64,000 bases of DNA from a virus: IMG/VR virus record IMGVR_UViG_3300025115_000003, positions 21,694 to 85,693 of that record, one strand, 5' to 3'. The translations under genes and the position numbers were made by a program. This document shows positions 1-64,000 of the stretch, one piece after another. Position 1 is the first letter of the stretch. Each line of letters begins with the position of its first letter. The notes under the pieces are model-generated. The model was given only the letters and a program-made list of their open reading frames with translations. It made no database searches and was not told the origin of the DNA.

Positions 1-37
1 AAAATGTGAAAACATTATTTCAGTAAATGTATGTCAT

Positions 38-229
38 ATGACGATGTTTGAAAAACATGAGATATGTTTGCATTTTAATGGTATGGGTAATATGATATCC
101 GAAGATCAAATAAAATTTTTGGAAGTATGTATCAAAAACCACATATTGGTTGAAGTTCAAGGTCATGAAGTTACAATAATTCCCGAACCTAAGAACTTTC
201 AAAGAGTTAGATTTCGTTTTGATTCTTAA
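38..229 (+). CDS. hypothetical protein (63 aa)
   Basis: ORF co-oriented with downstream genes; no motif. Confidence 0.5.
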   Translation: MTMFEKHEICLHFNGMGNMISEDQIKFLEVCIKNHILVEVQGHEVTIIPEPKNFQRVRFRFDS

Positions 230-420
230 TAAAGAATGCTAACAAGTTTGGAGTGTGCGAAAACCTTTTCGACCTTTTATGGATTGGAAATAATAATGAA
301 TAATTATTGCACATAATTCTATTTCCAAATAAGTTAGAGTTAATCGTAAACATAGGGATATATACTTATGTGATAAGATTAACTTCCATTCAACATAGAT
401 AGAGTGGACATTCTTTTTAT

Positions 421-494
421 AATCTCATAGTTTAAACTGGTTATAATATTAGCTTTTATAGTTAAAGTTTCAGGTTCGATTCCTGATGAGATTG
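421..494 (+). tRNA. degenerate tRNA / tRNA-like gene; loop TTTTATA gives nominal anticodon TTA (possibly a pseudo-tRNA)
   Basis: Acceptor AATCTCA(421-427)/TGAGATT(487-493); T-arm TCAGG-TTCGATT-CCTGA; anticodon stem TTAGC/GTTAA with 7-nt loop 454-460; D-loop GG present but D-stem weak; U at position 37 is non-canonical; no encoded CCA. Confidence 0.7.
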
Positions 495-529
495 CAATCT
501 ATTAAATTATTAATTTAATACTTAAAGTT

Positions 530-919
530 ATGCCATTTATTTCAAATCAAGATTTAAAACTTATTAATATTCACATAGATGAATTAAATAAGTTAATTGC
601 TGATAGAATACAGGATTTAATTAAAACCTTTACACAAAATGCAATTAAATCTATTAGCGCTAAAGCAAAAGAATATGCTGAAGTAGATATATCTAAAGCT
701 ATTGATTCCATCAGTATTGAAGAAGAAAGATTATCTCGACATACTTATTTTGCTTTAGGCGCTGGTAGTAAAGAAGCATTTAATTATAATTTTATTAAAT
801 CTGAATTGTTATTTGTTGAATTAATTACTATTGTTAGTAAACAAGAACAATTAGAAGAAAACATAAATGCATTTTATAGTTGGTTTATCCAAAAATTAAA
901 AGAAAATGAAAAAGATTAA
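530..919 (+). CDS. hypothetical protein (129 aa)
   Basis: ORF with A/T-rich leader; overlaps next gene. Confidence 0.75.
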   Translation: MPFISNQDLKLINIHIDELNKLIADRIQDLIKTFTQNAIKSISAKAKEYAEVDISKAIDSISIEEERLSRHTYFALGAGSKEAFNYNFIKSELLFVELITIVSKQEQLEENINAFYSWFIQKLKENEKD

Positions 920-1184
920 AGACGTACTTGAGGCAATTACAATAAGAGATGCCATAAATGGTAATCATATAACTGTTACAGATTTAGTAGGAGCAATTCT
1001 TCCAGATAATACCTTTAGAAAAGCCATTCCTGCTAAATTCATGTTTGTTATTTTTATAAAGGATAAGACTAAGTATTATTCTCAACATTATAATACAAAG
1101 GAAGATTTATTCTTTGCTATGTATGATGTTGTAAAAATTCACGGTAAAGAAAATGTTACACATATAAAAATCGAAGAAGTATGA
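906..1184 (+). CDS. hypothetical protein (92 aa)
   Basis: Packed ORF, ATGA overlap with next gene. Confidence 0.75.
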   Translation: MKKIKDVLEAITIRDAINGNHITVTDLVGAILPDNTFRKAIPAKFMFVIFIKDKTKYYSQHYNTKEDLFFAMYDVVKIHGKENVTHIKIEEV

Positions 1185-1684
1185 TAGGAACAATAAAAGC
1201 ATTTCCTGTAACAGGAAAAATCAAAGAAGGAGTAACTGTACTAACTTCTGAAGGGGAAGTAGTAAAAGTCACTGAAGTAAAGGACAACATTGTAGTTTGT
1301 GCAAATGATAAAAGTTATTCCTTAAGTGTAGTTACATTAATAAAAAAATATGTAGTAAATCGCAATAAAATTGCAGAATTACATTTTAGCGATTACCAAT
1401 TATCTTTGGATAAAAAGGTTGAAGTAGCTACAAAGGAATCTTTAGTTAATGGTTTCATAGGAGACCACGTGAGAATCTTTAAAGTATCTGCTGATATGTT
1501 AAATTCAGATGAGTATTTAAAGATTGAACCTATTAACGGTGTTATTGTTGATATTGGTGATAATATGTATGAGGTTGAAACAATCTATGGTAAGAAGTTT
1601 AAAGTAAGGCGACATTACTTTGAAATTCTTACACGTAAGAATACTAAATTAGTTGGTAAATATATACGTGATGTTGACATTTAA
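1181..1684 (+). CDS. hypothetical beta-rich protein, possibly tandem SH3/KOW-like domains
   Basis: Packed ORF; Val/Gly-rich beta-strand pattern. Confidence 0.7.
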   Translation: MIGTIKAFPVTGKIKEGVTVLTSEGEVVKVTEVKDNIVVCANDKSYSLSVVTLIKKYVVNRNKIAELHFSDYQLSLDKKVEVATKESLVNGFIGDHVRIFKVSADMLNSDEYLKIEPINGVIVDIGDNMYEVETIYGKKFKVRRHYFEILTRKNTKLVGKYIRDVDI

Positions 1685-1997
1685 AGATAATGTAAAAGAA
1701 AACACTCCCAAAGAATATACTATTGGTATAGTTGTATATATTGAAAATGTATTTTATGCTAATGTCAAAGATACTTTGTATGAAATAGATTATCAAATAT
1801 GTAATTATACCACTGTATATAGCAAACCTAACAACGATAAATATTCTGCTTGGACAGAAAAGAAAAATAAAATTATTTCTAATTCCAAAGCAGAAGTTTA
1901 TTGGAGTCCATTTAAACCTGGTATGAGAATACAAGGTAATATAATTAAAAACAAATTTGTAGAAAAGAAAAGTAAAATTAAAAAGCCATGCAAATAA
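1671..1997 (+). CDS. hypothetical protein (start likely MLTFKD)
   Basis: Packed ORF; the ATG at 1671 overlaps the upstream stop. Confidence 0.65.
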   Translation: MLTFKDNVKENTPKEYTIGIVVYIENVFYANVKDTLYEIDYQICNYTTVYSKPNNDKYSAWTEKKNKIISNSKAEVYWSPFKPGMRIQGNIIKNKFVEKKSKIKKPCK

Positions 1998-2236
1998 CAA
2001 AAATTGTAATCACTAAAAGGAAAGAAGCATTTCCGCTAATAGATGTAACTGTTAAATATTGGGGTTTTATCCCTGTTTCTTATCGCTCTATTAAAATACG
2101 TACTCGTAAAAATCGAGTATGGGAGAGTGTTTTTGGTCAAGTAGGCACAAACCGTGCCAAAAAGATTACTGCTTTATACGATGCCCGAATTGAGGATCAG
2201 TTTAAAGGAGTAATATTTATTGATAAAACAAAATAA
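1988..2236 (+). CDS. hypothetical basic protein (82 aa)
   Basis: Packed ORF followed by a terminator. Confidence 0.7.
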   Translation: MQITKIVITKRKEAFPLIDVTVKYWGFIPVSYRSIKIRTRKNRVWESVFGQVGTNRAKKITALYDARIEDQFKGVIFIDKTK

Positions 2237-2268
2237 TCCTAAGTTGTTCTTTGTATAGGGAGTGGGGA

Positions 2269-2304
2269 TAAGGGAGGAGTAGGATTATCCTCCCTTACTT
2301 TTTA
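2269..2304 (+). terminator. Rho-independent terminator
   Basis: TAAGGGAGGA-N9-TCCTCCCTTA followed by CTTTTTT. Confidence 0.75.
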
Positions 2305-2324
2305 ATCTAATAATAATTAAAATC

Positions 2325-2570
2325 ATGAGAACCTATTTATTACTTATAACAATAATGTTAATTGTTATGTATCTTATAGTTAACTATAATAAAGATAAAA
2401 ATATAGAAAGAGAACATCAAAAGAAAATGAATGAGTTGAAGTATCTACAAAAGGCGCAAGATATAAAAACCAGTATTCAATTAAAATTGGATATAATGGA
2501 ATTAGACAGTATAATCAATGAGAGTAGGAAAAGAATGGAGTATACTGTTAGCGTTACGACAGCAAAATGA
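2325..2570 (+). CDS. small membrane-anchored coiled-coil protein (81 aa)
   Basis: N-terminal hydrophobic helix YLLLITIMLIVMYLIV followed by a charged heptad region. Confidence 0.75.
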   Translation: MRTYLLLITIMLIVMYLIVNYNKDKNIEREHQKKMNELKYLQKAQDIKTSIQLKLDIMELDSIINESRKRMEYTVSVTTAK

Positions 2571-2592
2571 GGTTGACCCCCCATGTGCATCA

Positions 2593-2609
2593 TCTTATCC
2601 TATGGGTTT
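2593..2609. repeat. copy 1 of dispersed motif TCTTATCCTATGGGTTT
   Basis: Identical to 24539-24555; its 16-bp core is the reverse complement of 24447-24462. Confidence 0.85.
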
Positions 2610-2662
2610 TGGGAAGTAAGATAACTTATTAAATAACAAAATGATTTTAAATTGATACAAAA

Positions 2663-2767
2663 ATGAAAACTTTTCTTATAGTTTTTTTAGTAATATTTGC
2701 TATTGTAATGTTATTCAATTCTGATAAATTTAATAATGATGACAACGAAGGATTTTATAATAGCTAA
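2663..2767 (+). CDS. small membrane peptide (34 aa, MKTFLIVFLVIFAIVMLFNSDKFNNDDNEGFYNS); not in the ORF track
   Basis: Read directly; A-rich leader, one TM helix, overlaps next gene. Confidence 0.55.
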   Translation: MKTFLIVFLVIFAIVMLFNSDKFNNDDNEGFYNS

Positions 2768-3095
2768 CAAAGATATAGTTAAAGATTTTTTAGAATGGTT
2801 AACTACTAATTCTAATTTAACTGTACTTTTACCCATGCCAATAGAAACAATTATTGGTTATGCTATTAAATACTTAGCTACTAAAAATTTATCTTATATA
2901 TGTGATCTTAATAGTATAATTGTATATTATCTTGATCCTAAATTAGTAGTTAATATATTATTAGCCAAACATGCTGAAACTGGAAAGTTTAATGATATAG
3001 CATATGAACTATTCAATATTAATTCTCCAGATATAGTAACATCTCATTTAAAAGCAATTGAATTTTTACTTAATAAACTTAATAATCCTTTTTAA
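2736..3095 (+). CDS. hypothetical protein (119 aa)
   Basis: Packed ORF. Confidence 0.75.
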   Translation: MMTTKDFIIANKDIVKDFLEWLTTNSNLTVLLPMPIETIIGYAIKYLATKNLSYICDLNSIIVYYLDPKLVVNILLAKHAETGKFNDIAYELFNINSPDIVTSHLKAIEFLLNKLNNPF

Positions 3096-3096
3096 T

Positions 3097-3279
3097 ATGG
3101 TAGGAAGAAATGAAGCATTTTACAAAGTATTAAATGCAATCAAAAGTTGTGAAATAATACAACAATTGGATTCAGCATATAAATTTATAATGAATTATTA
3201 TAAATTATATGATGATATATCCAGTTATGAGTTATTAGTTTTTGAATATAATAATAAAGCTAAGGAGTTAGAGACATGA
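3097..3279 (+). CDS. small hypothetical helical protein (start MVGRNE)
   Basis: The ATG follows the upstream stop; ATGA overlap with next gene. Confidence 0.65.
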   Translation: MVGRNEAFYKVLNAIKSCEIIQQLDSAYKFIMNYYKLYDDISSYELLVFEYNNKAKELET

Positions 3280-3673
3280 GACTAATTAACCTATCAGATA
3301 CTCACTACATAGTTGTAGATTATTCTAAGATAAAAGAAGGTGATTGGTTCTTTTTAGATATGTCTGAAAATAATCGCCCACATGAAATACATCAAATGGG
3401 TAACAATAAATGGTCGAAGACGGGGGGATTAATTTTACTCAACCCTCAGCTTGGACAAGGTGCTGTTTTAAAATCACTCATTCAACTCAACCATTAGAAA
3501 TAACTAAAATACCTTCCAAAAGTGCTAACATACAAAAAGTATCTTGGGGTAAAATTAAACCACTTTCTCTATCAGAAATAGAAAAAGCTATTAAAAACAA
3601 TCCTTCTGAAAATAATCAATGGAATATTTATTTTGATGAAAATAATAAAATAAATTTGGAAATGTTAAAATAA
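3276..3673 (+). pseudogene. phage hypothetical protein split by a frameshift at a G6 tract (3422-3427)
   Basis: ORFs 3276-3497 and 3410-3673 join into ...KWSKTGG|INFTQ...CCFKITHSTQPLE... with one extra G or a -1 shift. Confidence 0.6.
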
Positions 3674-3686
3674 TGTAGTATATTTG
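3655..3686 (+). promoter_or_regulatory. Bacteroidota primary-sigma promoter (-33 TTTG / -7 TATATTTG)
   Basis: TTTG 3655-3658, 20-nt spacer, TATATTTG 3679-3686. Confidence 0.75.
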
Positions 3687-3740
3687 TAGTATAAAATACT
3701 ATAATTATGCTAGAAGTATTTACTCGTAAAAATAAATAAC

Positions 3741-4034
3741 ATGAATAAACCTACTATAACTTTGAATACTATTGCTTATTATCTCAATACTATAGATTCT
3801 TACAAAGTTGAGGCTTTTGAAGATGGATTTCTTCATTCTATTCGTAAAGATGATTTTTCGATTTATATATCTGAAATGACTTGGGAACTTAACGGACAAG
3901 TTGAACATGATTATGTAGTAATAATATTTAAAACAGTAAACAAACTACCTGGATATGCAGGAAAGTTAAAGTTTGTAATGGAAAAGTTAAAAGAATTGTG
4001 TAGTACAATAACGCCAAATGAAGTTTTAAAATAA
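3741..4034 (+). CDS. hypothetical protein (97 aa)
   Basis: ORF downstream of the promoter. Confidence 0.75.
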   Translation: MNKPTITLNTIAYYLNTIDSYKVEAFEDGFLHSIRKDDFSIYISEMTWELNGQVEHDYVVIIFKTVNKLPGYAGKLKFVMEKLKELCSTITPNEVLK

Positions 4035-4039
4035 ATAAT

Positions 4040-4291
4040 ATGGAAACTATAAATTTTAGTAAAATAGAAAATAGAGTAGATTATACATCACTTGATAAAA
4101 CCAAAGCTATTTCGGCAGAAGGTGAATTATTTACCATTGGAGATGTAGTTCAACATGAAGTTGAAGAAGCTGGAACAGCTACGATAAAATCCTTTAGTTT
4201 TGATTATGAAACTAATGATGTAATTGCTAATACTGAAAAAGGTTCAGTCAGAATTTGTTTTATTACTAAAGTTAAACAAGAAGATATATAA
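4040..4291 (+). CDS. hypothetical protein, SH3-like beta barrel (83 aa)
   Basis: FTIGDVVQH...GTATIKSF pattern. Confidence 0.7.
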   Translation: METINFSKIENRVDYTSLDKTKAISAEGELFTIGDVVQHEVEEAGTATIKSFSFDYETNDVIANTEKGSVRICFITKVKQEDI

Positions 4292-4369
4292 ATGACATGG
4301 AATACAAAGTAACACCAGTAGAAGATAAAAGACCTATTGATTATTCAACTAAAGACTTAATAGATAAAT

Positions 4370-4609
4370 ATGAGAATCATACGCACCTCTTTAAATAATG
4401 TACTTTCTTTAATTTCTTGTGCAGTAGATTATGGATTTGATGATATTATATTGTTTGAAGCACTTGCTGATATGTTAGATAATAATCTTAGTGATCAGGA
4501 GATAGAAGTATATGCCAAACATATAGAATCTTTAGAAGGATATAGTAAAAAAGACTATAAAGAGATTAAAGATAGATTGATTGATTTTAGAAATAATTAT
4601 TGTAAATAA
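4370..4609 (+). CDS. hypothetical protein (79 aa; may extend to the ATG at 4297 via a frameshift)
   Basis: ORF; an upstream out-of-frame ORF (4297-4398) fills the gap. Confidence 0.6.
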   Translation: MRIIRTSLNNVLSLISCAVDYGFDDIILFEALADMLDNNLSDQEIEVYAKHIESLEGYSKKDYKEIKDRLIDFRNNYCK

Positions 4610-4622
4610 TTTAATTTGATTT

Positions 4623-6056
4623 ATGAAATTAATACCTGTTAATAGTACTAATCTAAAAGAAGATCAGAGATTATTAGTTGAAGATATAACTAAATTCTTT
4701 GAATCCAAAAAGTTATCTTATACTATATCAGGATTTGCTGGAACAGGTAAATCTTTTGTAGTTAAATATATTATAGATAACTTATTATCTGGAAACAAAG
4801 TAGCTGTAACTGCACCTACTCACAAAGCTGTTAGAGTAATTGAAAAGTTTACTGGTAAATCTGGTCATACTCTACATAGTTTACATGGTCTTAGACCTAA
4901 TTTTAGTCTTGATGAATTTAGTATTGATTCTTTTACTTTTGAATCTATTGGTAATGTTAAATTTGATCAATATGAAGTAATATTCATAGACGAAGCCAGT
5001 ATGATAAATGAAGATTTAAAGAAATTAAATGATATTAGATCGAAAGATTATGATACTCGAATTGTATATATGGGTGATCCTTATCAATTACCTCCAGTTA
5101 AAGAACATGAACCTTCTAAAATATTTACTAAAGTAGATAATTATTATAATCTTACTGAAGTAATTAGACAAGATAAAAGCAATCCATTACTTGAACTGTT
5201 TGATATGCTTAGGGAAGATATTGGAAATGATACTGCTAATTTTATAAATCATATTAAAAAACATAGGCAAGCAGTAGTTACTGGGGGATATATAGTACTT
5301 AGTGGAAAAGATTTCTTTTTAAAAGCAGTAGATCATTTTTTAAGTGAAGAGTTTAAAAAGAATGTAAATTATTGTAGAATTGGTACATATACTAATGACA
5401 GTATAGCTGAATGGAATAAAGCTATAAGAAGTAGAATATTTCCAAATGCACCGTTGATTGTAAAAGATGATGTATTAACAGCTTATAAAACCATTGTTGA
5501 TGATAACAATGCTACAGTCATTACTAATTCTACTGATTACAGAGTAATGGATGTAATATGGAGATTAAATGATGATGGTTTTTATAGTTATCATTTAAAA
5601 GTATTAGATTTAGATGTTAATAAAATGATATTTATCTCTATTGCAGATCATACAAATCCAACTTTTAAAGTTTATTATGATAAATTAAATAAATTACATA
5701 GATTAGCTTATCATGCTGGTAAACATGAGAGGGCTGTAAAATATAAAGAATATTTTAAATATAAAGATAAATATCTTTGTATGGTAGATTTTACTTTAAA
5801 AGATGCAGGTTCTCATTATGATAGAGGTTGGGTTAAAAAGGAAATAGATTATGGCTATGCTATATCTATTCATAAATCACAAGGTAGTACTTTTGAAAAT
5901 ATATTTATTGATGCTCGTAATATATGTTATATGAAAAGTAATGCTAATTTACCAAGAATTAATTCACAAAATAATCCTTATGCTATTTCATTAAGAAATA
6001 GATTATTGTATACAGGATTAAGTAGAGCAAGTAATATTGTTTATATATTTATATAA
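4623..6056 (+). CDS. SF1B DNA helicase (RecD/Dda-like)
   Basis: Walker A GFAGTGKS, APTHKA, IDEASM, GDPYQLPP, HKSQGS, LYTGLSRA. Confidence 0.92.
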   Translation: MKLIPVNSTNLKEDQRLLVEDITKFFESKKLSYTISGFAGTGKSFVVKYIIDNLLSGNKVAVTAPTHKAVRVIEKFTGKSGHTLHSLHGLRPNFSLDEFSIDSFTFESIGNVKFDQYEVIFIDEASMINEDLKKLNDIRSKDYDTRIVYMGDPYQLPPVKEHEPSKIFTKVDNYYNLTEVIRQDKSNPLLELFDMLREDIGNDTANFINHIKKHRQAVVTGGYIVLSGKDFFLKAVDHFLSEEFKKNVNYCRIGTYTNDSIAEWNKAIRSRIFPNAPLIVKDDVLTAYKTIVDDNNATVITNSTDYRVMDVIWRLNDDGFYSYHLKVLDLDVNKMIFISIADHTNPTFKVYYDKLNKLHRLAYHAGKHERAVKYKEYFKYKDKYLCMVDFTLKDAGSHYDRGWVKKEIDYGYAISIHKSQGSTFENIFIDARNICYMKSNANLPRINSQNNPYAISLRNRLLYTGLSRASNIVYIFI

Positions 6057-6057
6057 T

Positions 6058-6285
6058 ATGGAATCAACATTAAAAGATAAAATTAAAAAGATTACAGAAG
6101 ATCATTTAACTGATGATGAAGTTAATGAGATTTGTAAATTAGCTAAAGATACAGCTATTAGATTTGATCATTTTGCTACTATGTCATATGTATCTATTAT
6201 TGATAAATATAGAGCTAATGGTAAAAAGTATACAATAGAAGAATTATTTGATGTTTTTGTAAATACTAAAAAAGATGAAGGATAG
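6058..6285 (+). CDS. hypothetical protein (start likely MESTLK)
   Basis: The ATG directly follows the helicase stop. Confidence 0.65.
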   Translation: MESTLKDKIKKITEDHLTDDEVNEICKLAKDTAIRFDHFATMSYVSIIDKYRANGKKYTIEELFDVFVNTKKDEG

Positions 6286-6832
6286 AGTAGTAATTCATAA
6301 TTGTTATAAATGTGACATATCTTTAACAAGAAGAAAGATTGTTAATGGAAGAGGTCCAAATACTTCTAAAGTTATGATAATAGGTGAAGCACCTGGAGCA
6401 GAAGAAGATAAAACTGGAATACCTTTTATAGGTAAATCTGGAGTTATGCTAAGAGCCTTACTAAGATCGTTAATGATAGAACCTAAAAATGTTTATATTA
6501 CTAATGTAATTAAATGTAGGACTTTGAACAATAGAATACCTTCTGAAATAGAATGTATGAATTGTCTTCCTTATTTATTAGCAGAAATAGTATTAGTTAA
6601 TCCTACAGTAATTGTATTGTTAGGTAATACAGCTTTACAAACTTTCTTTCCTGATCCTTATTCTACTATTACTAAACAAAGAGGTATTCTTAAGGTAATA
6701 GGTAATAGAATATTTCTTCCGACATATCATCCTTCTTATGTATTAAGAAATAGGAATGATATGGGTATTGCAACTGAATTTTGGAATGATTTAACTTTAT
6801 TACAAACTCTTATGCAATTAATATATAAATAA
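6275..6832 (+). CDS. uracil-DNA glycosylase, family 4 (Fe-S)
   Basis: CxxC, GEAPG, PFIGKSG, TNVIKC, HPSY motifs. Confidence 0.92.
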   Translation: MKDRVVIHNCYKCDISLTRRKIVNGRGPNTSKVMIIGEAPGAEEDKTGIPFIGKSGVMLRALLRSLMIEPKNVYITNVIKCRTLNNRIPSEIECMNCLPYLLAEIVLVNPTVIVLLGNTALQTFFPDPYSTITKQRGILKVIGNRIFLPTYHPSYVLRNRNDMGIATEFWNDLTLLQTLMQLIYK

Positions 6833-7143
6833 TGACTAAAGTAATAGATAAAGGATTAACCCCTGAAGCTATAGAAGTTTTAAAAAATTATAGAAGAGAA
6901 GATCATCCTTATGTAACATGGTATTTAATTACTGGTTATTCTATTGATTTATATAGATATGTCCATGAGGATAATTCTATGTTAATTGAAGTAATCGAAG
7001 GAATTATTCCTTTAGAAGATACAATAGAGGTTTATCGTTCTCTTGCTTATTCTTTGTTCTTTAGTTATAATTCAAATTATAATTGGAAAATAGATTTAGT
7101 ATATGATGATAATGTGAGCTTTGATGATTTAATACTTAATTAA
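6832..7143 (+). CDS. hypothetical protein (103 aa)
   Basis: TAATG-coupled ORF. Confidence 0.7.
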   Translation: MTKVIDKGLTPEAIEVLKNYRREDHPYVTWYLITGYSIDLYRYVHEDNSMLIEVIEGIIPLEDTIEVYRSLAYSLFFSYNSNYNWKIDLVYDDNVSFDDLILN

Positions 7144-7144
7144 T

Positions 7145-9268
7145 ATGGCTAATTATATATTTGATGTTGAATGTATTCCTAATTTATTTTCTGTTATTTT
7201 TATTAAATCTGGTCAAACAGCTTTGATTAAAGATCACATCGAAGCCGATATAAAAGGATTAACTAATGAAATGAATACTATTTTAAATAAAATACGAAAA
7301 GAAGTATTTGTTATATTTTGGCAAGATGAGAATCACATGATAAACGATTTAGACAGATTATATAATTGGGTAACTAATAAAGGAACAGATAAAGAAAGAA
7401 TCTTTATAGGTTATAATAGTCAGAATTATGATAATATAATGATAGATTATATTATTACTCACTATAAGACTCTAAAGAAGATGCACTTAGCTGATATGCT
7501 CATTAAATTAAAAGAAATAAATGATTATATCATAGATTCCCAACAGATGTTTTTTGATATTAGGACAGAATTAGAATTAAATAAAAAGAGTTATTATTAT
7601 GCTGTAGATTTACAAAGTTTGAATAATTTACATAAGATTTCAAATAGAGTAAGTTTAAAGCAAGCAAGTATATCTTTAAAATGGTATAAACTTGAAGATT
7701 ATGAAATGCCCCCATATACAGATCAACAAGTAGAAGATTTATACGGATGGGATGTTACAGCAGAAGAAGTTAACTCTTTAAATAGTTTTAGTAGAAAAGT
7801 ACATTATTCTGAATTAAATCATTTAATATCTTATAACTATAATGATGTATTTATAACCAATGCTTTATTTGAAGCAAGCTTTGATGAATTATCCTCAAGA
7901 GTTGCAGCTTATAGTAAGTATGGTATGTATATGTATAGTTCTCCAAGAAGTGGTGTAGCTGAAAAAGTTATTAGGCATTTATATGCTCAATATACTGGTT
8001 TAGAATATAGAGATTTTGTTAATCAAAGAACTTGGAGAAAGATAATTAATTTTTCTGATATAGTAACTTCCAATGTATCTTTTAAAACTGTTAAGATGCA
8101 AGAGTTTTTAAAAGAAATAAAGAGGTTTTCTATTAATCCTTATGATCCTAAATCTAAAATGAAATTAAGTATCAACTTAAATGATAAACTGTATATCATG
8201 GGAGTTGGAGGATTACATTCTAAAGATTTAGGGGGAGTATTTAAATCAACAGAAAATTACATTATATTAGATGTTGATGCTGATTCATATTATCCTAAAA
8301 CAATAGTAAATAATAAATTTAAACCTGCTCATTTATCTGTAGTAATATTAACCATTATTAAAACTTTATTAGACGAGAGATTATATTACAAAAGGATTAA
8401 AGATAAAATAAATGCAAGTATACAGAAAATTGTAATAAATGCTATATTTGGTAAGATGGGAGATGCCGATAGTATTATGAAAGATGATCTTGCCATGTAT
8501 GCAGTTACAGTTAATAATCAATTATATTTGCTAATGTTGATTGAAGATTTTATATTAGCAGGAATTGAACCCATTAGTGCTAATACGGATGGTATTACTT
8601 GCAAAGTTAAAGTAGATCAGGTTGAAATTTATAATAAAACTATAAATAATTGGTGTAACAGATTAGGATTTACAGTAGAAGTGAATAGGTATGATCTTTA
8701 TGTTCGTACTTCAGTTAATGACTATTTAGCTAAAATTAATAATAACGGTAAGATAGAAATTAAAAGAAAAGGTGATTTTGATAAAGAGAAGTATAAAGAA
8801 TTAAGTTCGGGTTATTCTTATCCGATAGTACCAACTGCTATTGAAGAATATTACTTGAATGGTATTCCAATTAGACAAACTTTATATGAAGCAACAGATA
8901 TTTTAGATTTTTGTTTATCGGTTAAAACTGGTAAGAATTTTAAGAATGAATTTCACTATATAGATAAAACTACAGGTGAATTAGCTATTAAACCTCTAAC
9001 AAAACATTTAAGATATTATGCTTCTACATCAGGAGGAACTTTACTTAAAAGGAATTTAGAAACAAATGCTTTAACTAATATATTAAGTGGGCAAAATGTT
9101 ACTATTCTCAATAAGTTACTCCCTATTACTGATATTAGAGATTATAATATAAATTATAATTTTTATATTAGTAAATGTCAAGATATGATAGATAAAATAA
9201 ATAACAGTCAAACAAAAACTATGAAAAAACATAGTGGAACATTATTTGATAATTTAGACGATGAGTGA
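7145..9268 (+). CDS. polB: DNA polymerase family B with 3'-5' exonuclease
   Basis: ExoI FDVE, ExoII YNSQNYD, ExoIII YNYNDV; motif A DADSYYP, motif B KIVINAIFGK, motif C NTDG. Confidence 0.92.
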   Translation: MANYIFDVECIPNLFSVIFIKSGQTALIKDHIEADIKGLTNEMNTILNKIRKEVFVIFWQDENHMINDLDRLYNWVTNKGTDKERIFIGYNSQNYDNIMIDYIITHYKTLKKMHLADMLIKLKEINDYIIDSQQMFFDIRTELELNKKSYYYAVDLQSLNNLHKISNRVSLKQASISLKWYKLEDYEMPPYTDQQVEDLYGWDVTAEEVNSLNSFSRKVHYSELNHLISYNYNDVFITNALFEASFDELSSRVAAYSKYGMYMYSSPRSGVAEKVIRHLYAQYTGLEYRDFVNQRTWRKIINFSDIVTSNVSFKTVKMQEFLKEIKRFSINPYDPKSKMKLSINLNDKLYIMGVGGLHSKDLGGVFKSTENYIILDVDADSYYPKTIVNNKFKPAHLSVVILTIIKTLLDERLYYKRIKDKINASIQKIVINAIFGKMGDADSIMKDDLAMYAVTVNNQLYLLMLIEDFILAGIEPISANTDGITCKVKVDQVEIYNKTINNWCNRLGFTVEVNRYDLYVRTSVNDYLAKINNNGKIEIKRKGDFDKEKYKELSSGYSYPIVPTAIEEYYLNGIPIRQTLYEATDILDFCLSVKTGKNFKNEFHYIDKTTGELAIKPLTKHLRYYASTSGGTLLKRNLETNALTNILSGQNVTILNKLLPITDIRDYNINYNFYISKCQDMIDKINNSQTKTMKKHSGTLFDNLDDE

Positions 9269-9611
9269 AAGAGTATTTGATACAATATTATTTGAAGAAA
9301 ATGATGTTGTAGTACGAAAAAATAAAGCATTAGATGCTTATGGAAAAGAGCCTAAAGCTGAAAGAATATGTAAGACAATACAAGTTAATTCAGGTACAGG
9401 ATATGTCTATCAGATTATATATTTTTATAGTAATCCTAATTCTCCATTTGTAGCATATGAATTTGAACCATATGATGAAGTGCAGAAAAAAGAATATTAT
9501 GAGATACTTAAATCGGTAGAAAAGGAAAACAAACCTAAAGGTAAAGATAAGCATAAGAAAGTGGAATCTGAACCGTTGGTTATTAAAAACTTTGAACAAT
9601 TAAAACGATGA
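9261..9611 (+). CDS. hypothetical protein (116 aa)
   Basis: Packed ORF. Confidence 0.7.
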   Translation: MSERVFDTILFEENDVVVRKNKALDAYGKEPKAERICKTIQVNSGTGYVYQIIYFYSNPNSPFVAYEFEPYDEVQKKEYYEILKSVEKENKPKGKDKHKKVESEPLVIKNFEQLKR

Positions 9612-10351
9612 ATAAAATACAACTAACAATTAATTATGGAGTAAGTACAGTTTTAATCATTTTAACTATTATATTTTTAACAGGAATGTTAAAATATAAA
9701 TCTACAATTAATGATTTAACAGAGTTACAAACTTTAACTACTAATGAATTAACAATATATAAAGATGAAAATAGTAAACTTATTTATACCAATAGTGTAT
9801 TAGAATTAGATAACTTTAAGCATTTAGAAAATATTAAATCAAACGATAGCACAGTCCAAAGACTTAGACAATTAATAAAAAAAGAAAAAAACATTAACAG
9901 CCAATTACAAGGACTTATACTATTACAATCACAAACACAATTAGCATATAAAGACTCAATAGAAAATCTTATTGTTTCTTATGATAGTATTATCAAAGAT
10001 GGAGTAGTTCATCATTATCCTACTTATTCAAGAAAAGTAGATATGTTTAATAATTGGATAACTGGTAATATTGAATTGGGAAAAAGTAAGTTTGATATTA
10101 ATCTACAAGTAAAAAGTGATTATGATATAATATTGATAAAAGAAAGAAAAAATATATTTAAACCATATGAATATAAAATTAAAGTATCTAATCTTAATCC
10201 GTATGTTACCACTGGAGGAATAACTACAGTACAAAAGAAAGTTAAAAAAGATAGATATAATATATCTATTTCTGGAGGGTATGGTATGGGTAAAGATGGA
10301 TTTACAGGATTTGTAGGTATAACTGGAGGTTATTCAATAATTACTTTCTAA
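9608..10351 (+). CDS. membrane-anchored coiled-coil protein with C-terminal amphipathic beta strands (spanin-like candidate)
   Basis: N-terminal TM helix, coiled coil, C-terminus ISGGYG...FVGITGGYSIITF ending in Phe. Confidence 0.55.
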   Translation: MNKIQLTINYGVSTVLIILTIIFLTGMLKYKSTINDLTELQTLTTNELTIYKDENSKLIYTNSVLELDNFKHLENIKSNDSTVQRLRQLIKKEKNINSQLQGLILLQSQTQLAYKDSIENLIVSYDSIIKDGVVHHYPTYSRKVDMFNNWITGNIELGKSKFDINLQVKSDYDIILIKERKNIFKPYEYKIKVSNLNPYVTTGGITTVQKKVKKDRYNISISGGYGMGKDGFTGFVGITGGYSIITF

Positions 10352-11751
10352 TGAATAGAATTGAAAGACAAGAAGTATCTATTAAAAAAGCAATAGATTC
10401 TAATTTACATGGTTTATTGCATCTATGTGTTAGATTTGGTAAAACTCGAATAGGTTTAAAATTATATCAATATGCTATAAGTATAGGATTAAAACCTCTT
10501 ATATTAGTACCAAGTCTTACTATTAAAAATGGTTGGATACTGGAAGATCAAAAGTCAACTAATATCCAACCTATTATTGTAACTATTTCTCAATTACTTT
10601 CAGTAAGTAAATCCTTCAATGTGGATTTACTTATAGTAGACGAGATACATAAATTTACTTCTGATGAAAGATATAATTTAATAAACAAAGGTTTAATTAA
10701 ATATAATAGATTAATAGGATTAACTGCTACATTACCTTTAGGTAATAATTTAACTAAACTTAAAACTATTGTTCCTGTTATAGATCATATATCTGAATCC
10801 GAAGCTATCACTAATAATTGGGTTAGTCAATTTGTCGAATATAATATTAGTTTAGAATTAAGTGATAATGACAAATATACTTATGTAAAATTAACTGAAA
10901 GTATTAGTGAATACTTACAAACTTTTGCTAATCTTGAGAATTATATAACTCATGGAGGAATTAAATTATTTAATTCTACTATGGATTTACTATATGGTTG
11001 TTTTAGAGGAGCAAATGTAAGAGGTTTTCCTCATATAAGTTCTGAAATTATAGCCAAAACTTTAATTGAGGTAATGCGACAAGGAAAAGAAGATGAATTT
11101 TGGAATCTATCTAATATTAAAGAACAAGGAAGTGCATTTGCAAGAAAGGTAGATTTAAGAAACGATATTCTTATTGCTAATCGCATTAAATTACAAGCTG
11201 TATTAGATATATATGATACTCTAAAAGTTCCTACTTTATGTTTTAATGATTCGATTGTTTTTTCAGATATAATTGCAGAAAAGGTAAATGAAAAATACCC
11301 TAATCAAGCTATGAGTTATCATAGTAAATTAGAAAGTAAACCTTTAATTGATAACTTAACAGGAGAATATTATAGATATGTAGGGGGAACTAAAGCAGGA
11401 CAGCCTAAATTATTTAGTAAAGCTAAGCAATTAGAATATGCTATTCTTGCAATAGAACATGGAGTAATGAGTTTTATATCTACCGTTAAGGCTTTAGATG
11501 AAGGAATTACTATTCCTAATATTGAATGTTTAATTACAACTGCTGGAACTTTTAATCCTATTCAATATGAACAAAGAACTGGTAGAGCTAAAACTTATGT
11601 AAGTAGTGATAAAATTGCTAAAATATACAATTTGTTTTTTAATGATTTTGAATATGAAGGTAAAGTATATAAATCCAGAGATAAAACTAAATTGTTAAGT
11701 AGGCAAACAAACAGTAGTAATGTAAAAAATATATCTTTATCGGATGTATAA
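10351..11751 (+). CDS. SF2 (DEAD/DEAH-like) helicase
   Basis: RFGKT, VDEIH, GLTAT, LDEGI, QRTGRA. Confidence 0.88.
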   Translation: MNRIERQEVSIKKAIDSNLHGLLHLCVRFGKTRIGLKLYQYAISIGLKPLILVPSLTIKNGWILEDQKSTNIQPIIVTISQLLSVSKSFNVDLLIVDEIHKFTSDERYNLINKGLIKYNRLIGLTATLPLGNNLTKLKTIVPVIDHISESEAITNNWVSQFVEYNISLELSDNDKYTYVKLTESISEYLQTFANLENYITHGGIKLFNSTMDLLYGCFRGANVRGFPHISSEIIAKTLIEVMRQGKEDEFWNLSNIKEQGSAFARKVDLRNDILIANRIKLQAVLDIYDTLKVPTLCFNDSIVFSDIIAEKVNEKYPNQAMSYHSKLESKPLIDNLTGEYYRYVGGTKAGQPKLFSKAKQLEYAILAIEHGVMSFISTVKALDEGITIPNIECLITTAGTFNPIQYEQRTGRAKTYVSSDKIAKIYNLFFNDFEYEGKVYKSRDKTKLLSRQTNSSNVKNISLSDV

Positions 11752-11786
11752 TTTTTGCAAAAATATCAAAAATATTTGCCAAAAGT

Positions 11787-11818
11787 ATTGACAAGTATTG
11801 AAATTTATATTATCTTTG
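11787..11818 (+). promoter_or_regulatory. Bacteroidota primary-sigma promoter
   Basis: ATTG 11787-11790, 20-nt spacer, TATCTTTG 11811-11818; overlaps a tandem AAGTATTGA repeat. Confidence 0.75.
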
Positions 11819-11840
11819 TAATCTATCTAATAAACATTAT

Positions 11841-12821
11841 ATGGAGAATGAAAAAACCGATTTATCGCCCTTTACAGAGGGGCAAGATGTAGTCCATACC
11901 TCACAACAAGCTGAAGAAAAATCTATCAGCCAGAGCCTTCCTGTAAAGTCTATTGGGCAAAATTCGCTTGTTAAGTCTTTACAAGAATTTGACCAATTTG
12001 CAGAAGTAATTATTAAATCTGATTATGCTAAAGGTTTCAAAAGAGTAATAAAAAACAAAGAAACAGGAAAAGATGAAGAAGTTGTATTAAAAGAAGATAT
12101 TATAGCATGTCTGATGGTAGGACAAGAATTAGGTATTAAACCAATGGGTTGTTTAGCACTTGGTAATAAACTTAATGTTAAGTCCTATTTTTCTGTATTG
12201 AAAGGTAGAGAATTAGGACTTGATCCTATAACTTCAATTAGTAAAATATACAATATAGAAACTTCACAAGGTACAGTTTTAAGTTTAGCAGTAGATATCA
12301 TTAATAAAGTTATTTTAGAGAATAGTAAAAAAGTAGAACTAATTAGAGATTTTGAACTTGTACCTTTATATTATACTGTAGTAGGAAATGTATATGTAGG
12401 ACATAAATATAACATATTAGATATAAATGGAATACTAAAAGAAAATTATTTTATATATTTAAATAGTACTCCTGTAGAAGAGGTTGAGGCAAATAAACAT
12501 AAAATTGTAATTAGACCTATTGGATTTACTCACATAAGTTCTTTAAGAATTACAACTGATACGAAAGATGTAATCTATCATTATAGTTTACAAGAAGCTA
12601 TAGATGCTGGATTATATAGAGGATTTCATTCATCATTAAAAGATGATAAAGGAAATCCTATTTATGTACCAGGTAGAGATAATTGGAATAAACACAATTC
12701 TACTATGTTAAGAAATAGAGTAACTTCTATAGCAGGTAGAGATTCTTTTCCACATAAACTACATGGTAGTTATACTCCTGAAGAAGTATCTGAATTTGCA
12801 GATGCTATTGTTATTGAATAA
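11841..12821 (+). CDS. single-strand annealing recombinase (RecT/Bet-like)
   Basis: GQELGIKPM, EAIDAGL, NWNKHNSTMLRNR...FP..LHGSYTPEE, typical of phage RecT-like proteins. Confidence 0.75.
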   Translation: MENEKTDLSPFTEGQDVVHTSQQAEEKSISQSLPVKSIGQNSLVKSLQEFDQFAEVIIKSDYAKGFKRVIKNKETGKDEEVVLKEDIIACLMVGQELGIKPMGCLALGNKLNVKSYFSVLKGRELGLDPITSISKIYNIETSQGTVLSLAVDIINKVILENSKKVELIRDFELVPLYYTVVGNVYVGHKYNILDINGILKENYFIYLNSTPVEEVEANKHKIVIRPIGFTHISSLRITTDTKDVIYHYSLQEAIDAGLYRGFHSSLKDDKGNPIYVPGRDNWNKHNSTMLRNRVTSIAGRDSFPHKLHGSYTPEEVSEFADAIVIE

Positions 12822-12825
12822 TTTT

Positions 12826-12937
12826 AATTAATATATTGTAATATTAATTTCCTCTTATATTATAAATCCAAAGTAATATATACTAATACATTTAAGATAA
12901 TAGTAAGACTGAAAGGAAATAGAATAATATATTAATT
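12826..12937. repeat. long imperfect inverted repeat (intergenic hairpin)
   Basis: Nested arms AATTAATATATT/AATATATTAATT, ATTTCCT/AGGAAAT, TCTTA-TATTAT/ATAATA-G-TAAGA. Confidence 0.7.
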
Positions 12938-12986
12938 CAGTTATAATTAATTAATTAATTTTTTAACTTTTAAAATCATAAAATTT

Positions 12987-13598
12987 ATGTTTCAATTTAA
13001 AAATGCGTTAGTAATAAGTGGTAGTAAATCAGTTAATGAAGCTGAACCGGTAATTGAACTTAATTCAACCTTAAATACCTTTACCTTGAATAAGAAAGCG
13101 ATGCTTTTGTTGGATATTACTCCTGGTGAAGATAGAGTTGCTATGTTTGATATGGCTGGACAAGGTGCTACAGATCATAATGACAGATTTTACATTTGTA
13201 AATCATTTGATATTCAAAAAGGAAACAGTTCAGTACCAGCAGGAGCATTGGTTTCTACAACTGGTAAGTTTTCTTACAATCGTATCTATGGGGCAATGAT
13301 CTGTGAAGATATGGATGTAATTGATATTACTCCTGAAGCAATGGTTGAACGTGGAGTTGTTTATCCTAAAGTTAAGGGAGCAAACACTCAATATATTTCC
13401 AAAAAAGTTGGAAATGGAAAGTTGGAGCTTTACAAGAATGGTGAAGAAATAGAAGTTCGTGATGGAATCATGCGTAAGCTGGCTCTTATTACTAATCTTC
13501 AATTTACCGAACACGTTAGCACAAGAGCTAATTCTATTGAAGATGAAGCAACTGTTGATCAAACACAGGGCGATTTGTTTTCAGATGATCGTGAATAA
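12987..13598 (+). CDS. putative ssDNA-binding / replication protein (203 aa)
   Basis: Lies between SSAP and primase as in crAss-like phages; beta-rich with an acidic C-terminal tail. Confidence 0.55.
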   Translation: MFQFKNALVISGSKSVNEAEPVIELNSTLNTFTLNKKAMLLLDITPGEDRVAMFDMAGQGATDHNDRFYICKSFDIQKGNSSVPAGALVSTTGKFSYNRIYGAMICEDMDVIDITPEAMVERGVVYPKVKGANTQYISKKVGNGKLELYKNGEEIEVRDGIMRKLALITNLQFTEHVSTRANSIEDEATVDQTQGDLFSDDRE

Positions 13599-13628
13599 TT
13601 AAGTAATTAACTAACTAAATAATAATAG

Positions 13629-14396
13629 ATGTTACAAATAGATATTAATCAAAATGTAACCAGTAGGCTACAATTTGAACCAATTGAAGCACACAATGGA
13701 TTTTGTTTAGGTTTTCTAAACAATGTAAGTATTGAAACCTCTCCTGTAAATGAAGATGCTAAATGGGAATTTAAAGGATATGAAACTCCTCGTTTGGTCT
13801 TTGAATTTATTCAAAAGAAAGACCAATATAATACTAAAGAAAGGTTTCATATTCATTCAGAACTTCCAATTAGCAGACTTAAATCCAATGGAGAAAGTCG
13901 TGAAGAAGCTACTATCGTAAAAGATTATTTAGCTTTATGGGGTAGAGTTAAACATATCCATGATATGTTTAGTACTTCTGCTAATTTTAAGGCAATTACC
14001 GAAGCCCCTAAGTTTACTCCTGAAGCAGATATTGCTACAAGACTTGCAGAATTTAAAAAATTCTTTGAGAATATGGTTAATCTGTTTAATATGGGTACAG
14101 ACGGTAATCCTATCTATAAACCTTTTACTGTTGAAGGTACTGAAAAGTGTTTGACTCTTAAACTTATTGTTAATACTCTTAACGATAAGAGTTATTTAGG
14201 TTTTCCTAAATATGTTGGGCAAGGATTTGCTGAAAGAACTACTATTAATAATGGTAAGATTGATACAGCATTGAAGTTTCAACCCAAAGAAACTTATAGA
14301 ATAACTTCAGCGGTTATTCCTCCTGTACCAAATCAAATGAGCAATAAAGCAAGTAATTTGCCCGCAGATGTTTTGAGTATTATTCAACAACAGTAA
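13629..14396 (+). CDS. putative OB-fold SSB-like replication protein (255 aa)
   Basis: Conserved-looking phage protein upstream of the primase; ends before a terminator. Confidence 0.5.
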   Translation: MLQIDINQNVTSRLQFEPIEAHNGFCLGFLNNVSIETSPVNEDAKWEFKGYETPRLVFEFIQKKDQYNTKERFHIHSELPISRLKSNGESREEATIVKDYLALWGRVKHIHDMFSTSANFKAITEAPKFTPEADIATRLAEFKKFFENMVNLFNMGTDGNPIYKPFTVEGTEKCLTLKLIVNTLNDKSYLGFPKYVGQGFAERTTINNGKIDTALKFQPKETYRITSAVIPPVPNQMSNKASNLPADVLSIIQQQ

Positions 14397-14414
14397 TTAT
14401 TAACTTAATTAAAG

Positions 14415-14450
14415 ATAAAAGAGGGTTAGTGATAACCCTCTTTTATTTTT
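14415..14450 (+). terminator. bidirectional Rho-independent terminator
   Basis: ATAAAAGAGGGTTA-GTGA-TAACCCTCTTTTAT. Confidence 0.85.
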
Positions 14451-14467
14451 GTTTATTTTTGCAATAA

Positions 14468-15681
14468 TGATTGATGATAATATAAAATATTATATTTTAA
14501 ATAACTACGATCAAGTAGAAATGTTTAGTTTTTATTTACAGATACCAATAGAAGATATACAAGAATCAATTAAACTTAAAAGAAATATACTAAATTTACA
14601 TAGAGGAGATACTGCTCCTTCTTTAAAATTTTATTACGATGGAGGTAAATTAAAAGTCTTTGATTATGGAAATGTATTTTACAGAGGAGATATATTCGAT
14701 ATTGTATCACTAGTAACAGGAGATAAAGGCTTTATTAATTCTTGTACTCATATATTACAAAAATTTAAACCAGGAATAAATAATCCTATATTAACATCAA
14801 GAAAAAATAAATATTTATATACATATACATTTAGAAATTATAGTTCTAAAGAAATTACATATTGGTATAATGCAGGTATAACATATGAACATTTAAAAAA
14901 TAGAGGAATATTATTAGCAAATGAAGTACATAGAGATGGAGTTAGAATACATTATTATAATCAAAACAATCCTGGATTTATTTATATATTAGGATTTCAA
15001 GAAGAAGAATTGTTTACTTTATATAAACCTTTTGAGAAAAAAGAATTTAAGTTTACTAAAAATTATAATTATCCAATCGAAGGAATAAATGAACTATATG
15101 AATCTGAAAACTTAATTATTACTAAGAGTAGAAAAGATAAGTTGACCATAGAAAGTTTAATTGATAACGGTAATATAGTTAAACAAGTAAGTAAATTAGT
15201 TAAAAGATTAGATTTACCCCCCTTTCAATATTATTCTTTTTATGTAGGGTTTTATGACAATACGTATCATATTAATTCAGATTATTGTATAACTAATTTA
15301 TCCAGTGAATCTATATTACTATCAAATAAATTAATAGATTTTCTAAAATCTAAACATAAAAGAATATTTATATTCTATGATTATGATTTAACAGGAATAA
15401 TCAATAGTTATTTTTATGCTAAATTACATTCATTTATTCCTATATTTATAGGAAGACCAAAAGATAAAATTATAGAAAAACTAACACCAGAAATAGTAAA
15501 ATTAATAACTAATAAATTTTTAGAATATGAAATAATATTTGAAATTAACGAGTTTATACAATTCGTAGATTTTCATTCAGGTAATGAAGAATCAAAAGAT
15601 ATGTTTGAATTAGCAAATTATAATATTAATAAAGCTAAAACTTTTTTAAATGGACTTGAAACATATAAGAAGAAAACATAA
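14468..15681 (+). CDS. DNA primase (crAss-type DnaG/TOPRIM); start likely MIDDNI
   Basis: N-terminal RGDTAPS...FD..GDIFD; TOPRIM ITKSRKD, SE, YDYDLTG, KD; a TATTTTTG -7 element lies just upstream. Confidence 0.8.
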
Positions 15682-16072
15682 GTTCTTAGGTATAAAAGAA
15701 GAGGAATTTCTATTCGGAGTACCTGTAACAGAACAACAATGTAATGAATTTTTAGATGAAATGACAAACTTATCAGATAATGATTTCTTTAATAAATATT
15801 TATTCTACAAGGAAAAAGTATTAATGTTAGGAAATGTAAATGATAAATCAAGAAAGTTAATGGAACTTGTAATAGATTCTATAGATTTACCAAATGGTAA
15901 GAAGTCTTTTACTTGTTTTACTGGAGATTGGAAAAGATGTATTGATAAATCTCCAACTATTATACATGAGGACATAAGTTCTTCATGGAATTGTTTAGTT
16001 GAATATTTAGGTCATCCTGAATATGCTATAATATTAAAATTTAAACCAGATGAACATGAATTTCTTATATAA
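15650..16072 (+). CDS. hypothetical protein (140 aa)
   Basis: Packed ORF. Confidence 0.7.
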   Translation: MDLKHIRRKHKFLGIKEEEFLFGVPVTEQQCNEFLDEMTNLSDNDFFNKYLFYKEKVLMLGNVNDKSRKLMELVIDSIDLPNGKKSFTCFTGDWKRCIDKSPTIIHEDISSSWNCLVEYLGHPEYAIILKFKPDEHEFLI

Positions 16073-17279
16073 ATTGGATATTAATAAAAATGTACTGGAA
16101 TGGGGAATTGATTATGATTATGATTCTGGTATAAATTATATATTAATACAACAAGGTAGAATTAATGGTAAAAAAGTACATAGTTCTACACCTTGTGCAA
16201 TGACTTCTCCAGATATAGAAATTGCATCTAAAATAAGAGATAAAAGGAAATCTGGATGGAAGACTTTAGATGAATTAGGGGTAGTAGCTTCAAATAATAT
16301 GGAAGAACAATTATTAAAGCTTCTACCATATGAGCATAAAGATTTGAATAATAGACATAAGCCTCAAAAAGCTGTATTATTTCAAGAAGGTAAGTTTAAA
16401 TATCCTGCTCTTATTCAACCAAAACTTAATGGAATTAGAGCTACTTTGAGTTGGACTAAAATAATTACTGGAAAAGGATTATTTGCCGAAACTATAGAAA
16501 AAGCAGTATTAACTTCAAAAGAAGGTATTGTTTATCATATGCCTCATATTACAGATATTTTAACAGAAGATTTCTTTAAAGCCTTTGTAAATAACGAGTG
16601 GATAGATATAACTTACGATGGTGAGTTATATAAACATGGAATGAAACTTAATGAGATAAGAAAGAGAGTACCTTATTATAATGCTCATGGGACTTTAAGT
16701 AAGGCCTCTGGTAATCCTCAAGAAATATCTTTTTGGTGTTTTGATTTAGCTATTCCTAATATAATACAACAAGATAGAACTATTATACATGGAAATTTAT
16801 TAACTGATTATCCTTCAGTTATTGAACCCGCTTATTCATTAAGTCCTATAGTAGCTTTAGATGCCATTCTTGTATATGATGATAAACACAGCAGAGAAGT
16901 AGCAGATGAATTTATTAAAATGGGATATGAAGGAGGAATATTAAGAGATTTAGATAGCTACTATGGTTTTGGAACTAAAGATAAAAGAATGATGAAACTA
17001 AAGAAATGGTACTTTACTAAATGTACTATTGTTGATGTAGTTTATAAAAATTCTTCTATTGTAAATGATAAAGAACGTACCTATATAGCTATAGTATTAA
17101 AAAACGATATAAATAATGAAATCTTTGAATGTACTCCAGAAGGAGATGAAGAAGATAGATTGTTATTACTAACCAATAGAGATAATTATATAGGTAAATT
17201 AGCTAAAGTTAAATTTAGAGAAAGAAGTGGTATTGCAGAAGTACCCTTTCAAGCAATTGTAACAGAAATTGAAAACTAA
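16050..17279 (+). CDS. lig: ATP-dependent DNA ligase
   Basis: QPKLNG (KxN/DG), DGELY, FDL, GYEGGILR, KLK. Confidence 0.9.
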   Translation: MNMNFLYKLDINKNVLEWGIDYDYDSGINYILIQQGRINGKKVHSSTPCAMTSPDIEIASKIRDKRKSGWKTLDELGVVASNNMEEQLLKLLPYEHKDLNNRHKPQKAVLFQEGKFKYPALIQPKLNGIRATLSWTKIITGKGLFAETIEKAVLTSKEGIVYHMPHITDILTEDFFKAFVNNEWIDITYDGELYKHGMKLNEIRKRVPYYNAHGTLSKASGNPQEISFWCFDLAIPNIIQQDRTIIHGNLLTDYPSVIEPAYSLSPIVALDAILVYDDKHSREVADEFIKMGYEGGILRDLDSYYGFGTKDKRMMKLKKWYFTKCTIVDVVYKNSSIVNDKERTYIAIVLKNDINNEIFECTPEGDEEDRLLLLTNRDNYIGKLAKVKFRERSGIAEVPFQAIVTEIEN

Positions 17280-17285
17280 ATAACT

Positions 17286-17498
17286 ATGGAAAATAAATAT
17301 TTTAAATCAAAAGTTAGAGAAGATTATTTTAAATTTGATGATGGAGTGGATTGTTATTTCTTACAGTTAACCGATGGGGGATTTGCTATTCTTGAAAAAG
17401 AAGTAGATATTCCATTAATTCCTATTACTGAGGAAGAATTTAAAGCTGCTCTTATTAATACAGGTTTAATACCAATAATTGCAAATCTTATAGCATGA
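17286..17498 (+). CDS. hypothetical protein (70 aa)
   Basis: Packed ORF. Confidence 0.7.
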   Translation: MENKYFKSKVREDYFKFDDGVDCYFLQLTDGGFAILEKEVDIPLIPITEEEFKAALINTGLIPIIANLIA

Positions 17499-18037
17499 GA
17501 AGAATATTTGTAATAAATGCTGCAAATGAAAAAGTAGCTAAGGAATTAACTGATTATGTATTATTAAATAAACAAGATGATATATTAGTTCCTAATGTTG
17601 TATTCATGAGTATCTATTATGATATGCATTCTTATCTTACTAATCTATTAATAACTAAGTTTGAGGATCAAGTTCCTATTACTCAATCTTTACTTAAAAT
17701 CCTATTTAAAAATTATAAACAAAATTTTATAGATTATGTATTAGAAAAAATAGATAGTAGGGATACACCTCGTACAACTTTGTTTATATTTTGTCAAAAT
17801 AGAATATTATTTCATTATATCAGAAAAGTTTATGGATATAAAATCGTTAAGTCTGTAGAAATAGTAACTGATGTAAAAAAGATAGAATATGAATTACCTG
17901 CAAATAGATTTAGTAAGCATGATATTAAATTATCTTTTCCTGAATGGAATAACAAAACATTTAGAAGAAGAATTATATCACAATTTGTAAATAATCATAT
18001 ACCAGTAAAAATATTAAAACTTGAATCACATGAGTAA
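17495..18037 (+). CDS. hypothetical protein, possibly a degenerate NMP-kinase fold
   Basis: beta-loop-helix start (RIFVINAANEKVAK) without an intact P-loop. Confidence 0.5.
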   Translation: MRRIFVINAANEKVAKELTDYVLLNKQDDILVPNVVFMSIYYDMHSYLTNLLITKFEDQVPITQSLLKILFKNYKQNFIDYVLEKIDSRDTPRTTLFIFCQNRILFHYIRKVYGYKIVKSVEIVTDVKKIEYELPANRFSKHDIKLSFPEWNNKTFRRRIISQFVNNHIPVKILKLESHE

Positions 18038-18611
18038 TATATTTAATTTAGAACAAGAATATCTTCAACTTATATCAGAAATTGAAGAATTAGATGGAGA
18101 AATTACTCCTGAAATAGAAGAAAGATTGGCTATTAATTCTCAAAATGTTCACAACAAACTAAGAAGTTATAGATACATAACCTTAATGATTGATGGAGAT
18201 ATTAGGGTAATAGATGATGAAATAGAAAGATTGAAAAACTTAAAGGAATCTAAGTCTAAAGCTATTGAAAGAGTAAGAAAAGTAATGCTGGATGCAGTAT
18301 TACTTTTTGGAACAGATGGTAAGTCTGGCAATAAGAAAATGGATTTTGCTGAATTTAAGATGTGGACTACTAATAGAAAATCTGTATTTATATCTAATGA
18401 AGATACATTTAATAATACAGATTATTTAAATTACAAACTTGGAAATAATCTAAATAAAGAAACTTTTGATAAAATCTCTAAATTAATTGAAGGAGAGGAA
18501 GTAAAAGTTTCTACTGCTATTAATAAAACTGCTATAAAAGAAGCTTTAGAAGCAGGAGGAGAAGTAAATGGAGCAATATTAATTAATAAACCTTCTTTAA
18601 CTATTAAATAA
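18030..18611 (+). CDS. Siphovirus Gp157-like protein (start likely MSNIFNL)
   Basis: IDDEIERL...KTAIKEALEAGGEVNGA..PSLTIK. Confidence 0.8.
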   Translation: MSNIFNLEQEYLQLISEIEELDGEITPEIEERLAINSQNVHNKLRSYRYITLMIDGDIRVIDDEIERLKNLKESKSKAIERVRKVMLDAVLLFGTDGKSGNKKMDFAEFKMWTTNRKSVFISNEDTFNNTDYLNYKLGNNLNKETFDKISKLIEGEEVKVSTAINKTAIKEALEAGGEVNGAILINKPSLTIK

Positions 18612-18862
18612 TGGCATACGAAACTATATTTGAAAATGGTACTAATATAACTTCTTATATGGCTACTGGAATTGCAGAAGGATTTGAAGATTCAGATAAT
18701 GAAAAGGATATAGTTAGAGCATGGAGTTATTTAATTGGTACAAGATTAGCATATAGTTTACAAGGAAGTTTTGGAAGACAAGCCTCTATCTTTATAGATA
18801 GAGGTTTAATTTCCGAAGATGGAACTGTAAATTGGGAAAGAGTTGAACAATTAATAGAATAA
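18611..18862 (+). CDS. hypothetical phage protein (83 aa)
   Basis: AWSYLIGT..AYSLQGSFGRQA, a conserved-looking motif. Confidence 0.75.
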   Translation: MAYETIFENGTNITSYMATGIAEGFEDSDNEKDIVRAWSYLIGTRLAYSLQGSFGRQASIFIDRGLISEDGTVNWERVEQLIE

Positions 18863-18864
18863 AA

Positions 18865-19704
18865 GTGGAAATTATGATTATAGGAATAAGCGGTAAGATG
18901 CAATCTGGTAAAAACACAGTTGCATCCCTAATACAATATTTGAGTACCAGACCTGATATGACTTATAGTTCTTTTTTATTATTATCTAAACAAGAACAAA
19001 GATATAATTGGAAACAAGTAGCTTTTGCAACTAAAATTAAACAAATTGTATCTATACTTACAGGAATATCTGTTGAAGATTTAGAAAGACAAGAAATTAA
19101 GGATAGTAAACTTTCTGATGAATGGATTAGATATGGTTATGCTAATGGGTTCTATAAATATTATAAAGATGGAAAAGAAGAAACTGTAATGAATAATACT
19201 CAATGTGATAAAAAACGGTATGAGTTAGAGTTTCGTACTAATTATCAAACTGCATATAAAGTTCATCCTACATATCGTGAAATGCTACAATATATAGGTA
19301 CAAATTTATTACGTGATAAATTTCATAATGATACTTGGGTTAATGCTTTATTTGCTGATTATAAAAAAGAGGGTGGTTTTGAAGGTGGTGAAAGAACAGC
19401 TTCGGATGGTGGCTATTATTCTACTCCAAGTTACAAAGGAGAATTTCCTAATTGGATTATCACAGATGTTAGATTTCCTAATGAATTAGAAGCTGTTAAA
19501 CAAAGAGAAGGTATTACCATTAGAGTTAATAGATATGTAGGAGAAGTTGTTATGTACACCCCAAGATATTCTCCACCAAAAGAACACTCTTCTGAAACAG
19601 CTTTAGATGATGCTACATTTGATTATACTATTGACAATAATGGTACAATTGAAGAATTAATTAAAAAAGTAAAAGAAGTATTAATAAAGGAGAAAATAAT
19701 ATGA
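18865..19704 (+). CDS. deoxynucleoside monophosphate kinase
   Basis: GISGKMQSGKNT, FATKIK, REMLQYIGT, ITDVRFPNE, HSSETALD. Confidence 0.9.
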   Translation: MEIMIIGISGKMQSGKNTVASLIQYLSTRPDMTYSSFLLLSKQEQRYNWKQVAFATKIKQIVSILTGISVEDLERQEIKDSKLSDEWIRYGYANGFYKYYKDGKEETVMNNTQCDKKRYELEFRTNYQTAYKVHPTYREMLQYIGTNLLRDKFHNDTWVNALFADYKKEGGFEGGERTASDGGYYSTPSYKGEFPNWIITDVRFPNELEAVKQREGITIRVNRYVGEVVMYTPRYSPPKEHSSETALDDATFDYTIDNNGTIEELIKKVKEVLIKEKII

Positions 19705-19925
19705 CTGAGAAACAATTATTAAAAAAGTTAGTTAAATTATTTCCAGATAGGCATATAGTTATTAGAAGAGAATATGCATATTATCAAACAATAGGGTTTA
19801 AAACTACATATCCTTTGTATATAGCAAATGGGGATAATACCGATTTAGGTACGTGTTGGACTCCAGATTTCGACACTTTCCAAGAATTATTAGATTTTGT
19901 TAAATCTAAATTACCTTATTTATGA
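19701..19925 (+). CDS. hypothetical protein (74 aa)
   Basis: ATGA-coupled ORF. Confidence 0.7.
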   Translation: MTEKQLLKKLVKLFPDRHIVIRREYAYYQTIGFKTTYPLYIANGDNTDLGTCWTPDFDTFQELLDFVKSKLPYL

Positions 19926-20194
19926 GTAAAAAAATAACTTATCATAAATCACATAGTTTCAAAGATACAGAAGGAGTTAGTCATTCTTTTTTAACAGAAC
20001 TCTATAAAATAGGAGTATATGGAATATTAGATGGTGATCCATCAATGCAGGGAGGATATAGTCCAACTCAAATAGTTAAAATAGAAAAAGGACTATCTAA
20101 ATTGGCAAAAAAAGGAAAAATAACAGACTTACAGTTTGGAAACCCTATAACAGTTCAAAAGATAGATGGGTTATGGAAAGAGATAAAGGTATAA
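19922..20194 (+). CDS. hypothetical protein (90 aa)
   Basis: ATGA-coupled ORF. Confidence 0.7.
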   Translation: MSKKITYHKSHSFKDTEGVSHSFLTELYKIGVYGILDGDPSMQGGYSPTQIVKIEKGLSKLAKKGKITDLQFGNPITVQKIDGLWKEIKV

Positions 20195-20248
20195 AACATA
20201 GCACTTTTTCATTTTCCTATAACACGATTAAAAATAATAATAAATAAT

Positions 20249-20566
20249 ATGAAACCTAAAATTGAATTAGAACCAAATGAAGTTTTTGATTTTTTAGAAA
20301 AAGAATTAAAAATAAGAATAATAAGTAGAAAAACTACAGGGGGATATTTTAGAGGAGCATTAAGTAGAAAGAGTGCTATTAAAAAATTAGAAAGATATTT
20401 ACAAGAAGATAAGATTTTAGCTAAATATTCTAATAAGGATGTTAATTTTATGATAATTGATACTAAACTTGAAAAACCTCATAGGTGGATAGATTTTTGG
20501 GTAAAAGAAAGTTTATTTACAATAACTTACACACAAACCAATGAAAATCGTCTCCCCAAGCAATGA
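20249..20566 (+). CDS. hypothetical protein (105 aa)
   Basis: ORF with A-rich leader. Confidence 0.7.
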   Translation: MKPKIELEPNEVFDFLEKELKIRIISRKTTGGYFRGALSRKSAIKKLERYLQEDKILAKYSNKDVNFMIIDTKLEKPHRWIDFWVKESLFTITYTQTNENRLPKQ

Positions 20567-20762
20567 ATTATTAGCTTCTATTTCTGAAAATAATAGAATA
20601 TCTTTTCATACAGATTTTGATATAAATTTAAAATTATTTATTAAAGAATGTATGAAAGTTAAAAATGAATCAGAAACAGAAGCTGTTTTTATTTATAAAT
20701 TTAATAATATATCTAATGGAAGAAGTAAAAGACAAACATCAAAAAACAGGAGCAATTCTTAG
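20541..20762 (+). CDS. hypothetical protein (73 aa)
   Basis: Overlapping packed ORF. Confidence 0.55.
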   Translation: MKIVSPSNELLASISENNRISFHTDFDINLKLFIKECMKVKNESETEAVFIYKFNNISNGRSKRQTSKNRSNS

Positions 20763-20985
20763 AGAAGATACTTATGATTTAAAATCTGAATCGAGAAGAG
20801 CATTAGCTAAAATTAAAACAGCTATGTCTAAACGAAAAGATATTAAAATATATAAAGTAGGTGAAATAAGAATTGAAACTACTTTTAGTATAGATGAATC
20901 CCCAGTATTAAAATTTTTAAAAGATACTTATGGACAAGAGCCAATCGAAATCACTGAAAGCAGAGTTGAAGAGGCTGAGGAATGA
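20716..20985 (+). CDS. hypothetical protein (start likely MEEVKD)
   Basis: Overlapping packed ORF. Confidence 0.6.
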   Translation: MEEVKDKHQKTGAILREDTYDLKSESRRALAKIKTAMSKRKDIKIYKVGEIRIETTFSIDESPVLKFLKDTYGQEPIEITESRVEEAEE

Positions 20986-21292
20986 ATTAGAATTAGCCAA
21001 AGAACTTCAAAAGAAATATAATAAACTAATTAACGAAACAAAAGATAAAATAAAAGAAATAGAAATATTATTGAATCCACCTGAAATAGAATTTACAGAT
21101 CATGGTTTAGTCAGGTATGTGAGTAGAATCTGTAAAATTAATCTTAAAATTTATGAAATAAAATTCATAGAAAAATATAAGGATACTATATATAGTCAAG
21201 GAGGAACTTGTACTATACTACATGATAACCTTAAAGTAGTAATAAGAGATTTTAAAATAATAACCGTAATTGATGTAAAAAATGAGTCATAA
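20930..21292 (+). CDS. coiled coil plus small RelE/BECR-like domain protein
   Basis: FTDHGLVRY...VVIRDFKIITV resembles the HA..R..ER...ITV phage RNase-like fold. Confidence 0.55.
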   Translation: MDKSQSKSLKAELKRLRNELELAKELQKKYNKLINETKDKIKEIEILLNPPEIEFTDHGLVRYVSRICKINLKIYEIKFIEKYKDTIYSQGGTCTILHDNLKVVIRDFKIITVIDVKNES

Positions 21293-22313
21293 TCTTAATT
21301 ATAATTCAAAAGCTGGTCGTCATGCTTTTGCATCAGCAAAAGAAATAGCATGGCATAAACTGGGTAAAGTAGTATCTGATAGAATGACTTCTACTGAATG
21401 TATAGAAGAAGCATTATTAGATTACGAAGTTGGAAAAGGTAAACTTTATGTTAAATATGAAGAACCTATTCAAAAGAATGATAAAACCATAGTAGGAGGA
21501 CAATTAGAAGATAAATTTGCTACATATAGAAAAGATACTGGAGATACATTTAGTATTGTAGGTAGTCAATATGAAGTAATACAAAACATTGAAGCATTTG
21601 ATTTCTTTGATGAAATAGTTGGAGAAAGAAGAGCAATTTATGAAACTGCTGGAGCATTAGGTAAAGGAGAAACAGTATTTATTACTGCTAAGTTACCTGA
21701 TCATATACTTATTGCAGGTAAAGATACCATAGATAAATATTTATTGTTTACAATGAGTCATGATGGAACAGGTAGTATTATAGCTAAATTTACTCCAATT
21801 AGAGTAGTATGTAATAATACTCTAAGTACGGCTATAGAAGGAGGAAATAATATATTTAGAGTTAAACATACAAAAAATGCAAGAAATAAATTAGAAGAAG
21901 CTCAAAAGCTATTAGCGATTACTTATAAATCATCTAAAGAAACTCAAGAGTTATATGAATATTTAACTAAAATTAAAATTACAGATGAAGTAAAAGCAGA
22001 AATATTTTTAAATATATTTCTTACTAAAGAAGAATTGACTAATTTAGGAAAAAGTAATTGGGTTACAAGTCCTGACTTATCAACAAGAAAGAAAAACCAA
22101 CTACAATCTTTATTTAAATATTCTGAAATAGGAGTAGGACAAGATATGGATATTTGTAAAGGTACAGCTTATGGAGTATTTAATTCTATAACTGGATATA
22201 TTCAAAATGTTAAATCTTTTACTTCAGAAGAAAAGAAGTTTAGTAGTATCTTTTTAGGAACAGATGGTACTTTATTAGATAAAAGTTTAAACTTAATTTT
22301 AAATTATCAGTAA
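21282..22313 (+). CDS. DUF932 family phage/plasmid protein
   Basis: AWHKLG, YEVIQNIEAF, YETAGAL, SHDG, TPIRVVCNNTL, HT. Confidence 0.88.
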   Translation: MSHNLNYNSKAGRHAFASAKEIAWHKLGKVVSDRMTSTECIEEALLDYEVGKGKLYVKYEEPIQKNDKTIVGGQLEDKFATYRKDTGDTFSIVGSQYEVIQNIEAFDFFDEIVGERRAIYETAGALGKGETVFITAKLPDHILIAGKDTIDKYLLFTMSHDGTGSIIAKFTPIRVVCNNTLSTAIEGGNNIFRVKHTKNARNKLEEAQKLLAITYKSSKETQELYEYLTKIKITDEVKAEIFLNIFLTKEELTNLGKSNWVTSPDLSTRKKNQLQSLFKYSEIGVGQDMDICKGTAYGVFNSITGYIQNVKSFTSEEKKFSSIFLGTDGTLLDKSLNLILNYQ

Positions 22314-22316
22314 TTT

Positions 22317-22760
22317 ATGGAAAAAGTATTAGTAGAAATTATTAATCAAAGTGCAAATGCAAATCCAAGTTATGAATCTGAATTTGCATCTGGAATGGAT
22401 GTTAGAGCAAAGTTAGTAGAACCTATTCGATTACAACCAAGTGAAAGGATTATGCTTAAAACTGGAATATATGTAGCTATTCCCGAAGGTTATGAAATTC
22501 AAGTTAGACCAAGAAGTGGTTTAGCTCATAAACATGGTATTATGGTAGTTAACAGTCCGGGTACTATAGATGCAGATTATAGAGGAGAATGTAATGTTCT
22601 GTTAATTAATACATCTAATATTCCATTTGTTATTAATCCTGGTGATAGGATAGCACAATTTGTATTATGTCCTGTAGCTAAAGTTCAATGGGTAAATGTA
22701 GAAACTCTATCAGAAACTAAAAGGGGAGATGGAGGATTTGGAAGTAGTGGAACTAAATAA
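22317..22760 (+). CDS. dut: dUTPase (trimeric)
   Basis: SGMD, RPRSG, PGTIDADYRGE, GDRIAQ, RGDGGFGSSG. Confidence 0.97.
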   Translation: MEKVLVEIINQSANANPSYESEFASGMDVRAKLVEPIRLQPSERIMLKTGIYVAIPEGYEIQVRPRSGLAHKHGIMVVNSPGTIDADYRGECNVLLINTSNIPFVINPGDRIAQFVLCPVAKVQWVNVETLSETKRGDGGFGSSGTK

Positions 22761-22767
22761 AAATAAC

Positions 22768-22796
22768 AGGGTGAGTAGCAATACTCACCCTATTTA
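22768..22796 (+). terminator. GNRA-capped hairpin / terminator
   Basis: AGGGTGAGTA-GCAA-TACTCACCCT followed by ATTT. Confidence 0.65.
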
Positions 22797-22807
22797 AAAC
22801 TTTTAAT

Positions 22808-22990
22808 ATGGCAAAATTAATTGATAGTTTAAATAATATTATAGCTTCTGGAACTGAAGAATATGTATCTGAACTACATAGAGTTCTATTAGCTGATCCT
22901 GAAGATATATCTGAAGAAGATGAAGTAAGATTTGAAACAGAACTTAGGACTTTAAGTTGGGCTGGAAATTTAATTGTAATAGCAGATTAA
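22808..22990 (+). CDS. small acidic hypothetical protein (60 aa)
   Basis: ORF with good leader. Confidence 0.65.
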   Translation: MAKLIDSLNNIIASGTEEYVSELHRVLLADPEDISEEDEVRFETELRTLSWAGNLIVIAD

Positions 22991-22993
22991 GTT

Positions 22994-24100
22994 ATGAAAA
23001 CAGTATGTATATATCATTCGATAGACCTTGATGGTTGGATGTCAGCAGCAATAGTTAAACATTGGTGGAAAACCAATAATAATGATAAAATAGAACCTTT
23101 AAAATTTAAAGATGAAGAAAAAGATACTTTAATATCTGTTAATAATACTCTTGATTTCATTGGTTATAATTATGGACAACCTATTCCTGATTTATCAGAA
23201 TATGATAAAGTTATAATGTGTGATATTTCTTTTCCTAAAGAAGAAATGCTTAATTTATTTAATAGATTAGATGATAACTTTATTTGGAATGATCATCATA
23301 TTTCTGCTATAAAAGATTGTAAAGGTTATGTTTGTCCTTTGGGAAGACAACTTACTAATTATGCAGCTTGTGAACTTACTTGGCAATATTTCTTTCCTAA
23401 TGAGCCAATGCCTGAAATAGTAAGATTACTTGGTAGATATGATTGTTTTGGTCATAAGACAAAAAGATTTGATTTTGATATTAATGGTTATAATAAAGCC
23501 AAAGAGTACCTTATAGAAATTAATAAGTTGCAAGAATTTGAGAATAATAATACTTCTACCGATGGATTTAGTTTAGTTCATTATGCTAATGATGTTGCTT
23601 TAAAATTAAGTGAAGAACAAAAAGTATTAGAGTTTCAATATGGTGCAAGACAACTTATTGATAACTATGAAAAAGCCTATAAATGGTTAGTCGAATCACT
23701 AAAACCTACATCAGGTATTGTAGAAGATATTCAATACAACGGAGCTTCTATTTATCAATATCTTTATACAGACGCTAAACAAACTTATAAGAATGGATTT
23801 GAAATTAACTTTACATACGTACCTGTTATAAATGCGGGAGCAGTTGTTAAAAATTTTATTTGCATTAATAGAGAACGTTTTAACCCTATTAACTTTGGTA
23901 TTAATTATCATGCTGATGGTTATGATGGTTGTGCTTGTTTTCATTATGATGGGGTAGCTAAACTTTGGAGATTTAGTTTGTATAACGATAATGGTACTGT
24001 TGATTGTAGTATTATAGCTAAACAATTTGGTGGAGGTGGTCACAAAGGTGCGACAGGATTTACAGTAAATATGTATAATTTTTTAGAAATAATAAAATGA
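22994..24100 (+). CDS. DHH/DHHA1 family phosphoesterase
   Basis: YHSIDLDG, CD, DHH, GGGGH. Confidence 0.9.
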   Translation: MKTVCIYHSIDLDGWMSAAIVKHWWKTNNNDKIEPLKFKDEEKDTLISVNNTLDFIGYNYGQPIPDLSEYDKVIMCDISFPKEEMLNLFNRLDDNFIWNDHHISAIKDCKGYVCPLGRQLTNYAACELTWQYFFPNEPMPEIVRLLGRYDCFGHKTKRFDFDINGYNKAKEYLIEINKLQEFENNNTSTDGFSLVHYANDVALKLSEEQKVLEFQYGARQLIDNYEKAYKWLVESLKPTSGIVEDIQYNGASIYQYLYTDAKQTYKNGFEINFTYVPVINAGAVVKNFICINRERFNPINFGINYHADGYDGCACFHYDGVAKLWRFSLYNDNGTVDCSIIAKQFGGGGHKGATGFTVNMYNFLEIIK

Positions 24101-24390
24101 ATGAAGTAAAAGAATTAGGTAGTAAATATTCAGCTTGGGGAATATGTGTTGGTAATTTATGGGGAGGAGGACAAGGTTCTTTTCTGACAAGACATTACCA
24201 CAATGATGATTTAGAAACAATGAAAAAAGAAATACAAAAAGATTTAAGGTCTGGAACAATAGATTCTGGAATGGGATTTGAGAGTATGATTAGAGCAACA
24301 ATGGTAATACAAAAAGTAACTTCTATAAAATATAAAGAGGAAATATTTAAAAGTTTTGTTGAAGTAGAAGAACTATTTGAAAATAATTAA
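24097..24390 (+). CDS. hypothetical protein (97 aa)
   Basis: GNLWGGG...DSGMGFES, a conserved-looking motif. Confidence 0.75.
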   Translation: MNEVKELGSKYSAWGICVGNLWGGGQGSFLTRHYHNDDLETMKKEIQKDLRSGTIDSGMGFESMIRATMVIQKVTSIKYKEEIFKSFVEVEELFENN

Positions 24391-24393
24391 AAT

Positions 24394-24433
24394 AAAGGGA
24401 ATTAGACTGATAAAACAGTTTAGTTCCCTTTTT
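24394..24433 (+). terminator. Rho-independent terminator of the + strand operon
   Basis: AAAGGGAATTAGACTG-ATAAAA-CAGTTTAGTTCCCTTT followed by further Ts. Confidence 0.85.
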
Positions 24434-24446
24434 AATTTACGGTAAC

Positions 24447-24555
24447 AAACCCATAGGATAAGGATGCATGATCGGGAATGGAGTTATTGTAACAGATTGT
24501 AATTAGATACCAGATGAGGATTCCCATTTGATATATCTTCTTATCCTATGGGTTT
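24447..24555. repeat. 109-bp element bounded by perfect 16-bp inverted repeats (AAACCCATAGGATAAG/CTTATCCTATGGGTTT)
   Basis: Read directly; inner GGGAAT/ATTCCC pairing extends the stem. Confidence 0.85.
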
Positions 24556-24685
24556 AGCTTCATTCTAACAATAGCAAATTATCAAATATATCCCAATATT
24601 AAATATTTTTAATATGCTCCCAGATTCAAGCTAATAAGCCATACAGCTAAAATTTAAGCCTTTTATAATATACCGACAAGTGTAA

Positions 24686-24727
24686 ATAAAAAAAGAGTAG
24701 GATTAAATCTTCCTACTCTTTTTATTT
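24686..24727 (-). terminator. bidirectional terminator closing the - strand virion operon
   Basis: A-tract-GAGTAGGA-N8-TCCTACTC-T-tract. Confidence 0.85.
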
Positions 24728-24744
24728 AATTTAAGTATTAATAT

Positions 24745-27700
24745 CTATTCATCATCTTCATCCAGGACATTTTCAATTACATTTGTAATTATAGTATTTT
24801 GTCTAACAGAGGTTGTTCCTAAGTAATTTAATTTAGGTAATTGATTAGTAAAAGGAAATACTTTAGCCCATTTTACATAAGGGGGTTGTCCTCTATATTC
24901 ATCATCTGTTATGTATCTTATAGTTCCATGCATAGCAAATAATAAGTCAGATATAGATTTAGTTATAGGTACAGGGTCTTTTAATACATTGTAGGCAGTC
25001 ATAGGACTCATATAAAAATATATATCTTGTTCAGCCCTATATATTTGATTAGCTAATAACATAGCTGTATAATCATATAAGTTCTTTTTATCATCGTCTT
25101 CTTCAATTGAAGATTTAAGTAATGTTGTTAATAATAATAGATTAGCAGCCATTGTTATTTCAGCTAAATTTTTACGCATATTTTCTTTATCTACATCAGA
25201 TAATCCATCAAACGCATTCTTTTTGTAACTTAATTGTTTAAGTAGTGTAACAATTGATTTACTAAAACCTAAGTCTGAATAAGTAACCCATCTACCTTTA
25301 ATTCTTCTGTCTAATTGAGGATCGTATCTTTCTGCATAAAATCTACTTACTACACCCATAGGAATCCAACTTCTAAATTGGAATAACATTCTGCCTATTA
25401 GTACTTTCTTTGCTTGTAAAGGACTGGATGGATCATAATTACCATGTAAATATTTATTCATTTGAATAATCTTAGCCCTTAATTTAGTAAACTCATTCTT
25501 TTCATCTGCCTTTATGTTTTCATCATTCCATTTTATTGCATCTTCTTCTGTAAATTTAGATTTATCTATTTTTCCTTGATCGTTAAATAAATCCCATACA
25601 CTCATTTCACCTTGTTTAGTATATACTTTTTGTTTTAATGCTGTAGCAATAGCACTTACTCCTTGTACAAAATATTCAGTTTTATTTTGAATTATATATG
25701 GGTCAAGATTACGTAAAGGTCTTGTTCGAGATTCAGAACTTTCTGCATCATATCTAATATCTACTGTTTCAAATAGTACATCTAAATTAGATAAATAATT
25801 AAATACTTTGTTATTAGTAGGATTTTGACCTAAACTTTTAAGCATTATTCCAAGTGCTTGAAGTAGTTGTTTATTTCCATATTCTTTATCTCCGTTAGCA
25901 TGAACAATGTTAGATACCATACCAAAGGATATGTTAGCAATACCAGCAGCTAAGTTAAGACCCATACCTTTTAATTGGGTAAGTTTCATTAACATTTCAC
26001 CTAAATTTTGATATACTAAACTTTTACCTCCTAATTCTTTATATCGTTCGGATAAGTATTTCATTTTCTGTTCATATACAGCCTTTGATCGAGTTTTAAT
26101 ATGAGATTCAGCCATAGAAATGTTAAGTTCAGAGTTATCATCTGTATATTCCATAGCTACTTCTCCTTCATAATCATATACAGTTACACTACCATCTTCA
26201 TTAGCTTCATATCTAAACAACTCATTATCTTCAAGTCGTCTCTCTAATTCATCTCGCATCATTTCAATTTCTCTGGCTAATTGATATTTTTTAAGTCTAT
26301 CTTTATGAGTAGAACCCATGAACTTTTCTATTTCTGCAACTACTTCATCGTAATTTTCATAGTTTTTTAAACTACTATCAAAACCAAATATTTTTTTATC
26401 GCTTGGTTTACCTTTATTAACTCTTTCTCCGTACATTATAGCGTCTATTGTAAATCGAGCCCACTGTTTAGTTTTAAGTCCTTCTTTCTCTAATCTAATT
26501 TCTTTACCGTCTATGTTTAATTGAGGTTTACCTGACTTTCTATTTTCTTCTATTTCGGCAGCTTTTTCTAATACAGAATATAATACCTCAACTTTATCTC
26601 TTACTTGGTTCTTATAGTCATAATTAATAGCTACATCCATGAACAAAATAAGCATCTTCTCTAAGTCCATAGTACGATCTTCTATTGGTACAGGACTAAT
26701 ATATTTAAGTGGAATATTCTTTTCTAATTCTCCTGTTAATTTACGAGAAGAATATTTTCTTTCTTGAGTTGCATTTAATTCAGCTATTTCTTTTGTAGTA
26801 AAACTATCTAACATTTTATTGCCAATTAACTCTACTTTTTGTCCAATTGTAGCACCTGTTAACTCTTCAATTAAAGATTTATGTACATTTGCCAAAAAGT
26901 TATAAGGTAGGTCTGCTCTTACTTGATCGGGAAGCATCTTCATACCTGATGCCATCATAGATTTATATAAGGTAAAAAATGTATGTAAAGTTTTATCTTT
27001 AATTACTGTTTCAAACTTAGAGTCAAAATATCCAGTATCTTTATTAGTCCCTTGTTCTATTTTACGAGGAAATCTTTTAATCCATCTATTATTAGGATAA
27101 TTACCTATTTCTCTAAAGTTTGAATCTTTAAATGCTACATTGATAGCTACAATTGGATCATTTTCACCATACCAATCGGCTTTAGCAGAATCTTTATTTG
27201 TAATAGTAGTATCTAAATCTATTTGTTCATATACATTAGCTTTTTCTTCCACATATCTTTGGTATCTTTCTTTAGCTTCTTCGATAAATTCATCTGCTAA
27301 TTCCTCACCCCATTCTTTAGCTAAGTATGCTCTGTATTCTCTTTCATTCCTATATTTATATTTATCAGGATTATCTGGTTTTTTAATATTAGATACATTT
27401 AAAAATCTTAAATCAATTACAATTGTTTTTGCATGATGGGCATCTACAATTTTAGCAATTTTATCTTTTTTCTGTTCAGCACTTAATCCTATATCGTTTC
27501 TTATTTTATTTAGTTGCATTTTATATTGATTCTCTTCTGTTACCCATTTATCAGAAAACCTATCAATAAATCCTCCTGTATATTTAACTTTCATTTGGGC
27601 TTTAAGTATATCTATTTGGGTAAGAGTAGTTTCTTTATTTTCTCCATATGGATATTTATCCCTTTTAATCTGTGATTCTAACTTTTCAATTCTTTCTTTT

Positions 27701-30700
27701 AATGAAACTAAGTCATAAGTTTGCCAAAATAAATCATAATCTTTACCCACTTTAGCAAAAGCGGCTTTATCTTCTCTAAGTGCTTTGAAGAATTTGGTAA
27801 TAGTATCTAATATGTTTCTCTTTGTAGTTATTTGATTATTTTGAGAAAGTTTAACTGCATCATCAATAGCCATTACTATCTTATTATTAGACATGGAAGT
27901 ATCTAAAGTTAAAGTAGTTATTTGACCTTGATCTTTTATATCGGTTAAATCTTTTCGAGTAACTTCTAATTTAGGTAATTGTTCGTTTATAACATCTTTT
28001 GCATAATCTAAAGATATATTATAATGTTTATTACTTAATAAATCTGCTTTATTTCCTAATTGTTGATATATAGTTACAGATACAGAATTAGGATTATCTA
28101 ATTCTTCTTGTGGTATTAAAGCACGAGTGAATTTAAATTGCCACATTTCAATTAAGTTACCTGCTAATCTTAACTCAGCAGGATTAATAGTAGGAGAATC
28201 CAAAAGATTTGCTACATATGTTAATTGTCTATTAGCAATTTCTTTAATAGATTCTATACTTCTATTTTCAACTAATGCTTGTCTGTCTTTGTACAATTCG
28301 TTAATTCTGTTCCAAATATTAATTTTATGTGCCGTAGGAGTATTTTTAGTTAATCCTGCTCTTAAGGTAGATATTCTATTATTTATAGCTAATCTTAATT
28401 TAGTAATAACAGGGTCTTCTTCAGTTGGAGTATCTTCTAAACTGTATGAGTCATTGTATAAATCATCATTGCTTTCTAAATGATTTATATATTCAGCTAC
28501 AACTTTTTCATCTACTGTAACTTGATTATTTTCAGTTTTAAATACAGGAAAATTAGTATAATATTGATGATTAAATTTTGCTGTATTTTCAGGAGTTATA
28601 TTATTTGTATTTAATATAATATTAGCTTTAGAAATTTCTGTAGATATAGGATCAATTATTTTTGATTCTGAATTAGCAAATTCTGTTACTTGATTATGAA
28701 TGTCTGAATCATCAAGAGGTAAATTAAAATTAGAAGGTAATTTTTGAAAAATTAAATCATCTGCTCCAAAGTTATCATACGCTTGTGTAGAATAAGAATT
28801 ACTTATACGTTTAACCTCACTTCTAATTAAACTTCTTGGGTACTTCTTAGCTACTTCTTTAAGTTTAGCTATTTTAATGTTTGTAATAGCTTGGTGTGTA
28901 TATTCTTTATTTAACCTATGTTCATTCTTTTGAGATATAATTTCTTCAATTATATAAGGTTCATTTATATCAAAAAAGTCATCGCTTTTAGCTATTTCTA
29001 AAGCTTCTTCCATAGTATCCCCAAAAGAATAAGAAGCATTACCTTGTTTTACAAAATATTCTTTTTGGTTTTCATCAAATAATGTTCTAAGTGCTACTTT
29101 ATGAATACTTTCTTTTAAAGTTTTATCAGTTTGAGTTGGTTGAATGCCATCATATCCTTCTAAAAAATATGAATCTTGGATAGTATAAGAATTTTCATCT
29201 CTATTCCACTTAGAAGCATGAAGTTTTACAAATGCTTTGGCTTTTTCTAACGTATCCTTGCGCATTTGTTCTACACCATTATATATAACAGAATAAGCCT
29301 TCCTTCTTTTTTCTTTAGATTCTTTAACTTCAGGTTTATTTAACTTACCATATTTTTGATCAAGTATAGAATTAATACTATCAATAATCTTTTTAGTAGA
29401 GGAAGGTATATCATTATCATATTCTAATCTAAAATTACTACCTGTAAGAGATATACCTAATTCATTATGATGACCTTCTAAATTATCTATAATAGATGCA
29501 AGGTTAGGTTGTACACTATGTATATTATGCATTCCTGGATATTTGGTATAACTAACTCCAAGTAATTCAGATTTTTTATCTTTACTTACTTTTTTAGAAG
29601 CATCCCATACACTACCACTAAATACATCAGTATCAGCCGCCCATTTAATATCTTCAGATTTAGGATAAATTTTAAATTTAATTTTACCTCCGCCACCTTC
29701 CATGTGTGGAATAATTCTATCAATAGGTTTAGTAAATGCAGATATAGTAAATTCCCCACCAGCTTTTTGATTATCTTCTATGTGTTGCAATAGATTTTGC
29801 ATCATGAGATTTACATCAAAATCACTATAAGCTCCTACAACAGATATAAATTCTTGACCTCTACTATAAACTTCTTCTGGATTATATTGAATGTTATTTA
29901 CTTTTTTCCATTCTTCTATAATTTCTTTAGATTGTTCATATTCTTTATTTTTTTCTATAAACTCCTTAATAAATACAGTAGTGTTTTTAAAATACCCAGC
30001 ATAAGAATCAACGTATTCTATATTACCTATATTTTTTTTGTGGATATAGTTATCTCCATCCCGTACTACAATTATTGGAGCATTGATGCTATCATATTCG
30101 TCTTTAGATGAAGGTTCTCTTAATCTATTATCATTTTGATCAACTTGTTTTAAGATATCTAAATTCATATTACTCAAATCAACATCTTCAACACTTTTAG
30201 CTAAATTACTAATATGTTTACTTGCTTCTGCATAAGTTTTAAATTGTTGATTATCTGGTGTAGTATATACTACTTCATTTCCTGGTAATATAAGTTTAGA
30301 ATTACTATAAGCTAATAAATCAGCAATATCACCTAATGTCATATTATCAGGTAAGTTATCTATCTCTACTTCTTTTTGACCTAAAAGCTGTTTTACAAAA
30401 GCTTTCATTTCTTTAAGAAGTCTTTTAAGTAAAGATATTAATTTACCATCCTTAACTTTATCTAATCTATTAGCAGTATATAATCCAAGTAATTCTACAA
30501 TAGCTTCTTCTTTATTATTTTCTTTATGTTGCTCTAAATAACTATCATATTCTTCTTGTGAATAAAAATCAGGAAATGAAACATTTTCATCTTTACTGTA
30601 TGTAGAACTATTTATATCTTTTGGTAAATATGTTTTATTAATCCTATCTAATACCTCTTTACCTTTACCATATTCAAGTTCTTTGAGTAAGTTTTGGTAT

Positions 30701-32301
30701 AGTTGTATATTTTTACCAATAGATTTTAAATTGTTTATATATTGCTCTGCTTCTTCTTTTGTTTCAAAAAAATTAATATCTCCTAAATTTACATCGCTAT
30801 AAGATTCTACATAATATTTAGGATAACCTTGTTTAGTATAGTCTTCTGAATTTTCTTTAATTTCATATTTAAGATTAGTAAAAGGTACTCCATTTTTAAT
30901 AGTTCTAATAATAGGATGCCCTAGTATTTCATGTATAGGAGTATCTAATGTAGCATAAGTTAAATTAATTACAGCAGTATTATTTTCTAATTTACCTTTA
31001 TATTGTTTAGTTCTATCAGATTCAAATCTTACAGGAATCCCTATTCTATCAGACATTCTTGCTGCTAAATCTCTGATAGTTTTTTCAGAGGCTACATACT
31101 CTTCTTGTTCTCTACCTTGTGGTAATTGATATTGTGTATTATTTGATTTATTAACAAACTCTTTAAATCCTTGTATATCTTGTTTACTCTCTAATATGTG
31201 GATTTGTTCTGGTTCAAATACACTATATGATTTAGAACCTTTATCCTCTACAAAATTTATATATATATAAGAATCATGATTTTTCCATAAAGCTACTCTT
31301 TCAGGAATAGATTTATCAGGTAATCCAAACATATCACTTTCTTCTTTTGGTAAATATCCATTTTCATATAACCAATTATCTAAATAGCCAACTGTCTTTA
31401 TAAGTTCATAGGGGTCAGGTTGCTCACCTGCCGAATCTAATTCCCAATCAAAATCTGCATCTGTAATTATAGGTTTTTCTATATTTAAGAGTACAGGGTA
31501 AATATTTTCAGTAGTAGATTTTCTTATTTCTTTAATTGTTTTTAATCTTTCTTTAGCTGCTTTTAATGTACCAAAGTGTATGTTATTATACATTTTCATA
31601 AACTTTTCAAAAGTAGCGTTAGTACCATGATAAACAATATCCTTTACTTTACTATTAGGAAATATAGTATCAAGATATTGAGAATAAAGAATTTGTGCTT
31701 GTTGTTTTTGTTGAGGGGTTATTTGATTAGGTTGAAATGAAGTTCTATTTTTCCATATATATCCACCACTTTCGGATTGATTATATCCCTTTAATTTAGA
31801 ATTTACAATAGGAAGTTCCAATTTATCTGCAACTGCTTGATAAATATATTTAGTCAATCCTTTACCTTGATGCTCTTGAGGAAGTCTTATCATTCCAACA
31901 ACAACTTCTCCATTTTTAATAACAACATTCATTTCTCCTAAACCAGCAACTCCATCTTGAGATGTTATAGATTTACCATTATAGGATATTATTATGTTTT
32001 GCACTTTTCCAAAATCCCTATCAGCACTTCTACCCAATTCAATAGAAATTCCGTTATAATCAGATTTAAATCCAACAGCTTCATATACAGCATTAGCTAA
32101 TTCAGGATTAGATTCAAATAGTTCTGTTACTCCTGGTTTAATAAAAGGTTTAATATCTAATTCCTCTAAAGTAGGAAATTTATCAACCCCATTCTCTTTT
32201 TGCCAAACTCCTATCTTAGCAGCTAATACATAAGGATTAATTCCACTTTCTTCTACCAGTTTAATAAAATCTGGACTATTTTTATTTATACAATTTACCA
32301 T
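24745..32301 (-). CDS. giant virion cargo / polyvalent protein (2518 aa) with GNAT-like, ART-like and zincin-like N-terminal domains
   Basis: Follows the vRNAP gene; QGKGL GNAT motif A; YHGT..F...IHFG...VFEPEQI; HEILGH; helical C-terminus with QFRSW typical of crAss cargo. Confidence 0.8.
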   Translation of the reverse strand: MVNCINKNSPDFIKLVEESGINPYVLAAKIGVWQKENGVDKFPTLEELDIKPFIKPGVTELFESNPELANAVYEAVGFKSDYNGISIELGRSADRDFGKVQNIIISYNGKSITSQDGVAGLGEMNVVIKNGEVVVGMIRLPQEHQGKGLTKYIYQAVADKLELPIVNSKLKGYNQSESGGYIWKNRTSFQPNQITPQQKQQAQILYSQYLDTIFPNSKVKDIVYHGTNATFEKFMKMYNNIHFGTLKAAKERLKTIKEIRKSTTENIYPVLLNIEKPIITDADFDWELDSAGEQPDPYELIKTVGYLDNWLYENGYLPKEESDMFGLPDKSIPERVALWKNHDSYIYINFVEDKGSKSYSVFEPEQIHILESKQDIQGFKEFVNKSNNTQYQLPQGREQEEYVASEKTIRDLAARMSDRIGIPVRFESDRTKQYKGKLENNTAVINLTYATLDTPIHEILGHPIIRTIKNGVPFTNLKYEIKENSEDYTKQGYPKYYVESYSDVNLGDINFFETKEEAEQYINNLKSIGKNIQLYQNLLKELEYGKGKEVLDRINKTYLPKDINSSTYSKDENVSFPDFYSQEEYDSYLEQHKENNKEEAIVELLGLYTANRLDKVKDGKLISLLKRLLKEMKAFVKQLLGQKEVEIDNLPDNMTLGDIADLLAYSNSKLILPGNEVVYTTPDNQQFKTYAEASKHISNLAKSVEDVDLSNMNLDILKQVDQNDNRLREPSSKDEYDSINAPIIVVRDGDNYIHKKNIGNIEYVDSYAGYFKNTTVFIKEFIEKNKEYEQSKEIIEEWKKVNNIQYNPEEVYSRGQEFISVVGAYSDFDVNLMMQNLLQHIEDNQKAGGEFTISAFTKPIDRIIPHMEGGGGKIKFKIYPKSEDIKWAADTDVFSGSVWDASKKVSKDKKSELLGVSYTKYPGMHNIHSVQPNLASIIDNLEGHHNELGISLTGSNFRLEYDNDIPSSTKKIIDSINSILDQKYGKLNKPEVKESKEKRRKAYSVIYNGVEQMRKDTLEKAKAFVKLHASKWNRDENSYTIQDSYFLEGYDGIQPTQTDKTLKESIHKVALRTLFDENQKEYFVKQGNASYSFGDTMEEALEIAKSDDFFDINEPYIIEEIISQKNEHRLNKEYTHQAITNIKIAKLKEVAKKYPRSLIRSEVKRISNSYSTQAYDNFGADDLIFQKLPSNFNLPLDDSDIHNQVTEFANSESKIIDPISTEISKANIILNTNNITPENTAKFNHQYYTNFPVFKTENNQVTVDEKVVAEYINHLESNDDLYNDSYSLEDTPTEEDPVITKLRLAINNRISTLRAGLTKNTPTAHKINIWNRINELYKDRQALVENRSIESIKEIANRQLTYVANLLDSPTINPAELRLAGNLIEMWQFKFTRALIPQEELDNPNSVSVTIYQQLGNKADLLSNKHYNISLDYAKDVINEQLPKLEVTRKDLTDIKDQGQITTLTLDTSMSNNKIVMAIDDAVKLSQNNQITTKRNILDTITKFFKALREDKAAFAKVGKDYDLFWQTYDLVSLKERIEKLESQIKRDKYPYGENKETTLTQIDILKAQMKVKYTGGFIDRFSDKWVTEENQYKMQLNKIRNDIGLSAEQKKDKIAKIVDAHHAKTIVIDLRFLNVSNIKKPDNPDKYKYRNEREYRAYLAKEWGEELADEFIEEAKERYQRYVEEKANVYEQIDLDTTITNKDSAKADWYGENDPIVAINVAFKDSNFREIGNYPNNRWIKRFPRKIEQGTNKDTGYFDSKFETVIKDKTLHTFFTLYKSMMASGMKMLPDQVRADLPYNFLANVHKSLIEELTGATIGQKVELIGNKMLDSFTTKEIAELNATQERKYSSRKLTGELEKNIPLKYISPVPIEDRTMDLEKMLILFMDVAINYDYKNQVRDKVEVLYSVLEKAAEIEENRKSGKPQLNIDGKEIRLEKEGLKTKQWARFTIDAIMYGERVNKGKPSDKKIFGFDSSLKNYENYDEVVAEIEKFMGSTHKDRLKKYQLAREIEMMRDELERRLEDNELFRYEANEDGSVTVYDYEGEVAMEYTDDNSELNISMAESHIKTRSKAVYEQKMKYLSERYKELGGKSLVYQNLGEMLMKLTQLKGMGLNLAAGIANISFGMVSNIVHANGDKEYGNKQLLQALGIMLKSLGQNPTNNKVFNYLSNLDVLFETVDIRYDAESSESRTRPLRNLDPYIIQNKTEYFVQGVSAIATALKQKVYTKQGEMSVWDLFNDQGKIDKSKFTEEDAIKWNDENIKADEKNEFTKLRAKIIQMNKYLHGNYDPSSPLQAKKVLIGRMLFQFRSWIPMGVVSRFYAERYDPQLDRRIKGRWVTYSDLGFSKSIVTLLKQLSYKKNAFDGLSDVDKENMRKNLAEITMAANLLLLTTLLKSSIEEDDDKKNLYDYTAMLLANQIYRAEQDIYFYMSPMTAYNVLKDPVPITKSISDLLFAMHGTIRYITDDEYRGQPPYVKWAKVFPFTNQLPKLNYLGTTSVRQNTIITNVIENVLDEDDE

Positions 32302-35300
32302 TTAATTACATTTTAAAAAGGTTTCTTTTTCTGCGGTTGACATTTCATTCCACATAGATTGAGTTATACCAAAATCTGATACAATATTACCATCATCTGT
32401 ATAAAGATTATCTACTGAATTAGGATCAGTATTTAAAAGTACAACATTAAATAATCCATTTTGTACAGGTCTAACTCCAAATTTAAACTTATATTTATTT
32501 CCTTGATTTAGAATACTTGCCCAATTTACTGCATTTTTATAAGGTATCTTTTTTAACTTACCCTCATTGTTTAAAAGTTTGTATTCTTGATAATAACGAT
32601 AAGCTATTAAAAAAGGAACTGGTCTATATTTATGATTACGTGGTATATTATTTGAAAATAAATTTAATTGATTAGAGTCATCTATATTAAATTCAGAAAA
32701 TAAATCTAATTGAGAAGATTGAGTAGAAGAAGATTGAGATTTTGTTACAAATCTATCTTTAAATTGTTGCTCATTGGATATATCTTTTCCTTCAATATTT
32801 CTAAAAGTCCAACCTTTTGGTGCTAAAATAGTTGTAGGAATACCTAATCTCATACCAGCCTTAGCTCCAGCTTCATCAAATCCAGTTTGTCCTCCAGTTC
32901 TAATATTTTCTATTTTATTTTTTAAATCAGGTGATTCTATAACTTCTTTTAATATTTTATAGGTCATTAAATCAATTTCTTCTTGATTCCAGCCTGCATC
33001 TTTCATTGTATAAATTCCATTTCCTGCAATATTTAAAGTTTTAGCATTAACTGAATTTAAAGCATCTACTATTGTTTTAACTTGAGTTTTAAAATTAGCA
33101 GTTTCGATATTAGAGGTTTCTGTTTTCTTTGGAACATTTAAAGCTATATATTTTTTATTTTGTTCTAATACAGATTTTTTAGTTAATTTTTCTCCTGCGC
33201 TATTGAAATTATAAGCAAAAGCAATAGTAGCATCTGCAGAAGCATTTTTAACAGTTCTTTCCTTGTATCCTGTACTTTGATCTTCTTGAAAGTCTATATC
33301 TTTTGTATCTTGTTGATTATTCCAATCATATTTATTAATTAAATAATCTAAAGCTGTAGCGTGAGAAGGTTCTCCTAATTCTTTGTAATATAGAATAGAT
33401 TTATCTTTTAATTCTCCTGATTTTAATTTTTCTCTAATCCATTCTGCTCTCGTATCTTGTGAATTAATAACCCAATCAATATATTTTTCAACAGCTTCTT
33501 TTATATTTTCTGTTTTAATTAAACCTTGTGTTTTACCAGCAGGGTCATGTGAGAATGGATTACCAAAATGTTTATTAGAATTTTTAATTCTTGTAGATAT
33601 AATATGAACTATAATACCATAAGCATTTGTAAAGGGGGAAGTTTGATCTTTAAGAGAACTCCAATTTTCAATTCTTACGTTTTTAGATACTGTTTTATTA
33701 CCTAATTTAGAATATATTTCTTCAGCTTCTGATTTAGGAGTATTACCTTCTTGTGTATTTTCAAACTTACTTTCTGTATTAACCTTTGGTTCAAGATTAA
33801 CTAATATTAAATCAAAAGCTGCACTAATAGTAGCTTCTAATGCACTATTAGGATTAACTTTAATATTAAATACTGCTAATACTCTTCTTACAATCTCCTT
33901 AGCAATTTCTTTAATTTCATCTAATATGCTACCTTCTTTTCTTATGATATTATTAAGTATTTCACTAAATGTCCCACCTTCTAATGCTTTTGCTACAAAT
34001 TCAGTATTAGATAATAAATTAATATATTGAAATTGAGTAGCTGTAAGTTTAGGTAATATTACATCTTCTCCTTTTTCTATTTTATGAATAGTAGATAAAT
34101 AATTTTCAGCAGCTTTTAGATTTCTATCGAAATATCTATCTGATGCTTTTAGCTCACTGATAATCCATTTACGAATATTATCTATTCTTGTGACTAATAC
34201 ATTTTCTTCAGCAGAATTTAATTTTCTATCTATATCCCAATTAACTAAAGTCTTTCTTAAAATTGCATGGTTAGTTTCATGAAGCAAAGTCATTATTTTA
34301 TCATCAATAGACATTTTACCAGTAGAATGTTTTGCTAAATTTATTTGTATGCCCTTACTATTAAATCTACCTTTAACATTCATATCATTATCAATAGTTA
34401 TAGGAACATCAATATCTCTTCTTTCGAGAACTCTACTATAGATTGTAGCAAGTTGTCTGTTATGAGCATTAACTCTATTATTAGATTTTACTTTATCCAA
34501 TGCTGCTTTCAAAGTAGGTTTTTCTAAAAATAAATTAACAAAAGATTGTTGCTTATTAGGTTTTTCTTCTGTTTCTGTTTTAATAACTTGAGGTTGATTA
34601 GCTTTAACTCCCATGTTATTTAATCCAATTATAGATAAACTATCTGGACTAATAGCATTAGCTTCAACAAAATTTAAACCATCTATGTTAAAACCACCTA
34701 ATACAGGAATCTTTTTGTATTTATAAAAATTACTATCTTTTCCATTTATTACTCCTGCTTGTAATTGATATAAGTGAGTAACAGTGTATTCCTTACTTAT
34801 ATTATTAGAAGTTATAGTTTCAGTTGAAGTAGTATGAAAAAATAAAGGGGGAATATTAGTTGTACTATAAGTAAAATCAGTAACAGTTCCAAAGCTATCT
34901 ACAATTTTAAGCTTAGGATCAATCTTATTTAATTTTATATCAGGAGTTTGATCAGGATTATGTTGAATATAAGCCTTAAATATATGATTTGGGTCTAACT
35001 CTGTTGTTCTTAATACATCAAAAAATCCAATGCTTTCTAAATACTCAAAAGAAATATCATTTCTATAATTAGCATTTACAGGTTGTCCTAAAACAAAAGT
35101 ATATTTAACTATATCTTGAGCAACCTTTCTAACATTAGCATCTTCATCTAACAATAAGTTATTTAAAGAGTTAACTATAGTCCTTCTGTCTAATCCTAAT
35201 TTAGAACCAAAGTTATGATTAATAGTATCAAAAAATGGATATTGTACAGATTTATTTAATCGTAGCGTATTAAGGAATGCATTATTCTTATACTTTGGGT

Positions 35301-38300
35301 TTTGTAGCAGTTCAGTTATCCTATCAACTAAAGACTTATTATTTTTATTATACATAAGTCTTACTCTAAGTCTATTTACAGGTTCATCATATAAATTAGA
35401 ATTACCTGAATAAGCATATTGTCTAATAAAAGTAAGAACTTTATTAAACTTATCTTGACTTAAAATATCTGATTCATAGAAAGATTTAAGATTAGCCATA
35501 ACGCTCTCTACTACATAAGAATCAAATCCTAATACAGAAGAAGTAGCTCTACCTAATCTAATACTATTAAATATATAGTGACCATATTCAGTATATAAAC
35601 CATAATCTTTACCATCTTTTCCTTCTCTTTTTGTATTAAAGAATATAGAATTAATGTTTTTGAAATTAGGATTAATATAATTGTAATCTTGCATAGAAGA
35701 AGAAAGCATATCTTGATAAATGATACCTGAATAATTCTTTCCTAATCCTTCTTTAGATAAAGTTAATGTTACCTTACGAATTTTATCTAATTCTTCAAAG
35801 TAGTTTTCAATTTTAGCAAAACTATCTAATATAACTAACTGTTGAGTAATATAATTATAATCATCTTTCCATTCTCTATTAGCTTTTAGTTCATCAACGG
35901 TAAATGTAGTTTTCTTTTGTATATCTTCTGGGATAGGAATCTGTTTAAGTAAGTCTACATATCTATCTTTTACAGCAGCTATAGCTAATTGTTTAGCTTT
36001 ATGATTAGTCAAACGAGGGCTATCGTTCTTTAACGAAAATGCTTGCCCTACAATATGTTTAATAACTGGTTGATTAATATATGCTAATATTTGAGTAATA
36101 TTTAATGCATTATTATCTGAATCTTTTAAAATAGACAATAGAATAGAAGCACCTGCTGTCATTTCATTAATATTAATATACCCCGCAATTGGATTATTTG
36201 CATTATCAATTACAGCATTCATCAACATTACTAAATTATTAGAAGTAGTTCTTTCTTGACCATCATATTCAGATATACCAATATCACTAAGTTTGGATAA
36301 TTTAAGACCCTCAAAGATACGAATATCATCATTTACTATATCGCCATTAGCATTTTCTTTAGTTAATCTAATATCTTCTTTTCCTTCAAATATTGCATAT
36401 AAGGTATTATAATTAGCATATACTGAAATAAGATCTGCTCCAGATTGTTGGCTAATATATGAATCTCTCTGATATATCCAACTATTTATATCTCTATATT
36501 TAACAGGAATATAATCTTTTGCTTCTTCATAAATATCTGCAAAATCAATAGATGTAGTCATTTTATCATATACCTCTGGATTTAATAATACAGATTTATG
36601 TATATCTATATAATTATTTATAAGTTTATTTCTTTCTGTAAATTTACGATCTCTTATACTAACTAATTCCCATTTTTTAGAAGCTAAACTTTTAATTTGT
36701 TCAGTTAATCTTTCCGTAAGTTGTGAAAATCTAACTATTTTTCCATCTTTAAGATTACTAATCTGTAATTGTATATTATCTAACTTAATAAATAGTTGAT
36801 CTAATTCAGCTTCAATTTGAACTAATTCTTCTTCTGTATTAGGCTTACGATTAGATATGTAATCTATTTCACCTTTTATCTTATTGTATTTAGATAAGAT
36901 TTTATAAGTATTAGAATCTTTATTTATTTCAGTAGCAACTAAATCATTTAGTTCTTGAGATGCTTTATCTCTTTGTTCAACGTTTAATTTAATAGAAAGT
37001 TCTATCTTTTCCCATGTATCATTTAATTCTGTTTCATCTTCTTTGACAATGGCTAAACTTCTATCTAAAGGATTATAATAATATTCTTTTAGATATGAAT
37101 AAAGTTTATCAATATCAAAGTCAGAACCCATTTGATATACAATCTCAGAAGGTACTATTACAGTATCCTTAATAGATTTAGGTAAGAAACCTACAATTTC
37201 AAAAGGTAACATATTACCATGATCTTGATTAGGAATCCTAAATCCAATACCTTCTAATAACTCTTTAGGTAATTTATTTATATCAATTGTAACTTTACCA
37301 TTTTCATCAGTAGTCATAAACATACCAATATCTAAATCTTTTCCGTAATTATCTTTGAAATTCCAAGTTACAATTATTTGAGCAGGCTTAACTACTTTAC
37401 CATCCTTTTTAACAAAAGACAAACCTTTACTTAAATCTACTCCAGCTACAGGAATAATAGATTCTGTATAATTATTAATATCTGTTTGAATATCTACAGG
37501 TTGAAAATCTATTCCAGGTATTTGTACCCAAGAATTACCTGGTATCTTATGTTTAACTAATTGCTTATTAATTATACTATAAAGAAGGGATTCTATTCTA
37601 TGTAATTCAGAGTTATATATAAAAGGTAATACAAAAGTTTTACTTTCTTGATCTAATTTAAGAGCCTTAATAGATTCAGTTTCCCATTGTCTACTATTAG
37701 CCTCTTCTAATAATATATTTTTTATTTTATTTAAATCTGTAAAGATAAACTCATCAGTAAACTTATCTATAGTTATGCCTAATTTTTCTTGTAAACTTTC
37801 GATACCTAAATCAAATAATCTTTTACGTATCCATTCTTTTTCTAATTCTAATTCTTCTCCAGTATAGGTATTTCCATTGTATTCAAATCCTTCTACTCTT
37901 CTTAAACCAGAAAATAAACCTCTGTTAACTTGAGTAACAGTTAATATTTTAGTTTTACTATGTGGACTAATTGTGTTTAATCCATCAAATTGTCTATCGT
38001 GAATAGATATATAATCTGATGCATCAAGGTTATTTAAATTTTCATTAATATTACCTCTTTCATATAAAGGAAATACTGCATTATCTTTTACTTTAACTGC
38101 TGAACTATAAGACAATCTTTGAATATTATTATCTTTCATAAATTGTCTAATGGCTACTAACTTAGGACTACCTTTTACTACTTGTGGCAATAGTCCAAAA
38201 TATGAAGATTTAGTTAAATCGGGATAAATAGTATCTTCCGTAGAAGAATATACATTAGTAAAACTAATAGGTTTAAGTACTTGAATGGGTATATCTAAAT

Positions 38301-41300
38301 CACTAATTTTGTAATTATCTGGGTCTTTTGCAATACGCTCCATTACTTTATCATATTGCGACTTAGTAATTACATCATAAGATAATAATATTTTAAAATA
38401 TTCAGTGTCTTCTAACCATTCAAATCCATCAGTAGATGTAATATTTTTATATCCTCTTTTTTTAAGTTCTTCAATAGTAGAATTATAATCAGGATCATTA
38501 ACTACAATCCTATTATATTGACCACTTAAATTACCTACTGCATAAGGAGTTAATGCACTTTTTAATCTCTTTTGCATAGCTTCAGCAGTAGCACTATAAT
38601 CAATAATTTCTCCTTGAGCTTTAGTAAAATGAGCAGGATCATTAACTGTAAGTAAATGTTGATCTATATTAAAGAAATAATTATTTAAAGCAAAATCTGC
38701 AATGGCATATTTATACAATCTATTACCAAAATAAGATGTAGCTTTAGTAACTTTTGCTAAATATCTATTGTCCATATACTTAGACCGCAAATAACCATTT
38801 TGTACAGTTATTGTACCAGAGTTAATAAAATCTAATTCGGTAGAAGTTACTAGTTGAGTTAAATGTCTCCTTAATAATTTTTTAATTACATTAATTGTAT
38901 CTCTATTAATATTTAATACATCATTAGTATAAAGAATATCATACTCTTGTTGTGAAATAAATGAAGTACCAATACGAGGTTTAAGGTTTTGATAATCTAA
39001 CCAACCATGTAAAATAAATCTTTCTGCTCCTTTATTGTAAGTTTGAGATTTAGTAGATTGTATTTTAGACCTAAATCTTATTATCCTTTTATACTCTCCT
39101 TTTACATAGTTAAAAGCATAATCTATCAATTCAGGACTTAATTCTAACTCACCTGATTCATTAATCTTTATTCCAGTAACAAGGTTATTAATAGCTTTAG
39201 GTCTGGTTATTTCAAATACAGGGGTTTGTGAACTATCGCCATATGTAATACCTATCATATAAGCATTTCTATAGCCTTGATTTTGAAATAGATTTAAAGC
39301 CATAGTATTCTGAGAAGTATTAACTGCTCCACCACGTTCTAATACAGTTGCATCAATACCTGCCATTTTAGACAAAGTGAGTGCATCAAAGTAATGTAAA
39401 TTAAAGGTCAAATTTTGCCCCCTGTCGCTTTGTAGGGAACGTAAGAAAGGACTAAATTTTGAAATAGATGTTTGGAGTAGTTGATTTAATAAAGTGCTGT
39501 CAGATTGCTTAATTTGGGCTATAATAGAGGACAAACGGTTATACTTTCGTACAGTCCATATATTATCATTATTACTATTCCTTGTACTTAAAGAATATAC
39601 TACAGAATTATTTCTATAGAATTGTTTGCTTAATGGTACAATATATTGATCATATAAAGTACCTGAGAAATTAAATTTATTATCAATAAATGGCTCATTG
39701 ATAACAGTAGCATCTTCTAAAGTTCTAAGTAATTCTCCAAGAAAACTTGCTATAGTATTATTTTTGTAATAGGGATATAATATATTAGCATTCCAAACAC
39801 TATTACTTGATTTATTTTGAATCTGTGCTTTTTTAGAATCAATAAAAGTTTTAAAACTATCTAAATCTATATTAAGTCCAAGTTTAGACAAAGAACCTAA
39901 TATTTTATTTAAGTATTCATCTGAAGTAAAAGCTGTTTTAGGTCGTTTAGCCTTATCTTGTAAATCATACAACTCCTTTTGCTCTTTATAGTAAGTTCTA
40001 AATTCAGTAGCTACTTCTTCTACTAAGGCAGAATTAATAGAAGGAATATCAATTCCATCTACAGTAGTATAATTAATTAAGTTAGAACTTTTGATTCCTT
40101 CAACCCATTGAGCAATTACTCCTTTGTATCCATTAGTAGCTGATAATTCAGAATTAACATATCTATAACCTACAAGTTCTTCATCGTAATATACTGGATA
40201 TCTTAAAGTTTTAATTGAATCATTTCTTGACTGAATAATATTATTTACAAATAAAGTTTTAAATGATGTAGCTGAATCAGTAGATTTAAGAGATTTTAAT
40301 TTATTTATAACATTTAAATATACAGGTTTAACTTTTGCTCTATCTTCTAATATAGCTATGGCTTCATCTAAATTAGTAGCTTGACCTGCTATATCTATAA
40401 GTAAATGATCATATAAATAATCTATATCAGCAGGAACTTTAAATCCTAAACTATTTCTTTTACTTACTACTTTACCATCTTCATTAAAATCTAATTGATT
40501 AACTGTAGATAACATTAATCTAAATTTACCACTATGTAAACGAGGATCAATAGTTGCTTCTAAGTGAGGAGAATATTTAATTCTTTCATACATATTATCT
40601 TCTTCACCAGCAATTAAATCTTCTTCATTTACCATACCTCTATCTTTAGCTAAATCATAAAGATATTTAACTACTCTATCGTAGTTAGGTAATATTCTAT
40701 TAAATGCATCTATTGAAGAATCTAATCTTTCTTGAGTATTAATACCCAATAAGGCTAAATAAGGCTCTTGTTTTTCAGTTAGATTATTAATATCTGCTTC
40801 TTTAATAATATCAAATACTTCTTCTAATAAAGTTCTTATTGATTCAATAGATTTAGATAAATTGTTATTATCTACGTTTGCATCTTTATTTAATATATTA
40901 TCTATAACTCTACCGAATAAATAATTAACTACATCTTCTTGTTCAGATAAACTATTAAATACATCAGTAAGATAATTTTGCTGAATAATTCCAAATTCAG
41001 TTGAGTCATAATTAACTTCTCCTGGAGTAAATGCTATAGAATAACTTGAATCATCTTCATCAAATAAAGGTTTATGAGTATCTTCTACCTCTTTTGTATC
41101 TATAACTTCAACTACGGTATCAGAAACTTCATATTCTCCAAAATAATCTTCAAGGACACCTGGTGTTTCTAATCCATCTATTCTAAATTGAGTTTCAAAT
41201 TGAGCCAAAGGAATACGAGAAGATTCATATTTAAGTGTACCATTAATAGTAGTAGTCAATACATCTTTAATAAAATCATTGTATCTTGGATAACTATAGG

Positions 41301-44300
41301 CTTTAGTTAATCTTTTTCCAGCTGAATCATAAACAGGTAAATTAAATTCACCTGATGTATTAATCTTATCTAATTTAACAGAAAGTGGAGTAAAAGATAA
41401 AGTTTTAGTTAATGCCTCTATATACTCATCCAAAGATATTTCAACTGGAGCATTAGAACCAGATACAGTTTTAGTAAATTTAACTTTAGTTTTTGAAGGA
41501 TAGTAGTTATAATAAGTTTCATCAGCTGCTACTCCAAATACTAAATTACCGTATTTATCTTTACCAAAGAAACCTTTCTTTCCATCTTTTTTATCTAAGT
41601 ATATTCTTTCTCTTACATTTACAAATTGGTCAAAAAATTCAACTAAATTATTATCTATATCTCTAAGAAAACTTTGATTTTCTAAAGTAGGATTAAGAAA
41701 CGCTCTTGTAACATTAATAATAGATTTAGCTATTTGAGCAGCCTTTAGATTTGTTTTACTATTTATATCTAAGGATGAACTATAAATAGGAACAAATTTA
41801 TCTTCTCCTCTAAATTTAAATAAAGCTAATAGTAAACCATTTGGTATTTCAGGCATAGTTTCTCTTTCAAGAAATGTATTAACACCTGTCATAATAGAAC
41901 CTGACTTAACAATACCAAAAGTATTAATATCAGGCATAGCATCTTTTACATGTTTACGTTCAATAACAGGTCTATTTCTGCTATCTAATACTACTTTTCC
42001 TTTTTCATATCTTACATTCGATTGAGTCCAACCACCTTCAACTCCAGTTAATTTACCATATACTTCTTTACCTTCTGTTAACATATTATAAATATGTTTA
42101 CGTATAGCTTTAGTATTTTTTATTTGATGGGGTAAATTAGGTATAGTCACACCTCCACCTATTGAAACATCTGGAGCAACATTGTTTATTATCCAATCTA
42201 AATTATGAATCCATGTATCTGTATCAATCCACTTTCCATCTTTTTTTAATTGAATTTTAATATGCATTTTATTATTGATATAATTTTCATCTGCATCCTT
42301 TTTAATAGAATCTTCTTCTCTTGGATCAAATACATATCTTAACTCTGAGCCTATTGGAGCAAGTTGTAAATCATATTTTCTATCTATAAGATCATTATCT
42401 ATAGTATGTTTGATTCCTCCTACATCTTCAATATATTTAATACCTACGTATGCAGCAGCAGTTGCTCCATCTATTATTTTATATGGAAAGTCTTTATTAG
42501 TTGGAACTCTTTTACCTTTTATTACTTTAGCTCTTATATAATCATAATGTATATTTTCAGAAACTACTACTGTATCTATACGGTAATCTTCAAATTCTTC
42601 TTCTGGAAAGGATAAGTTTTCTATATCCTGTTTCTTTTTATACGCTTCTTGTAATTTTATTGCTTTTTCGTTATATTTTTTTCTAACTATTTCTTGAGGA
42701 GAAGGTATAAATCTCATCTTTCCATTAACAACTTCTCCCGTTCCTTCTCTTGATTGGTAATAGTGATGGATTAATTCAGCAAGGGATATAGCCTCTTGAA
42801 CATCCTCTGGTGCTATCCATGCTTTTGGATTCCTTAAAATCTCACCTACATGCGATTTTTTAATAGGATTTAATTCAGCTGGACTTATTTGATATTTAGT
42901 AGCTACTTTATTTATTAAAGAAAGTAATCGTGTAATAGCATCCTCCTCTGAAATTAATTCATCCAATTCCTTTTGCATTTCCATCCGCAATTCCACAAGA
43001 CTTTCTTCTAATTCTTCTTTAGGGGATAAACTTGTATCATCAGCTTCAATTGGAGTTTCATCAGTAATAATATCTTCTACGTGTTGAACATTCTTTAGTG
43101 CTCTATCCATAACAAAAGCAGAGCCATCTAAAAAATCATAATATGAAGTAAATATACCTAACACTTGTTGTTTTTGAGCATCAGATAATTTGCTATTTTT
43201 AATAGCATCCATATCATTCTTAACTTTAGCTAATTCTTCTTGGAGCATAGCTAAGTTTTCAGGAGAATTAATATTAGCAGTTTCTTTAATTTTGTTTGCA
43301 AAAATAGTATTAAATTTATTATCTTTAAATAAAGTATATAGAGTATTGCCTTCTACAAGACCACTAGTTAATTTATAATTATAAATATCAATTGGTTCTT
43401 GTGTAGGAGTTTGTTTAGTATTTGATTGCTGAGGATTGGGAGTAGACCCTTTAGGAAAAGATGATGATGAAGGGGGAGAATCCTTATCTGCCTTCGTATC
43501 TGGTTTCACTGCATCATCAATTTCTGGAACTTCTTCTACCACTTCATCCGATTGGGCATCTTCTTTTCCTGTGGGTTTTTTACCCTTTTTAGCATTTTCT
43601 ATTTCTTCTTTATTCCTTTTTTCTTCTGCTAATTTATTCTTACGTAATTCTGCTGCTATTTTTACATTAGGGTCACTTGAAGTTGCAGCAATTTTATCTA
43701 TTTCTTGAGGAGTAGTTGTAATTCCAATTTCCTTAATTATATCAGATACCTTATCTTTATAATCATTTAATACTCTATCTTTGTAACTTTTTAGTTTATC
43801 CTTATCAGAAATAAATTGTTTGTATAAAGCATCTGTAGTATTTAACATACTTGTTGATAAACTTTTATCCCTATTTAAAGCAATAAGAGTAGATTCAACA
43901 GAAGATTGATTATTTAAATAATCCATTAGTGGATTAACTATAGTAGATTCTTGTTGTCCAGAGAAACTTACGTTTAATTCTCCTTTGTCATTAACATTTG
44001 TAGTTATATTTGGTCCCTTATCTTCTGTAGAACTTGGTACATATTTACTTTTAGTGTATTGTTCTATGTCCCTTTTAATTTCATGTGTAAGTAATTCGCT
44101 TTCTTGATTTATTCTTTCTATCCTCTTTGATATTTCTTCTTTGGTTTCATTTGTAGTTTCGCTTCTACTATTAATATTAGGCAAAGATAAATAGTCATTC
44201 ATTGCTTCTCTGACTAATTCTCTATTAATTTTAATTTGCCTATGTTTATCTTTTAAACTTTTTAAAGGGTGATTTGCTTCATCTTTAGTATATTTTTCTT

Positions 44301-45942
44301 CTGCAATACTTATTGCTTCATCAAGTTCTTTTATGTTTTGACGAGATAGTATATTATTAGCTTTTAATCCTAATAGTAATTCTTTAGCTAAAGGGTCATT
44401 TTGATAGCCTATAGATAAATCATTATATGCTGATTCATAATCTAGAGCTAAAGTTTTATACAATTCAGCTTTTTCTTTATAATCATTTCCAAATCCTAAT
44501 TTGGCAGCATCTTCTTTAGACGCTTTGCTTATACCATCTAATATATTAATAACATTTTCAGTAGTACCTGTCTCAAAGGCAGGTCTAACAATAGTATTTA
44601 AAAAGTCTAATTTATTAGCTTGTTCAAATTTTTCAGGATTAAGTAATGTTTCTGCTTGTGTTCTTAATTGTTCATAAGACTTTTTTCTTGCCCCAGTTGA
44701 TAATATGTGAGATATAGTTTGCATACCTGCTCCACCTATAAAACCAGACAGACCTTCTGTTAATCCTTCGTATGAACCTACATGTTCTAAATATCTAATT
44801 ACTCCTGGTCTATAATCTTGATTAGTTCCAGTAGCTATATCTGTATTTCTTCTTGCTTCATTTTCGATAAAGCCTGTATTTACTTCTTGTAAATATTCTG
44901 ATATACCAGATTTAAGAAAATCTTGTCCTGCAACTTTAGCTTTAAATAAAGGGCTCATTCGAGCAGCTTTAGCCATATCTTCAGTTAATGCTCCAACTGC
45001 CTTAGGAGAAAATGCTCTACTTCCCCCCATATATTTAAATAAAGTAATATATTCTACTAATTCAAGAGGAATATTAAATTTACCTCTCTTTACTACTTGT
45101 TCTGCTAAATCAGCAGCTTCTTTCATAGATTGAGTATATGCTGAATTATTTAATTCAGAAGTTAATCTATTATACTCATTTGTATCTATTAAACCTGCGT
45201 CTAATTTCGCATTTAATGTTTCTAAACCTTTGGTTACTTTATCCGCAAATAATTTTTCTTTACTTTCTGCAAAAGTTTCTACAGCACTTCTCATATGCTC
45301 ATTATAATTCATGGCAGTAACAGACAGTAAGGGAGCAGCTATATTACGAGCTTTAGTTGCAGCTAATGTTTCTCCTAATATTGCTTCAAATAATCTACTA
45401 CCTTTTAACATAGAATGTGCTACTTTAGTTCCTACCATACCAGGAACAAAATAACCTAAGCTCTTTAGTATTTGATCTCCATTCTTTAAAAACCAATCAG
45501 AAGAACCTATTGTTGGTTTATCATCTTTTGTATAAATAGGTAAAGCTCTATCTAATGATTCTTCTTGTTTAATTAACCAATTATTAAAAGCATTACCGTA
45601 TTCTGTTTCTACTTCATTTACAGAAGTAAACATTTGCTCAAAGTCTAATAGGTAACCAAACGGTTCAACTACAGAAATACCAGCTTTAGCTATACCTCTT
45701 GTGAGCATATTACCTAATTTATCTACATTAGGTTGTTGTTCTGCTCTATTTTCTAACAACATTCTATATTCTTCTGATTCAGTAAATCCAACAGAGGGTA
45801 TATATCCTCTATCATATCTACTAAAATCATCAACCCTGATAGACCTTGCCAGTCTATCAGGATCACCCAATTTAAAATTCTTATCTTTTAATTCATCGGC
45901 TTGTTCTTTTAACTTACCGATATTTAATTTTAAATCTGACAT
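32302..45942 (-). CDS. virion-packaged DNA-dependent RNA polymerase fusion protein (4546 aa)
   Basis: Double-psi beta-barrel catalytic motif GSDFDIDK (~37108-37125) and RIPNQ, as in crAss-like vRNAPs; C-terminal HETNH zincin, DUF4326-like and SLOG-like domains. Confidence 0.9.
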   Translation of the reverse strand: MSDLKLNIGKLKEQADELKDKNFKLGDPDRLARSIRVDDFSRYDRGYIPSVGFTESEEYRMLLENRAEQQPNVDKLGNMLTRGIAKAGISVVEPFGYLLDFEQMFTSVNEVETEYGNAFNNWLIKQEESLDRALPIYTKDDKPTIGSSDWFLKNGDQILKSLGYFVPGMVGTKVAHSMLKGSRLFEAILGETLAATKARNIAAPLLSVTAMNYNEHMRSAVETFAESKEKLFADKVTKGLETLNAKLDAGLIDTNEYNRLTSELNNSAYTQSMKEAADLAEQVVKRGKFNIPLELVEYITLFKYMGGSRAFSPKAVGALTEDMAKAARMSPLFKAKVAGQDFLKSGISEYLQEVNTGFIENEARRNTDIATGTNQDYRPGVIRYLEHVGSYEGLTEGLSGFIGGAGMQTISHILSTGARKKSYEQLRTQAETLLNPEKFEQANKLDFLNTIVRPAFETGTTENVINILDGISKASKEDAAKLGFGNDYKEKAELYKTLALDYESAYNDLSIGYQNDPLAKELLLGLKANNILSRQNIKELDEAISIAEEKYTKDEANHPLKSLKDKHRQIKINRELVREAMNDYLSLPNINSRSETTNETKEEISKRIERINQESELLTHEIKRDIEQYTKSKYVPSSTEDKGPNITTNVNDKGELNVSFSGQQESTIVNPLMDYLNNQSSVESTLIALNRDKSLSTSMLNTTDALYKQFISDKDKLKSYKDRVLNDYKDKVSDIIKEIGITTTPQEIDKIAATSSDPNVKIAAELRKNKLAEEKRNKEEIENAKKGKKPTGKEDAQSDEVVEEVPEIDDAVKPDTKADKDSPPSSSSFPKGSTPNPQQSNTKQTPTQEPIDIYNYKLTSGLVEGNTLYTLFKDNKFNTIFANKIKETANINSPENLAMLQEELAKVKNDMDAIKNSKLSDAQKQQVLGIFTSYYDFLDGSAFVMDRALKNVQHVEDIITDETPIEADDTSLSPKEELEESLVELRMEMQKELDELISEEDAITRLLSLINKVATKYQISPAELNPIKKSHVGEILRNPKAWIAPEDVQEAISLAELIHHYYQSREGTGEVVNGKMRFIPSPQEIVRKKYNEKAIKLQEAYKKKQDIENLSFPEEEFEDYRIDTVVVSENIHYDYIRAKVIKGKRVPTNKDFPYKIIDGATAAAYVGIKYIEDVGGIKHTIDNDLIDRKYDLQLAPIGSELRYVFDPREEDSIKKDADENYINNKMHIKIQLKKDGKWIDTDTWIHNLDWIINNVAPDVSIGGGVTIPNLPHQIKNTKAIRKHIYNMLTEGKEVYGKLTGVEGGWTQSNVRYEKGKVVLDSRNRPVIERKHVKDAMPDINTFGIVKSGSIMTGVNTFLERETMPEIPNGLLLALFKFRGEDKFVPIYSSSLDINSKTNLKAAQIAKSIINVTRAFLNPTLENQSFLRDIDNNLVEFFDQFVNVRERIYLDKKDGKKGFFGKDKYGNLVFGVAADETYYNYYPSKTKVKFTKTVSGSNAPVEISLDEYIEALTKTLSFTPLSVKLDKINTSGEFNLPVYDSAGKRLTKAYSYPRYNDFIKDVLTTTINGTLKYESSRIPLAQFETQFRIDGLETPGVLEDYFGEYEVSDTVVEVIDTKEVEDTHKPLFDEDDSSYSIAFTPGEVNYDSTEFGIIQQNYLTDVFNSLSEQEDVVNYLFGRVIDNILNKDANVDNNNLSKSIESIRTLLEEVFDIIKEADINNLTEKQEPYLALLGINTQERLDSSIDAFNRILPNYDRVVKYLYDLAKDRGMVNEEDLIAGEEDNMYERIKYSPHLEATIDPRLHSGKFRLMLSTVNQLDFNEDGKVVSKRNSLGFKVPADIDYLYDHLLIDIAGQATNLDEAIAILEDRAKVKPVYLNVINKLKSLKSTDSATSFKTLFVNNIIQSRNDSIKTLRYPVYYDEELVGYRYVNSELSATNGYKGVIAQWVEGIKSSNLINYTTVDGIDIPSINSALVEEVATEFRTYYKEQKELYDLQDKAKRPKTAFTSDEYLNKILGSLSKLGLNIDLDSFKTFIDSKKAQIQNKSSNSVWNANILYPYYKNNTIASFLGELLRTLEDATVINEPFIDNKFNFSGTLYDQYIVPLSKQFYRNNSVVYSLSTRNSNNDNIWTVRKYNRLSSIIAQIKQSDSTLLNQLLQTSISKFSPFLRSLQSDRGQNLTFNLHYFDALTLSKMAGIDATVLERGGAVNTSQNTMALNLFQNQGYRNAYMIGITYGDSSQTPVFEITRPKAINNLVTGIKINESGELELSPELIDYAFNYVKGEYKRIIRFRSKIQSTKSQTYNKGAERFILHGWLDYQNLKPRIGTSFISQQEYDILYTNDVLNINRDTINVIKKLLRRHLTQLVTSTELDFINSGTITVQNGYLRSKYMDNRYLAKVTKATSYFGNRLYKYAIADFALNNYFFNIDQHLLTVNDPAHFTKAQGEIIDYSATAEAMQKRLKSALTPYAVGNLSGQYNRIVVNDPDYNSTIEELKKRGYKNITSTDGFEWLEDTEYFKILLSYDVITKSQYDKVMERIAKDPDNYKISDLDIPIQVLKPISFTNVYSSTEDTIYPDLTKSSYFGLLPQVVKGSPKLVAIRQFMKDNNIQRLSYSSAVKVKDNAVFPLYERGNINENLNNLDASDYISIHDRQFDGLNTISPHSKTKILTVTQVNRGLFSGLRRVEGFEYNGNTYTGEELELEKEWIRKRLFDLGIESLQEKLGITIDKFTDEFIFTDLNKIKNILLEEANSRQWETESIKALKLDQESKTFVLPFIYNSELHRIESLLYSIINKQLVKHKIPGNSWVQIPGIDFQPVDIQTDINNYTESIIPVAGVDLSKGLSFVKKDGKVVKPAQIIVTWNFKDNYGKDLDIGMFMTTDENGKVTIDINKLPKELLEGIGFRIPNQDHGNMLPFEIVGFLPKSIKDTVIVPSEIVYQMGSDFDIDKLYSYLKEYYYNPLDRSLAIVKEDETELNDTWEKIELSIKLNVEQRDKASQELNDLVATEINKDSNTYKILSKYNKIKGEIDYISNRKPNTEEELVQIEAELDQLFIKLDNIQLQISNLKDGKIVRFSQLTERLTEQIKSLASKKWELVSIRDRKFTERNKLINNYIDIHKSVLLNPEVYDKMTTSIDFADIYEEAKDYIPVKYRDINSWIYQRDSYISQQSGADLISVYANYNTLYAIFEGKEDIRLTKENANGDIVNDDIRIFEGLKLSKLSDIGISEYDGQERTTSNNLVMLMNAVIDNANNPIAGYININEMTAGASILLSILKDSDNNALNITQILAYINQPVIKHIVGQAFSLKNDSPRLTNHKAKQLAIAAVKDRYVDLLKQIPIPEDIQKKTTFTVDELKANREWKDDYNYITQQLVILDSFAKIENYFEELDKIRKVTLTLSKEGLGKNYSGIIYQDMLSSSMQDYNYINPNFKNINSIFFNTKREGKDGKDYGLYTEYGHYIFNSIRLGRATSSVLGFDSYVVESVMANLKSFYESDILSQDKFNKVLTFIRQYAYSGNSNLYDEPVNRLRVRLMYNKNNKSLVDRITELLQNPKYKNNAFLNTLRLNKSVQYPFFDTINHNFGSKLGLDRRTIVNSLNNLLLDEDANVRKVAQDIVKYTFVLGQPVNANYRNDISFEYLESIGFFDVLRTTELDPNHIFKAYIQHNPDQTPDIKLNKIDPKLKIVDSFGTVTDFTYSTTNIPPLFFHTTSTETITSNNISKEYTVTHLYQLQAGVINGKDSNFYKYKKIPVLGGFNIDGLNFVEANAISPDSLSIIGLNNMGVKANQPQVIKTETEEKPNKQQSFVNLFLEKPTLKAALDKVKSNNRVNAHNRQLATIYSRVLERRDIDVPITIDNDMNVKGRFNSKGIQINLAKHSTGKMSIDDKIMTLLHETNHAILRKTLVNWDIDRKLNSAEENVLVTRIDNIRKWIISELKASDRYFDRNLKAAENYLSTIHKIEKGEDVILPKLTATQFQYINLLSNTEFVAKALEGGTFSEILNNIIRKEGSILDEIKEIAKEIVRRVLAVFNIKVNPNSALEATISAAFDLILVNLEPKVNTESKFENTQEGNTPKSEAEEIYSKLGNKTVSKNVRIENWSSLKDQTSPFTNAYGIIVHIISTRIKNSNKHFGNPFSHDPAGKTQGLIKTENIKEAVEKYIDWVINSQDTRAEWIREKLKSGELKDKSILYYKELGEPSHATALDYLINKYDWNNQQDTKDIDFQEDQSTGYKERTVKNASADATIAFAYNFNSAGEKLTKKSVLEQNKKYIALNVPKKTETSNIETANFKTQVKTIVDALNSVNAKTLNIAGNGIYTMKDAGWNQEEIDLMTYKILKEVIESPDLKNKIENIRTGGQTGFDEAGAKAGMRLGIPTTILAPKGWTFRNIEGKDISNEQQFKDRFVTKSQSSSTQSSQLDLFSEFNIDDSNQLNLFSNNIPRNHKYRPVPFLIAYRYYQEYKLLNNEGKLKKIPYKNAVNWASILNQGNKYKFKFGVRPVQNGLFNVVLLNTDPNSVDNLYTDDGNIVSDFGITQSMWNEMSTAEKETFLKCN

Positions 45943-45945
45943 ATG

Positions 45946-47832
45946 TTATTGTTCTTCTGCTAATTTATTAAATGCGTCATGTACCGAACTCATTGTTTTC
46001 CTCCTTGCATCTTCTTCACCTAACCCTTGATATAAAATATCACTTACAGCAATAAGTAAATCATCTTTTGGAACATCGTTTAAGGCAATAGATTTATTTT
46101 GTCTATAAGCTAAATCATAATTTCCATTATCGTTAACTGTAAAGTCTATCATATATTCAGGAATGTTCTTAAATATAGTACCAGGATTTCCTCTTGATGT
46201 TCTTAAAGCATTTAAAATTTCTCCCGTTACATCTTCGATATTATGCTCATCAAATGAATCTGATACACCAATAGTTCTTGTTCCAAAGTTAAATAATTTA
46301 GTACGGTTAAATTCTAATTTACCTGTCATTGGAGCAATAGGACTGTACATAGATTCTCCTAAGTAATTGGGAATAATAGCACCTGTATTAGAACTACCGT
46401 CTGCTTTACCAATCTCTTTGATATATTCTACCATTTCCTCTTTATCAAGTACTCTTCCATTGGTAAAATCAAAGAAATTAGCATTTGGCATAGAAGTCAA
46501 TATGTTATCATATCTAATTCCACTTGTAGAAGCACCTGCACCAAAAGTATTATCTATTATCGCTTTTGATGCTTTATCATCCTCAACTTTATTATAACTA
46601 ACTGCTGATATGGTTCTTCCATATATATTCTTGTATGCATCTAATATTTTTTCTCTACTGCTCCTTTGCTCTTTAGCAGATAATTCATTGAATAATTTAC
46701 CTGTAACAACTTGAGAAGCATAATCAATCATATGTTTATTAGGATTGCTATCTTCTAATGTAACTTTATCATCTACAACTCTACCCATTCTCATACTTCT
46801 TGATACTGTATTTACAGCACGAGTTAGTTTACTTGGTGTAATATCTTTACTTATATCAACACCTTCGTCTAATACTGGAGCAACCCCTTCTGAAGTACCT
46901 TTTTGTTTAGCTGCTTGTTTTCTATATTCTGCACCAAACATTCTTGCTTGTTGTTGTCCTGAACCTGCTTGATAACGAGTATTATCGTGATAGAAAGAAC
47001 CTGCTTGTTTATAAGGAGCAACTAAATCTTGAATTAACTGACTTGGAGATATACCTGTAATCTTAGCACGATCGTTAATATAATCCATTGCTTCTTTATC
47101 AGTACCTAACATACCAAGTAAAGCACTACCTATTTTTTCAGGAGTTCTGTACTCTACTCCGCCCTGTCTTATATATTTAACATAGGGTGTTTCTTCTAAT
47201 GCTTCTTCTTCTGTAAGATTAGGATATACTTCTACACCCGCTGCTTCATTAAATTCTTTTTTAGTTAAATATTCTATATTTGGTATTCCATCAGCAGTCT
47301 TAGTAGATTGAATTTGCGACATCATTTTCATAAGTCTATCAGGAATATTTACCATTTTTGCAGGCATTTCAAATTCATCATAAGTGTTTACATATGCTCC
47401 AGTTTCATGGTCAGCTTGAGTAGGTTTAAATGCTTGATTATAATAATGAGTATATTGATCTCTATCAAATTGTCCTGATAAGAAACCTTCATGTACCTGT
47501 TGCTTTTTAGCTTTATATTCTGCATTCCTTTGAATAGCTGCCCTTAAAGCAGGATTACTTGTAAAATCTCTGACCATTCGATTTAATTTACCTTCCATAT
47601 ATCCATCATTTGATTTAGATATATCTTCAATGCCAGATAATAATTGTTGACGAGTTTCATTAACAATACCATTATCTTGAACATTAATATCAAAAGTTGA
47701 TAGAGCCTGGTCTAAACCTTGATAGGTACTAACAATTCTTCTATTGTTATTATCTAAAGTTTCAAGCATTTTACCAATTCGCTCAATAGGTCTTGGTATA
47801 TGCGTTGGCTTATAAACCCCAAAATTTAACAT
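45946..47832 (-). CDS. virion cargo (ejected) protein (628 aa)
   Basis: Directly upstream of the vRNAP, as in crAss-like phages; helical. Confidence 0.7.
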   Translation of the reverse strand: MLNFGVYKPTHIPRPIERIGKMLETLDNNNRRIVSTYQGLDQALSTFDINVQDNGIVNETRQQLLSGIEDISKSNDGYMEGKLNRMVRDFTSNPALRAAIQRNAEYKAKKQQVHEGFLSGQFDRDQYTHYYNQAFKPTQADHETGAYVNTYDEFEMPAKMVNIPDRLMKMMSQIQSTKTADGIPNIEYLTKKEFNEAAGVEVYPNLTEEEALEETPYVKYIRQGGVEYRTPEKIGSALLGMLGTDKEAMDYINDRAKITGISPSQLIQDLVAPYKQAGSFYHDNTRYQAGSGQQQARMFGAEYRKQAAKQKGTSEGVAPVLDEGVDISKDITPSKLTRAVNTVSRSMRMGRVVDDKVTLEDSNPNKHMIDYASQVVTGKLFNELSAKEQRSSREKILDAYKNIYGRTISAVSYNKVEDDKASKAIIDNTFGAGASTSGIRYDNILTSMPNANFFDFTNGRVLDKEEMVEYIKEIGKADGSSNTGAIIPNYLGESMYSPIAPMTGKLEFNRTKLFNFGTRTIGVSDSFDEHNIEDVTGEILNALRTSRGNPGTIFKNIPEYMIDFTVNDNGNYDLAYRQNKSIALNDVPKDDLLIAVSDILYQGLGEEDARRKTMSSVHDAFNKLAEEQ

Positions 47833-47877
47833 ATATAATCATTATTAAATTGTACAAAAAAGCAAGCAGATAAGACA

Positions 47878-47909
47878 CAAATGTAAAAAAATTAAATTTA
47901 ATAAACAAG
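47878..47909 (-). promoter_or_regulatory. Bacteroidota primary-sigma promoter for the cargo/vRNAP genes
   Basis: On the - strand: CTTG (47909-47906), 20-nt spacer, TACATTTG (47885-47878). Confidence 0.7.
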
Positions 47910-47936
47910 TATTTTGATAAAAAAGTTTTCATATTT

Positions 47937-50150
47937 TTAATCTTTTATTAATTCATTTAAAGTTCTCTTCATTACCAGATTACTTAACCTTTGTAACTCT
48001 TCAACAGATTCATTACCAGTTATTTTAATTCCATAAGAAGCACCTAATGCTTTTAAGGACTCAATATCCATTGATCGAGCAGTATTTCTATCAATAAAAC
48101 CTTGTGCAGTCTTAACGCTTGAATCAGTTAACCTATTTATCATATCTAATTTAGTAAGTTTATCTGTATACCCTTCTGAATTATTTATGTTTCTATATTG
48201 TGTAGCTAATTGATTGTTTTGATTCAAGATGGCAATATTTTCCATTTCTTTTTTCCTTTGCCTTTCAATTTCTTGAGCATAACTTTTACCCATAATTTGT
48301 GAACCTCTTGCTACTGCTTCTCCTAATCTATTCAATGCTGAATTAGCATCTGAACTATTTCTTAATATACCTCTGTTTAAAGTACCCATTGCTCCTCTAA
48401 TATCACTTCTTTGTTCTTCAAATAAAGGAGAATTAATTTTAGTATCTTGTAGTATTACATCGGGAGTTTCTAACATAGGTCTTTTAGTTCCATAGGCATC
48501 TGTTGCAGTAATAACATTACTTAATATTTGAGCACCTGCTAAACCTTTTTCTATATTATCTTGTGTAAACATATTATCTTGTACAAACTTATTGGATTCA
48601 AAAACATTGTTAGCTTTAGTTACCATCTCTTGAGAAGAAAGGTTATTTTTCCTAAGGTTAAATTCAGTAGGTTTATCTCTATTTATCTTAGACATTTTAG
48701 GCATTAAAGGAAGTGCTGTGCCTCGATTAATATCTCTTTTTATTATAGGTTTGTTAGTAGTAGTAGACTTTACAGAAGTAGTTTTGGTGAGAGGGCTTGT
48801 AGTATAATTACCATTATTAGGAATATATATATTAGGATTAGATATTATATTAGGATTAGATATTACATTAGGTATAGGTTCTACAGGAATAGCACTACCA
48901 TATCCAAATCTATTAAGTTGTTCAGGAGTATAATATCCAACTGGTAAACCTTCTACTCTCAAGTCCACCATTCTTTTTCTTTTATCATCCCCTACCCAAC
49001 CTGTATTAGCATTTGTTCTACTCTGTTGAGTTTCAATTGCTCTCATTCCAAATACATCATTAAGTTTTTGAGGATTAAAGCCTTTAGCTAATAGATTTTT
49101 ATATTTATCAACTTCTCCTAAATCATCACTAATAACTACAGGTGTTCCATCAGACATTCTGACAACTAATTCATTGTGATCTATATTGACAGGTTGACCA
49201 TCTATGTTAGCATCTATGGTATCTGTTCCCTTTTTATTAGTTTTAACCTGCATAGTATTTGGAGCAATTGGTATTTCTTTAGCAGAAGTTGCTATACCTG
49301 GAATACCACCTTTCGATAAATTAATATTTGAAGGCATGAAATCAAAATTACGATTATCTAATCGTCTAATTTTTTCTTTGTTAATTAACTCCTTTGTTGA
49401 CCTTGTTAAAGTAGGATTATCTGATTTTCTTGTATCTATTTCATCAACTATAATATCTACTAAGCCTAATCCTAAATCAACTAAAGGTATATTACCAGGA
49501 GCTTTAGTTTTCATACCTAATGCTTCCTTCATATCTGGAGATAATTTAGTTACAGATTTAATAGCTTTGTATGGATTTAACTGCGAAACAACTTTACCTG
49601 TAGTATTAATACTTGGCCCAGCAGCTTGCATTGCTTTAGAAGTTCCTATGCGAGCAGCTTTTATAAATTTAGGTACTGTTCCCGCCTTGTCAGATAAATT
49701 AATATAAGGAGTAGATTTATTTGTCATAGCAGTTCCAACTTTTTGTAAACCTTTTCCTACTGCATAGGGTACTCCTGTCACAGTAGCACCAATTCCAGCA
49801 GCACCTAACCATTGCTCTAAAGTAGTTAAAGGTTCATCTTCTTCAATTATAGGACTACCACCTTTTGAAAAATAAGTAAATAATTTATTACCATCTTCAT
49901 TATATGTCCTACCTCTATTGATCATATTTAATCTTTTAACTTTAGCATTTTCTTCCTCTAATCTTTTTTGTTCTTCTTGTTCAGCTTGATGTTGCATAAC
50001 ACCTGTTACTAAACCTATTCCAGCACCAGCAGCTGTTCCCCAAGGCCCAAGTGTACTACCTGTAGCAGCCATAGAAACAGTATTGTTTACAATACCACCT
50101 ACTGATAACTTAGGAATAGATTTACCAATTCTTCTTACATTACATTTCAT
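47937..50150 (-). CDS. virion cargo protein 1-like (737 aa) with N-terminal glycine-zipper membrane segment
   Basis: GSTLGPWGTAAGAGIGLVTG; lies immediately after the muzzle gene. Confidence 0.7.
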   Translation of the reverse strand: MKCNVRRIGKSIPKLSVGGIVNNTVSMAATGSTLGPWGTAAGAGIGLVTGVMQHQAEQEEQKRLEEENAKVKRLNMINRGRTYNEDGNKLFTYFSKGGSPIIEEDEPLTTLEQWLGAAGIGATVTGVPYAVGKGLQKVGTAMTNKSTPYINLSDKAGTVPKFIKAARIGTSKAMQAAGPSINTTGKVVSQLNPYKAIKSVTKLSPDMKEALGMKTKAPGNIPLVDLGLGLVDIIVDEIDTRKSDNPTLTRSTKELINKEKIRRLDNRNFDFMPSNINLSKGGIPGIATSAKEIPIAPNTMQVKTNKKGTDTIDANIDGQPVNIDHNELVVRMSDGTPVVISDDLGEVDKYKNLLAKGFNPQKLNDVFGMRAIETQQSRTNANTGWVGDDKRKRMVDLRVEGLPVGYYTPEQLNRFGYGSAIPVEPIPNVISNPNIISNPNIYIPNNGNYTTSPLTKTTSVKSTTTNKPIIKRDINRGTALPLMPKMSKINRDKPTEFNLRKNNLSSQEMVTKANNVFESNKFVQDNMFTQDNIEKGLAGAQILSNVITATDAYGTKRPMLETPDVILQDTKINSPLFEEQRSDIRGAMGTLNRGILRNSSDANSALNRLGEAVARGSQIMGKSYAQEIERQRKKEMENIAILNQNNQLATQYRNINNSEGYTDKLTKLDMINRLTDSSVKTAQGFIDRNTARSMDIESLKALGASYGIKITGNESVEELQRLSNLVMKRTLNELIKD

Positions 50151-53100
50151 CGTGTAACTATATTTGAGTGAGCACTAACTGTTAATATTTTAAAAATAAC
50201 AGATGTATTATTTAAACCTGCGGGTTCTTCTCCACGAGGTTTAACATAAGTTAATCTGACTATTATATAAGGGTCAATAAATAAATTATTATCATACCAA
50301 TTAGTAGTTAAAGGACTACCACTTAAAGACTGTATAATATTTATTTTAGATAAGTCTACTAATTGTTGAGTTTTATCTAAAAGTTTATCTCTAAAATCAC
50401 TAAGTTTCCATGTACCACCAGTTAATCTAATATTATCTGAGGTTAATCCTATCTTATCGCTATATCTCAATTCATTTAAGATAGTAGCTTCATTGAATGT
50501 ACCATCTTTTTGTTCTACTCCATCCCAATAAACTTTAGTTACCCAAGAAATAGCTTGAAATAATTTATCTACATCTAAAGGTAAATTAAATACTAAGTCT
50601 ATAGATATATCTCTACTATCGCCTCCATTTAAATATATATTTCTAAATACTGATTCAGATTGTTGATAAACTATTGAGTTAGAACTATGAAATAAACCTG
50701 TTCTATTACTAAAGCTATAATTAGGTACATATTCATGAAACCATCCCCAAGCCTCTATTTCAGGATAATAACATAAAGTAAAGTAATCCTCATTCATTTC
50801 TCCTGAATGATCAGCATATGTTTTAACTAATAATAACCTTGTAAGTTTTTCATCCCATACTAAATATATACCAAATTGAGTAAAAGGATTATCTATATGT
50901 AATTTTTCATCTGTAGTAGCTTCTCTGTATTCTACTGGTTCTTCATCATCAAATTCTATTACTTCTCCATCATCAAAGTAATAAATATAATCTTCAAGTA
51001 ATAATTTAGAATATTGAAGATTTGTACTAAAGAATTTCTCTAATCCTAAATTAGATATTTCTTTTATTTGACCTTTAACGTAATGGAATATTTTACCTTG
51101 TTCTCTATCAACTATAAATATACCATATATACAACTTACTACACCAAATCTTGACTGACAGCCAACATAACCAGACTTATCATATCCTATTTCTATGGGT
51201 TTAGTATCGAATAAATTGGAAGAACCTAAAGCAGATACTATATCATTTGTTACTTGTAATTGCTGAATATTTCTAACTACATATAAACCTCTATGATGTA
51301 ATATTAATAAATCATTACCATCGGTAGCTAATTGTATAATCTTACCTCTATTGGAAACTGATTCATAATATTCATTTGCTAATAAAGTTCTCCAACTTTG
51401 AACTTTACCTTCTGCAAATTGCTTTAAACTTTTATGTAATCTATATGGAAATTTATTAGTAAAATCATTTTTAATATCAAATATAATATGAGGTTCAATA
51501 TTATTTAATGAAGTATTATCTGAAATAGGACTATAATATTCTTGCCATTCAAATGGATAATCTATTTCTAATAAATCTTTAACTTTTTGCCATTCAGTAT
51601 AACCTTTACTAACAAGGTTAGAATCTGTTTCTTCTTCAGGTCTATTTCTTATTTCTCTTCCTACAGTAGTAATCTCTGATTTATTTGTAATAAAGTTAAC
51701 TTTAGGAAAATATATTTCATAAGGTTCTTTTCCAGAATATCTTAATCCACTATTTAATATGCTATATGAAGGATATAAGAAATAACTAAAGTTAAACCAT
51801 TTCCAGGGATCATCTGTTATATTATGTATAAATGTCCAATATCTTGAAAACCCTATTAAATTAAAATGTACATCTCCACCATATATTTTATTTGATTCAA
51901 ATGTACCTTCTCCGAAAATAGGTATTAATTGACCAGTTCTTACTAATTTTAAATTAGTATAATTAATATAAACATTAGGTTTAAAATTATATAAAGTAAC
52001 AAGTAAATAATTTTGATCTCCATAGGAAGGAACTAATGGGTCAAAAGGATTTATGTTACCATCGGGATAAGTAGCTAATTCTGTTGTATCGTATTCTAAT
52101 TTAATATTTTCTTCTCTTTCTGTATTATTATCAGTTGTATTAAAGGAATGCCTATTAACATATTTATTTTCGGTAATTTTAATAAAATCTTCTTTTCCGT
52201 AAGGTTCAATTATAGAATCTACGTCATATATTTTACTTGTTAAATATCCATCAGGTTTAAAATGAGTTGCTGTAAATTGTTTTTTAGTAGATAGTAAATC
52301 ATAACAATTAAACATAATATGATCTGTTTCTTTATCTCCATCATACCATCTTTCTTCAGTTTTATATAACATTCCCTGTCCTAAAACTGTTGAGTTATCA
52401 TTATTTCTTTCAGCATATAATACTTCATAATATTCACATTTATCTGCAATTTCTTGTGGTATATAAACATTCTTTAATTTAATACCTAATATTGTACCAA
52501 ATAAAGTTCCATCTTGAGCTAATATGTTAGTTTGATCTAAAATTGTTACATATCCAACAAAAGAACCTATTGTGGCATATCCTGTTCCAGTAGTAGAAGT
52601 AATAGATGAACCAACTATATCTACATATTCACCATTATTTAAAGTTACAGATATTCCTGGAGTAGTTAAAGTAGTTAAAGATGTAACAGAAGCAGCTAAT
52701 GTACTAACACTATATAACTCACTACTTCCATTTTTAACTATCTTTAGAGAAGTTACTCCATTTGTAGCTACTTCATTTAATGTATGATAGAAAGTGCCAG
52801 TTATTCTTGGAGTAATAAATAAAGTAACAGGAAAAACATTATTATTAGTATATCTCCTATTATTAAAACTCATTGCTCCAACAGGAATATCTGAATTATC
52901 AAACCATAAAGCCTTTTGATATGTATAAGGAGTTGCTGTATAAGGATTAGATAAGGTATATAAAGTATCAAGATTTTGTGTATTTCTTAATACTGTTAGA
53001 TTTTCATTTAAAAATTGAGTACCTGGAAATTTATGATGTCTTATCTTTTGACCTACTAAATTAATTCCTCCTGATATAACATTTCCTTCATAATCTACTG

Positions 53101-54460
53101 CTCCATTAAATTCTTGATCTTCTGCATTCTTATCTAATTCATTGGGATAAATTTCATCTTCGTTTTCCCAATAACTCATTGTACCATCATCTTCACAGGT
53201 ATCTAATAATTGAAACGTTTTAGCATTAGGGTGAATACCTTTGTTATTATCTAAAATTGTTATATCTCCTGCTACTGGTGGTCTACCTGGAATATGAAAT
53301 GCTTGAGTTACTTTATGTCCGCCTTTTAAATGAAATCTTATAAATAATGCCATTATTTCTCCTGGCATAAAACTTTTCTTATCAAATAGAAATACAGGGT
53401 CTTTATGACTACCTTTATAACCATTCATGCTTACAGTATCTTCATATACATACTCAACTTGTATATTATTAGCATACTTTTGGTATCTTATTTCTTTTTC
53501 TGTTTCTAATCCTGCTAACCATAAAGTATTATCTATATTTATCATAGCTTCTACTTTATCATAGTATGCAGATTTAGTAATAATCGTACTTAAATCTACT
53601 GCTTCAAAACCCTCAGTATTGGAAAGTATATATGAACCATAGTAATCTGATATAGTTCTAATATCTGATATATAACAGTTATATATATTATTAGCCTTAT
53701 GTATAATACCAAATTTAAATCTTTTATATTTTGTATCTATATTGGATATAGATAATTTAAAGGATTTATTAGTGTCAATATTAGATTCACAGCCTTCTAT
53801 TTCTATAAAAGATTTTTTAGTTGAATCTTTATATATAAATATAGGATTAGATAAATGACTAAAATTACCAAAACTTCCATCTGGTAATTCATATTGAATA
53901 CAAGTATAATATACACCTGACTTTAAACTTCCTCCAGATTCAATAATTTCAGTAAGTTTGAATATAGGTACTTTAAATTCAGAAAATAATTCTAAATATA
54001 ATAAGTTTTCATCTATTACTTGTTTGTTTGAATCAAGACTAACTGTAAATGGTAAATCATCTATATTGCATATCTTAGGAGTATTATGATTATCTGACCA
54101 TACTACTATTAATTCTTGTTTGTAATTATAATAGTATTCTCCAAATACTGGATAATTAGTATTAAGATTTAAATTACCAGAAAATATAATGCTGTATTCT
54201 CCATTTCTATATACACCTATATGAGAATTTTTAGGTTGATTTTCATTACTTATGACAAAAGTAACAAATTCAGTAGGAGTAGTAATAACTCCTATTAAAG
54301 TACCTAAATCTGCAATGGCAGATATTATTTCCTCATGTCCATATTCATTTTCAAGAGCATCATATTTAGAAGAAAACATTAGATTTTTACCACCAACCCA
54401 AGTATTATTAGGTTGATTTTCTAAAGTATTATCTCTATATAAACCTTTATTTAATTTCAT
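50147..54460 (-). CDS. tail muzzle / stabilization protein (P22 gp10-like, crAss muzzle)
   Basis: 1437 aa, beta-propeller-like; KGLYRD start, GYVGCQS, WFHEYVP; conserved position. Confidence 0.8.
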   Translation of the reverse strand: MKLNKGLYRDNTLENQPNNTWVGGKNLMFSSKYDALENEYGHEEIISAIADLGTLIGVITTPTEFVTFVISNENQPKNSHIGVYRNGEYSIIFSGNLNLNTNYPVFGEYYYNYKQELIVVWSDNHNTPKICNIDDLPFTVSLDSNKQVIDENLLYLELFSEFKVPIFKLTEIIESGGSLKSGVYYTCIQYELPDGSFGNFSHLSNPIFIYKDSTKKSFIEIEGCESNIDTNKSFKLSISNIDTKYKRFKFGIIHKANNIYNCYISDIRTISDYYGSYILSNTEGFEAVDLSTIITKSAYYDKVEAMINIDNTLWLAGLETEKEIRYQKYANNIQVEYVYEDTVSMNGYKGSHKDPVFLFDKKSFMPGEIMALFIRFHLKGGHKVTQAFHIPGRPPVAGDITILDNNKGIHPNAKTFQLLDTCEDDGTMSYWENEDEIYPNELDKNAEDQEFNGAVDYEGNVISGGINLVGQKIRHHKFPGTQFLNENLTVLRNTQNLDTLYTLSNPYTATPYTYQKALWFDNSDIPVGAMSFNNRRYTNNNVFPVTLFITPRITGTFYHTLNEVATNGVTSLKIVKNGSSELYSVSTLAASVTSLTTLTTPGISVTLNNGEYVDIVGSSITSTTGTGYATIGSFVGYVTILDQTNILAQDGTLFGTILGIKLKNVYIPQEIADKCEYYEVLYAERNNDNSTVLGQGMLYKTEERWYDGDKETDHIMFNCYDLLSTKKQFTATHFKPDGYLTSKIYDVDSIIEPYGKEDFIKITENKYVNRHSFNTTDNNTEREENIKLEYDTTELATYPDGNINPFDPLVPSYGDQNYLLVTLYNFKPNVYINYTNLKLVRTGQLIPIFGEGTFESNKIYGGDVHFNLIGFSRYWTFIHNITDDPWKWFNFSYFLYPSYSILNSGLRYSGKEPYEIYFPKVNFITNKSEITTVGREIRNRPEEETDSNLVSKGYTEWQKVKDLLEIDYPFEWQEYYSPISDNTSLNNIEPHIIFDIKNDFTNKFPYRLHKSLKQFAEGKVQSWRTLLANEYYESVSNRGKIIQLATDGNDLLILHHRGLYVVRNIQQLQVTNDIVSALGSSNLFDTKPIEIGYDKSGYVGCQSRFGVVSCIYGIFIVDREQGKIFHYVKGQIKEISNLGLEKFFSTNLQYSKLLLEDYIYYFDDGEVIEFDDEEPVEYREATTDEKLHIDNPFTQFGIYLVWDEKLTRLLLVKTYADHSGEMNEDYFTLCYYPEIEAWGWFHEYVPNYSFSNRTGLFHSSNSIVYQQSESVFRNIYLNGGDSRDISIDLVFNLPLDVDKLFQAISWVTKVYWDGVEQKDGTFNEATILNELRYSDKIGLTSDNIRLTGGTWKLSDFRDKLLDKTQQLVDLSKINIIQSLSGSPLTTNWYDNNLFIDPYIIVRLTYVKPRGEEPAGLNNTSVIFKILTVSAHSNIVTR

Positions 54461-54466
54461 TATATA

Positions 54467-54931
54467 TTAATTAAAATGTAGTGAAGCCAAAGTCAAAACA
54501 TTTGTTCCTGCTGATTTAGTTTCAAATATATGCCCACATTCTTTGAAGTGAGTATCCACTGCCGGCAAACCTGAACCTGAATTATTTATACCTATTGCTC
54601 TACCATCATCATCTGCTGCTATAAGTATCTGCCCCGTTGCACAAGCAGTAGAATCTTTCAGTAATACTTGACAAATAGAACCAGTTACCCACATCCACAT
54701 TTCAGCATCATCAGCAACTCCCGATTCAGCACAAATTCCAATAGTATCGTACTCATTATCCTGTGGGATAACTTTATTATCTTCTGTCTGTGATATTGCT
54801 AAAAGCATTCCTTTTACACTCGTTGCTTTTGTTCCATTAACAACTTTAACAAGAAAGCCTCTTTCGTTTGTTACTGGATCGCTGCCTATTGCAGACATTC
54901 CATCACCTGTTGTTATTACTTGCAATGCCAT
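54467..54931 (-). CDS. small virion fibre/cement-like protein (154 aa)
   Basis: IGICAESGVADDAEMWMWVTG beta-clip-like pattern; higher GC than flanks. Confidence 0.55.
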   Translation of the reverse strand: MALQVITTGDGMSAIGSDPVTNERGFLVKVVNGTKATSVKGMLLAISQTEDNKVIPQDNEYDTIGICAESGVADDAEMWMWVTGSICQVLLKDSTACATGQILIAADDDGRAIGINNSGSGLPAVDTHFKECGHIFETKSAGTNVLTLASLHFN

Positions 54932-57492
54932 TAGGGAGTTATTATTTGTTTAGTTACCCAACTACTTGATTCTCTTCTTTGAACTATTAGATTATTTCCG
55001 TTTCTACCTTGCCTATATGTTCCATCTATATTAGGCAATCCCCAATATATCCAACCATCATCAGATAATACTTTATTATATTCACCTCCTGCAAGATAGT
55101 GCATATACGTAGGAATTAAAGGAGAAGCTGCACCAAAAGTTAAACTTACATCGTATAGATGAAATTCAGCAGCACCATTTGTATATAACTGAAGCCTTGT
55201 TTGTTGACCAGCTTCTAAATATACAGTTACTCCATCCCAAGTCAATTCGCTATCACTCTCCATGCGAACTACTCCATATTGACCTTCTATCCAAGATGAA
55301 CCATTATAAATATCTATTCTTGAACCAACCTCTGCTCCACCTGTAGTATTTCTACCGATTACAGCTAAAGAATAATATCCATCAAAAGGAACTTCTATTG
55401 ATTCAAAAAATAGATAATTAAGCCCAGAAGCAGCAGAAAATACTGCTATATGACCATGTAATCCTCCTGAACCTAAAGCTAAACTATATCCAAAATTTAA
55501 AGATGTATCTATTTCATCCCTAAGATTACCATTTTTCATAAAATTTAAACTACTTATAAATCCATGAGAACCAGCTTTAGGATGGGAAGTAGTTATCATT
55601 GGTGTACTCGATGCTAAACTCAAAGGCATATATGTAATAAAACTATCATCTGCTTGAATATTCATAAATACACCAAGATTGTATATTCTAATATTCTTTA
55701 ATGTAGAATCAAAACCTATGCCTTTATCTATATAAGTACCACCTTCAAAAATAAAACTAACATCTTTTACATTAGCATCTGATATTATAATAGGTAAAGT
55801 TGCATCTGGAAAGAAATCACAACCTACAAATGTAACCGATTGTGCTACACCTGTACCATATACTAAAATAGGAGTTATTTCAGGTACTATATTATATCCA
55901 AATTTACAACCTATAAATATATTTTGGTTAAATTCACTTAATCTTCTAAGATTAGGATCATCATTCCAAGTACCTAATTTAAGAATCCATTGACCTATTG
56001 TACAATTAGACCATTTATTATTATATTGGGTATCAAATGTACCAAGTGGTTCTAAATCAGGAGTAGTTAATCCAGTAGTTAAAGTTTTAAAGAAACAATC
56101 ATTGAAACTGGATTCCATTAATCCTACTATAAGAAAATCACCCTCTGTTTGGATTTGCTTAAAATGTAATCTTTTACAAGCATTAACTTCAATTAAAATA
56201 GGAGTAGAGTTAGTAGTAATAAATCTTGCACCATTACCATCTACAATTAAAGAACTTGCTGTAAAGGTAGTATCTGATGGATTTCCAGATAATACATTTT
56301 TATTACTTATTGTAACTTTACTATTTAAAACATAATTAACTCCCCTTAGAGTTAATACTCCTCTGGTTATATAAGCAAAGAAACTATTAAAAGCAGATGA
56401 ATCATCTGTTACTCCATCACCTCTTGCTCCAAAAAATTCAGGAAATATTCTTTTATCTACTCTTTTGTACCTATCTCCAGATGCAGATACTATAGTCATT
56501 ATTCCATCATCAGCAGTAGAAGTATCTCCTGGATCAAATTCAAAATCTCCTTCTAATCCATTGTTTGAAATAAATATAGCAGGATTTTGCAAAGATATAT
56601 CTGTATTAGCTATTGCTCTAACTTCCGAAATAGTCTTAGATATAACTACTTTATTAGTAGCTTTAGCATAATAATAAGGATCGAGTTCTTCAATTAAATC
56701 ACTAAATAATTGTTTATATAATTTACCATTTACTTCTCTTACAATTCCTCCTATATCTACTTTATGATCAAAACCTAATAGATTAAGTACTCGTAGATCA
56801 CCAAGTATAATAATACCTGTATCATCTGTTACAGGATTAGTTTCAGTAAAAATTTCATATATGTTAAATAGATGATCTATATCATATATGTCTGCACCTA
56901 ATTCTATAGTATAATCATAAGCTAAACTAAATCCATCCGAAGATACTAATGCTGGAGCAACAGTTATACTATCTTCATCTTTCCAAGAAGTAACTCTTTT
57001 GGCAATACCTTGTCCTAATAATTTATCTAATTCATTTCTCCATTTAGGTATATTGGAATCAATAGTTAATATTTGATTCTCATCTCCTTTCGGAAGTCTT
57101 GTTAAATTTCCGCTTGCATTTCTATAGTATATATCTCCAACTGCATCACTACCTAACTCAATACCGCCTGCTATGTGTAAATCTTTTATTTTCTTTGCTA
57201 TTGTACCTAAATCATAAGCATTGTTTGAAGCAGGTTCTAAAGCACTCTCTCTAAGAGTTAATCTTAATACATTATTGACTTCATATTCTGCATAACCATT
57301 AACGCCTGCAAATACTTCAAGTTTGGTATTACCACTTATTATATAAGAACGATCTCCAATTACTTTTGCTAATTCATACAAGTTAATTCTAATGGATTTA
57401 TCAGAACCAATTCTACCAATAGCAACAAAATCATTCTGATCTTGAATATCAGAATGAGTTAAGGTAATTTCAGCATCTATAATTTTTGTCAT
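54931..57492 (-). CDS. tail spike / depolymerase with pectate-lyase-like beta-helix (853 aa)
   Basis: GDFEFDPGDTSTADDG spike head; PEFFGARGDGVTDDSSAF beta-helix cap; C-terminal beta-sandwich. Confidence 0.8.
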   Translation of the reverse strand: MTKIIDAEITLTHSDIQDQNDFVAIGRIGSDKSIRINLYELAKVIGDRSYIISGNTKLEVFAGVNGYAEYEVNNVLRLTLRESALEPASNNAYDLGTIAKKIKDLHIAGGIELGSDAVGDIYYRNASGNLTRLPKGDENQILTIDSNIPKWRNELDKLLGQGIAKRVTSWKDEDSITVAPALVSSDGFSLAYDYTIELGADIYDIDHLFNIYEIFTETNPVTDDTGIIILGDLRVLNLLGFDHKVDIGGIVREVNGKLYKQLFSDLIEELDPYYYAKATNKVVISKTISEVRAIANTDISLQNPAIFISNNGLEGDFEFDPGDTSTADDGIMTIVSASGDRYKRVDKRIFPEFFGARGDGVTDDSSAFNSFFAYITRGVLTLRGVNYVLNSKVTISNKNVLSGNPSDTTFTASSLIVDGNGARFITTNSTPILIEVNACKRLHFKQIQTEGDFLIVGLMESSFNDCFFKTLTTGLTTPDLEPLGTFDTQYNNKWSNCTIGQWILKLGTWNDDPNLRRLSEFNQNIFIGCKFGYNIVPEITPILVYGTGVAQSVTFVGCDFFPDATLPIIISDANVKDVSFIFEGGTYIDKGIGFDSTLKNIRIYNLGVFMNIQADDSFITYMPLSLASSTPMITTSHPKAGSHGFISSLNFMKNGNLRDEIDTSLNFGYSLALGSGGLHGHIAVFSAASGLNYLFFESIEVPFDGYYSLAVIGRNTTGGAEVGSRIDIYNGSSWIEGQYGVVRMESDSELTWDGVTVYLEAGQQTRLQLYTNGAAEFHLYDVSLTFGAASPLIPTYMHYLAGGEYNKVLSDDGWIYWGLPNIDGTYRQGRNGNNLIVQRRESSSWVTKQIITP

Positions 57493-58181
57493 TCTGTATA
57501 ATAAGGATTAAATTCTACAGTTTTATGATAATTATAATCTACAATAAAAGTTCTTAGTATTTTACTTATTTCACTTCTTGTATCCGAATCTATATTTATT
57601 ACAGAATTTCTTGCTATTTTTTTGTATTTTTCCCAAGCTAAAGCTGGATTAGTAAATTCATTATTATCCTTTAAAGAGAAATTAGGAACTAAGTGTCCTC
57701 TTTCTAATAACCTTTTAAGTATATACCAATCTAAAGCAGTTAATACATCTTCATTATCAGGTATTAAAGGAAAATATAATTTTAAATTAGCATCTAATTC
57801 AATAGGTAAAACTTTAATATAAATTCTAACATCTCCTGTTTCAAATGTAGTAATAATATAACCATTAGATAATTCATATTTTGCATAAGGATGGTATATT
57901 TCAGCATTAATAGCAGGAATAGCAGTATTTATACCTTCAATTCTATCTAATCTCCAACCTTCATATTCAACTGCCATTAACTCTTTAGTTTGAGGTGGAA
58001 TAATACATTTATAATCTACTACTGAATCCTCAACTACAGCATCTTGTAGAGCTACAAATAAATCTAATTCCCCCATTCCTTGATGAATCCAATTAGGAAC
58101 TCTTGATATAAAACCAGAGTAATCAATATTAAATCTATCAAATACTCTGGCTATACAAACTTTAGAAGATATAGTCAACAT
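57489..58181 (-). CDS. tail ring / tubular protein (230 aa)
   Basis: GYIITTFETG...PLIPD...ALDWYI; crAss ring-protein-like, conserved position. Confidence 0.7.
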   Translation of the reverse strand: MLTISSKVCIARVFDRFNIDYSGFISRVPNWIHQGMGELDLFVALQDAVVEDSVVDYKCIIPPQTKELMAVEYEGWRLDRIEGINTAIPAINAEIYHPYAKYELSNGYIITTFETGDVRIYIKVLPIELDANLKLYFPLIPDNEDVLTALDWYILKRLLERGHLVPNFSLKDNNEFTNPALAWEKYKKIARNSVINIDSDTRSEISKILRTFIVDYNYHKTVEFNPYYTE

Positions 58182-58198
58182 ATCTTTATTGTTTTAGG

Positions 58199-59059
58199 TT
58201 ATTGCAGCACTGTAATTGTTAATGTTCCTTCTGAAATAACTTCCACAAATAAATTTGTTTCTGCTATTTTGAAAGTAAGGACTTGTTGACCTGGATTCGA
58301 TAAAAGAATATTTCCAATGGTAGATGATGTTCCCTCCACAATTTCTATTTCCATTTTTGCTACTTCCCCAGCGTCTCCTTCAGTTACATCATCTGAAAGA
58401 ATCTGTAAATAATAATTTCCATTAATCAAATTTCCATCTTCAGCAAATGCTCTGTCAATGTATAAGCCTGGAATTTCAGTATCCCTTTCAACACTCGAAG
58501 CACTTGAATAGACATTAAGTTGTCCTGTCTGTATAACATCTACATCAATAGTGCCTTCACAAAGTTCACCAAGATCTCCAATACTTACAGCAAGAGTTTG
58601 TTCACTTGAGTGCTCAAGAGTGATTGTTACTTCTGCTGTTCCATCAACAAATGTTATAGCCGATATGTTAACCACTCCACCGTTTCCTTCGTTTTGATTA
58701 GAGGAAACAACATTTACTGTTTGTTCACCTGTAATTCTTTCTCCAGTTTGGTCAAGTGCCTGACTAATTTTTATAACAAATGGACTACCTTTTTCAATAA
58801 TCAATGGATCAGTTGTTAATAACATAGTACCAGGACTGGCATTAATTGCAGTCATAGTTCCTTCATCATCTACTTCTACTTTCCAAATCTTATTTTCAGA
58901 AGATAAAAGTAAATACGGCTTAGGAGCTACTATTTCATTACTTAAGTATACTAATACTTCATTTAGTGATTTTATTTCTTTGTTAAGTAAGTCTACTAAT
59001 CTAATTAAATCAGATTCTATATTACCCTCGTTCCCAAATACAAATTCTATTTTATTCAT
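58199..59059 (-). CDS. virion protein with C-terminal Ig-like domains (start likely MNKIEF)
   Basis: Two beta-sandwich-like repeats (ALDQTGERITG / AFAEDGNLING); the 3' part is higher in GC. Confidence 0.6.
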   Translation of the reverse strand: MNKIEFVFGNEGNIESDLIRLVDLLNKEIKSLNEVLVYLSNEIVAPKPYLLLSSENKIWKVEVDDEGTMTAINASPGTMLLTTDPLIIEKGSPFVIKISQALDQTGERITGEQTVNVVSSNQNEGNGGVVNISAITFVDGTAEVTITLEHSSEQTLAVSIGDLGELCEGTIDVDVIQTGQLNVYSSASSVERDTEIPGLYIDRAFAEDGNLINGNYYLQILSDDVTEGDAGEVAKMEIEIVEGTSSTIGNILLSNPGQQVLTFKIAETNLFVEVISEGTLTITVLQ

Positions 59060-59060
59060 T

Positions 59061-60005
59061 TTAATATGGATATAATTCAAAAGTTCGTGTACAATAATAT
59101 TCATCAACTCTTTCCAAAGCTAATATCTTATCTCTTAACCCTAATTCATCTGTTTCAATTATTTGCTCTACTGTTCCATTTTGATTAGTAAAATCTATCT
59201 GACTACGAGTAGAATTTCTAACAAGATTAGTAGGTACAATATTATATAAATGACTATTTGGATTATTACAATATCTATGGTGTAAATCTACCCAATAACT
59301 ATATTCTTTATCTAAATAAATATGCCATTTAATATTATACTTACTCATAGAATTAATAAATGAATCCCTTGATATAAGTTTAGCTTCATATTTTTTAAGT
59401 AAACTTGGGTCTAATTCAGCAGCCTTTTCTTTTAAATATTTTAAGGATGCTCCCCAATCTACTTTCTTAATTCCTAAGTTAGGTTTATTCTTTTTAATAG
59501 TAGGCTTTCTTACAATTTTAATAGTAAATTGAGGAATAAGTCTACCATAATTTTCACCAGCTAATATACTCTTTTGTACATTATTAAAATAACACTTAAG
59601 TACAAATTTAATGCTATCTTCATCTATGTTTTCAAATTGAGTATAATATTCTAATCTTTCTTTAGCTACTTGTAGTTGTTTATACAAATTAACAACCTCT
59701 AATACATAAGTTACTACTAAAGAACTTTTGATTTTAACAAAATCGTATGATTTATTAGCATTATTCTTATCTATATCTTTAAGTATAGATTCAGGAATTT
59801 GCATTTTAGAAGCATCTTGTTTTAGAATTATATGTATTAATTCAGTAATATACAAATCACTTGAATAATCTAATACTTTAATTCTTAACGCATTAATGTT
59901 ATTCGATAAGCTATCAATTACTGACTTATTAGTATCTATTTCAGACCTAACATTCTGTATAAAACTTGATACTACTGCATCTACAAATTCTTTATTAGCT
60001 GGCAT
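59061..60005 (-). CDS. structural-module protein with IHF/HU-like C-terminal region (314 aa)
   Basis: Coiled coil followed by ILAGENYG..FTIKIVRK..VDWGAS; lies between ring genes. Confidence 0.5.
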   Translation of the reverse strand: MPANKEFVDAVVSSFIQNVRSEIDTNKSVIDSLSNNINALRIKVLDYSSDLYITELIHIILKQDASKMQIPESILKDIDKNNANKSYDFVKIKSSLVVTYVLEVVNLYKQLQVAKERLEYYTQFENIDEDSIKFVLKCYFNNVQKSILAGENYGRLIPQFTIKIVRKPTIKKNKPNLGIKKVDWGASLKYLKEKAAELDPSLLKKYEAKLISRDSFINSMSKYNIKWHIYLDKEYSYWVDLHHRYCNNPNSHLYNIVPTNLVRNSTRSQIDFTNQNGTVEQIIETDELGLRDKILALERVDEYYCTRTFELYPY

Positions 60006-60011
60006 ATGTTT

Positions 60012-60731
60012 TTAATTATTGTCTAAATGAGGACTTATAATTTTATCTTTATCGTCAGTTAATGATAATTCAGTAGCTAATAACTTTTCTTTAACTAATT
60101 GAATTATATCGTCTGGCATAGGAAAATCTACTGTATCTAAATAAGTAATACCTGCTTGTTTAGCATCCAATGATTCATCTTGAATAAAATCATAAGACGA
60201 ATGAACTCCTTCTACCATTATATCAATAGAAGTTAGAGGTTCATCTTCATCTATTTCATTAGGTACATAATATACATAAATATAACCATTTAGATAATCA
60301 TATGTAGGAGGAGTAACTAATGATTCCTCTTCATCTACTTGGTATGCTTTTTGTACTGCCGGTAAAAGTTTATAATACTCTAAAGCAGCAGTATTTATAA
60401 AAGTAAATGGTATTTGACCATTAATAGACCCTACATAAGTAAAAGGATCATCAGTTATATATCGAACTGGTTTAGCTACTTTATTTATAGTTCTAAAACA
60501 GTTACCTACTATTTCATCATTTAAACTTGAATCAGCTATATTAACTCTCTTACAAGTAATAGAATATCTTGTCTTAAATTGAGAGTCTATCCCATGCTTA
60601 TTTATTTGTTGTCTTATATATACAGCTAATTCTTGTTTATATATTGCTTTAACTCTCTCTTTTAACATATCGTCAAAAGGTCTATTGAGAGATAAGGCAA
60701 TTTGATCTGCTATTTGTTTTAATGTAGCCAT
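60012..60731 (-). CDS. tail ring protein (239 aa)
   Basis: MATLKQIA start, YLNGYIYVY, FPMPDDII; crAss ring-like. Confidence 0.7.
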   Translation of the reverse strand: MATLKQIADQIALSLNRPFDDMLKERVKAIYKQELAVYIRQQINKHGIDSQFKTRYSITCKRVNIADSSLNDEIVGNCFRTINKVAKPVRYITDDPFTYVGSINGQIPFTFINTAALEYYKLLPAVQKAYQVDEEESLVTPPTYDYLNGYIYVYYVPNEIDEDEPLTSIDIMVEGVHSSYDFIQDESLDAKQAGITYLDTVDFPMPDDIIQLVKEKLLATELSLTDDKDKIISPHLDNN

Positions 60732-60734
60732 ATA

Positions 60735-61064
60735 TTAATTGTTTACATCGTATATATTACTGAGTCTATCTTCTACATTATTGGGTTTAGCTACTGTTTT
60801 AAAATTATGATCTATCTGCTTTAAAACTTTATTAAAATTATCTTTTTTAACAACTTGCTCGTAATTATTTTTTAATTCAGTACATTTAGTATTTAAACTA
60901 TTTATATCTTCTTTCACTTTAGTTGAAAATACAATAATCCAAAAAACAGAACTTATAATAATAGGCAATAAAGTAGAAATGGCAGTATTAATAGTAAATT
61001 TATTATCCTGCTTTTGCATAGATAATACCAATTTTTCTAAATTTTCATATTGTTCTTTTGTCAT
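60735..61064 (-). CDS. single-TM coiled-coil protein, holin-like candidate (109 aa)
   Basis: TM segment LLPIIISSVFWIIVF followed by a coiled coil. Confidence 0.5.
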   Translation of the reverse strand: MTKEQYENLEKLVLSMQKQDNKFTINTAISTLLPIIISSVFWIIVFSTKVKEDINSLNTKCTELKNNYEQVVKKDNFNKVLKQIDHNFKTVAKPNNVEDRLSNIYDVNN

Positions 61065-61500
61065 TTCTCATTTCATTTATTATTTCTTCTATTCTATATA
61101 ACTGATCTGTAATATCAGTAGCTTTCTCAAATTTCAATGTTTTTCCATTTATTTCTTTAAGTACATATATTATATAAAATACTTTATTTAGCTTATTATT
61201 ATAATGTACCCAAGTATAAGGTTTGTTTAAAGTTAAATCCTTATTTACACAAAAATCACATTTATCAAATATTCCTTGTAAGGCTATGTAACATTTCTGT
61301 CCAATTACACTTCCGACTTGTTTTTCCAAAACATCATTTATGTATAAGATTTCATCATTGGATATATCTACAACATAAACAAAGTTTCTGTTATTATTTA
61401 AACTTATTTTAAGTATTTCATTTTCATCTGATATATTAGAAGTAGATATATAAATATCTTTAATTAATTCTCTTAAGTCAAGATATAATCGTTTGCTCAT
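61045..61500 (-). CDS. stand-alone PAS domain protein with C-x10-C-x2-C motif (151 aa)
   Basis: VYVVDISNDEILYIN...IGQKCYIALQG..KCDFC...ATDIT, PAS_4-like with the terminal DIT motif. Confidence 0.8.
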   Translation of the reverse strand: MSKRLYLDLRELIKDIYISTSNISDENEILKISLNNNRNFVYVVDISNDEILYINDVLEKQVGSVIGQKCYIALQGIFDKCDFCVNKDLTLNKPYTWVHYNNKLNKVFYIIYVLKEINGKTLKFEKATDITDQLYRIEEIINEMRNDKRTI

Positions 61501-61508
61501 ATTGTATT

Positions 61509-61655
61509 CTATGGGTTTATCACTATTATTTCATCTTTTAGTACAAAAGCATAAGGCTGTGCAACTCCGTTAATTTCATTTATAGCCCAACCCTGCCCAT
61601 GAACAGGGTTATCAGACACTTTATCAAGCTTCTTGTTCAAACTCAACCAAATCAT
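61509..61655 (-). pseudogene. 48-aa ORF / gene remnant at the cassette junction (MIWLSLNKKLDKVSDNPVHGQGWAINEINGVAQPYAFVLKDEIIVINP)
   Basis: Open frame fills the gap and ends with TAG 8 nt before the PAS gene; coincides with the GC transition. Confidence 0.45.
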
Positions 61656-61809
61656 GTTCAATCATGTAAGACCTAAGTGTTTCAATGCTATCAAAGCCTA
61701 TTAGTTCACACGGTGTACCGTGTTCACTTTCGTAGATCACATTTTGAAGTATCTCAACTTCATTACCTTGCACTACTTTCAGTGCGAATGGATATATTTC
61801 TCTTATCAT
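61624..61809 (-). CDS. small fibre-associated protein (61 aa)
   Basis: ATGA-coupled to the LRR gene; same elevated GC. Confidence 0.65.
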   Translation of the reverse strand: MIREIYPFALKVVQGNEVEILQNVIYESEHGTPCELIGFDSIETLRSYMIEHDLVEFEQEA

Positions 61810-63947
61810 ATGTTTGTCGTGTTAAGGGTGAATGTTGTAACACCCTTTGTTGATTTGATACTGTTAATTAGGTACTTAGCTTGTTCAGCATCAGTTCCGA
61901 ATTCGTCTGCTGTTGCTGCTGCTATTGCTGTAACATTAGCTGCTATCTGTTCTCTGATTATTACCGTTGCTGGCAGCGATGTACCTGTGTTGTTTAGTAC
62001 GCTGTTTAATAAGGGTATCAAGTCAACGTAGTCCATAGTGTTACTTCCAGCGCGGTAATCTAATAATTGTAAAGTCGTCATGTTTGGCTTTGGGCTTCCT
62101 GTATTTCCTAATATATTACCTGTCCAGTTGATGCTATTGCTTTCTAACCACAAGACAGTCAATCCCGTTGGCAATGCCCCTGTATATGTCCAGTTGATAT
62201 TACCATACAAAAGCAAGTAAGTTAATCCAGTAGGCATCGCACCAGTATATGTCCAGTTGATATTGCTACCTTCCAAATACAATAAAGTCAATCCCGTTGG
62301 CAATGCACCAGTGTGAGTCCAGTTGATGTTACTACCTACCAAACGCAAGAAGGTCAACCCCGTTGGCAATGCCCCTGTATATGTCCAGTGAATGTTACTA
62401 CCTTCCAAACGCAAGAAGGTCAATCCCGTTGGCAATGCTTTATTACCAGTTGTCGGTAGTGCTGTTGCTAACGCCGTTACTTGTCTGATTTTCTGCGTCA
62501 AAGCAGGCAAGTTGTTCAGATTCCAGCTAACAATAGGCATAGTTGCATCCGTGCCAGTGTAAAAAACAATAGTAGGATAGTTTATGCCATTATGATTTCC
62601 AAAACTCCTAATCCTATCAGCCCTCTTTATCACAAGTGTTCCTGATTGGTTATTGGGGCAGGATATTACAACAGTATGTTGTCTAAGCTGTACACCATCA
62701 AACAAAGCATCATTAATCACTGTTGTGCTTACAATCACAGCGCTTCCAGTAGCTTCAACTGTTAAATCAGCCGTAGCTGAAAATGTAATTGTACCCTCTG
62801 TGGGTGTTCCACTTGTTCTTCCTGATACAGGTAACACTAAATCCCATATAGGAATATTAGTAGTATTAAGTTGGAAAGTTGTTACTCCTTTACCTCCATC
62901 TATCACAGGTAATTGTATTCTATTAATTAAAAATCTACATTGTTCAGCTTGTGAACCAAATTCATCTGGGATTGCATTAAGAATGGCTGTTACATTCCCT
63001 ACTATCTGTTCTCTGATTGTTACTGTTGTTGGCAAAGTACCAACATTGTTAATCAGACTATTAAGTATTGAAATAAGGTCAGCGTAGTCCATTGTGTCGG
63101 AAGGAGTGCGGTAGTTAAACAGTGATATATTACTCATATTAGCCTTAGGTGTGCCTGTATTTCCTAAAATGTTACCTGTCCAGTTGATATTGCCGCCTGA
63201 CAAATACAAGTAAGTCAATTCTGTAGGTATCGCACCAGTGTAAGTCCAATTGATGTTGTGGCCTGACAAAATCAAGAAAGTCAATCCCGTAGGCAATGCT
63301 CCAGTGTAAGTCCAATTGATGTTATTACCCCACAAAAGCAAGAAAGTCAATCCCGTAGGCAATGCCCCTGTATATGTCCAGTTGATGTTGCTGCTTTCCA
63401 TGTACAAGTAAGTCAATCCTGTAGGTATCGCACCAGTGTATGTCCAATTTATGTTATTACCTGACAAACGTAAATAAGTCAATCCAGTAGGCATCGCTCT
63501 ATTACCAGTTGTCGGTAGTGCTGTTGCTAACTCCACTGTTTGTCTGATTTTCTGCGTCAAAACAGGTAAGTCATTCCAATTCCAACTAACAATCGGCATA
63601 GTTGCATCCGTGCCAGCGTAAAAGTTAACCGACGGGGTACTCGCTCCATTATGATTACCAAACGCTCTTATTCGATCTGAACGCCTGATAATTAACGTGC
63701 CTGATTGGTTGTTTGGGCAACTGATTACAACGGTATGCACCCGAAGCTGAACGCCGTCAAATAAAGCATCATTAGCCCTTGTTGTGCTTACAATTACAAC
63801 ACTTCCAGTCTTTTCAACGGTTAAATCTGCTGTTGATGTAAATGTAATTGTGCCATTTGTCGGAGTGCCTGATGTGCGACCTGATACGGGTAACACTAAA
63901 TCAGCACGACCAATTGTAAATTTGCTATTGCTTATATATCTGTTCAT
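61806..63947 (-). CDS. putative receptor-binding/fibre protein made of two duplicated modules, each with five leucine-rich repeats (713 aa)
   Basis: 22-aa repeat GALPTGLTxLxLxxxNINWTYT x10; module period about 1059 bp; located in the tail gene block. Confidence 0.75.
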   Translation of the reverse strand: MNRYISNSKFTIGRADLVLPVSGRTSGTPTNGTITFTSTADLTVEKTGSVVIVSTTRANDALFDGVQLRVHTVVISCPNNQSGTLIIRRSDRIRAFGNHNGASTPSVNFYAGTDATMPIVSWNWNDLPVLTQKIRQTVELATALPTTGNRAMPTGLTYLRLSGNNINWTYTGAIPTGLTYLYMESSNINWTYTGALPTGLTFLLLWGNNINWTYTGALPTGLTFLILSGHNINWTYTGAIPTELTYLYLSGGNINWTGNILGNTGTPKANMSNISLFNYRTPSDTMDYADLISILNSLINNVGTLPTTVTIREQIVGNVTAILNAIPDEFGSQAEQCRFLINRIQLPVIDGGKGVTTFQLNTTNIPIWDLVLPVSGRTSGTPTEGTITFSATADLTVEATGSAVIVSTTVINDALFDGVQLRQHTVVISCPNNQSGTLVIKRADRIRSFGNHNGINYPTIVFYTGTDATMPIVSWNLNNLPALTQKIRQVTALATALPTTGNKALPTGLTFLRLEGSNIHWTYTGALPTGLTFLRLVGSNINWTHTGALPTGLTLLYLEGSNINWTYTGAMPTGLTYLLLYGNINWTYTGALPTGLTVLWLESNSINWTGNILGNTGSPKPNMTTLQLLDYRAGSNTMDYVDLIPLLNSVLNNTGTSLPATVIIREQIAANVTAIAAATADEFGTDAEQAKYLINSIKSTKGVTTFTLNTTNI
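62120..62445 (-). repeat. 66-bp tandem repeat array 2 (5 LRR units, one 63 bp)
   Basis: Recurrent GTCCAGTTGAT...AGTCAATCCCGTTGGCAATGC. Confidence 0.85.
63175..63505 (-). repeat. 66-bp tandem repeat array 1 (5 LRR units)
   Basis: Recurrent GTCCAATTGATGTT...AGTCAATCCCGTAGGCAATGC. Confidence 0.85.
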
Positions 63948-64000
63948 TGTATGCTGAAATTAGTAAATGGAAACTCATTGCCATTTTCCGCCTGAAATGT
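63944..64000 (-). CDS. 3' end of an upstream gene (…TFQAENGNEFPFTNFSIQ*), truncated by the window edge
   Basis: Open frame ending in an ATGA overlap with the LRR gene. Confidence 0.55.
   Translation of the reverse strand, partial: TFQAENGNEFPFTNFSIQ

What the first reader, a model, noticed from the sequence alone, without database searches (positions are those of the whole stretch)
60735..61500. Stand-alone Cys-motif PAS sensor gene coupled to a holin-like membrane gene inside the virion operon
Seen: a 151-aa ORF with a recognisable PAS fold (VYVVD...ILYIN, IGQKCY, terminal DIT) and three Cys in C-x10-C-x2-C. It has no kinase, cyclase or DNA-binding output domain, and it overlaps (61045-61064) a 109-aa single-TM coiled-coil gene among late tail genes. 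Known: PAS domains sense redox, metals, gases or small ligands, and this Cys-motif type is normally the input module of bacterial histidine kinases or GGDEF proteins, not a phage late gene. Inference: the pair could be a sensor-gated lysis module (PAS acting as an antiholin that reads host redox or metal state) or a decoy that jams a host two-component system. I know of no characterised system like this.
Basis: partly seen in the sequence, partly recalled or inferred. Interest (0 to 1): 0.8.

Follow-up and report, generated by a model that had tools for sequence, protein, structure and literature searches.

The report
Phage PAS sensor with membrane partner
A crAss-like phage carries a genuine bacterial-type PAS sensor domain with no output, always encoded with a small one-helix membrane protein; in related phages the pair sits beside the cell-bursting genes, so it may let the phage time lysis to the host's internal state, but this is untested.

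Summary
The window belongs to an 85.7-kb crAss-like phage. The 151-aa ORF (61045-61500, minus) folds as a PAS domain (AlphaFold pLDDT 84; best solved match Z 11.7). It belongs to a large bacterial sensor-PAS subfamily defined by C-x10/11-C-x2-C, present in all 155 best profile hits, mostly multi-PAS histidine kinases.

It has no output domain. It overlaps by 20 nt a 109-aa bitopic coiled-coil membrane gene, directly upstream of tail Ring protein 2.

The new result is that the pair is a conserved, mobile phage module. In 8 of 8 viral contigs with a stand-alone homologue (PAS identity 21-54%, crAss-like podoviruses and a myovirus) a homologous membrane gene follows within -20 to +3 nt. Four loci add a CheY-like receiver upstream, and the same four lie within 3 kb of endolysin or holin-like genes.

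Best reading (about 0.4): a sensor-gated membrane or lysis-timing module, analogous to phiKZ gp142/gp143 or T4 T/RIII. No binding, cofactor or lysis activity is shown. This phage's copy has Tyr at a near-invariant Asp (residue 112).

The scan noted a similar PAS-plus-membrane pair on other DNA before (e1-5947396).

The parts
61045..61500 (-). Gene for the 151-aa stand-alone Cys3-PAS protein (stop codon 61045-61047)
   Evidence: ORF; AlphaFold model; PAS matches; profile hits to PAS regions of histidine kinases
61399..61500 (-). N-terminal helical cap (residues 1-34; helices 3-18 and 24-34, low confidence)
   Evidence: secondary structure, with pLDDT 51-63 in this part; it aligns with the N-cap of short-LOV proteins
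61114..61386 (-). PAS core (residues 39-129): strands 39-45, 50-54, 95-101, 106-117 and 120-129
   Evidence: pLDDT >90 over most of it, Z 10-11.7 to PAS domains
61249..61293 (-). Cys70-x10-Cys81-x2-Cys84 motif. Cys70 starts a short helix; the CxxC lies in a loop (residues 74-94) where a canonical PAS domain has its F-alpha helix
   Evidence: Invariant in 28 stand-alone homologues. Same columns are Cys in 191-199 of 203 bacterial domain copies. Motif present in 155 of 155 PAS hits
61165..61167 (-). Tyr112 codon (TAT) at a position that is Asp in nearly all relatives
   Evidence: Asp in 29 of 31 stand-alone copies and 138 of 167 aligned bacterial copies. Asp in all five close homologues. Codon read
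61066..61110 (-). C-terminal helix (residues 131-145) after the conserved D-I-T, in the position of a J-alpha helix
   Evidence: aligned with the YtvA and PpSB1-LOV C-terminal helices
61045..61064 (-). 20-nt overlap of the PAS stop region with the start of the membrane gene (translational coupling inferred)
   Evidence: In seven other loci the junction is between -11 and +3 nt
60735..61064 (-). Gene for the 109-aa bitopic coiled-coil membrane protein, the conserved partner of the PAS gene
   Evidence: homologues and alignment; all-helical model; single copy in the phage
60930..60980 (-). Predicted transmembrane helix (residues ~29-45)
   Evidence: Hydropathy scan. It is the only credible TM ORF on the late (minus) strand among ORFs of 45-259 aa
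60801..60812 (-). Conserved C-terminal D-[HY]-N-F motif (residues 85-88; Asn87 invariant)
   Evidence: Alignments
60012..60731 (-). Tail Ring protein 2 gene, directly downstream (context, not part of the module)
   Evidence: PF25702, 5e-12. Orthologue of p-crAssphage KP06_gp52

Best explanation
The two genes form a conserved, horizontally mobile phage accessory module. The module is a cytoplasmic, output-less PAS sensor of the bacterial Cys3 subfamily, made together with a small bitopic membrane protein.

Shown: the fold, the family, the retained sensor signature, the conserved gene pairing across phage types, the late-operon position, and the frequent neighbourhood of lysis genes and a CheY-like receiver.

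Inferred: the membrane protein has its short N-terminal helix in the cytoplasm, one TM helix, and a periplasmic coiled coil ending in D-[HY]-N-F. The PAS protein binds a cofactor or metal through its three cysteines (Fe-S or Zn), so that it reads host redox, metal or sulfur state. It then acts on the cytoplasmic part of the membrane protein, through its own N- and C-terminal helices, to advance or delay a membrane event at the end of infection. That event is most likely holin-type triggering of lysis.

This would work like the cytoplasmic regulators phiKZ gp143 and T4 RIII acting on one-TM holins. Where a receiver gene is present, host phosphorylation state would be a second input.
For: PAS fold.

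Same subfamily as sensor domains of histidine kinases and GGDEF proteins: 4718 profile hits at E<=1e-3 and 875 at E<=1e-10; architectures.

All signature columns (Asn55, Gly67, Cys70, Cys81, Cys84, Asn101, Gly119, Glu125, Ala127, D-I-T) are kept in 31 stand-alone copies as in 203 bacterial copies. The pocket is therefore under sensor-like constraint.

The pair is conserved in 8 of 8 viral loci at 21-54% PAS identity, with junctions from -20 to +3 nt. These comprise the three crAss-like phages in the set (window, L007, L010), a sheath-bearing myovirus (L016) and four other contigs of unassigned type.

Lysis context: PHROG endolysins lie 1-3 genes away in L006, L008 and L009. L009 reads REC-PAS-TM-3TM-endolysin-N-TM-lipoprotein-like. 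L016 has 2-TM proteins, DUF5675 and GH16 nearby, and DUF5675 is proposed as a C82-like lysin (bioRxiv 10.64898/2026.04.11.717860). L010 has a 3-TM gene directly upstream of PAS.

In this phage the 109-aa protein is the only credible small TM protein on the late strand, and no gap separates the pair from the flanking late genes.

Precedents: a cytoplasmic regulator acting on the N-terminal cytoplasmic part of a one-TM holin (PMC12894885; PMC8385771 and PMC12162936); three-Cys Fe-S clusters in a PAS domain (NreB, PMC13478379).
Against: No experiment or computation here shows binding, a cofactor, membrane permeabilisation or any effect on lysis.

The membrane protein matches no holin, antiholin or spanin family.

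In this phage and in L007 and L010 the pair sits next to tail ring genes, not next to an endolysin. The only lysin candidate found (DUF5675, L002:14583-15053) is about 17 kb away across the contig ends.

L006, L009 and L010 have separate multi-TM holin-like genes, so the one-TM protein need not be the holin.

Topology is only weakly indicated: 33 versus 22 Lys+Arg in the N and C flanks over 11 sequences.

The window's own PAS has Tyr at near-invariant Asp112, so this particular copy may sense differently or not at all.

The link to lysis genes rests on four loci and could reflect a shared hotspot for accessory genes.
Confidence: 0.4

Rival explanations
1. Interference with host signalling. The PAS protein, and in some phages the receiver, are captured pieces of host two-component proteins. 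They pair with or titrate the host's own Cys3-PAS kinases or their phosphate flow, and the membrane protein only holds them at the membrane where those kinases sit.
For: The nearest relatives are PAS domains inside multi-PAS and hybrid histidine kinases at E down to 1e-31. PAS domains commonly dimerise, and the model resembles dimeric short-LOV and YtvA architectures. Four loci add an intact single-domain receiver but no kinase. The phage itself has no kinase ATPase domain, so any phosphate must come from the host.
Against: A decoy would not need a dedicated, strictly co-inherited membrane partner with a conserved periplasmic-side motif. It would also not need to keep every ligand-pocket signature residue. 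Late-operon expression is an odd time for host takeover. No host target is known.
Confidence: 0.2
2. A sensor-controlled envelope function other than holin triggering. Examples are superinfection exclusion, an i-spanin-like or FtsB/FtsL-like periplasmic coiled-coil scaffold, or control of a secreted glycanase (GH16).
For: The architecture, one TM helix followed by a coiled coil, is shared with i-spanins and FtsB/FtsL-type proteins (Atlas structure rows). A lipoprotein-like 179-aa gene follows the membrane gene in L008, and a 200-aa gene that looks similar by eye follows it in L006. GH16 genes lie beside the module in L006, L008 and L016.
Against: The TM helix is preceded by 24-39 cytoplasmic residues, unlike typical i-spanins. 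L009 has its own spanin-like pair. No lipoprotein gene follows the pair in the window, L007 or L010. Nothing links PAS to exclusion.
Confidence: 0.15
3. Virion or assembly components. The membrane-like helix is a hydrophobic segment of an ejected or tail-associated protein, and the PAS fold is used as a structural or chaperone domain for tail assembly.
For: In the three crAss-like loci the pair lies between fibre genes and Ring protein 2, with no intergenic space. Another crAss-like phage (cr127_1) also has small TM proteins in the same slot.
Against: The same pair occurs in a myovirus and in non-crAss contigs away from ring genes, next to receiver and lysis genes. A structural role does not explain retention of the complete sensor signature and the three Cys. 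p-crAssphage gp53, in the same slot, is not related (hhalign probability 0.7%).
Confidence: 0.1
4. In this particular phage the sensor is crippled: the Asp112-to-Tyr change has made the PAS protein ligand-blind or constitutive, and the module is decaying or fixed in one state.
For: Tyr at a position that is Asp in 29 of 31 stand-alone and 138 of 167 aligned bacterial copies, and in all five close homologues.
Against: The rest of the protein is intact, with all three Cys and the other signature residues. The identical protein is recorded on two contigs. His99, invariant in this clade, could take over a ligand role.
Confidence: 0.1

Closest known systems
phiKZ gp142 (class III holin) with gp143 (cytoplasmic lysis regulator), Sci Rep 2026, PMC12894885
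   Same: A small one-TM membrane protein is encoded next to a soluble cytoplasmic protein with no signal sequence. That regulator is proposed to bind the holin's N-terminal cytoplasmic part and shift triggering time. Both genes lie in the late/lysis context.
   Different: No sequence or fold relation was found or tested. gp143 is not reported as a PAS domain. gp142 has a long (~75-aa) cytoplasmic domain, whereas this protein has ~25 aa. In this phage the pair is not inside a lysis cassette, and no function has been tested.
T4 holin T with antiholins RI (periplasmic) and RIII (cytoplasmic), PMC8385771 and PMC12162936
   Same: A one-TM holin, N-in and C-out, has a short cytoplasmic N-terminus and a larger periplasmic domain. 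It is regulated by a small cytoplasmic protein and couples lysis timing to a sensed signal.
   Different: T, RI and RIII are unrelated in sequence to these proteins. The T4 signal is superinfection, sensed in the periplasm. Here the sensor is a cytoplasmic cofactor-type PAS domain.
Cys3-PAS input domains of bacterial multi-PAS histidine kinases and PAS-GAF-GGDEF proteins (recognised in part as Pfam PAS_8/PAS_4)
   Same: Same subfamily by profile search (E to 1e-31), with the same C-x10/11-C-x2-C motif and the same conserved columns.
   Different: The phage protein is the domain alone, with N- and C-terminal helices, and is paired with a membrane protein instead of being fused to a kinase or cyclase. 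The ligand of the subfamily is itself unknown, and no solved structure was found by sequence.
Short LOV proteins (PpSB1-LOV, PpSB2-LOV) and YtvA LOV
   Same: Best structural matches. They are output-less PAS cores flanked by an N-cap and a J-alpha helix that mediate dimerisation and signalling.
   Different: The flavin-binding GxNCRFLQ signature is absent; the sequence reads GQKCYIALQ. The F-alpha helix region is replaced by a CxxC loop, so the protein is not a LOV photoreceptor.
NreB PAS domains with Fe-S clusters (B. licheniformis CX2CX11C [2Fe-2S], PMC13478379; S. carnosus CX2CX11CX2C [4Fe-4S])
   Same: A PAS domain whose sensing cofactor is held by three or four Cys with CxxC and ~11-residue spacing. 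This shows that three Cys suffice for a cluster in a PAS pocket.
   Different: The motif order is reversed here (C-x10-C-x2-C). No sequence relation was detected. The cofactor of the phage protein is untested; Zn is equally possible.
VqmA(Phage) of vibriophage VP882 (PMC8284805)
   Same: A phage-encoded PAS-domain receptor that lets a phage decide when to kill its host.
   Different: VqmA(Phage) is PAS fused to an HTH DNA-binding output. It acts on transcription in a temperate phage and binds the autoinducer DPO. Here there is no DNA-binding domain, the partner is a membrane protein, and nothing found here suggests lysogeny.

Membership tests
PAS domain superfamily | Five-stranded antiparallel beta-sheet (order 2-1-5-4-3) with intervening helices; structural similarity to solved PAS domains | tested here: met
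   AlphaFold model pLDDT 84 with strands 39-45, 50-54, 95-101, 106-117, 120-129. Foldseek E~1e-5, probability 1.0 to LOV/FixL. VIA-align Z 11.7/rmsd 3.4/109 aligned (3bwl) and Z>=9.7 for the 50 PAS entries shown. The strand order itself was not inspected because no coordinates were available.
PAS domain superfamily | Sequence-profile match to a curated PAS model above threshold | tested here: not met
   No Pfam PAS model reaches E<=1 on the phage protein and NCBIfam gives nothing significant. Indirect link only: its profile hits regions that Pfam calls PAS_8/PAS_4 in bacterial kinases.
Cys3-PAS sensor subfamily (bacterial kinase/GGDEF input domain) | C-x10/11-C-x2-C motif in the E-alpha/F-alpha region | tested here: met
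   Cys70, Cys81 and Cys84. The motif is in 155 of 155 PAS proteins among the top hits.
Cys3-PAS sensor subfamily (bacterial kinase/GGDEF input domain) | Other near-invariant columns (Asn55, Gly67, Asn101, Asp112, Gly119, Glu125, Ala127, D-I-T) | tested here: inconclusive
   All are present except Asp112, which is Tyr in the window's copy. Close homologues keep Asp.
Holin (any class) | Small protein with at least one TM helix and a charged C-terminal part, expressed late | tested here: met
   109 aa, one TM helix at ~29-45, charged coiled-coil tail, inside the late operon. These features are generic and not specific to holins.
Holin (any class) | Match to a known holin family | tested here: not met
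   No Pfam or PHROG holin family at E<=0.1. Homologues are all unnamed. The Atlas gives only unnamed viral clusters.
Holin (any class) | Encoded in a cassette with an endolysin | tested here: inconclusive
   Not in this phage: no CHAP-type or M15-type endolysin was found, and the DUF5675 candidate is about 17 kb away. In relatives L006, L008 and L009 an endolysin lies 1-3 genes away.
Holin (any class) | Lethal, energy-poison-triggerable membrane permeabilisation that releases endolysin | not testable with these tools
   Needs expression in cells.
Class III holin topology (T4 T, phiKZ gp142) | Single TM helix, N-in and C-out | tested here: inconclusive
   Lys+Arg within 15 residues of the TM helix: 33 on the N side versus 22 on the C side over 11 homologues. 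This is a weak bias only.
Cytoplasmic antiholin / lysis regulator (T4 RIII, phiKZ gp143) | Soluble cytoplasmic protein encoded beside a one-TM holin that binds its cytoplasmic part and shifts lysis time | not testable with these tools
   Only the positional part is met: no signal sequence or TM helix in the PAS protein, and an adjacent one-TM gene. Binding and timing need experiments.
Two-component system | Histidine kinase plus receiver | tested here: not met
   No HATPase_c and no receiver domain in the 85.7-kb phage record. Four relatives carry a receiver with the acidic pocket, phospho-acceptor Asp, Thr/Ser and Lys readable in sequence, but no kinase within the stretches read.
LOV photoreceptor | GxNCRFLQ flavin-adduct motif | tested here: not met
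   The sequence at the equivalent place reads GQKCYIALQ. The similarity is at fold level only, 15-21% identity.
NreB-type Fe-S PAS | CX2CX11C(X2C) motif and sequence relation to NreB | tested here: not met
   The motif order is reversed (C-x10-C-x2-C). The profile search of all PDB sequences at E<=1 gave no PAS chain. The motif definition is from PMC13478379.

The most novel reading that the evidence does not exclude
A mobile phage sensory cassette, (CheY-like receiver)-Cys3-PAS-bitopic membrane protein, lets virulent phages of at least two morphotypes gate lysis, or another terminal membrane event, on an intracellular redox, metal or Fe-S signal. This would be the first holin-type timer controlled by a cofactor-binding sensor domain. 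It would also assign a function to a very large, uncharacterised bacterial PAS subfamily.
Probability: 0.3. Interest if true: 0.85.

Novelty: new variant of a known kind. Interest (0 to 1): 0.65.

Why it matters
Lysis timing is usually described as a built-in clock, with only a few known inputs such as T4 superinfection or quorum-sensing receptors acting on transcription. A cytoplasmic cofactor-type sensor wired directly to a membrane protein would show that virulent phages, including crAss-like phages, read host physiology at the moment of exit.

The module is small: two genes, or three with the receiver. It is conserved across very divergent phages, so it is directly testable by expression in laboratory strains.

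It also isolates, as a 150-aa stand-alone protein, a Cys3-PAS domain found in thousands of bacterial kinases whose ligand is unknown. That makes it a convenient handle for finding the ligand.

If the link to lysis is wrong, the finding still documents a recurrent phage-borne signalling module with an unknown membrane output.

Tried and rejected
- **Complex prediction.** The PAS (A2) and membrane protein (A6) job gave no verdict: score 0.03 against a mark of 0.32, and controls were not run. It is neither support nor evidence against.
- The contigs of P0002-P0006, P0008 and the other stand-alone proteins could not be fetched. Context therefore comes only from IMG/VR and one metagenome contig.
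- **Direct family scans.** Pfam, PHROGs and NCBIfam gave nothing significant for either protein.
- **Locus searches that found nothing.** A1 in viral contigs and genome contigs; P0009 in viral contigs. Alignments A2 and A4 were too diverse to search with. Ring protein 2 (A9) brought back only L010's contig.
- **GenBank phages.** tblastn of four stand-alone PAS proteins against 50,697 records found only three or four 'Bacteriophage sp.' records, or nothing. The two read in detail (MT835688, MT838049) encode ordinary bacterial PAS-GGDEF proteins, MT835688 amid bacterial genes. No cultured phage with this module was found.
- **Solved structures.** The profile search of PDB sequences found no solved member.
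- **Cys clustering.** Whether the three Cys cluster in space could not be measured, because the structure tool returns no coordinates.
- **Membrane protein model.** pLDDT was only 67, so I did not use it for fold search.
- **p-crAssphage gp53.** This 108-aa protein occupies the same slot upstream of Ring protein 2, and I considered it a possible orthologue of the membrane protein. I rejected this: hhalign probability 0.7% and no TM helix.
- **Upstream small ORFs.** I considered the 61-aa and 50-aa ORFs as a broken receiver. I rejected this: the six-frame PF00072 search was empty.
- **Fused forms.** No fused PAS-TM form was seen among the 150 best hits; longer or shorter fused forms were not searched systematically.
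- **Co-divergence.** The correlation of pairwise identities between PAS and membrane protein is weak (Pearson 0.58, Spearman p 0.056) and is not used as evidence.
- **Literature.** Searches for PAS with crAss-like phages, PAS with antiholin, and phage-encoded PAS with response regulator found no description of this module.
Full report
**Where the finding lies**

The window is bases 21694-85693 of an 85.7-kb linear IMG/VR virus record, estimated 94% complete. The record is a crAss-like phage:
- Crass_capsid, E 1e-38, in the first 20 kb.
- Tail Ring protein 2 (PF25702, 5e-12) at 60012-60731.
- Ring protein 1 (PF24228, 1e-12) at 57489-58181.
- Giant 4546-aa and 2518-aa ORFs downstream.
- G+C about 27%.

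On the minus strand the late genes run as follows:

| Gene | Coordinates |
|---|---|
| LRR/FNIP-repeat protein | 61806-63947 |
| Two small overlapping ORFs | 61624-61809 and 61509-61661 |
| 151-aa ORF | 61045-61500 |
| 109-aa ORF | 60735-61064 |
| Ring protein 2 | 60012-60731 |
| 314-aa and 302-aa ORFs | between Ring 2 and Ring 1 |
| Ring protein 1 | 57489-58181 |
| 853-aa protein | 54931-57492 |

Gaps between these genes are 0-8 nt. A consensus scan found no terminator-like site on the minus strand in 59800-64000, and promoter-like sites were no more frequent than in shuffled sequence. The pair is therefore very likely co-transcribed with late tail genes (inference).

**The observation**

The 151-aa protein has Cys70, Cys81 and Cys84 (C-x10-C-x2-C). 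It ends in D-I-T followed by a helix, and it overlaps the start of the 109-aa gene by 20 nt.

Curated libraries do not recognise it. A profile of its five close homologues, searched against 1.84 billion representative proteins, gave 4718 hits at E<=1e-3 and 875 at E<=1e-10.

The long hits are multi-PAS histidine kinases and hybrid kinases. The matched stretch coincides there with Pfam PAS_8/PAS_4 calls. tblastn hits in GenBank 'phage' records turned out to be bacterial PAS-GAF-GGDEF proteins with the same GKKCYE...PCxxC signature.

An AlphaFold2 model built on 28 stand-alone homologues has pLDDT 84, above 90 over the core. It matches solved PAS domains:
- Foldseek gives YtvA-LOV, short-LOV and FixL at E~1e-5, probability 1.0.
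- VIA-align gives Z 11.7 (rmsd 3.4, 109 aligned) to 3bwl, and Z>=9.7 to all 50 PAS entries shown.

The architecture is an N-terminal helical cap, a PAS core and a C-terminal helix, as in output-less short-LOV proteins. The CxxC lies in a loop (residues 74-94) where a canonical PAS domain has its F-alpha helix.

**The Cys motif defines the family**

- The three Cys are invariant in 28 stand-alone homologues at 34% mean column identity.
- A C-x10/11-C-x2-C motif occurs in all 31 short and all 124 long proteins among the best hits.
- After re-aligning 234 domain copies, the same columns are conserved in stand-alone and bacterial copies: Asn55, Gly67, Cys70, Cys81, Cys84, Asn101, Asp112, Gly119, Glu125, Ala127 and D-I-T.

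The phage proteins therefore keep the full sensor signature rather than only the fold.

There is one exception. The window's own copy has Tyr112 (TAT), where 29 of 31 stand-alone copies, 138 of 167 aligned bacterial copies and all five close homologues have Asp. His99 is invariant only in the window's clade.

No solved structure of this subfamily exists by sequence, so the ligand is unknown. The NreB PAS domains show that three or four Cys with similar spacing can hold an Fe-S cluster in a PAS pocket (PMC13478379). Zn is equally possible. I could not measure Cys-Cys distances because no coordinates are returned.

**The pair is a conserved mobile module**

This is the main new result. Stand-alone members of 131-179 aa form at least 31 clusters at 50% identity among the top 150 hits. 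Their amino-acid composition is typical of A+T-rich genomes.

Eight loci could be read: the window plus seven contigs from IMG/VR and one metagenome. In every one the next gene downstream encodes a bitopic protein of one family.

That family has an N-terminal helix, one TM helix, a coiled coil of variable length and a conserved D-[HY]-N-F motif with an invariant Asn. The junction lies between -20 and +3 nt. PAS identities among these loci are only 21-54%.

| Locus | Gene order around the pair |
|---|---|
| Window, L007, L010 (crAss-like) | PAS, TM, Ring 2. L010 has a 3-TM gene just upstream of PAS |
| L011 | PAS, TM, then the contig ends |
| L006 | REC, PAS, TM, 200 aa, GH16, 3-TM, endolysin, further genes, then a large ORF that looks by eye like a large terminase |
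| L008 | GH16, REC, PAS, TM, lipoprotein-like, further genes, M15-type endolysin |
| L009 | REC, PAS, TM, 3-TM, endolysin, N-TM, lipoprotein-like |
| L016 (myovirus with a tail sheath gene) | 2-TM proteins, DUF5675, GH16, 161 aa, REC, PAS, TM, 93 aa, sheath |

The receivers carry the acidic pocket, the phospho-acceptor Asp, the Thr/Ser and the Lys in readable sequence. They score as Response_reg at 5e-13 to 3e-11. No kinase lies in the stretches read.

The window's phage has no receiver and no kinase ATPase domain.

**What the membrane protein is**

It has no named relatives and no holin or spanin family match. The model is all-helical but of low confidence (pLDDT 67).

Positive charges slightly favour N-in: 33 versus 22 Lys+Arg over 11 homologues. 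That would leave only about 25 N-terminal residues in the cytoplasm, with the coiled coil and the conserved motif in the periplasm.

Among ORFs of 45-259 aa on the late strand of this phage, it is the only credible TM protein.

The phage's only lysin candidate is a DUF5675 protein at L002:14583-15053. A 2026 preprint proposes this family as a C82-like peptidase lysin. It lies upstream of the terminase genes, not next to the pair.

In another crAss-like phage that lacks the PAS gene (cr127_1), the slot upstream of Ring 2 holds a 3-TM protein and an N-TM protein. In p-crAssphage the same slot holds an unrelated 108-aa coiled-coil protein without a TM helix.

**Most likely mechanism and its rivals**

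| Reading | Confidence |
|---|---|
| Sensor-gated membrane module, most likely lysis timing | about 0.4 |
| Interference with host Cys3-PAS kinases | 0.2 |
| Another envelope function | 0.15 |
| Structural or assembly role | 0.1 |

I also give about 0.1 to the possibility that this particular copy is altered by Asp112Tyr; this is not exclusive of the readings above.

The evidence fits a sensor-gated membrane module best. A cytoplasmic Cys3-PAS protein reads a redox, metal or sulfur-type signal. Through its flanking helices it acts on the cytoplasmic end of the bitopic protein and so shifts a late membrane event, most probably holin-type lysis triggering.

The receiver, where present, would add a phosphorylation input taken from the host. 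Characterised analogues of the wiring are phiKZ gp143 acting on the one-TM holin gp142 (PMC12894885) and T4 RIII/RI acting on holin T (PMC8385771, PMC12162936).

What is shown:
- the fold and the family;
- the retained signature;
- the gene pairing and its mobility;
- the late position;
- proximity to lysis genes in four of eight loci.

What is inferred:
- the cofactor and the topology;
- binding between the two proteins;
- the lysis role.

For the host-interference rival, the receivers and the kinase origin speak for it. The dedicated partner and the retained pocket speak against it.

**Comparison and novelty**

The protein is a member of the PAS superfamily by fold and of the bacterial Cys3 sensor subfamily by profile and motif. 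It is not a LOV domain: there is no NCRFLQ motif. It is not an NreB-type domain: the motif order is reversed and no sequence relation was found.

The membrane protein is not a member of any known holin family. It only shares generic holin features.

Phage-encoded PAS receptors are known, for example VqmA(Phage), a PAS-HTH protein (PMC8284805). BFVD lists other PAS-only phage proteins, for example in Cellulophaga phages.

I found no description of a stand-alone PAS paired with a dedicated membrane protein in phages. No GenBank phage genome carries this family.

Earlier notes of this scan report a similar PAS-plus-membrane pair (e1-5947396), and kinase-receiver-membrane trios beside lysis genes in other phages (e1-5668698). 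These are unchecked leads. They agree with the pattern here but are not independent evidence. The first led me to the phiKZ paper, which I read.

I class the finding as a new variant of a known kind: regulated one-TM membrane or lysis proteins, here with a sensor domain as the regulator.

**Limits**

- The complex prediction returned no verdict.
- Topology and cofactor are untested.
- The lysis association rests on four loci.

Noticed in passing
window 61165-61167 (-): The window's PAS copy has Tyr112 (TAT) where nearly all relatives, phage and bacterial, have Asp. This is one base away from GAT. Asp112 could be the fourth ligand beside the three Cys.
   Followed up: partly
L006:5651-5998, L008:852-1184, L009:5658-5996, L016:3867-4211: Single-domain CheY-like receiver genes with intact phospho-acceptor residues sit directly upstream of the PAS gene in four phage contigs, with no kinase in view. 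In these four loci the PAS protein starts with Met-Cys-x-[ILV]-Thr-Asp, that is, it has an extra N-terminal Cys.
   Followed up: partly
L016 (IMGVR_UViG_3300026202_000024) 883-7738: The same REC-PAS-TM module occurs in a myovirus, just upstream of the tail sheath gene and downstream of 2-TM proteins, DUF5675 and GH16. The module therefore moves between phage morphotypes.
   Followed up: partly
L006:7507-8271, L008:165-851, L016:2474-3244: A GH16 glycoside hydrolase gene lies within two genes of the REC-PAS-TM module in three of the four receiver-containing loci. Its role, whether lysis, capsule or glucan degradation, is unknown.
   Followed up: no
L002:14583-15053 (-) of the same phage: A DUF5675 protein (2.8e-17) upstream of the terminase genes is the only lysin candidate found in this phage. 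No holin-like gene lies next to it.
   Followed up: partly
window 60012-60731 (-); L019 (BK010471.1) 5001-5705: The Ring protein 2 orthologue in p-crAssphage (KP06_gp52), like gp51, is still annotated as 'integration host factor IHF subunit histone-like protein'. The Pfam CrAss_Ring_2 match suggests that this annotation is outdated.
   Followed up: no
L020 (MT774393.1, cr127_1) 2049-2982: In a crAss-like phage without the PAS gene, the slot upstream of Ring protein 2 holds a 116-aa 3-TM protein and a 198-aa N-terminally anchored protein of unknown family. This slot may be where some crAss-like phages keep membrane or lysis genes.
   Followed up: no
window 61509-61809 (-): Two small ORFs (61 aa and 50 aa) overlap by 38 nt in different frames between the LRR gene and the PAS gene. 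They have no family match and are unlike the 71-97-aa gene found in this region in L006 and L007. They could be two genes or one frameshifted gene.
   Followed up: no
window 62001-64000: The LRR/FNIP-repeat gene region has about 41% G+C against about 27% for the rest of the phage. This suggests recent acquisition or repeat-driven composition. It is covered by another note of the scan (e1-6085604).
   Followed up: no
L004 (MT835688.1), L005 (MT838049.1): Two GenBank records labelled 'Bacteriophage sp.' look bacterial. MT835688 carries ORFs that read by eye as pyrimidine-biosynthesis enzymes, plus sigma-factor-like ORFs and a PAS-GAF-GGDEF protein (the last confirmed by Pfam). MT838049 encodes a GGDEF protein beside a 1125-aa ORF of bacterial signalling type. 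Neither looks like phage DNA.
   Followed up: partly
L006:6908-7510 and L008:1921-2460: A 179-200-aa beta-rich protein (lipoprotein-like in L008) follows the membrane partner in two loci. The two look homologous by eye. This could be a further member of the module.
   Followed up: no

What the first reader, a model, noticed from the sequence alone, without database searches (positions are those of the whole stretch)
61806..63947. VLR-like hypervariable leucine-rich-repeat fibre: constant 66-bp framework with variable face residues
Seen: ten 22-aa units share a near-invariant frame (GALPTGLT..NINWTYT) but differ at the x positions of LxxLxLxx: YLRLSGN, YLYMESS, FLLLWGN, FLILSGH, YLYLSGG, FLRLEGS, FLRLVGS, LLYLEGS, YLLLYG-, VLWLESN. 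Known: these x positions form the concave ligand-binding face of LRR solenoids, as in lamprey VLRs and internalins. Inference: this is a phage receptor-binding protein that diversifies by recombination or gene conversion between near-identical 66-bp frames (a RecT-like SSAP is encoded at 11841). That would be an RT-independent, antibody-like route to host-range change. LRR receptor-binding proteins are unusual in phages.
Basis: partly seen in the sequence, partly recalled or inferred. Interest (0 to 1): 0.8.

Follow-up and report, generated by a model that had tools for sequence, protein, structure and literature searches.

The report
Two-headed leucine-rich-repeat phage adhesin gene
A freshwater crAss-like phage carries a recently imported gene for a protein made of two leucine-rich-repeat binding modules, probably a host-binding protein; its binding face varies through ordinary mutation, repeat gain or loss and swapping between phages, not through an antibody-like machine.

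Summary
ORF 61806-63947 (-) encodes 713 aa with ten 22-aa units, a near-invariant frame and variable positions 7, 9, 11 and 13.

- The units form two arrays of five, inside two diverged ~350-aa modules (N-cap, array, helical C-cap).
- The DNA units are only 59-88% identical.
- Synonymous sites between the modules are saturated, so there has been no recent homogenisation.

The repeats are FNIP-type LRRs. AlphaFold gives a confident solenoid, with positions 7-11 of each unit forming its first strand.

The gene and a conserved, ATGA-overlapped 61-aa ORF lie in a compositionally foreign island (GC3 0.35 against 0.12) at the contig end of an 85.7-kb Crassvirales record.

Relatives are uncultured sequences, apparently mostly phage. 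They carry 4-10 units, show a fresh unit duplication and a transferred three-unit block, fuse the module to tail-protein N-termini, or sit beside tail-fibre genes.

No reverse transcriptase, donor cassettes, invertase, integrase or deaminase was found. The "RecT-like" gene is only weakly supported.

Verdict: a probable exchangeable LRR receptor-binding or adhesin cassette that evolves by ordinary means. The antibody-like reading is unsupported. This scan found comparable LRR phage fibre genes before, on other DNA.

The parts
61806..63947 (-). 713-aa two-module LRR protein gene (P0001); TGA stop
   Evidence: ORF list and translation. In-frame TGA and TAA stops lie upstream of the ATG, so the start holds even if TAA is read through.
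62853..63947 (-). Module 1 (residues 1-365): 15-aa leader, N-cap, 5 LRR units, helical C-cap
   Evidence: Self-alignment. Its closest relative is L011, with 88.6% nt identity in the N-cap and 75% in the C-cap.
61809..62852 (-). Module 2 (residues 366-713), joined to module 1 in frame by three residues (PIW)
   Evidence: Closest relatives are L012 in the N-cap (87% nt) and L009 in the C-cap (94% nt). AF2 model m1beafaa0588d has pLDDT 94.7 and pTM 0.90.
63165..63494 (-). LRR array 1: five 22-aa FNIP-type units (residues 152-261)
   Evidence: TRF period 66; unit table.
62109..62435 (-). LRR array 2: five units (residues 505-613), the fourth of 21 aa
   Evidence: TRF period 66; unit table. In the model, strands fall at unit positions 7-11 and 15-20.
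62436..62852 (-). N-cap domain of module 2 (beta-rich, ~138 aa); its counterpart in module 1 is about 63495-63905
   Evidence: AF2 of this domain alone gives pLDDT 96.5. The best structural match is only Z 5.3.
61809..62108 (-). C-cap of module 2 with three helices, ending in the family-wide TF.LNTTNI motif; its counterpart in module 1 is 62853-63164
   Evidence: DSSP of the model: H275-288, H304-312, H321-336. Conserved across homologues.
61624..61809 (-). 61-aa partner ORF, its ATG overlapping the LRR gene's TGA (ATGA)
   Evidence: The same junction and a homologous small ORF follow the gene in L009-L012. Pairwise BLASTP gives 38% identity, E 7e-14. No family hit.
61500..64000 (.). Compositionally foreign island (GC ~0.40 against 0.27). 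It reaches the contig end and resumes at contig bases 1-2100.
   Evidence: Composition profiles. GC3 is 0.354 in the gene against 0.116 in ten other late genes.

Best explanation
The gene encodes an exchangeable host-binding (adhesin or receptor-binding) protein of a freshwater crAss-like phage. It is made of two self-contained capped LRR modules. Each module is a short solenoid of five regular 22-aa FNIP-type units between a beta-rich N-cap and a helical C-cap. Residues 7, 9 and 11 of each unit, with 13 in the following turn, point out of the first-strand sheet. That sheet is the concave face by LRR convention, and these residues form the ligand-binding surface. The two modules have different faces, so the protein is probably bivalent or has dual specificity. 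The gene and a co-inherited 61-aa ORF form a cassette that entered this low-GC phage by horizontal transfer from a higher-GC phage lineage. Diversity arises by ordinary evolution: substitutions tolerated or favoured at four positions per unit, unit duplication and loss by unequal recombination, exchange of unit blocks between alleles in co-occurring phages, and whole-cassette transfer. Shown here: the repeat anatomy, the predicted fold, the foreign composition, the conserved partner ORF, the variation among relatives, and the absence of a dedicated diversifier. Inferred: virion display, host binding and bivalency.
For: LRR identity: Pfam FNIP scores 30.2 bits against a cut-off of 21. phmmer hits CroV588 at E 1.3e-17 and SspH2 at E 3.6e-6. 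The AF2 model has pLDDT 94.7, and its best VIA matches are all LRR proteins at Z 11-13. Variable face: positions 9 and 11 are the most variable across 347 units from 111 proteins. Frame dN/dS is 0.04-0.13, against 0.46 (saturated module pair) and 1.3-1.9 (nearest-neighbour unit pairs) at the variable positions. In variant contigs of a freshwater run, all 7 listed nonsynonymous changes inside the arrays fall on positions 7, 9, 11 or 13. Tail association in the family: the module is C-terminal to PHROG tail, tail-fibre or baseplate-connector regions in P0011, P0072, P0067, P0092 and P0115. It lies beside tail-fibre genes in L004, L005 and L041. Here it sits on the late strand between the head genes and the tail or giant-protein genes of a Crassvirales genome. 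Cassette and transfer: GC3 is 0.354 against 0.116. The island includes the ATGA-coupled small ORF, which is conserved in four relatives. Relatives match only inside the gene, at 80-87% nt, with unrelated flanks. Ordinary repeat dynamics: relatives carry 4, 7, 7 and 8 units. L010 units 2 and 3 are 98% identical. L010 units 4-6 match L011 units 1-3 at 94-97%, while the caps of those two genes are 85% and 69% identical.
Against: There is no direct evidence that the protein is in the virion. It has only a 15-aa leader before module 1, and no recognisable anchor domain. Neighbouring ORFs include non-structural-looking genes (a 151-aa ORF and a 109-aa ORF with a transmembrane-like segment). Some homologues begin with signal-peptide-like sequences (P0008, P0011-P0013), which would suit secreted or cell-surface proteins. 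LRR domains are usually monomeric, whereas fibres are trimers. The two-module form is on record only once, from one assembly in a region that fragments in the reads.
Confidence: 0.6

Rival explanations
1. One reading: a dedicated, rapid, reverse-transcriptase-independent diversification system. The near-identical 66-bp frames would serve as recombination substrates, perhaps through the phage's own annealing protein, to shuffle units within a phage lineage in a VLR-like or antibody-like way.
For: Relatives differ in unit number, and one three-unit block has moved between diverged alleles. The freshwater run shows joints that go back about 66 nt or about one module length, and summed depth over the gene is 3-18 times that of the backbone. 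ORF 11841 has weak RecT-like PHROG hits.
Against: The units of this gene are only 59-88% identical, with exact runs of at most 31 nt. Synonymous divergence in the frames is as high as in the caps (pS 0.67), and within-array divergence is about the same as between-array divergence. There is no second copy or donor cassette, reverse transcriptase, resolvase, integrase or cytidine deaminase in the 94%-complete record, and no inverted repeats. The variants in the reads spread over the whole gene and have unrelated flanks. They are therefore other phages' alleles, not variants of this phage.
Confidence: 0.06
2. A non-virion accessory gene (moron). The LRR protein would be made in the infected cell, or secreted, and would bind a host protein. 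Possible roles are anti-defence, superinfection exclusion, or an effector-like role like that of bacterial LRR effectors.
For: Sequence and fold resemble the substrate-binding LRR domains of SspH1, SspH2 and IpaH. There is no anchor domain. The island is foreign and sits next to non-structural-looking small ORFs. Some homologues have signal-peptide-like N-termini.
Against: In several lineages the same module is fused behind tail-protein N-termini or lies beside tail-fibre genes. It is on the late structural strand. No catalytic or effector domain is attached.
Confidence: 0.2
3. Partial assembly artefact. Either the tandem two-module architecture or the link between this allele and this backbone would be a path chosen by the assembler through a graph of many co-occurring alleles.
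For: The gene lies 53 bp from the contig end. In the run, the backbone contig (depth 63.7) stops at 61629. Beyond that point the region breaks into 286 short pieces with many variants. The 713-aa protein is on record from one contig only. The two modules belong to two different allele lineages.
Against: A join from a C-cap end to an N-cap start is not between homologous sequences, so shared k-mers could not create it. The junction is in frame. All 30 bins, including the one over the junction at 62852, have cover. A different LRR subfamily also has two-module tandem proteins in independent assemblies (P0004, P0006, L023, L041).
Confidence: 0.1

Closest known systems
FNIP / FGxxFN leucine-rich-repeat proteins (Pfam PF05725; CroV588 6NYR, Crov539 7ZAL; PMC9525666)
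   Same: The period is 22 residues, with an LP..L..L core. The Pfam score is above the gathering cut-off. CroV588 is the best solved-structure sequence hit, at E 1.3e-17, with VIA Z 11.2 and 10.4. Function is unknown there too.
   Different: The motif here is L.G.NINWTYTG instead of FGxxFNQ, so there is no double-Phe spine. The arrays are short and capped, with 5 units, rather than a 25-unit closed ring. The source is a bacteriophage rather than giant viruses or amoebae. The modules have their own N- and C-caps and a small partner ORF.
Bacterial LPX-type LRR domains of SspH1/SspH2/IpaH/YopM effectors
   Same: They share the LP..L..L pattern and a 20-22-aa period. Sequence hits reach E 3.6e-6 to 0.02. 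VIA Z is 12.1-12.7 over about 220 residues. The concave face binds a protein target.
   Different: There is no NEL ligase domain or secretion signal. The caps differ. The gene is phage-borne and sits in a structural block.
Variable lymphocyte receptors of lamprey and hagfish
   Same: Both are capped LRRs with a variable number of units and variability concentrated on the concave strand. VIA Z to hagfish VLR A29 (2o6q) is 11.6.
   Different: VLRs are assembled somatically from hundreds of flanking donor cassettes with a cytidine deaminase. Neither donors nor a deaminase is present here. The diversity here lies between phage lineages.
LRR-type phage fibre or adhesin genes noted earlier in this scan (e1-5674195, e1-1094208, e1-3999324; BspA/TpLRR class)
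   Same: Those are LRR heads in or beside tail-fibre loci. They are swapped like cassettes, with a conserved frame and fast-changing exposed residues. The follow-ups judged them to be ordinary recombination (unchecked notes).
   Different: The LRR class differs (LRR_5, 23-aa units, against the FNIP-type 22-aa units here), as do the host phages. Here there are two capped modules in tandem and a crAss-like backbone.
DGR-diversified phage receptor-binding proteins (Bordetella phage BPP-1 Mtd; my own knowledge)
   Same: A stable scaffold carries a few hypervariable ligand-contact positions in a phage host-recognition protein.
   Different: The record has no reverse transcriptase and no template repeat. 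The fold is LRR, not C-type lectin.

Membership tests
Leucine-rich-repeat superfamily | Tandem 20-30-aa units with an LxxLxLxxN-type core | tested here: met
   There are ten units with L5, L8, L10, N14, I15 and W17 conserved. TRF finds period 66.
Leucine-rich-repeat superfamily | Curved solenoid with a parallel beta-sheet formed by the conserved segment | tested here: met
   This rests on a predicted model only. AF2 gives pLDDT 94.7, with one strand per unit at positions 7-11. All top VIA matches are LRR proteins, at Z up to 13.1.
FNIP repeat (Pfam PF05725) | Score above Pfam's gathering cut-off | tested here: met
   30.2 bits against 21, E 4.8e-7.
FNIP repeat (Pfam PF05725) | FGxxFN motif with a double phenylalanine spine (PMC9525666) | tested here: not met
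   The units read L-x-G-x-N-I-N-W at that place, with no Phe pair. This is a distinct FNIP-like subfamily.
VLR-type somatic or gene-conversion assembly | Library of donor LRR cassettes near an incomplete gene | tested here: not met
   The gene's DNA matches nothing else in the 85,693-bp record. The record is 94% complete.
VLR-type somatic or gene-conversion assembly | AID/APOBEC-like cytidine deaminase | tested here: not met
   PF00383 finds nothing in the record, while the controls ring. Other deaminase families were not searched.
Diversity-generating retroelement | Reverse transcriptase and a template/variable repeat pair | tested here: not met
   No RVT_1 match and no second copy of the region.
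Invertible tail-fibre segment or shufflon (Gin/Cin/Rci type) | Inverted repeats flanking the segment and a site-specific recombinase | tested here: not met
   No inverted repeats in 61400-64000. No resolvase or tyrosine recombinase in the record.
Phage tail fibre or receptor-binding protein | Gene lies in the structural or tail gene block | tested here: met
   It is on the late strand, downstream of TerL, portal and MCP, and upstream of a virion structural protein, a fibre- or depolymerase-like 853-aa protein and the giant proteins.
Phage tail fibre or receptor-binding protein | N-terminal virion-anchor region | tested here: inconclusive
   Only 15 residues precede module 1. Longer homologues carry tail-family N-termini. 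The N-cap alone has no clear fold match, with best Z 5.3.
Phage tail fibre or receptor-binding protein | Presence in the virion and binding to the host surface | not testable with these tools
   The phage is uncultured and the host unknown. The only genome-collection hits are three Bacteroidota MAG contigs.

The most novel reading that the evidence does not exclude
Co-occurring freshwater phages might use this capped LRR module as a shared, population-level cassette pool. Conserved frame sequence would let unit blocks and whole modules move between lineages, and tandem modules would serve as in-genome donors. That would give host-range shifts far faster than point mutation. It would be a community-level analogue of VLR copy-choice that needs no dedicated enzyme.
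Probability: 0.08. Interest if true: 0.75.

Novelty: new variant of a known kind. Interest (0 to 1): 0.4.

Why it matters
It extends FNIP-type LRRs, so far described in giant viruses and amoebae, to a family of about 290 clusters of uncultured sequences, apparently mostly from bacteriophages, where they appear to serve as exchangeable binding heads. It shows a crAss-like phage importing a host-recognition cassette with very different codon usage. No LRR receptor-binding protein of a phage turned up as characterised in the paper library I could search. A small, confidently modelled, capped five-unit scaffold with four defined variable positions per unit would be a tractable system for studying, and perhaps engineering, phage-host recognition. 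It does not reveal a new diversification mechanism.

Tried and rejected
- **The look-up of encoding contigs:** Contexts of the JGI/ENA homologues therefore came only from the search for related loci.
- **INPHARED phages:** tblastn of the protein and megablast of the neighbouring 16.8 kb found nothing.
- **Viral contigs with single proteins:** the single-protein scans with P0001 and P0013 found no relatives.
- **Alignment A2:** it was too diverse for the genome scan.
- **Complex prediction, module 2 with the 61-aa ORF:** no verdict. The three runs scored 0.00, 0.64 and 0.00. This is evidence neither way.
- **Foldseek against PDB and BFVD:** only weak LRR matches.
- **N-cap domain alone:** the best structural match was Z 5.3, so no fold can be assigned.
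- **The 61-aa ORF:** no Pfam or PHROG family. Word-based homologue search returned only the ORF itself. Atlas hits were below 0.8.
- **Full-length AF2:** abandoned. MAFFT placed single-module homologues across module 1's N part and module 2's C part, leaving residues 260-500 uncovered, which would mislead the fold.
- **dN/dS above 1 at the variable positions:** suggested (1.3-1.9) but not significant with 18 unit pairs.
- **Run X2:** it held only 8% of the words and short diverged pieces, so it is not used for habitat.
- **P0059 (upstream neighbour):** no family or solved relative.
- **Read-through of the upstream TAA by the phage's tRNA(UUA):** considered and rejected, because a TGA lies further upstream in frame.
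Full report
**What is there.** The minus-strand ORF 61806-63947 encodes a 713-aa protein. Tandem Repeats Finder reports two separate 66-bp arrays: 62121-62438 with 4.9 copies and 63178-63497 with 4.8 copies, at 76-78% matches.

The ten units are not one array. The protein is two ~350-aa modules in tandem, residues 16-365 and 369-713, which are 73% identical. Each module has a beta-rich N-cap of about 135 aa, five 22-aa units (one has 21), and a C-cap of about 100 aa with three helices, ending in a family-wide TF.LNTTNI motif.

Within the unit, positions 7, 9, 11 and 13 carry 1.7-2.2 bits of entropy. P2, T3, L5, T6, L8, I15, W17 and T18 never change.

**Is the frame constant as DNA? No.**
- Units are 59-88% identical in nucleotides.
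- Among codons for the same residue, 37% differ within an array and 42% differ between arrays.
- The longest exact run shared by any two units is 27-31 nt.
- Between the two modules, synonymous sites are near saturation everywhere: pS is 0.50 in the N-cap, 0.68 in the LRR and 0.72 in the C-cap.
- Frame dN/dS is 0.036. The four variable positions have pN 0.53.

The frame is therefore held by purifying selection on the protein. Recent gene conversion does not explain it, and the two modules are old.

Comparison with relatives shows that the modules belong to two allele lineages. Module 1 is closest to L011, with 88.6% nt identity in the N-cap and 75% in the C-cap. Module 2 is closest to L012 in the N-cap (87%) and to L009 in the C-cap (94%). 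The gene therefore looks like an in-frame fusion of two diverged copies, not a fresh duplication.

**What kind of repeat.**
- Pfam calls FNIP (PF05725) at 30.2 bits against a cut-off of 21.
- The best solved-structure sequence match is CroV588, at E 1.3e-17. The LRR domains of SspH2 and SspH1 follow.
- The motif L.G.NINWTYTGALPTGLT differs from the FGxxFN motif that defines the solved FNIP proteins (PMC9525666). This is an FNIP-like subfamily of its own.
- AlphaFold2 on module 2, with a 36-row alignment, gives pLDDT 94.7 and pTM 0.90.
- Every regular unit in the model has a strand at positions 7-11, and a second strand at positions 15-20 that is shorter in the last unit and runs together with the first in units 3 and 4.
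- The 50 best VIA-align matches listed are almost all LRR proteins, at Z 11-13: plant receptor kinases, SspH1, IpaH, PGIP, hagfish VLR A29, CroV588 and internalins.

Because L8 and L10 are the conserved core residues, positions 7, 9 and 11 must point out of the first-strand sheet, which is the concave face by LRR convention. This last step is inference from strand alternation. I had no coordinates to measure exposure.

**Genomic setting.** The window is bases 21694-85693 of an 85,693-bp IMG/VR virus record, classed as linear and 94% complete. The gene starts 53 bp from the contig end.

The phage is crAss-like. Its major capsid protein is 37-45% identical to those of Crassvirales, including cr127_1 (Crevaviridae); Flavobacterium phages are also among the capsid matches. 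The layout is the same: TerL, portal, MCP, and giant proteins of 2518 and 4546 aa. On the late strand the LRR gene lies downstream of the head genes. It lies upstream of a virion structural protein, an 853-aa fibre- or depolymerase-like protein and a 1437-aa virion protein.

The region 61500-64000 has GC of about 0.40 against 0.27 for the genome. The other contig end, bases 1-2100, is raised as well. GC3 of the gene is 0.354 against 0.116 in ten other late genes. Leucine is mostly TTG here, where the rest of the genome uses TTA. The island is therefore foreign, and the unassembled ~6% of the genome probably lies inside it.

The island also holds a 61-aa ORF whose ATG overlaps the LRR gene's TGA. 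The same ATGA junction and a homologous small ORF (38% identity, E 7e-14) follow the gene in all four close relatives. The transferable unit is thus a two-gene cassette. The small protein has no family.

**The family.** An exhaustive HMMER search of 1.84 billion cluster representatives finds 290 clusters at E<=1e-3 and 44 at E<=1e-30. The genome collection of 185,579 species holds only three loci. All are short contigs of Bacteroidota MAGs, and one is collinear with an IMG/VR phage contig.

The whole module is the C-terminal part of longer proteins whose N-termini hit PHROG tail, tail-fibre or baseplate-connector families: P0011, P0072, P0067, P0092 and P0115. In L004/L047, L005 and L041 the LRR gene follows or sits among tail-fibre genes. 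A second subfamily also has two-module tandem proteins (P0004, P0006, L023, L041).

This is family-level support for a tail-displayed binding head. For this phage it remains inference, because only a 15-aa leader precedes module 1. The N-cap alone, modelled at pLDDT 96.5, has no clear structural relative; the best match is Z 5.3.

**How it varies.**
- *Across the family.* Over 347 units from 111 proteins, positions 11 (3.6 bits) and 9 (3.4 bits) are the most variable. Tyr, Ser, Asn, Arg and Trp are common there.
- *Among close relatives.* Four relatives from one JGI metagenome (L009-L012) share 80-87% nt identity with this gene, and only inside the gene; their flanks are unrelated to this phage. 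They carry 7, 8, 4 and 7 units.
- *Unit duplication.* L010 units 2 and 3 are 98% identical, which marks a fresh unit duplication.
- *Block exchange.* L010 units 4-6 match L011 units 1-3 at 94-97%, although the N-caps of those two genes are 85% identical and the C-caps 69%. That marks a transferred block.
- *Selection.* Over 18 non-overlapping nearest-neighbour unit pairs, frame dN/dS is 0.13 and variable-position dN/dS is 1.3-1.9. That is more than ten times higher, but not significantly above 1.

**Reads.** One freshwater run holds 78% of the sampled words. It may be the source sample. Its contigs cover the phage backbone as a single piece, at depth 63.7, up to 61629. Beyond that point the region breaks into 286 short pieces with summed depth 170-1200 and many variants. 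Even pieces identical to the window are deeper than the backbone, at 76-254. Parts of the cassette are therefore shared with other genomes in the sample.

Of the 34 listed substitutions that fall inside the gene, 14 lie in the arrays. Seven of those are synonymous. The seven nonsynonymous ones all hit positions 7, 9, 11 or 13, and none hits a frame position. Outside the arrays, 5 of 20 are nonsynonymous.

Some joints go back about 66 nt or skip about one module length. They fit alleles with other unit or module numbers. Contigs cannot phase them to this backbone.

**Is there a dedicated diversifier?** None was found in the record:
- no reverse transcriptase and no second copy of the region;
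- no inverted repeats in the locus;
- no resolvase or tyrosine recombinase;
- no cytidine deaminase of the PF00383 family.

It has only weak PHROG RecT-like hits (E 4.5e-5 to 2.5e-3), confined to its last ~40 residues.

**Conclusion.** The LRR reading and the claim that the variable residues lie on one face are supported. The receptor-binding role is plausible from the family's contexts but unproven here. Repeat-number change and block exchange are real among relatives.

Everything seen is what ordinary unequal and homologous recombination, plus selection on a binding face, would produce between phage lineages. This gene's own arrays show no recent exchange. The antibody-like mechanism is therefore not supported.

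Earlier follow-ups in this scan reached the same verdict for other LRR classes on other DNA (those notes are unchecked). I found no description of LRR receptor-binding proteins of phages, or of LRRs in crAss-like phages, in the searchable paper library.

The main caveat is assembly. The two-module form is on record once, and it lies in a region that assemblers fragment. However, the non-homologous in-frame junction, and the two-module relatives in another subfamily, both argue that it is real.

Noticed in passing
window 421-495 (+): ARAGORN calls a tRNA with anticodon UUA, which reads the TAA stop. TAA ends 28 of the 40 larger ORFs in the window. The LRR gene, its partner ORF and their relatives end in TGA.
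   Followed up: partly
L002 2-1588 (-) and 1585-2709 (-) (contig bases 1-2709): These two genes sit at the other contig end. One is a 529+-aa ORF cut by the contig start, with no family hit and raised GC in its C-terminal part. The other is a 374-aa protein with a Fib_succ_major domain (E 6e-13). They probably belong to the same host-recognition island as the LRR gene.
   Followed up: partly
homologues P0009, P0010, P0028, P0029, P0036-P0038, P0043-P0046, P0055: Many family members, and two SGNH-esterase proteins, begin with a shared short N-terminal motif (IGIG... followed by INWSSYWAT-like residues), often before an FN3 domain. It looks like a common docking leader carrying alternative C-terminal heads.
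   Followed up: no
L023 452-3871, L041 7644-10436, L020 4065-5519: Low-GC (0.25-0.27) phage contigs encode 930-1140-aa proteins with two tandem LRR modules of another subfamily, with 11-20 units each and ending in GFP.NFG.WW. They lie directly after a tail-fibre gene that has TSANxYTDTKASETL repeats.
   Followed up: partly
window 61500-61629: The 3' boundary of the foreign island coincides with the point where the run's backbone contig (depth 63.7) meets a shared piece of depth 254. This is a likely recombination junction, used by several genomes in the sample.
   Followed up: partly
P0001 units, positions 16-18: Nearly every unit carries N-W-T, and the C-cap ends in N-T-T. These are formally N-x-T sequons, repeated on the conserved second strand. 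Their significance is unknown; they may simply be an Asn/Thr ladder.
   Followed up: no
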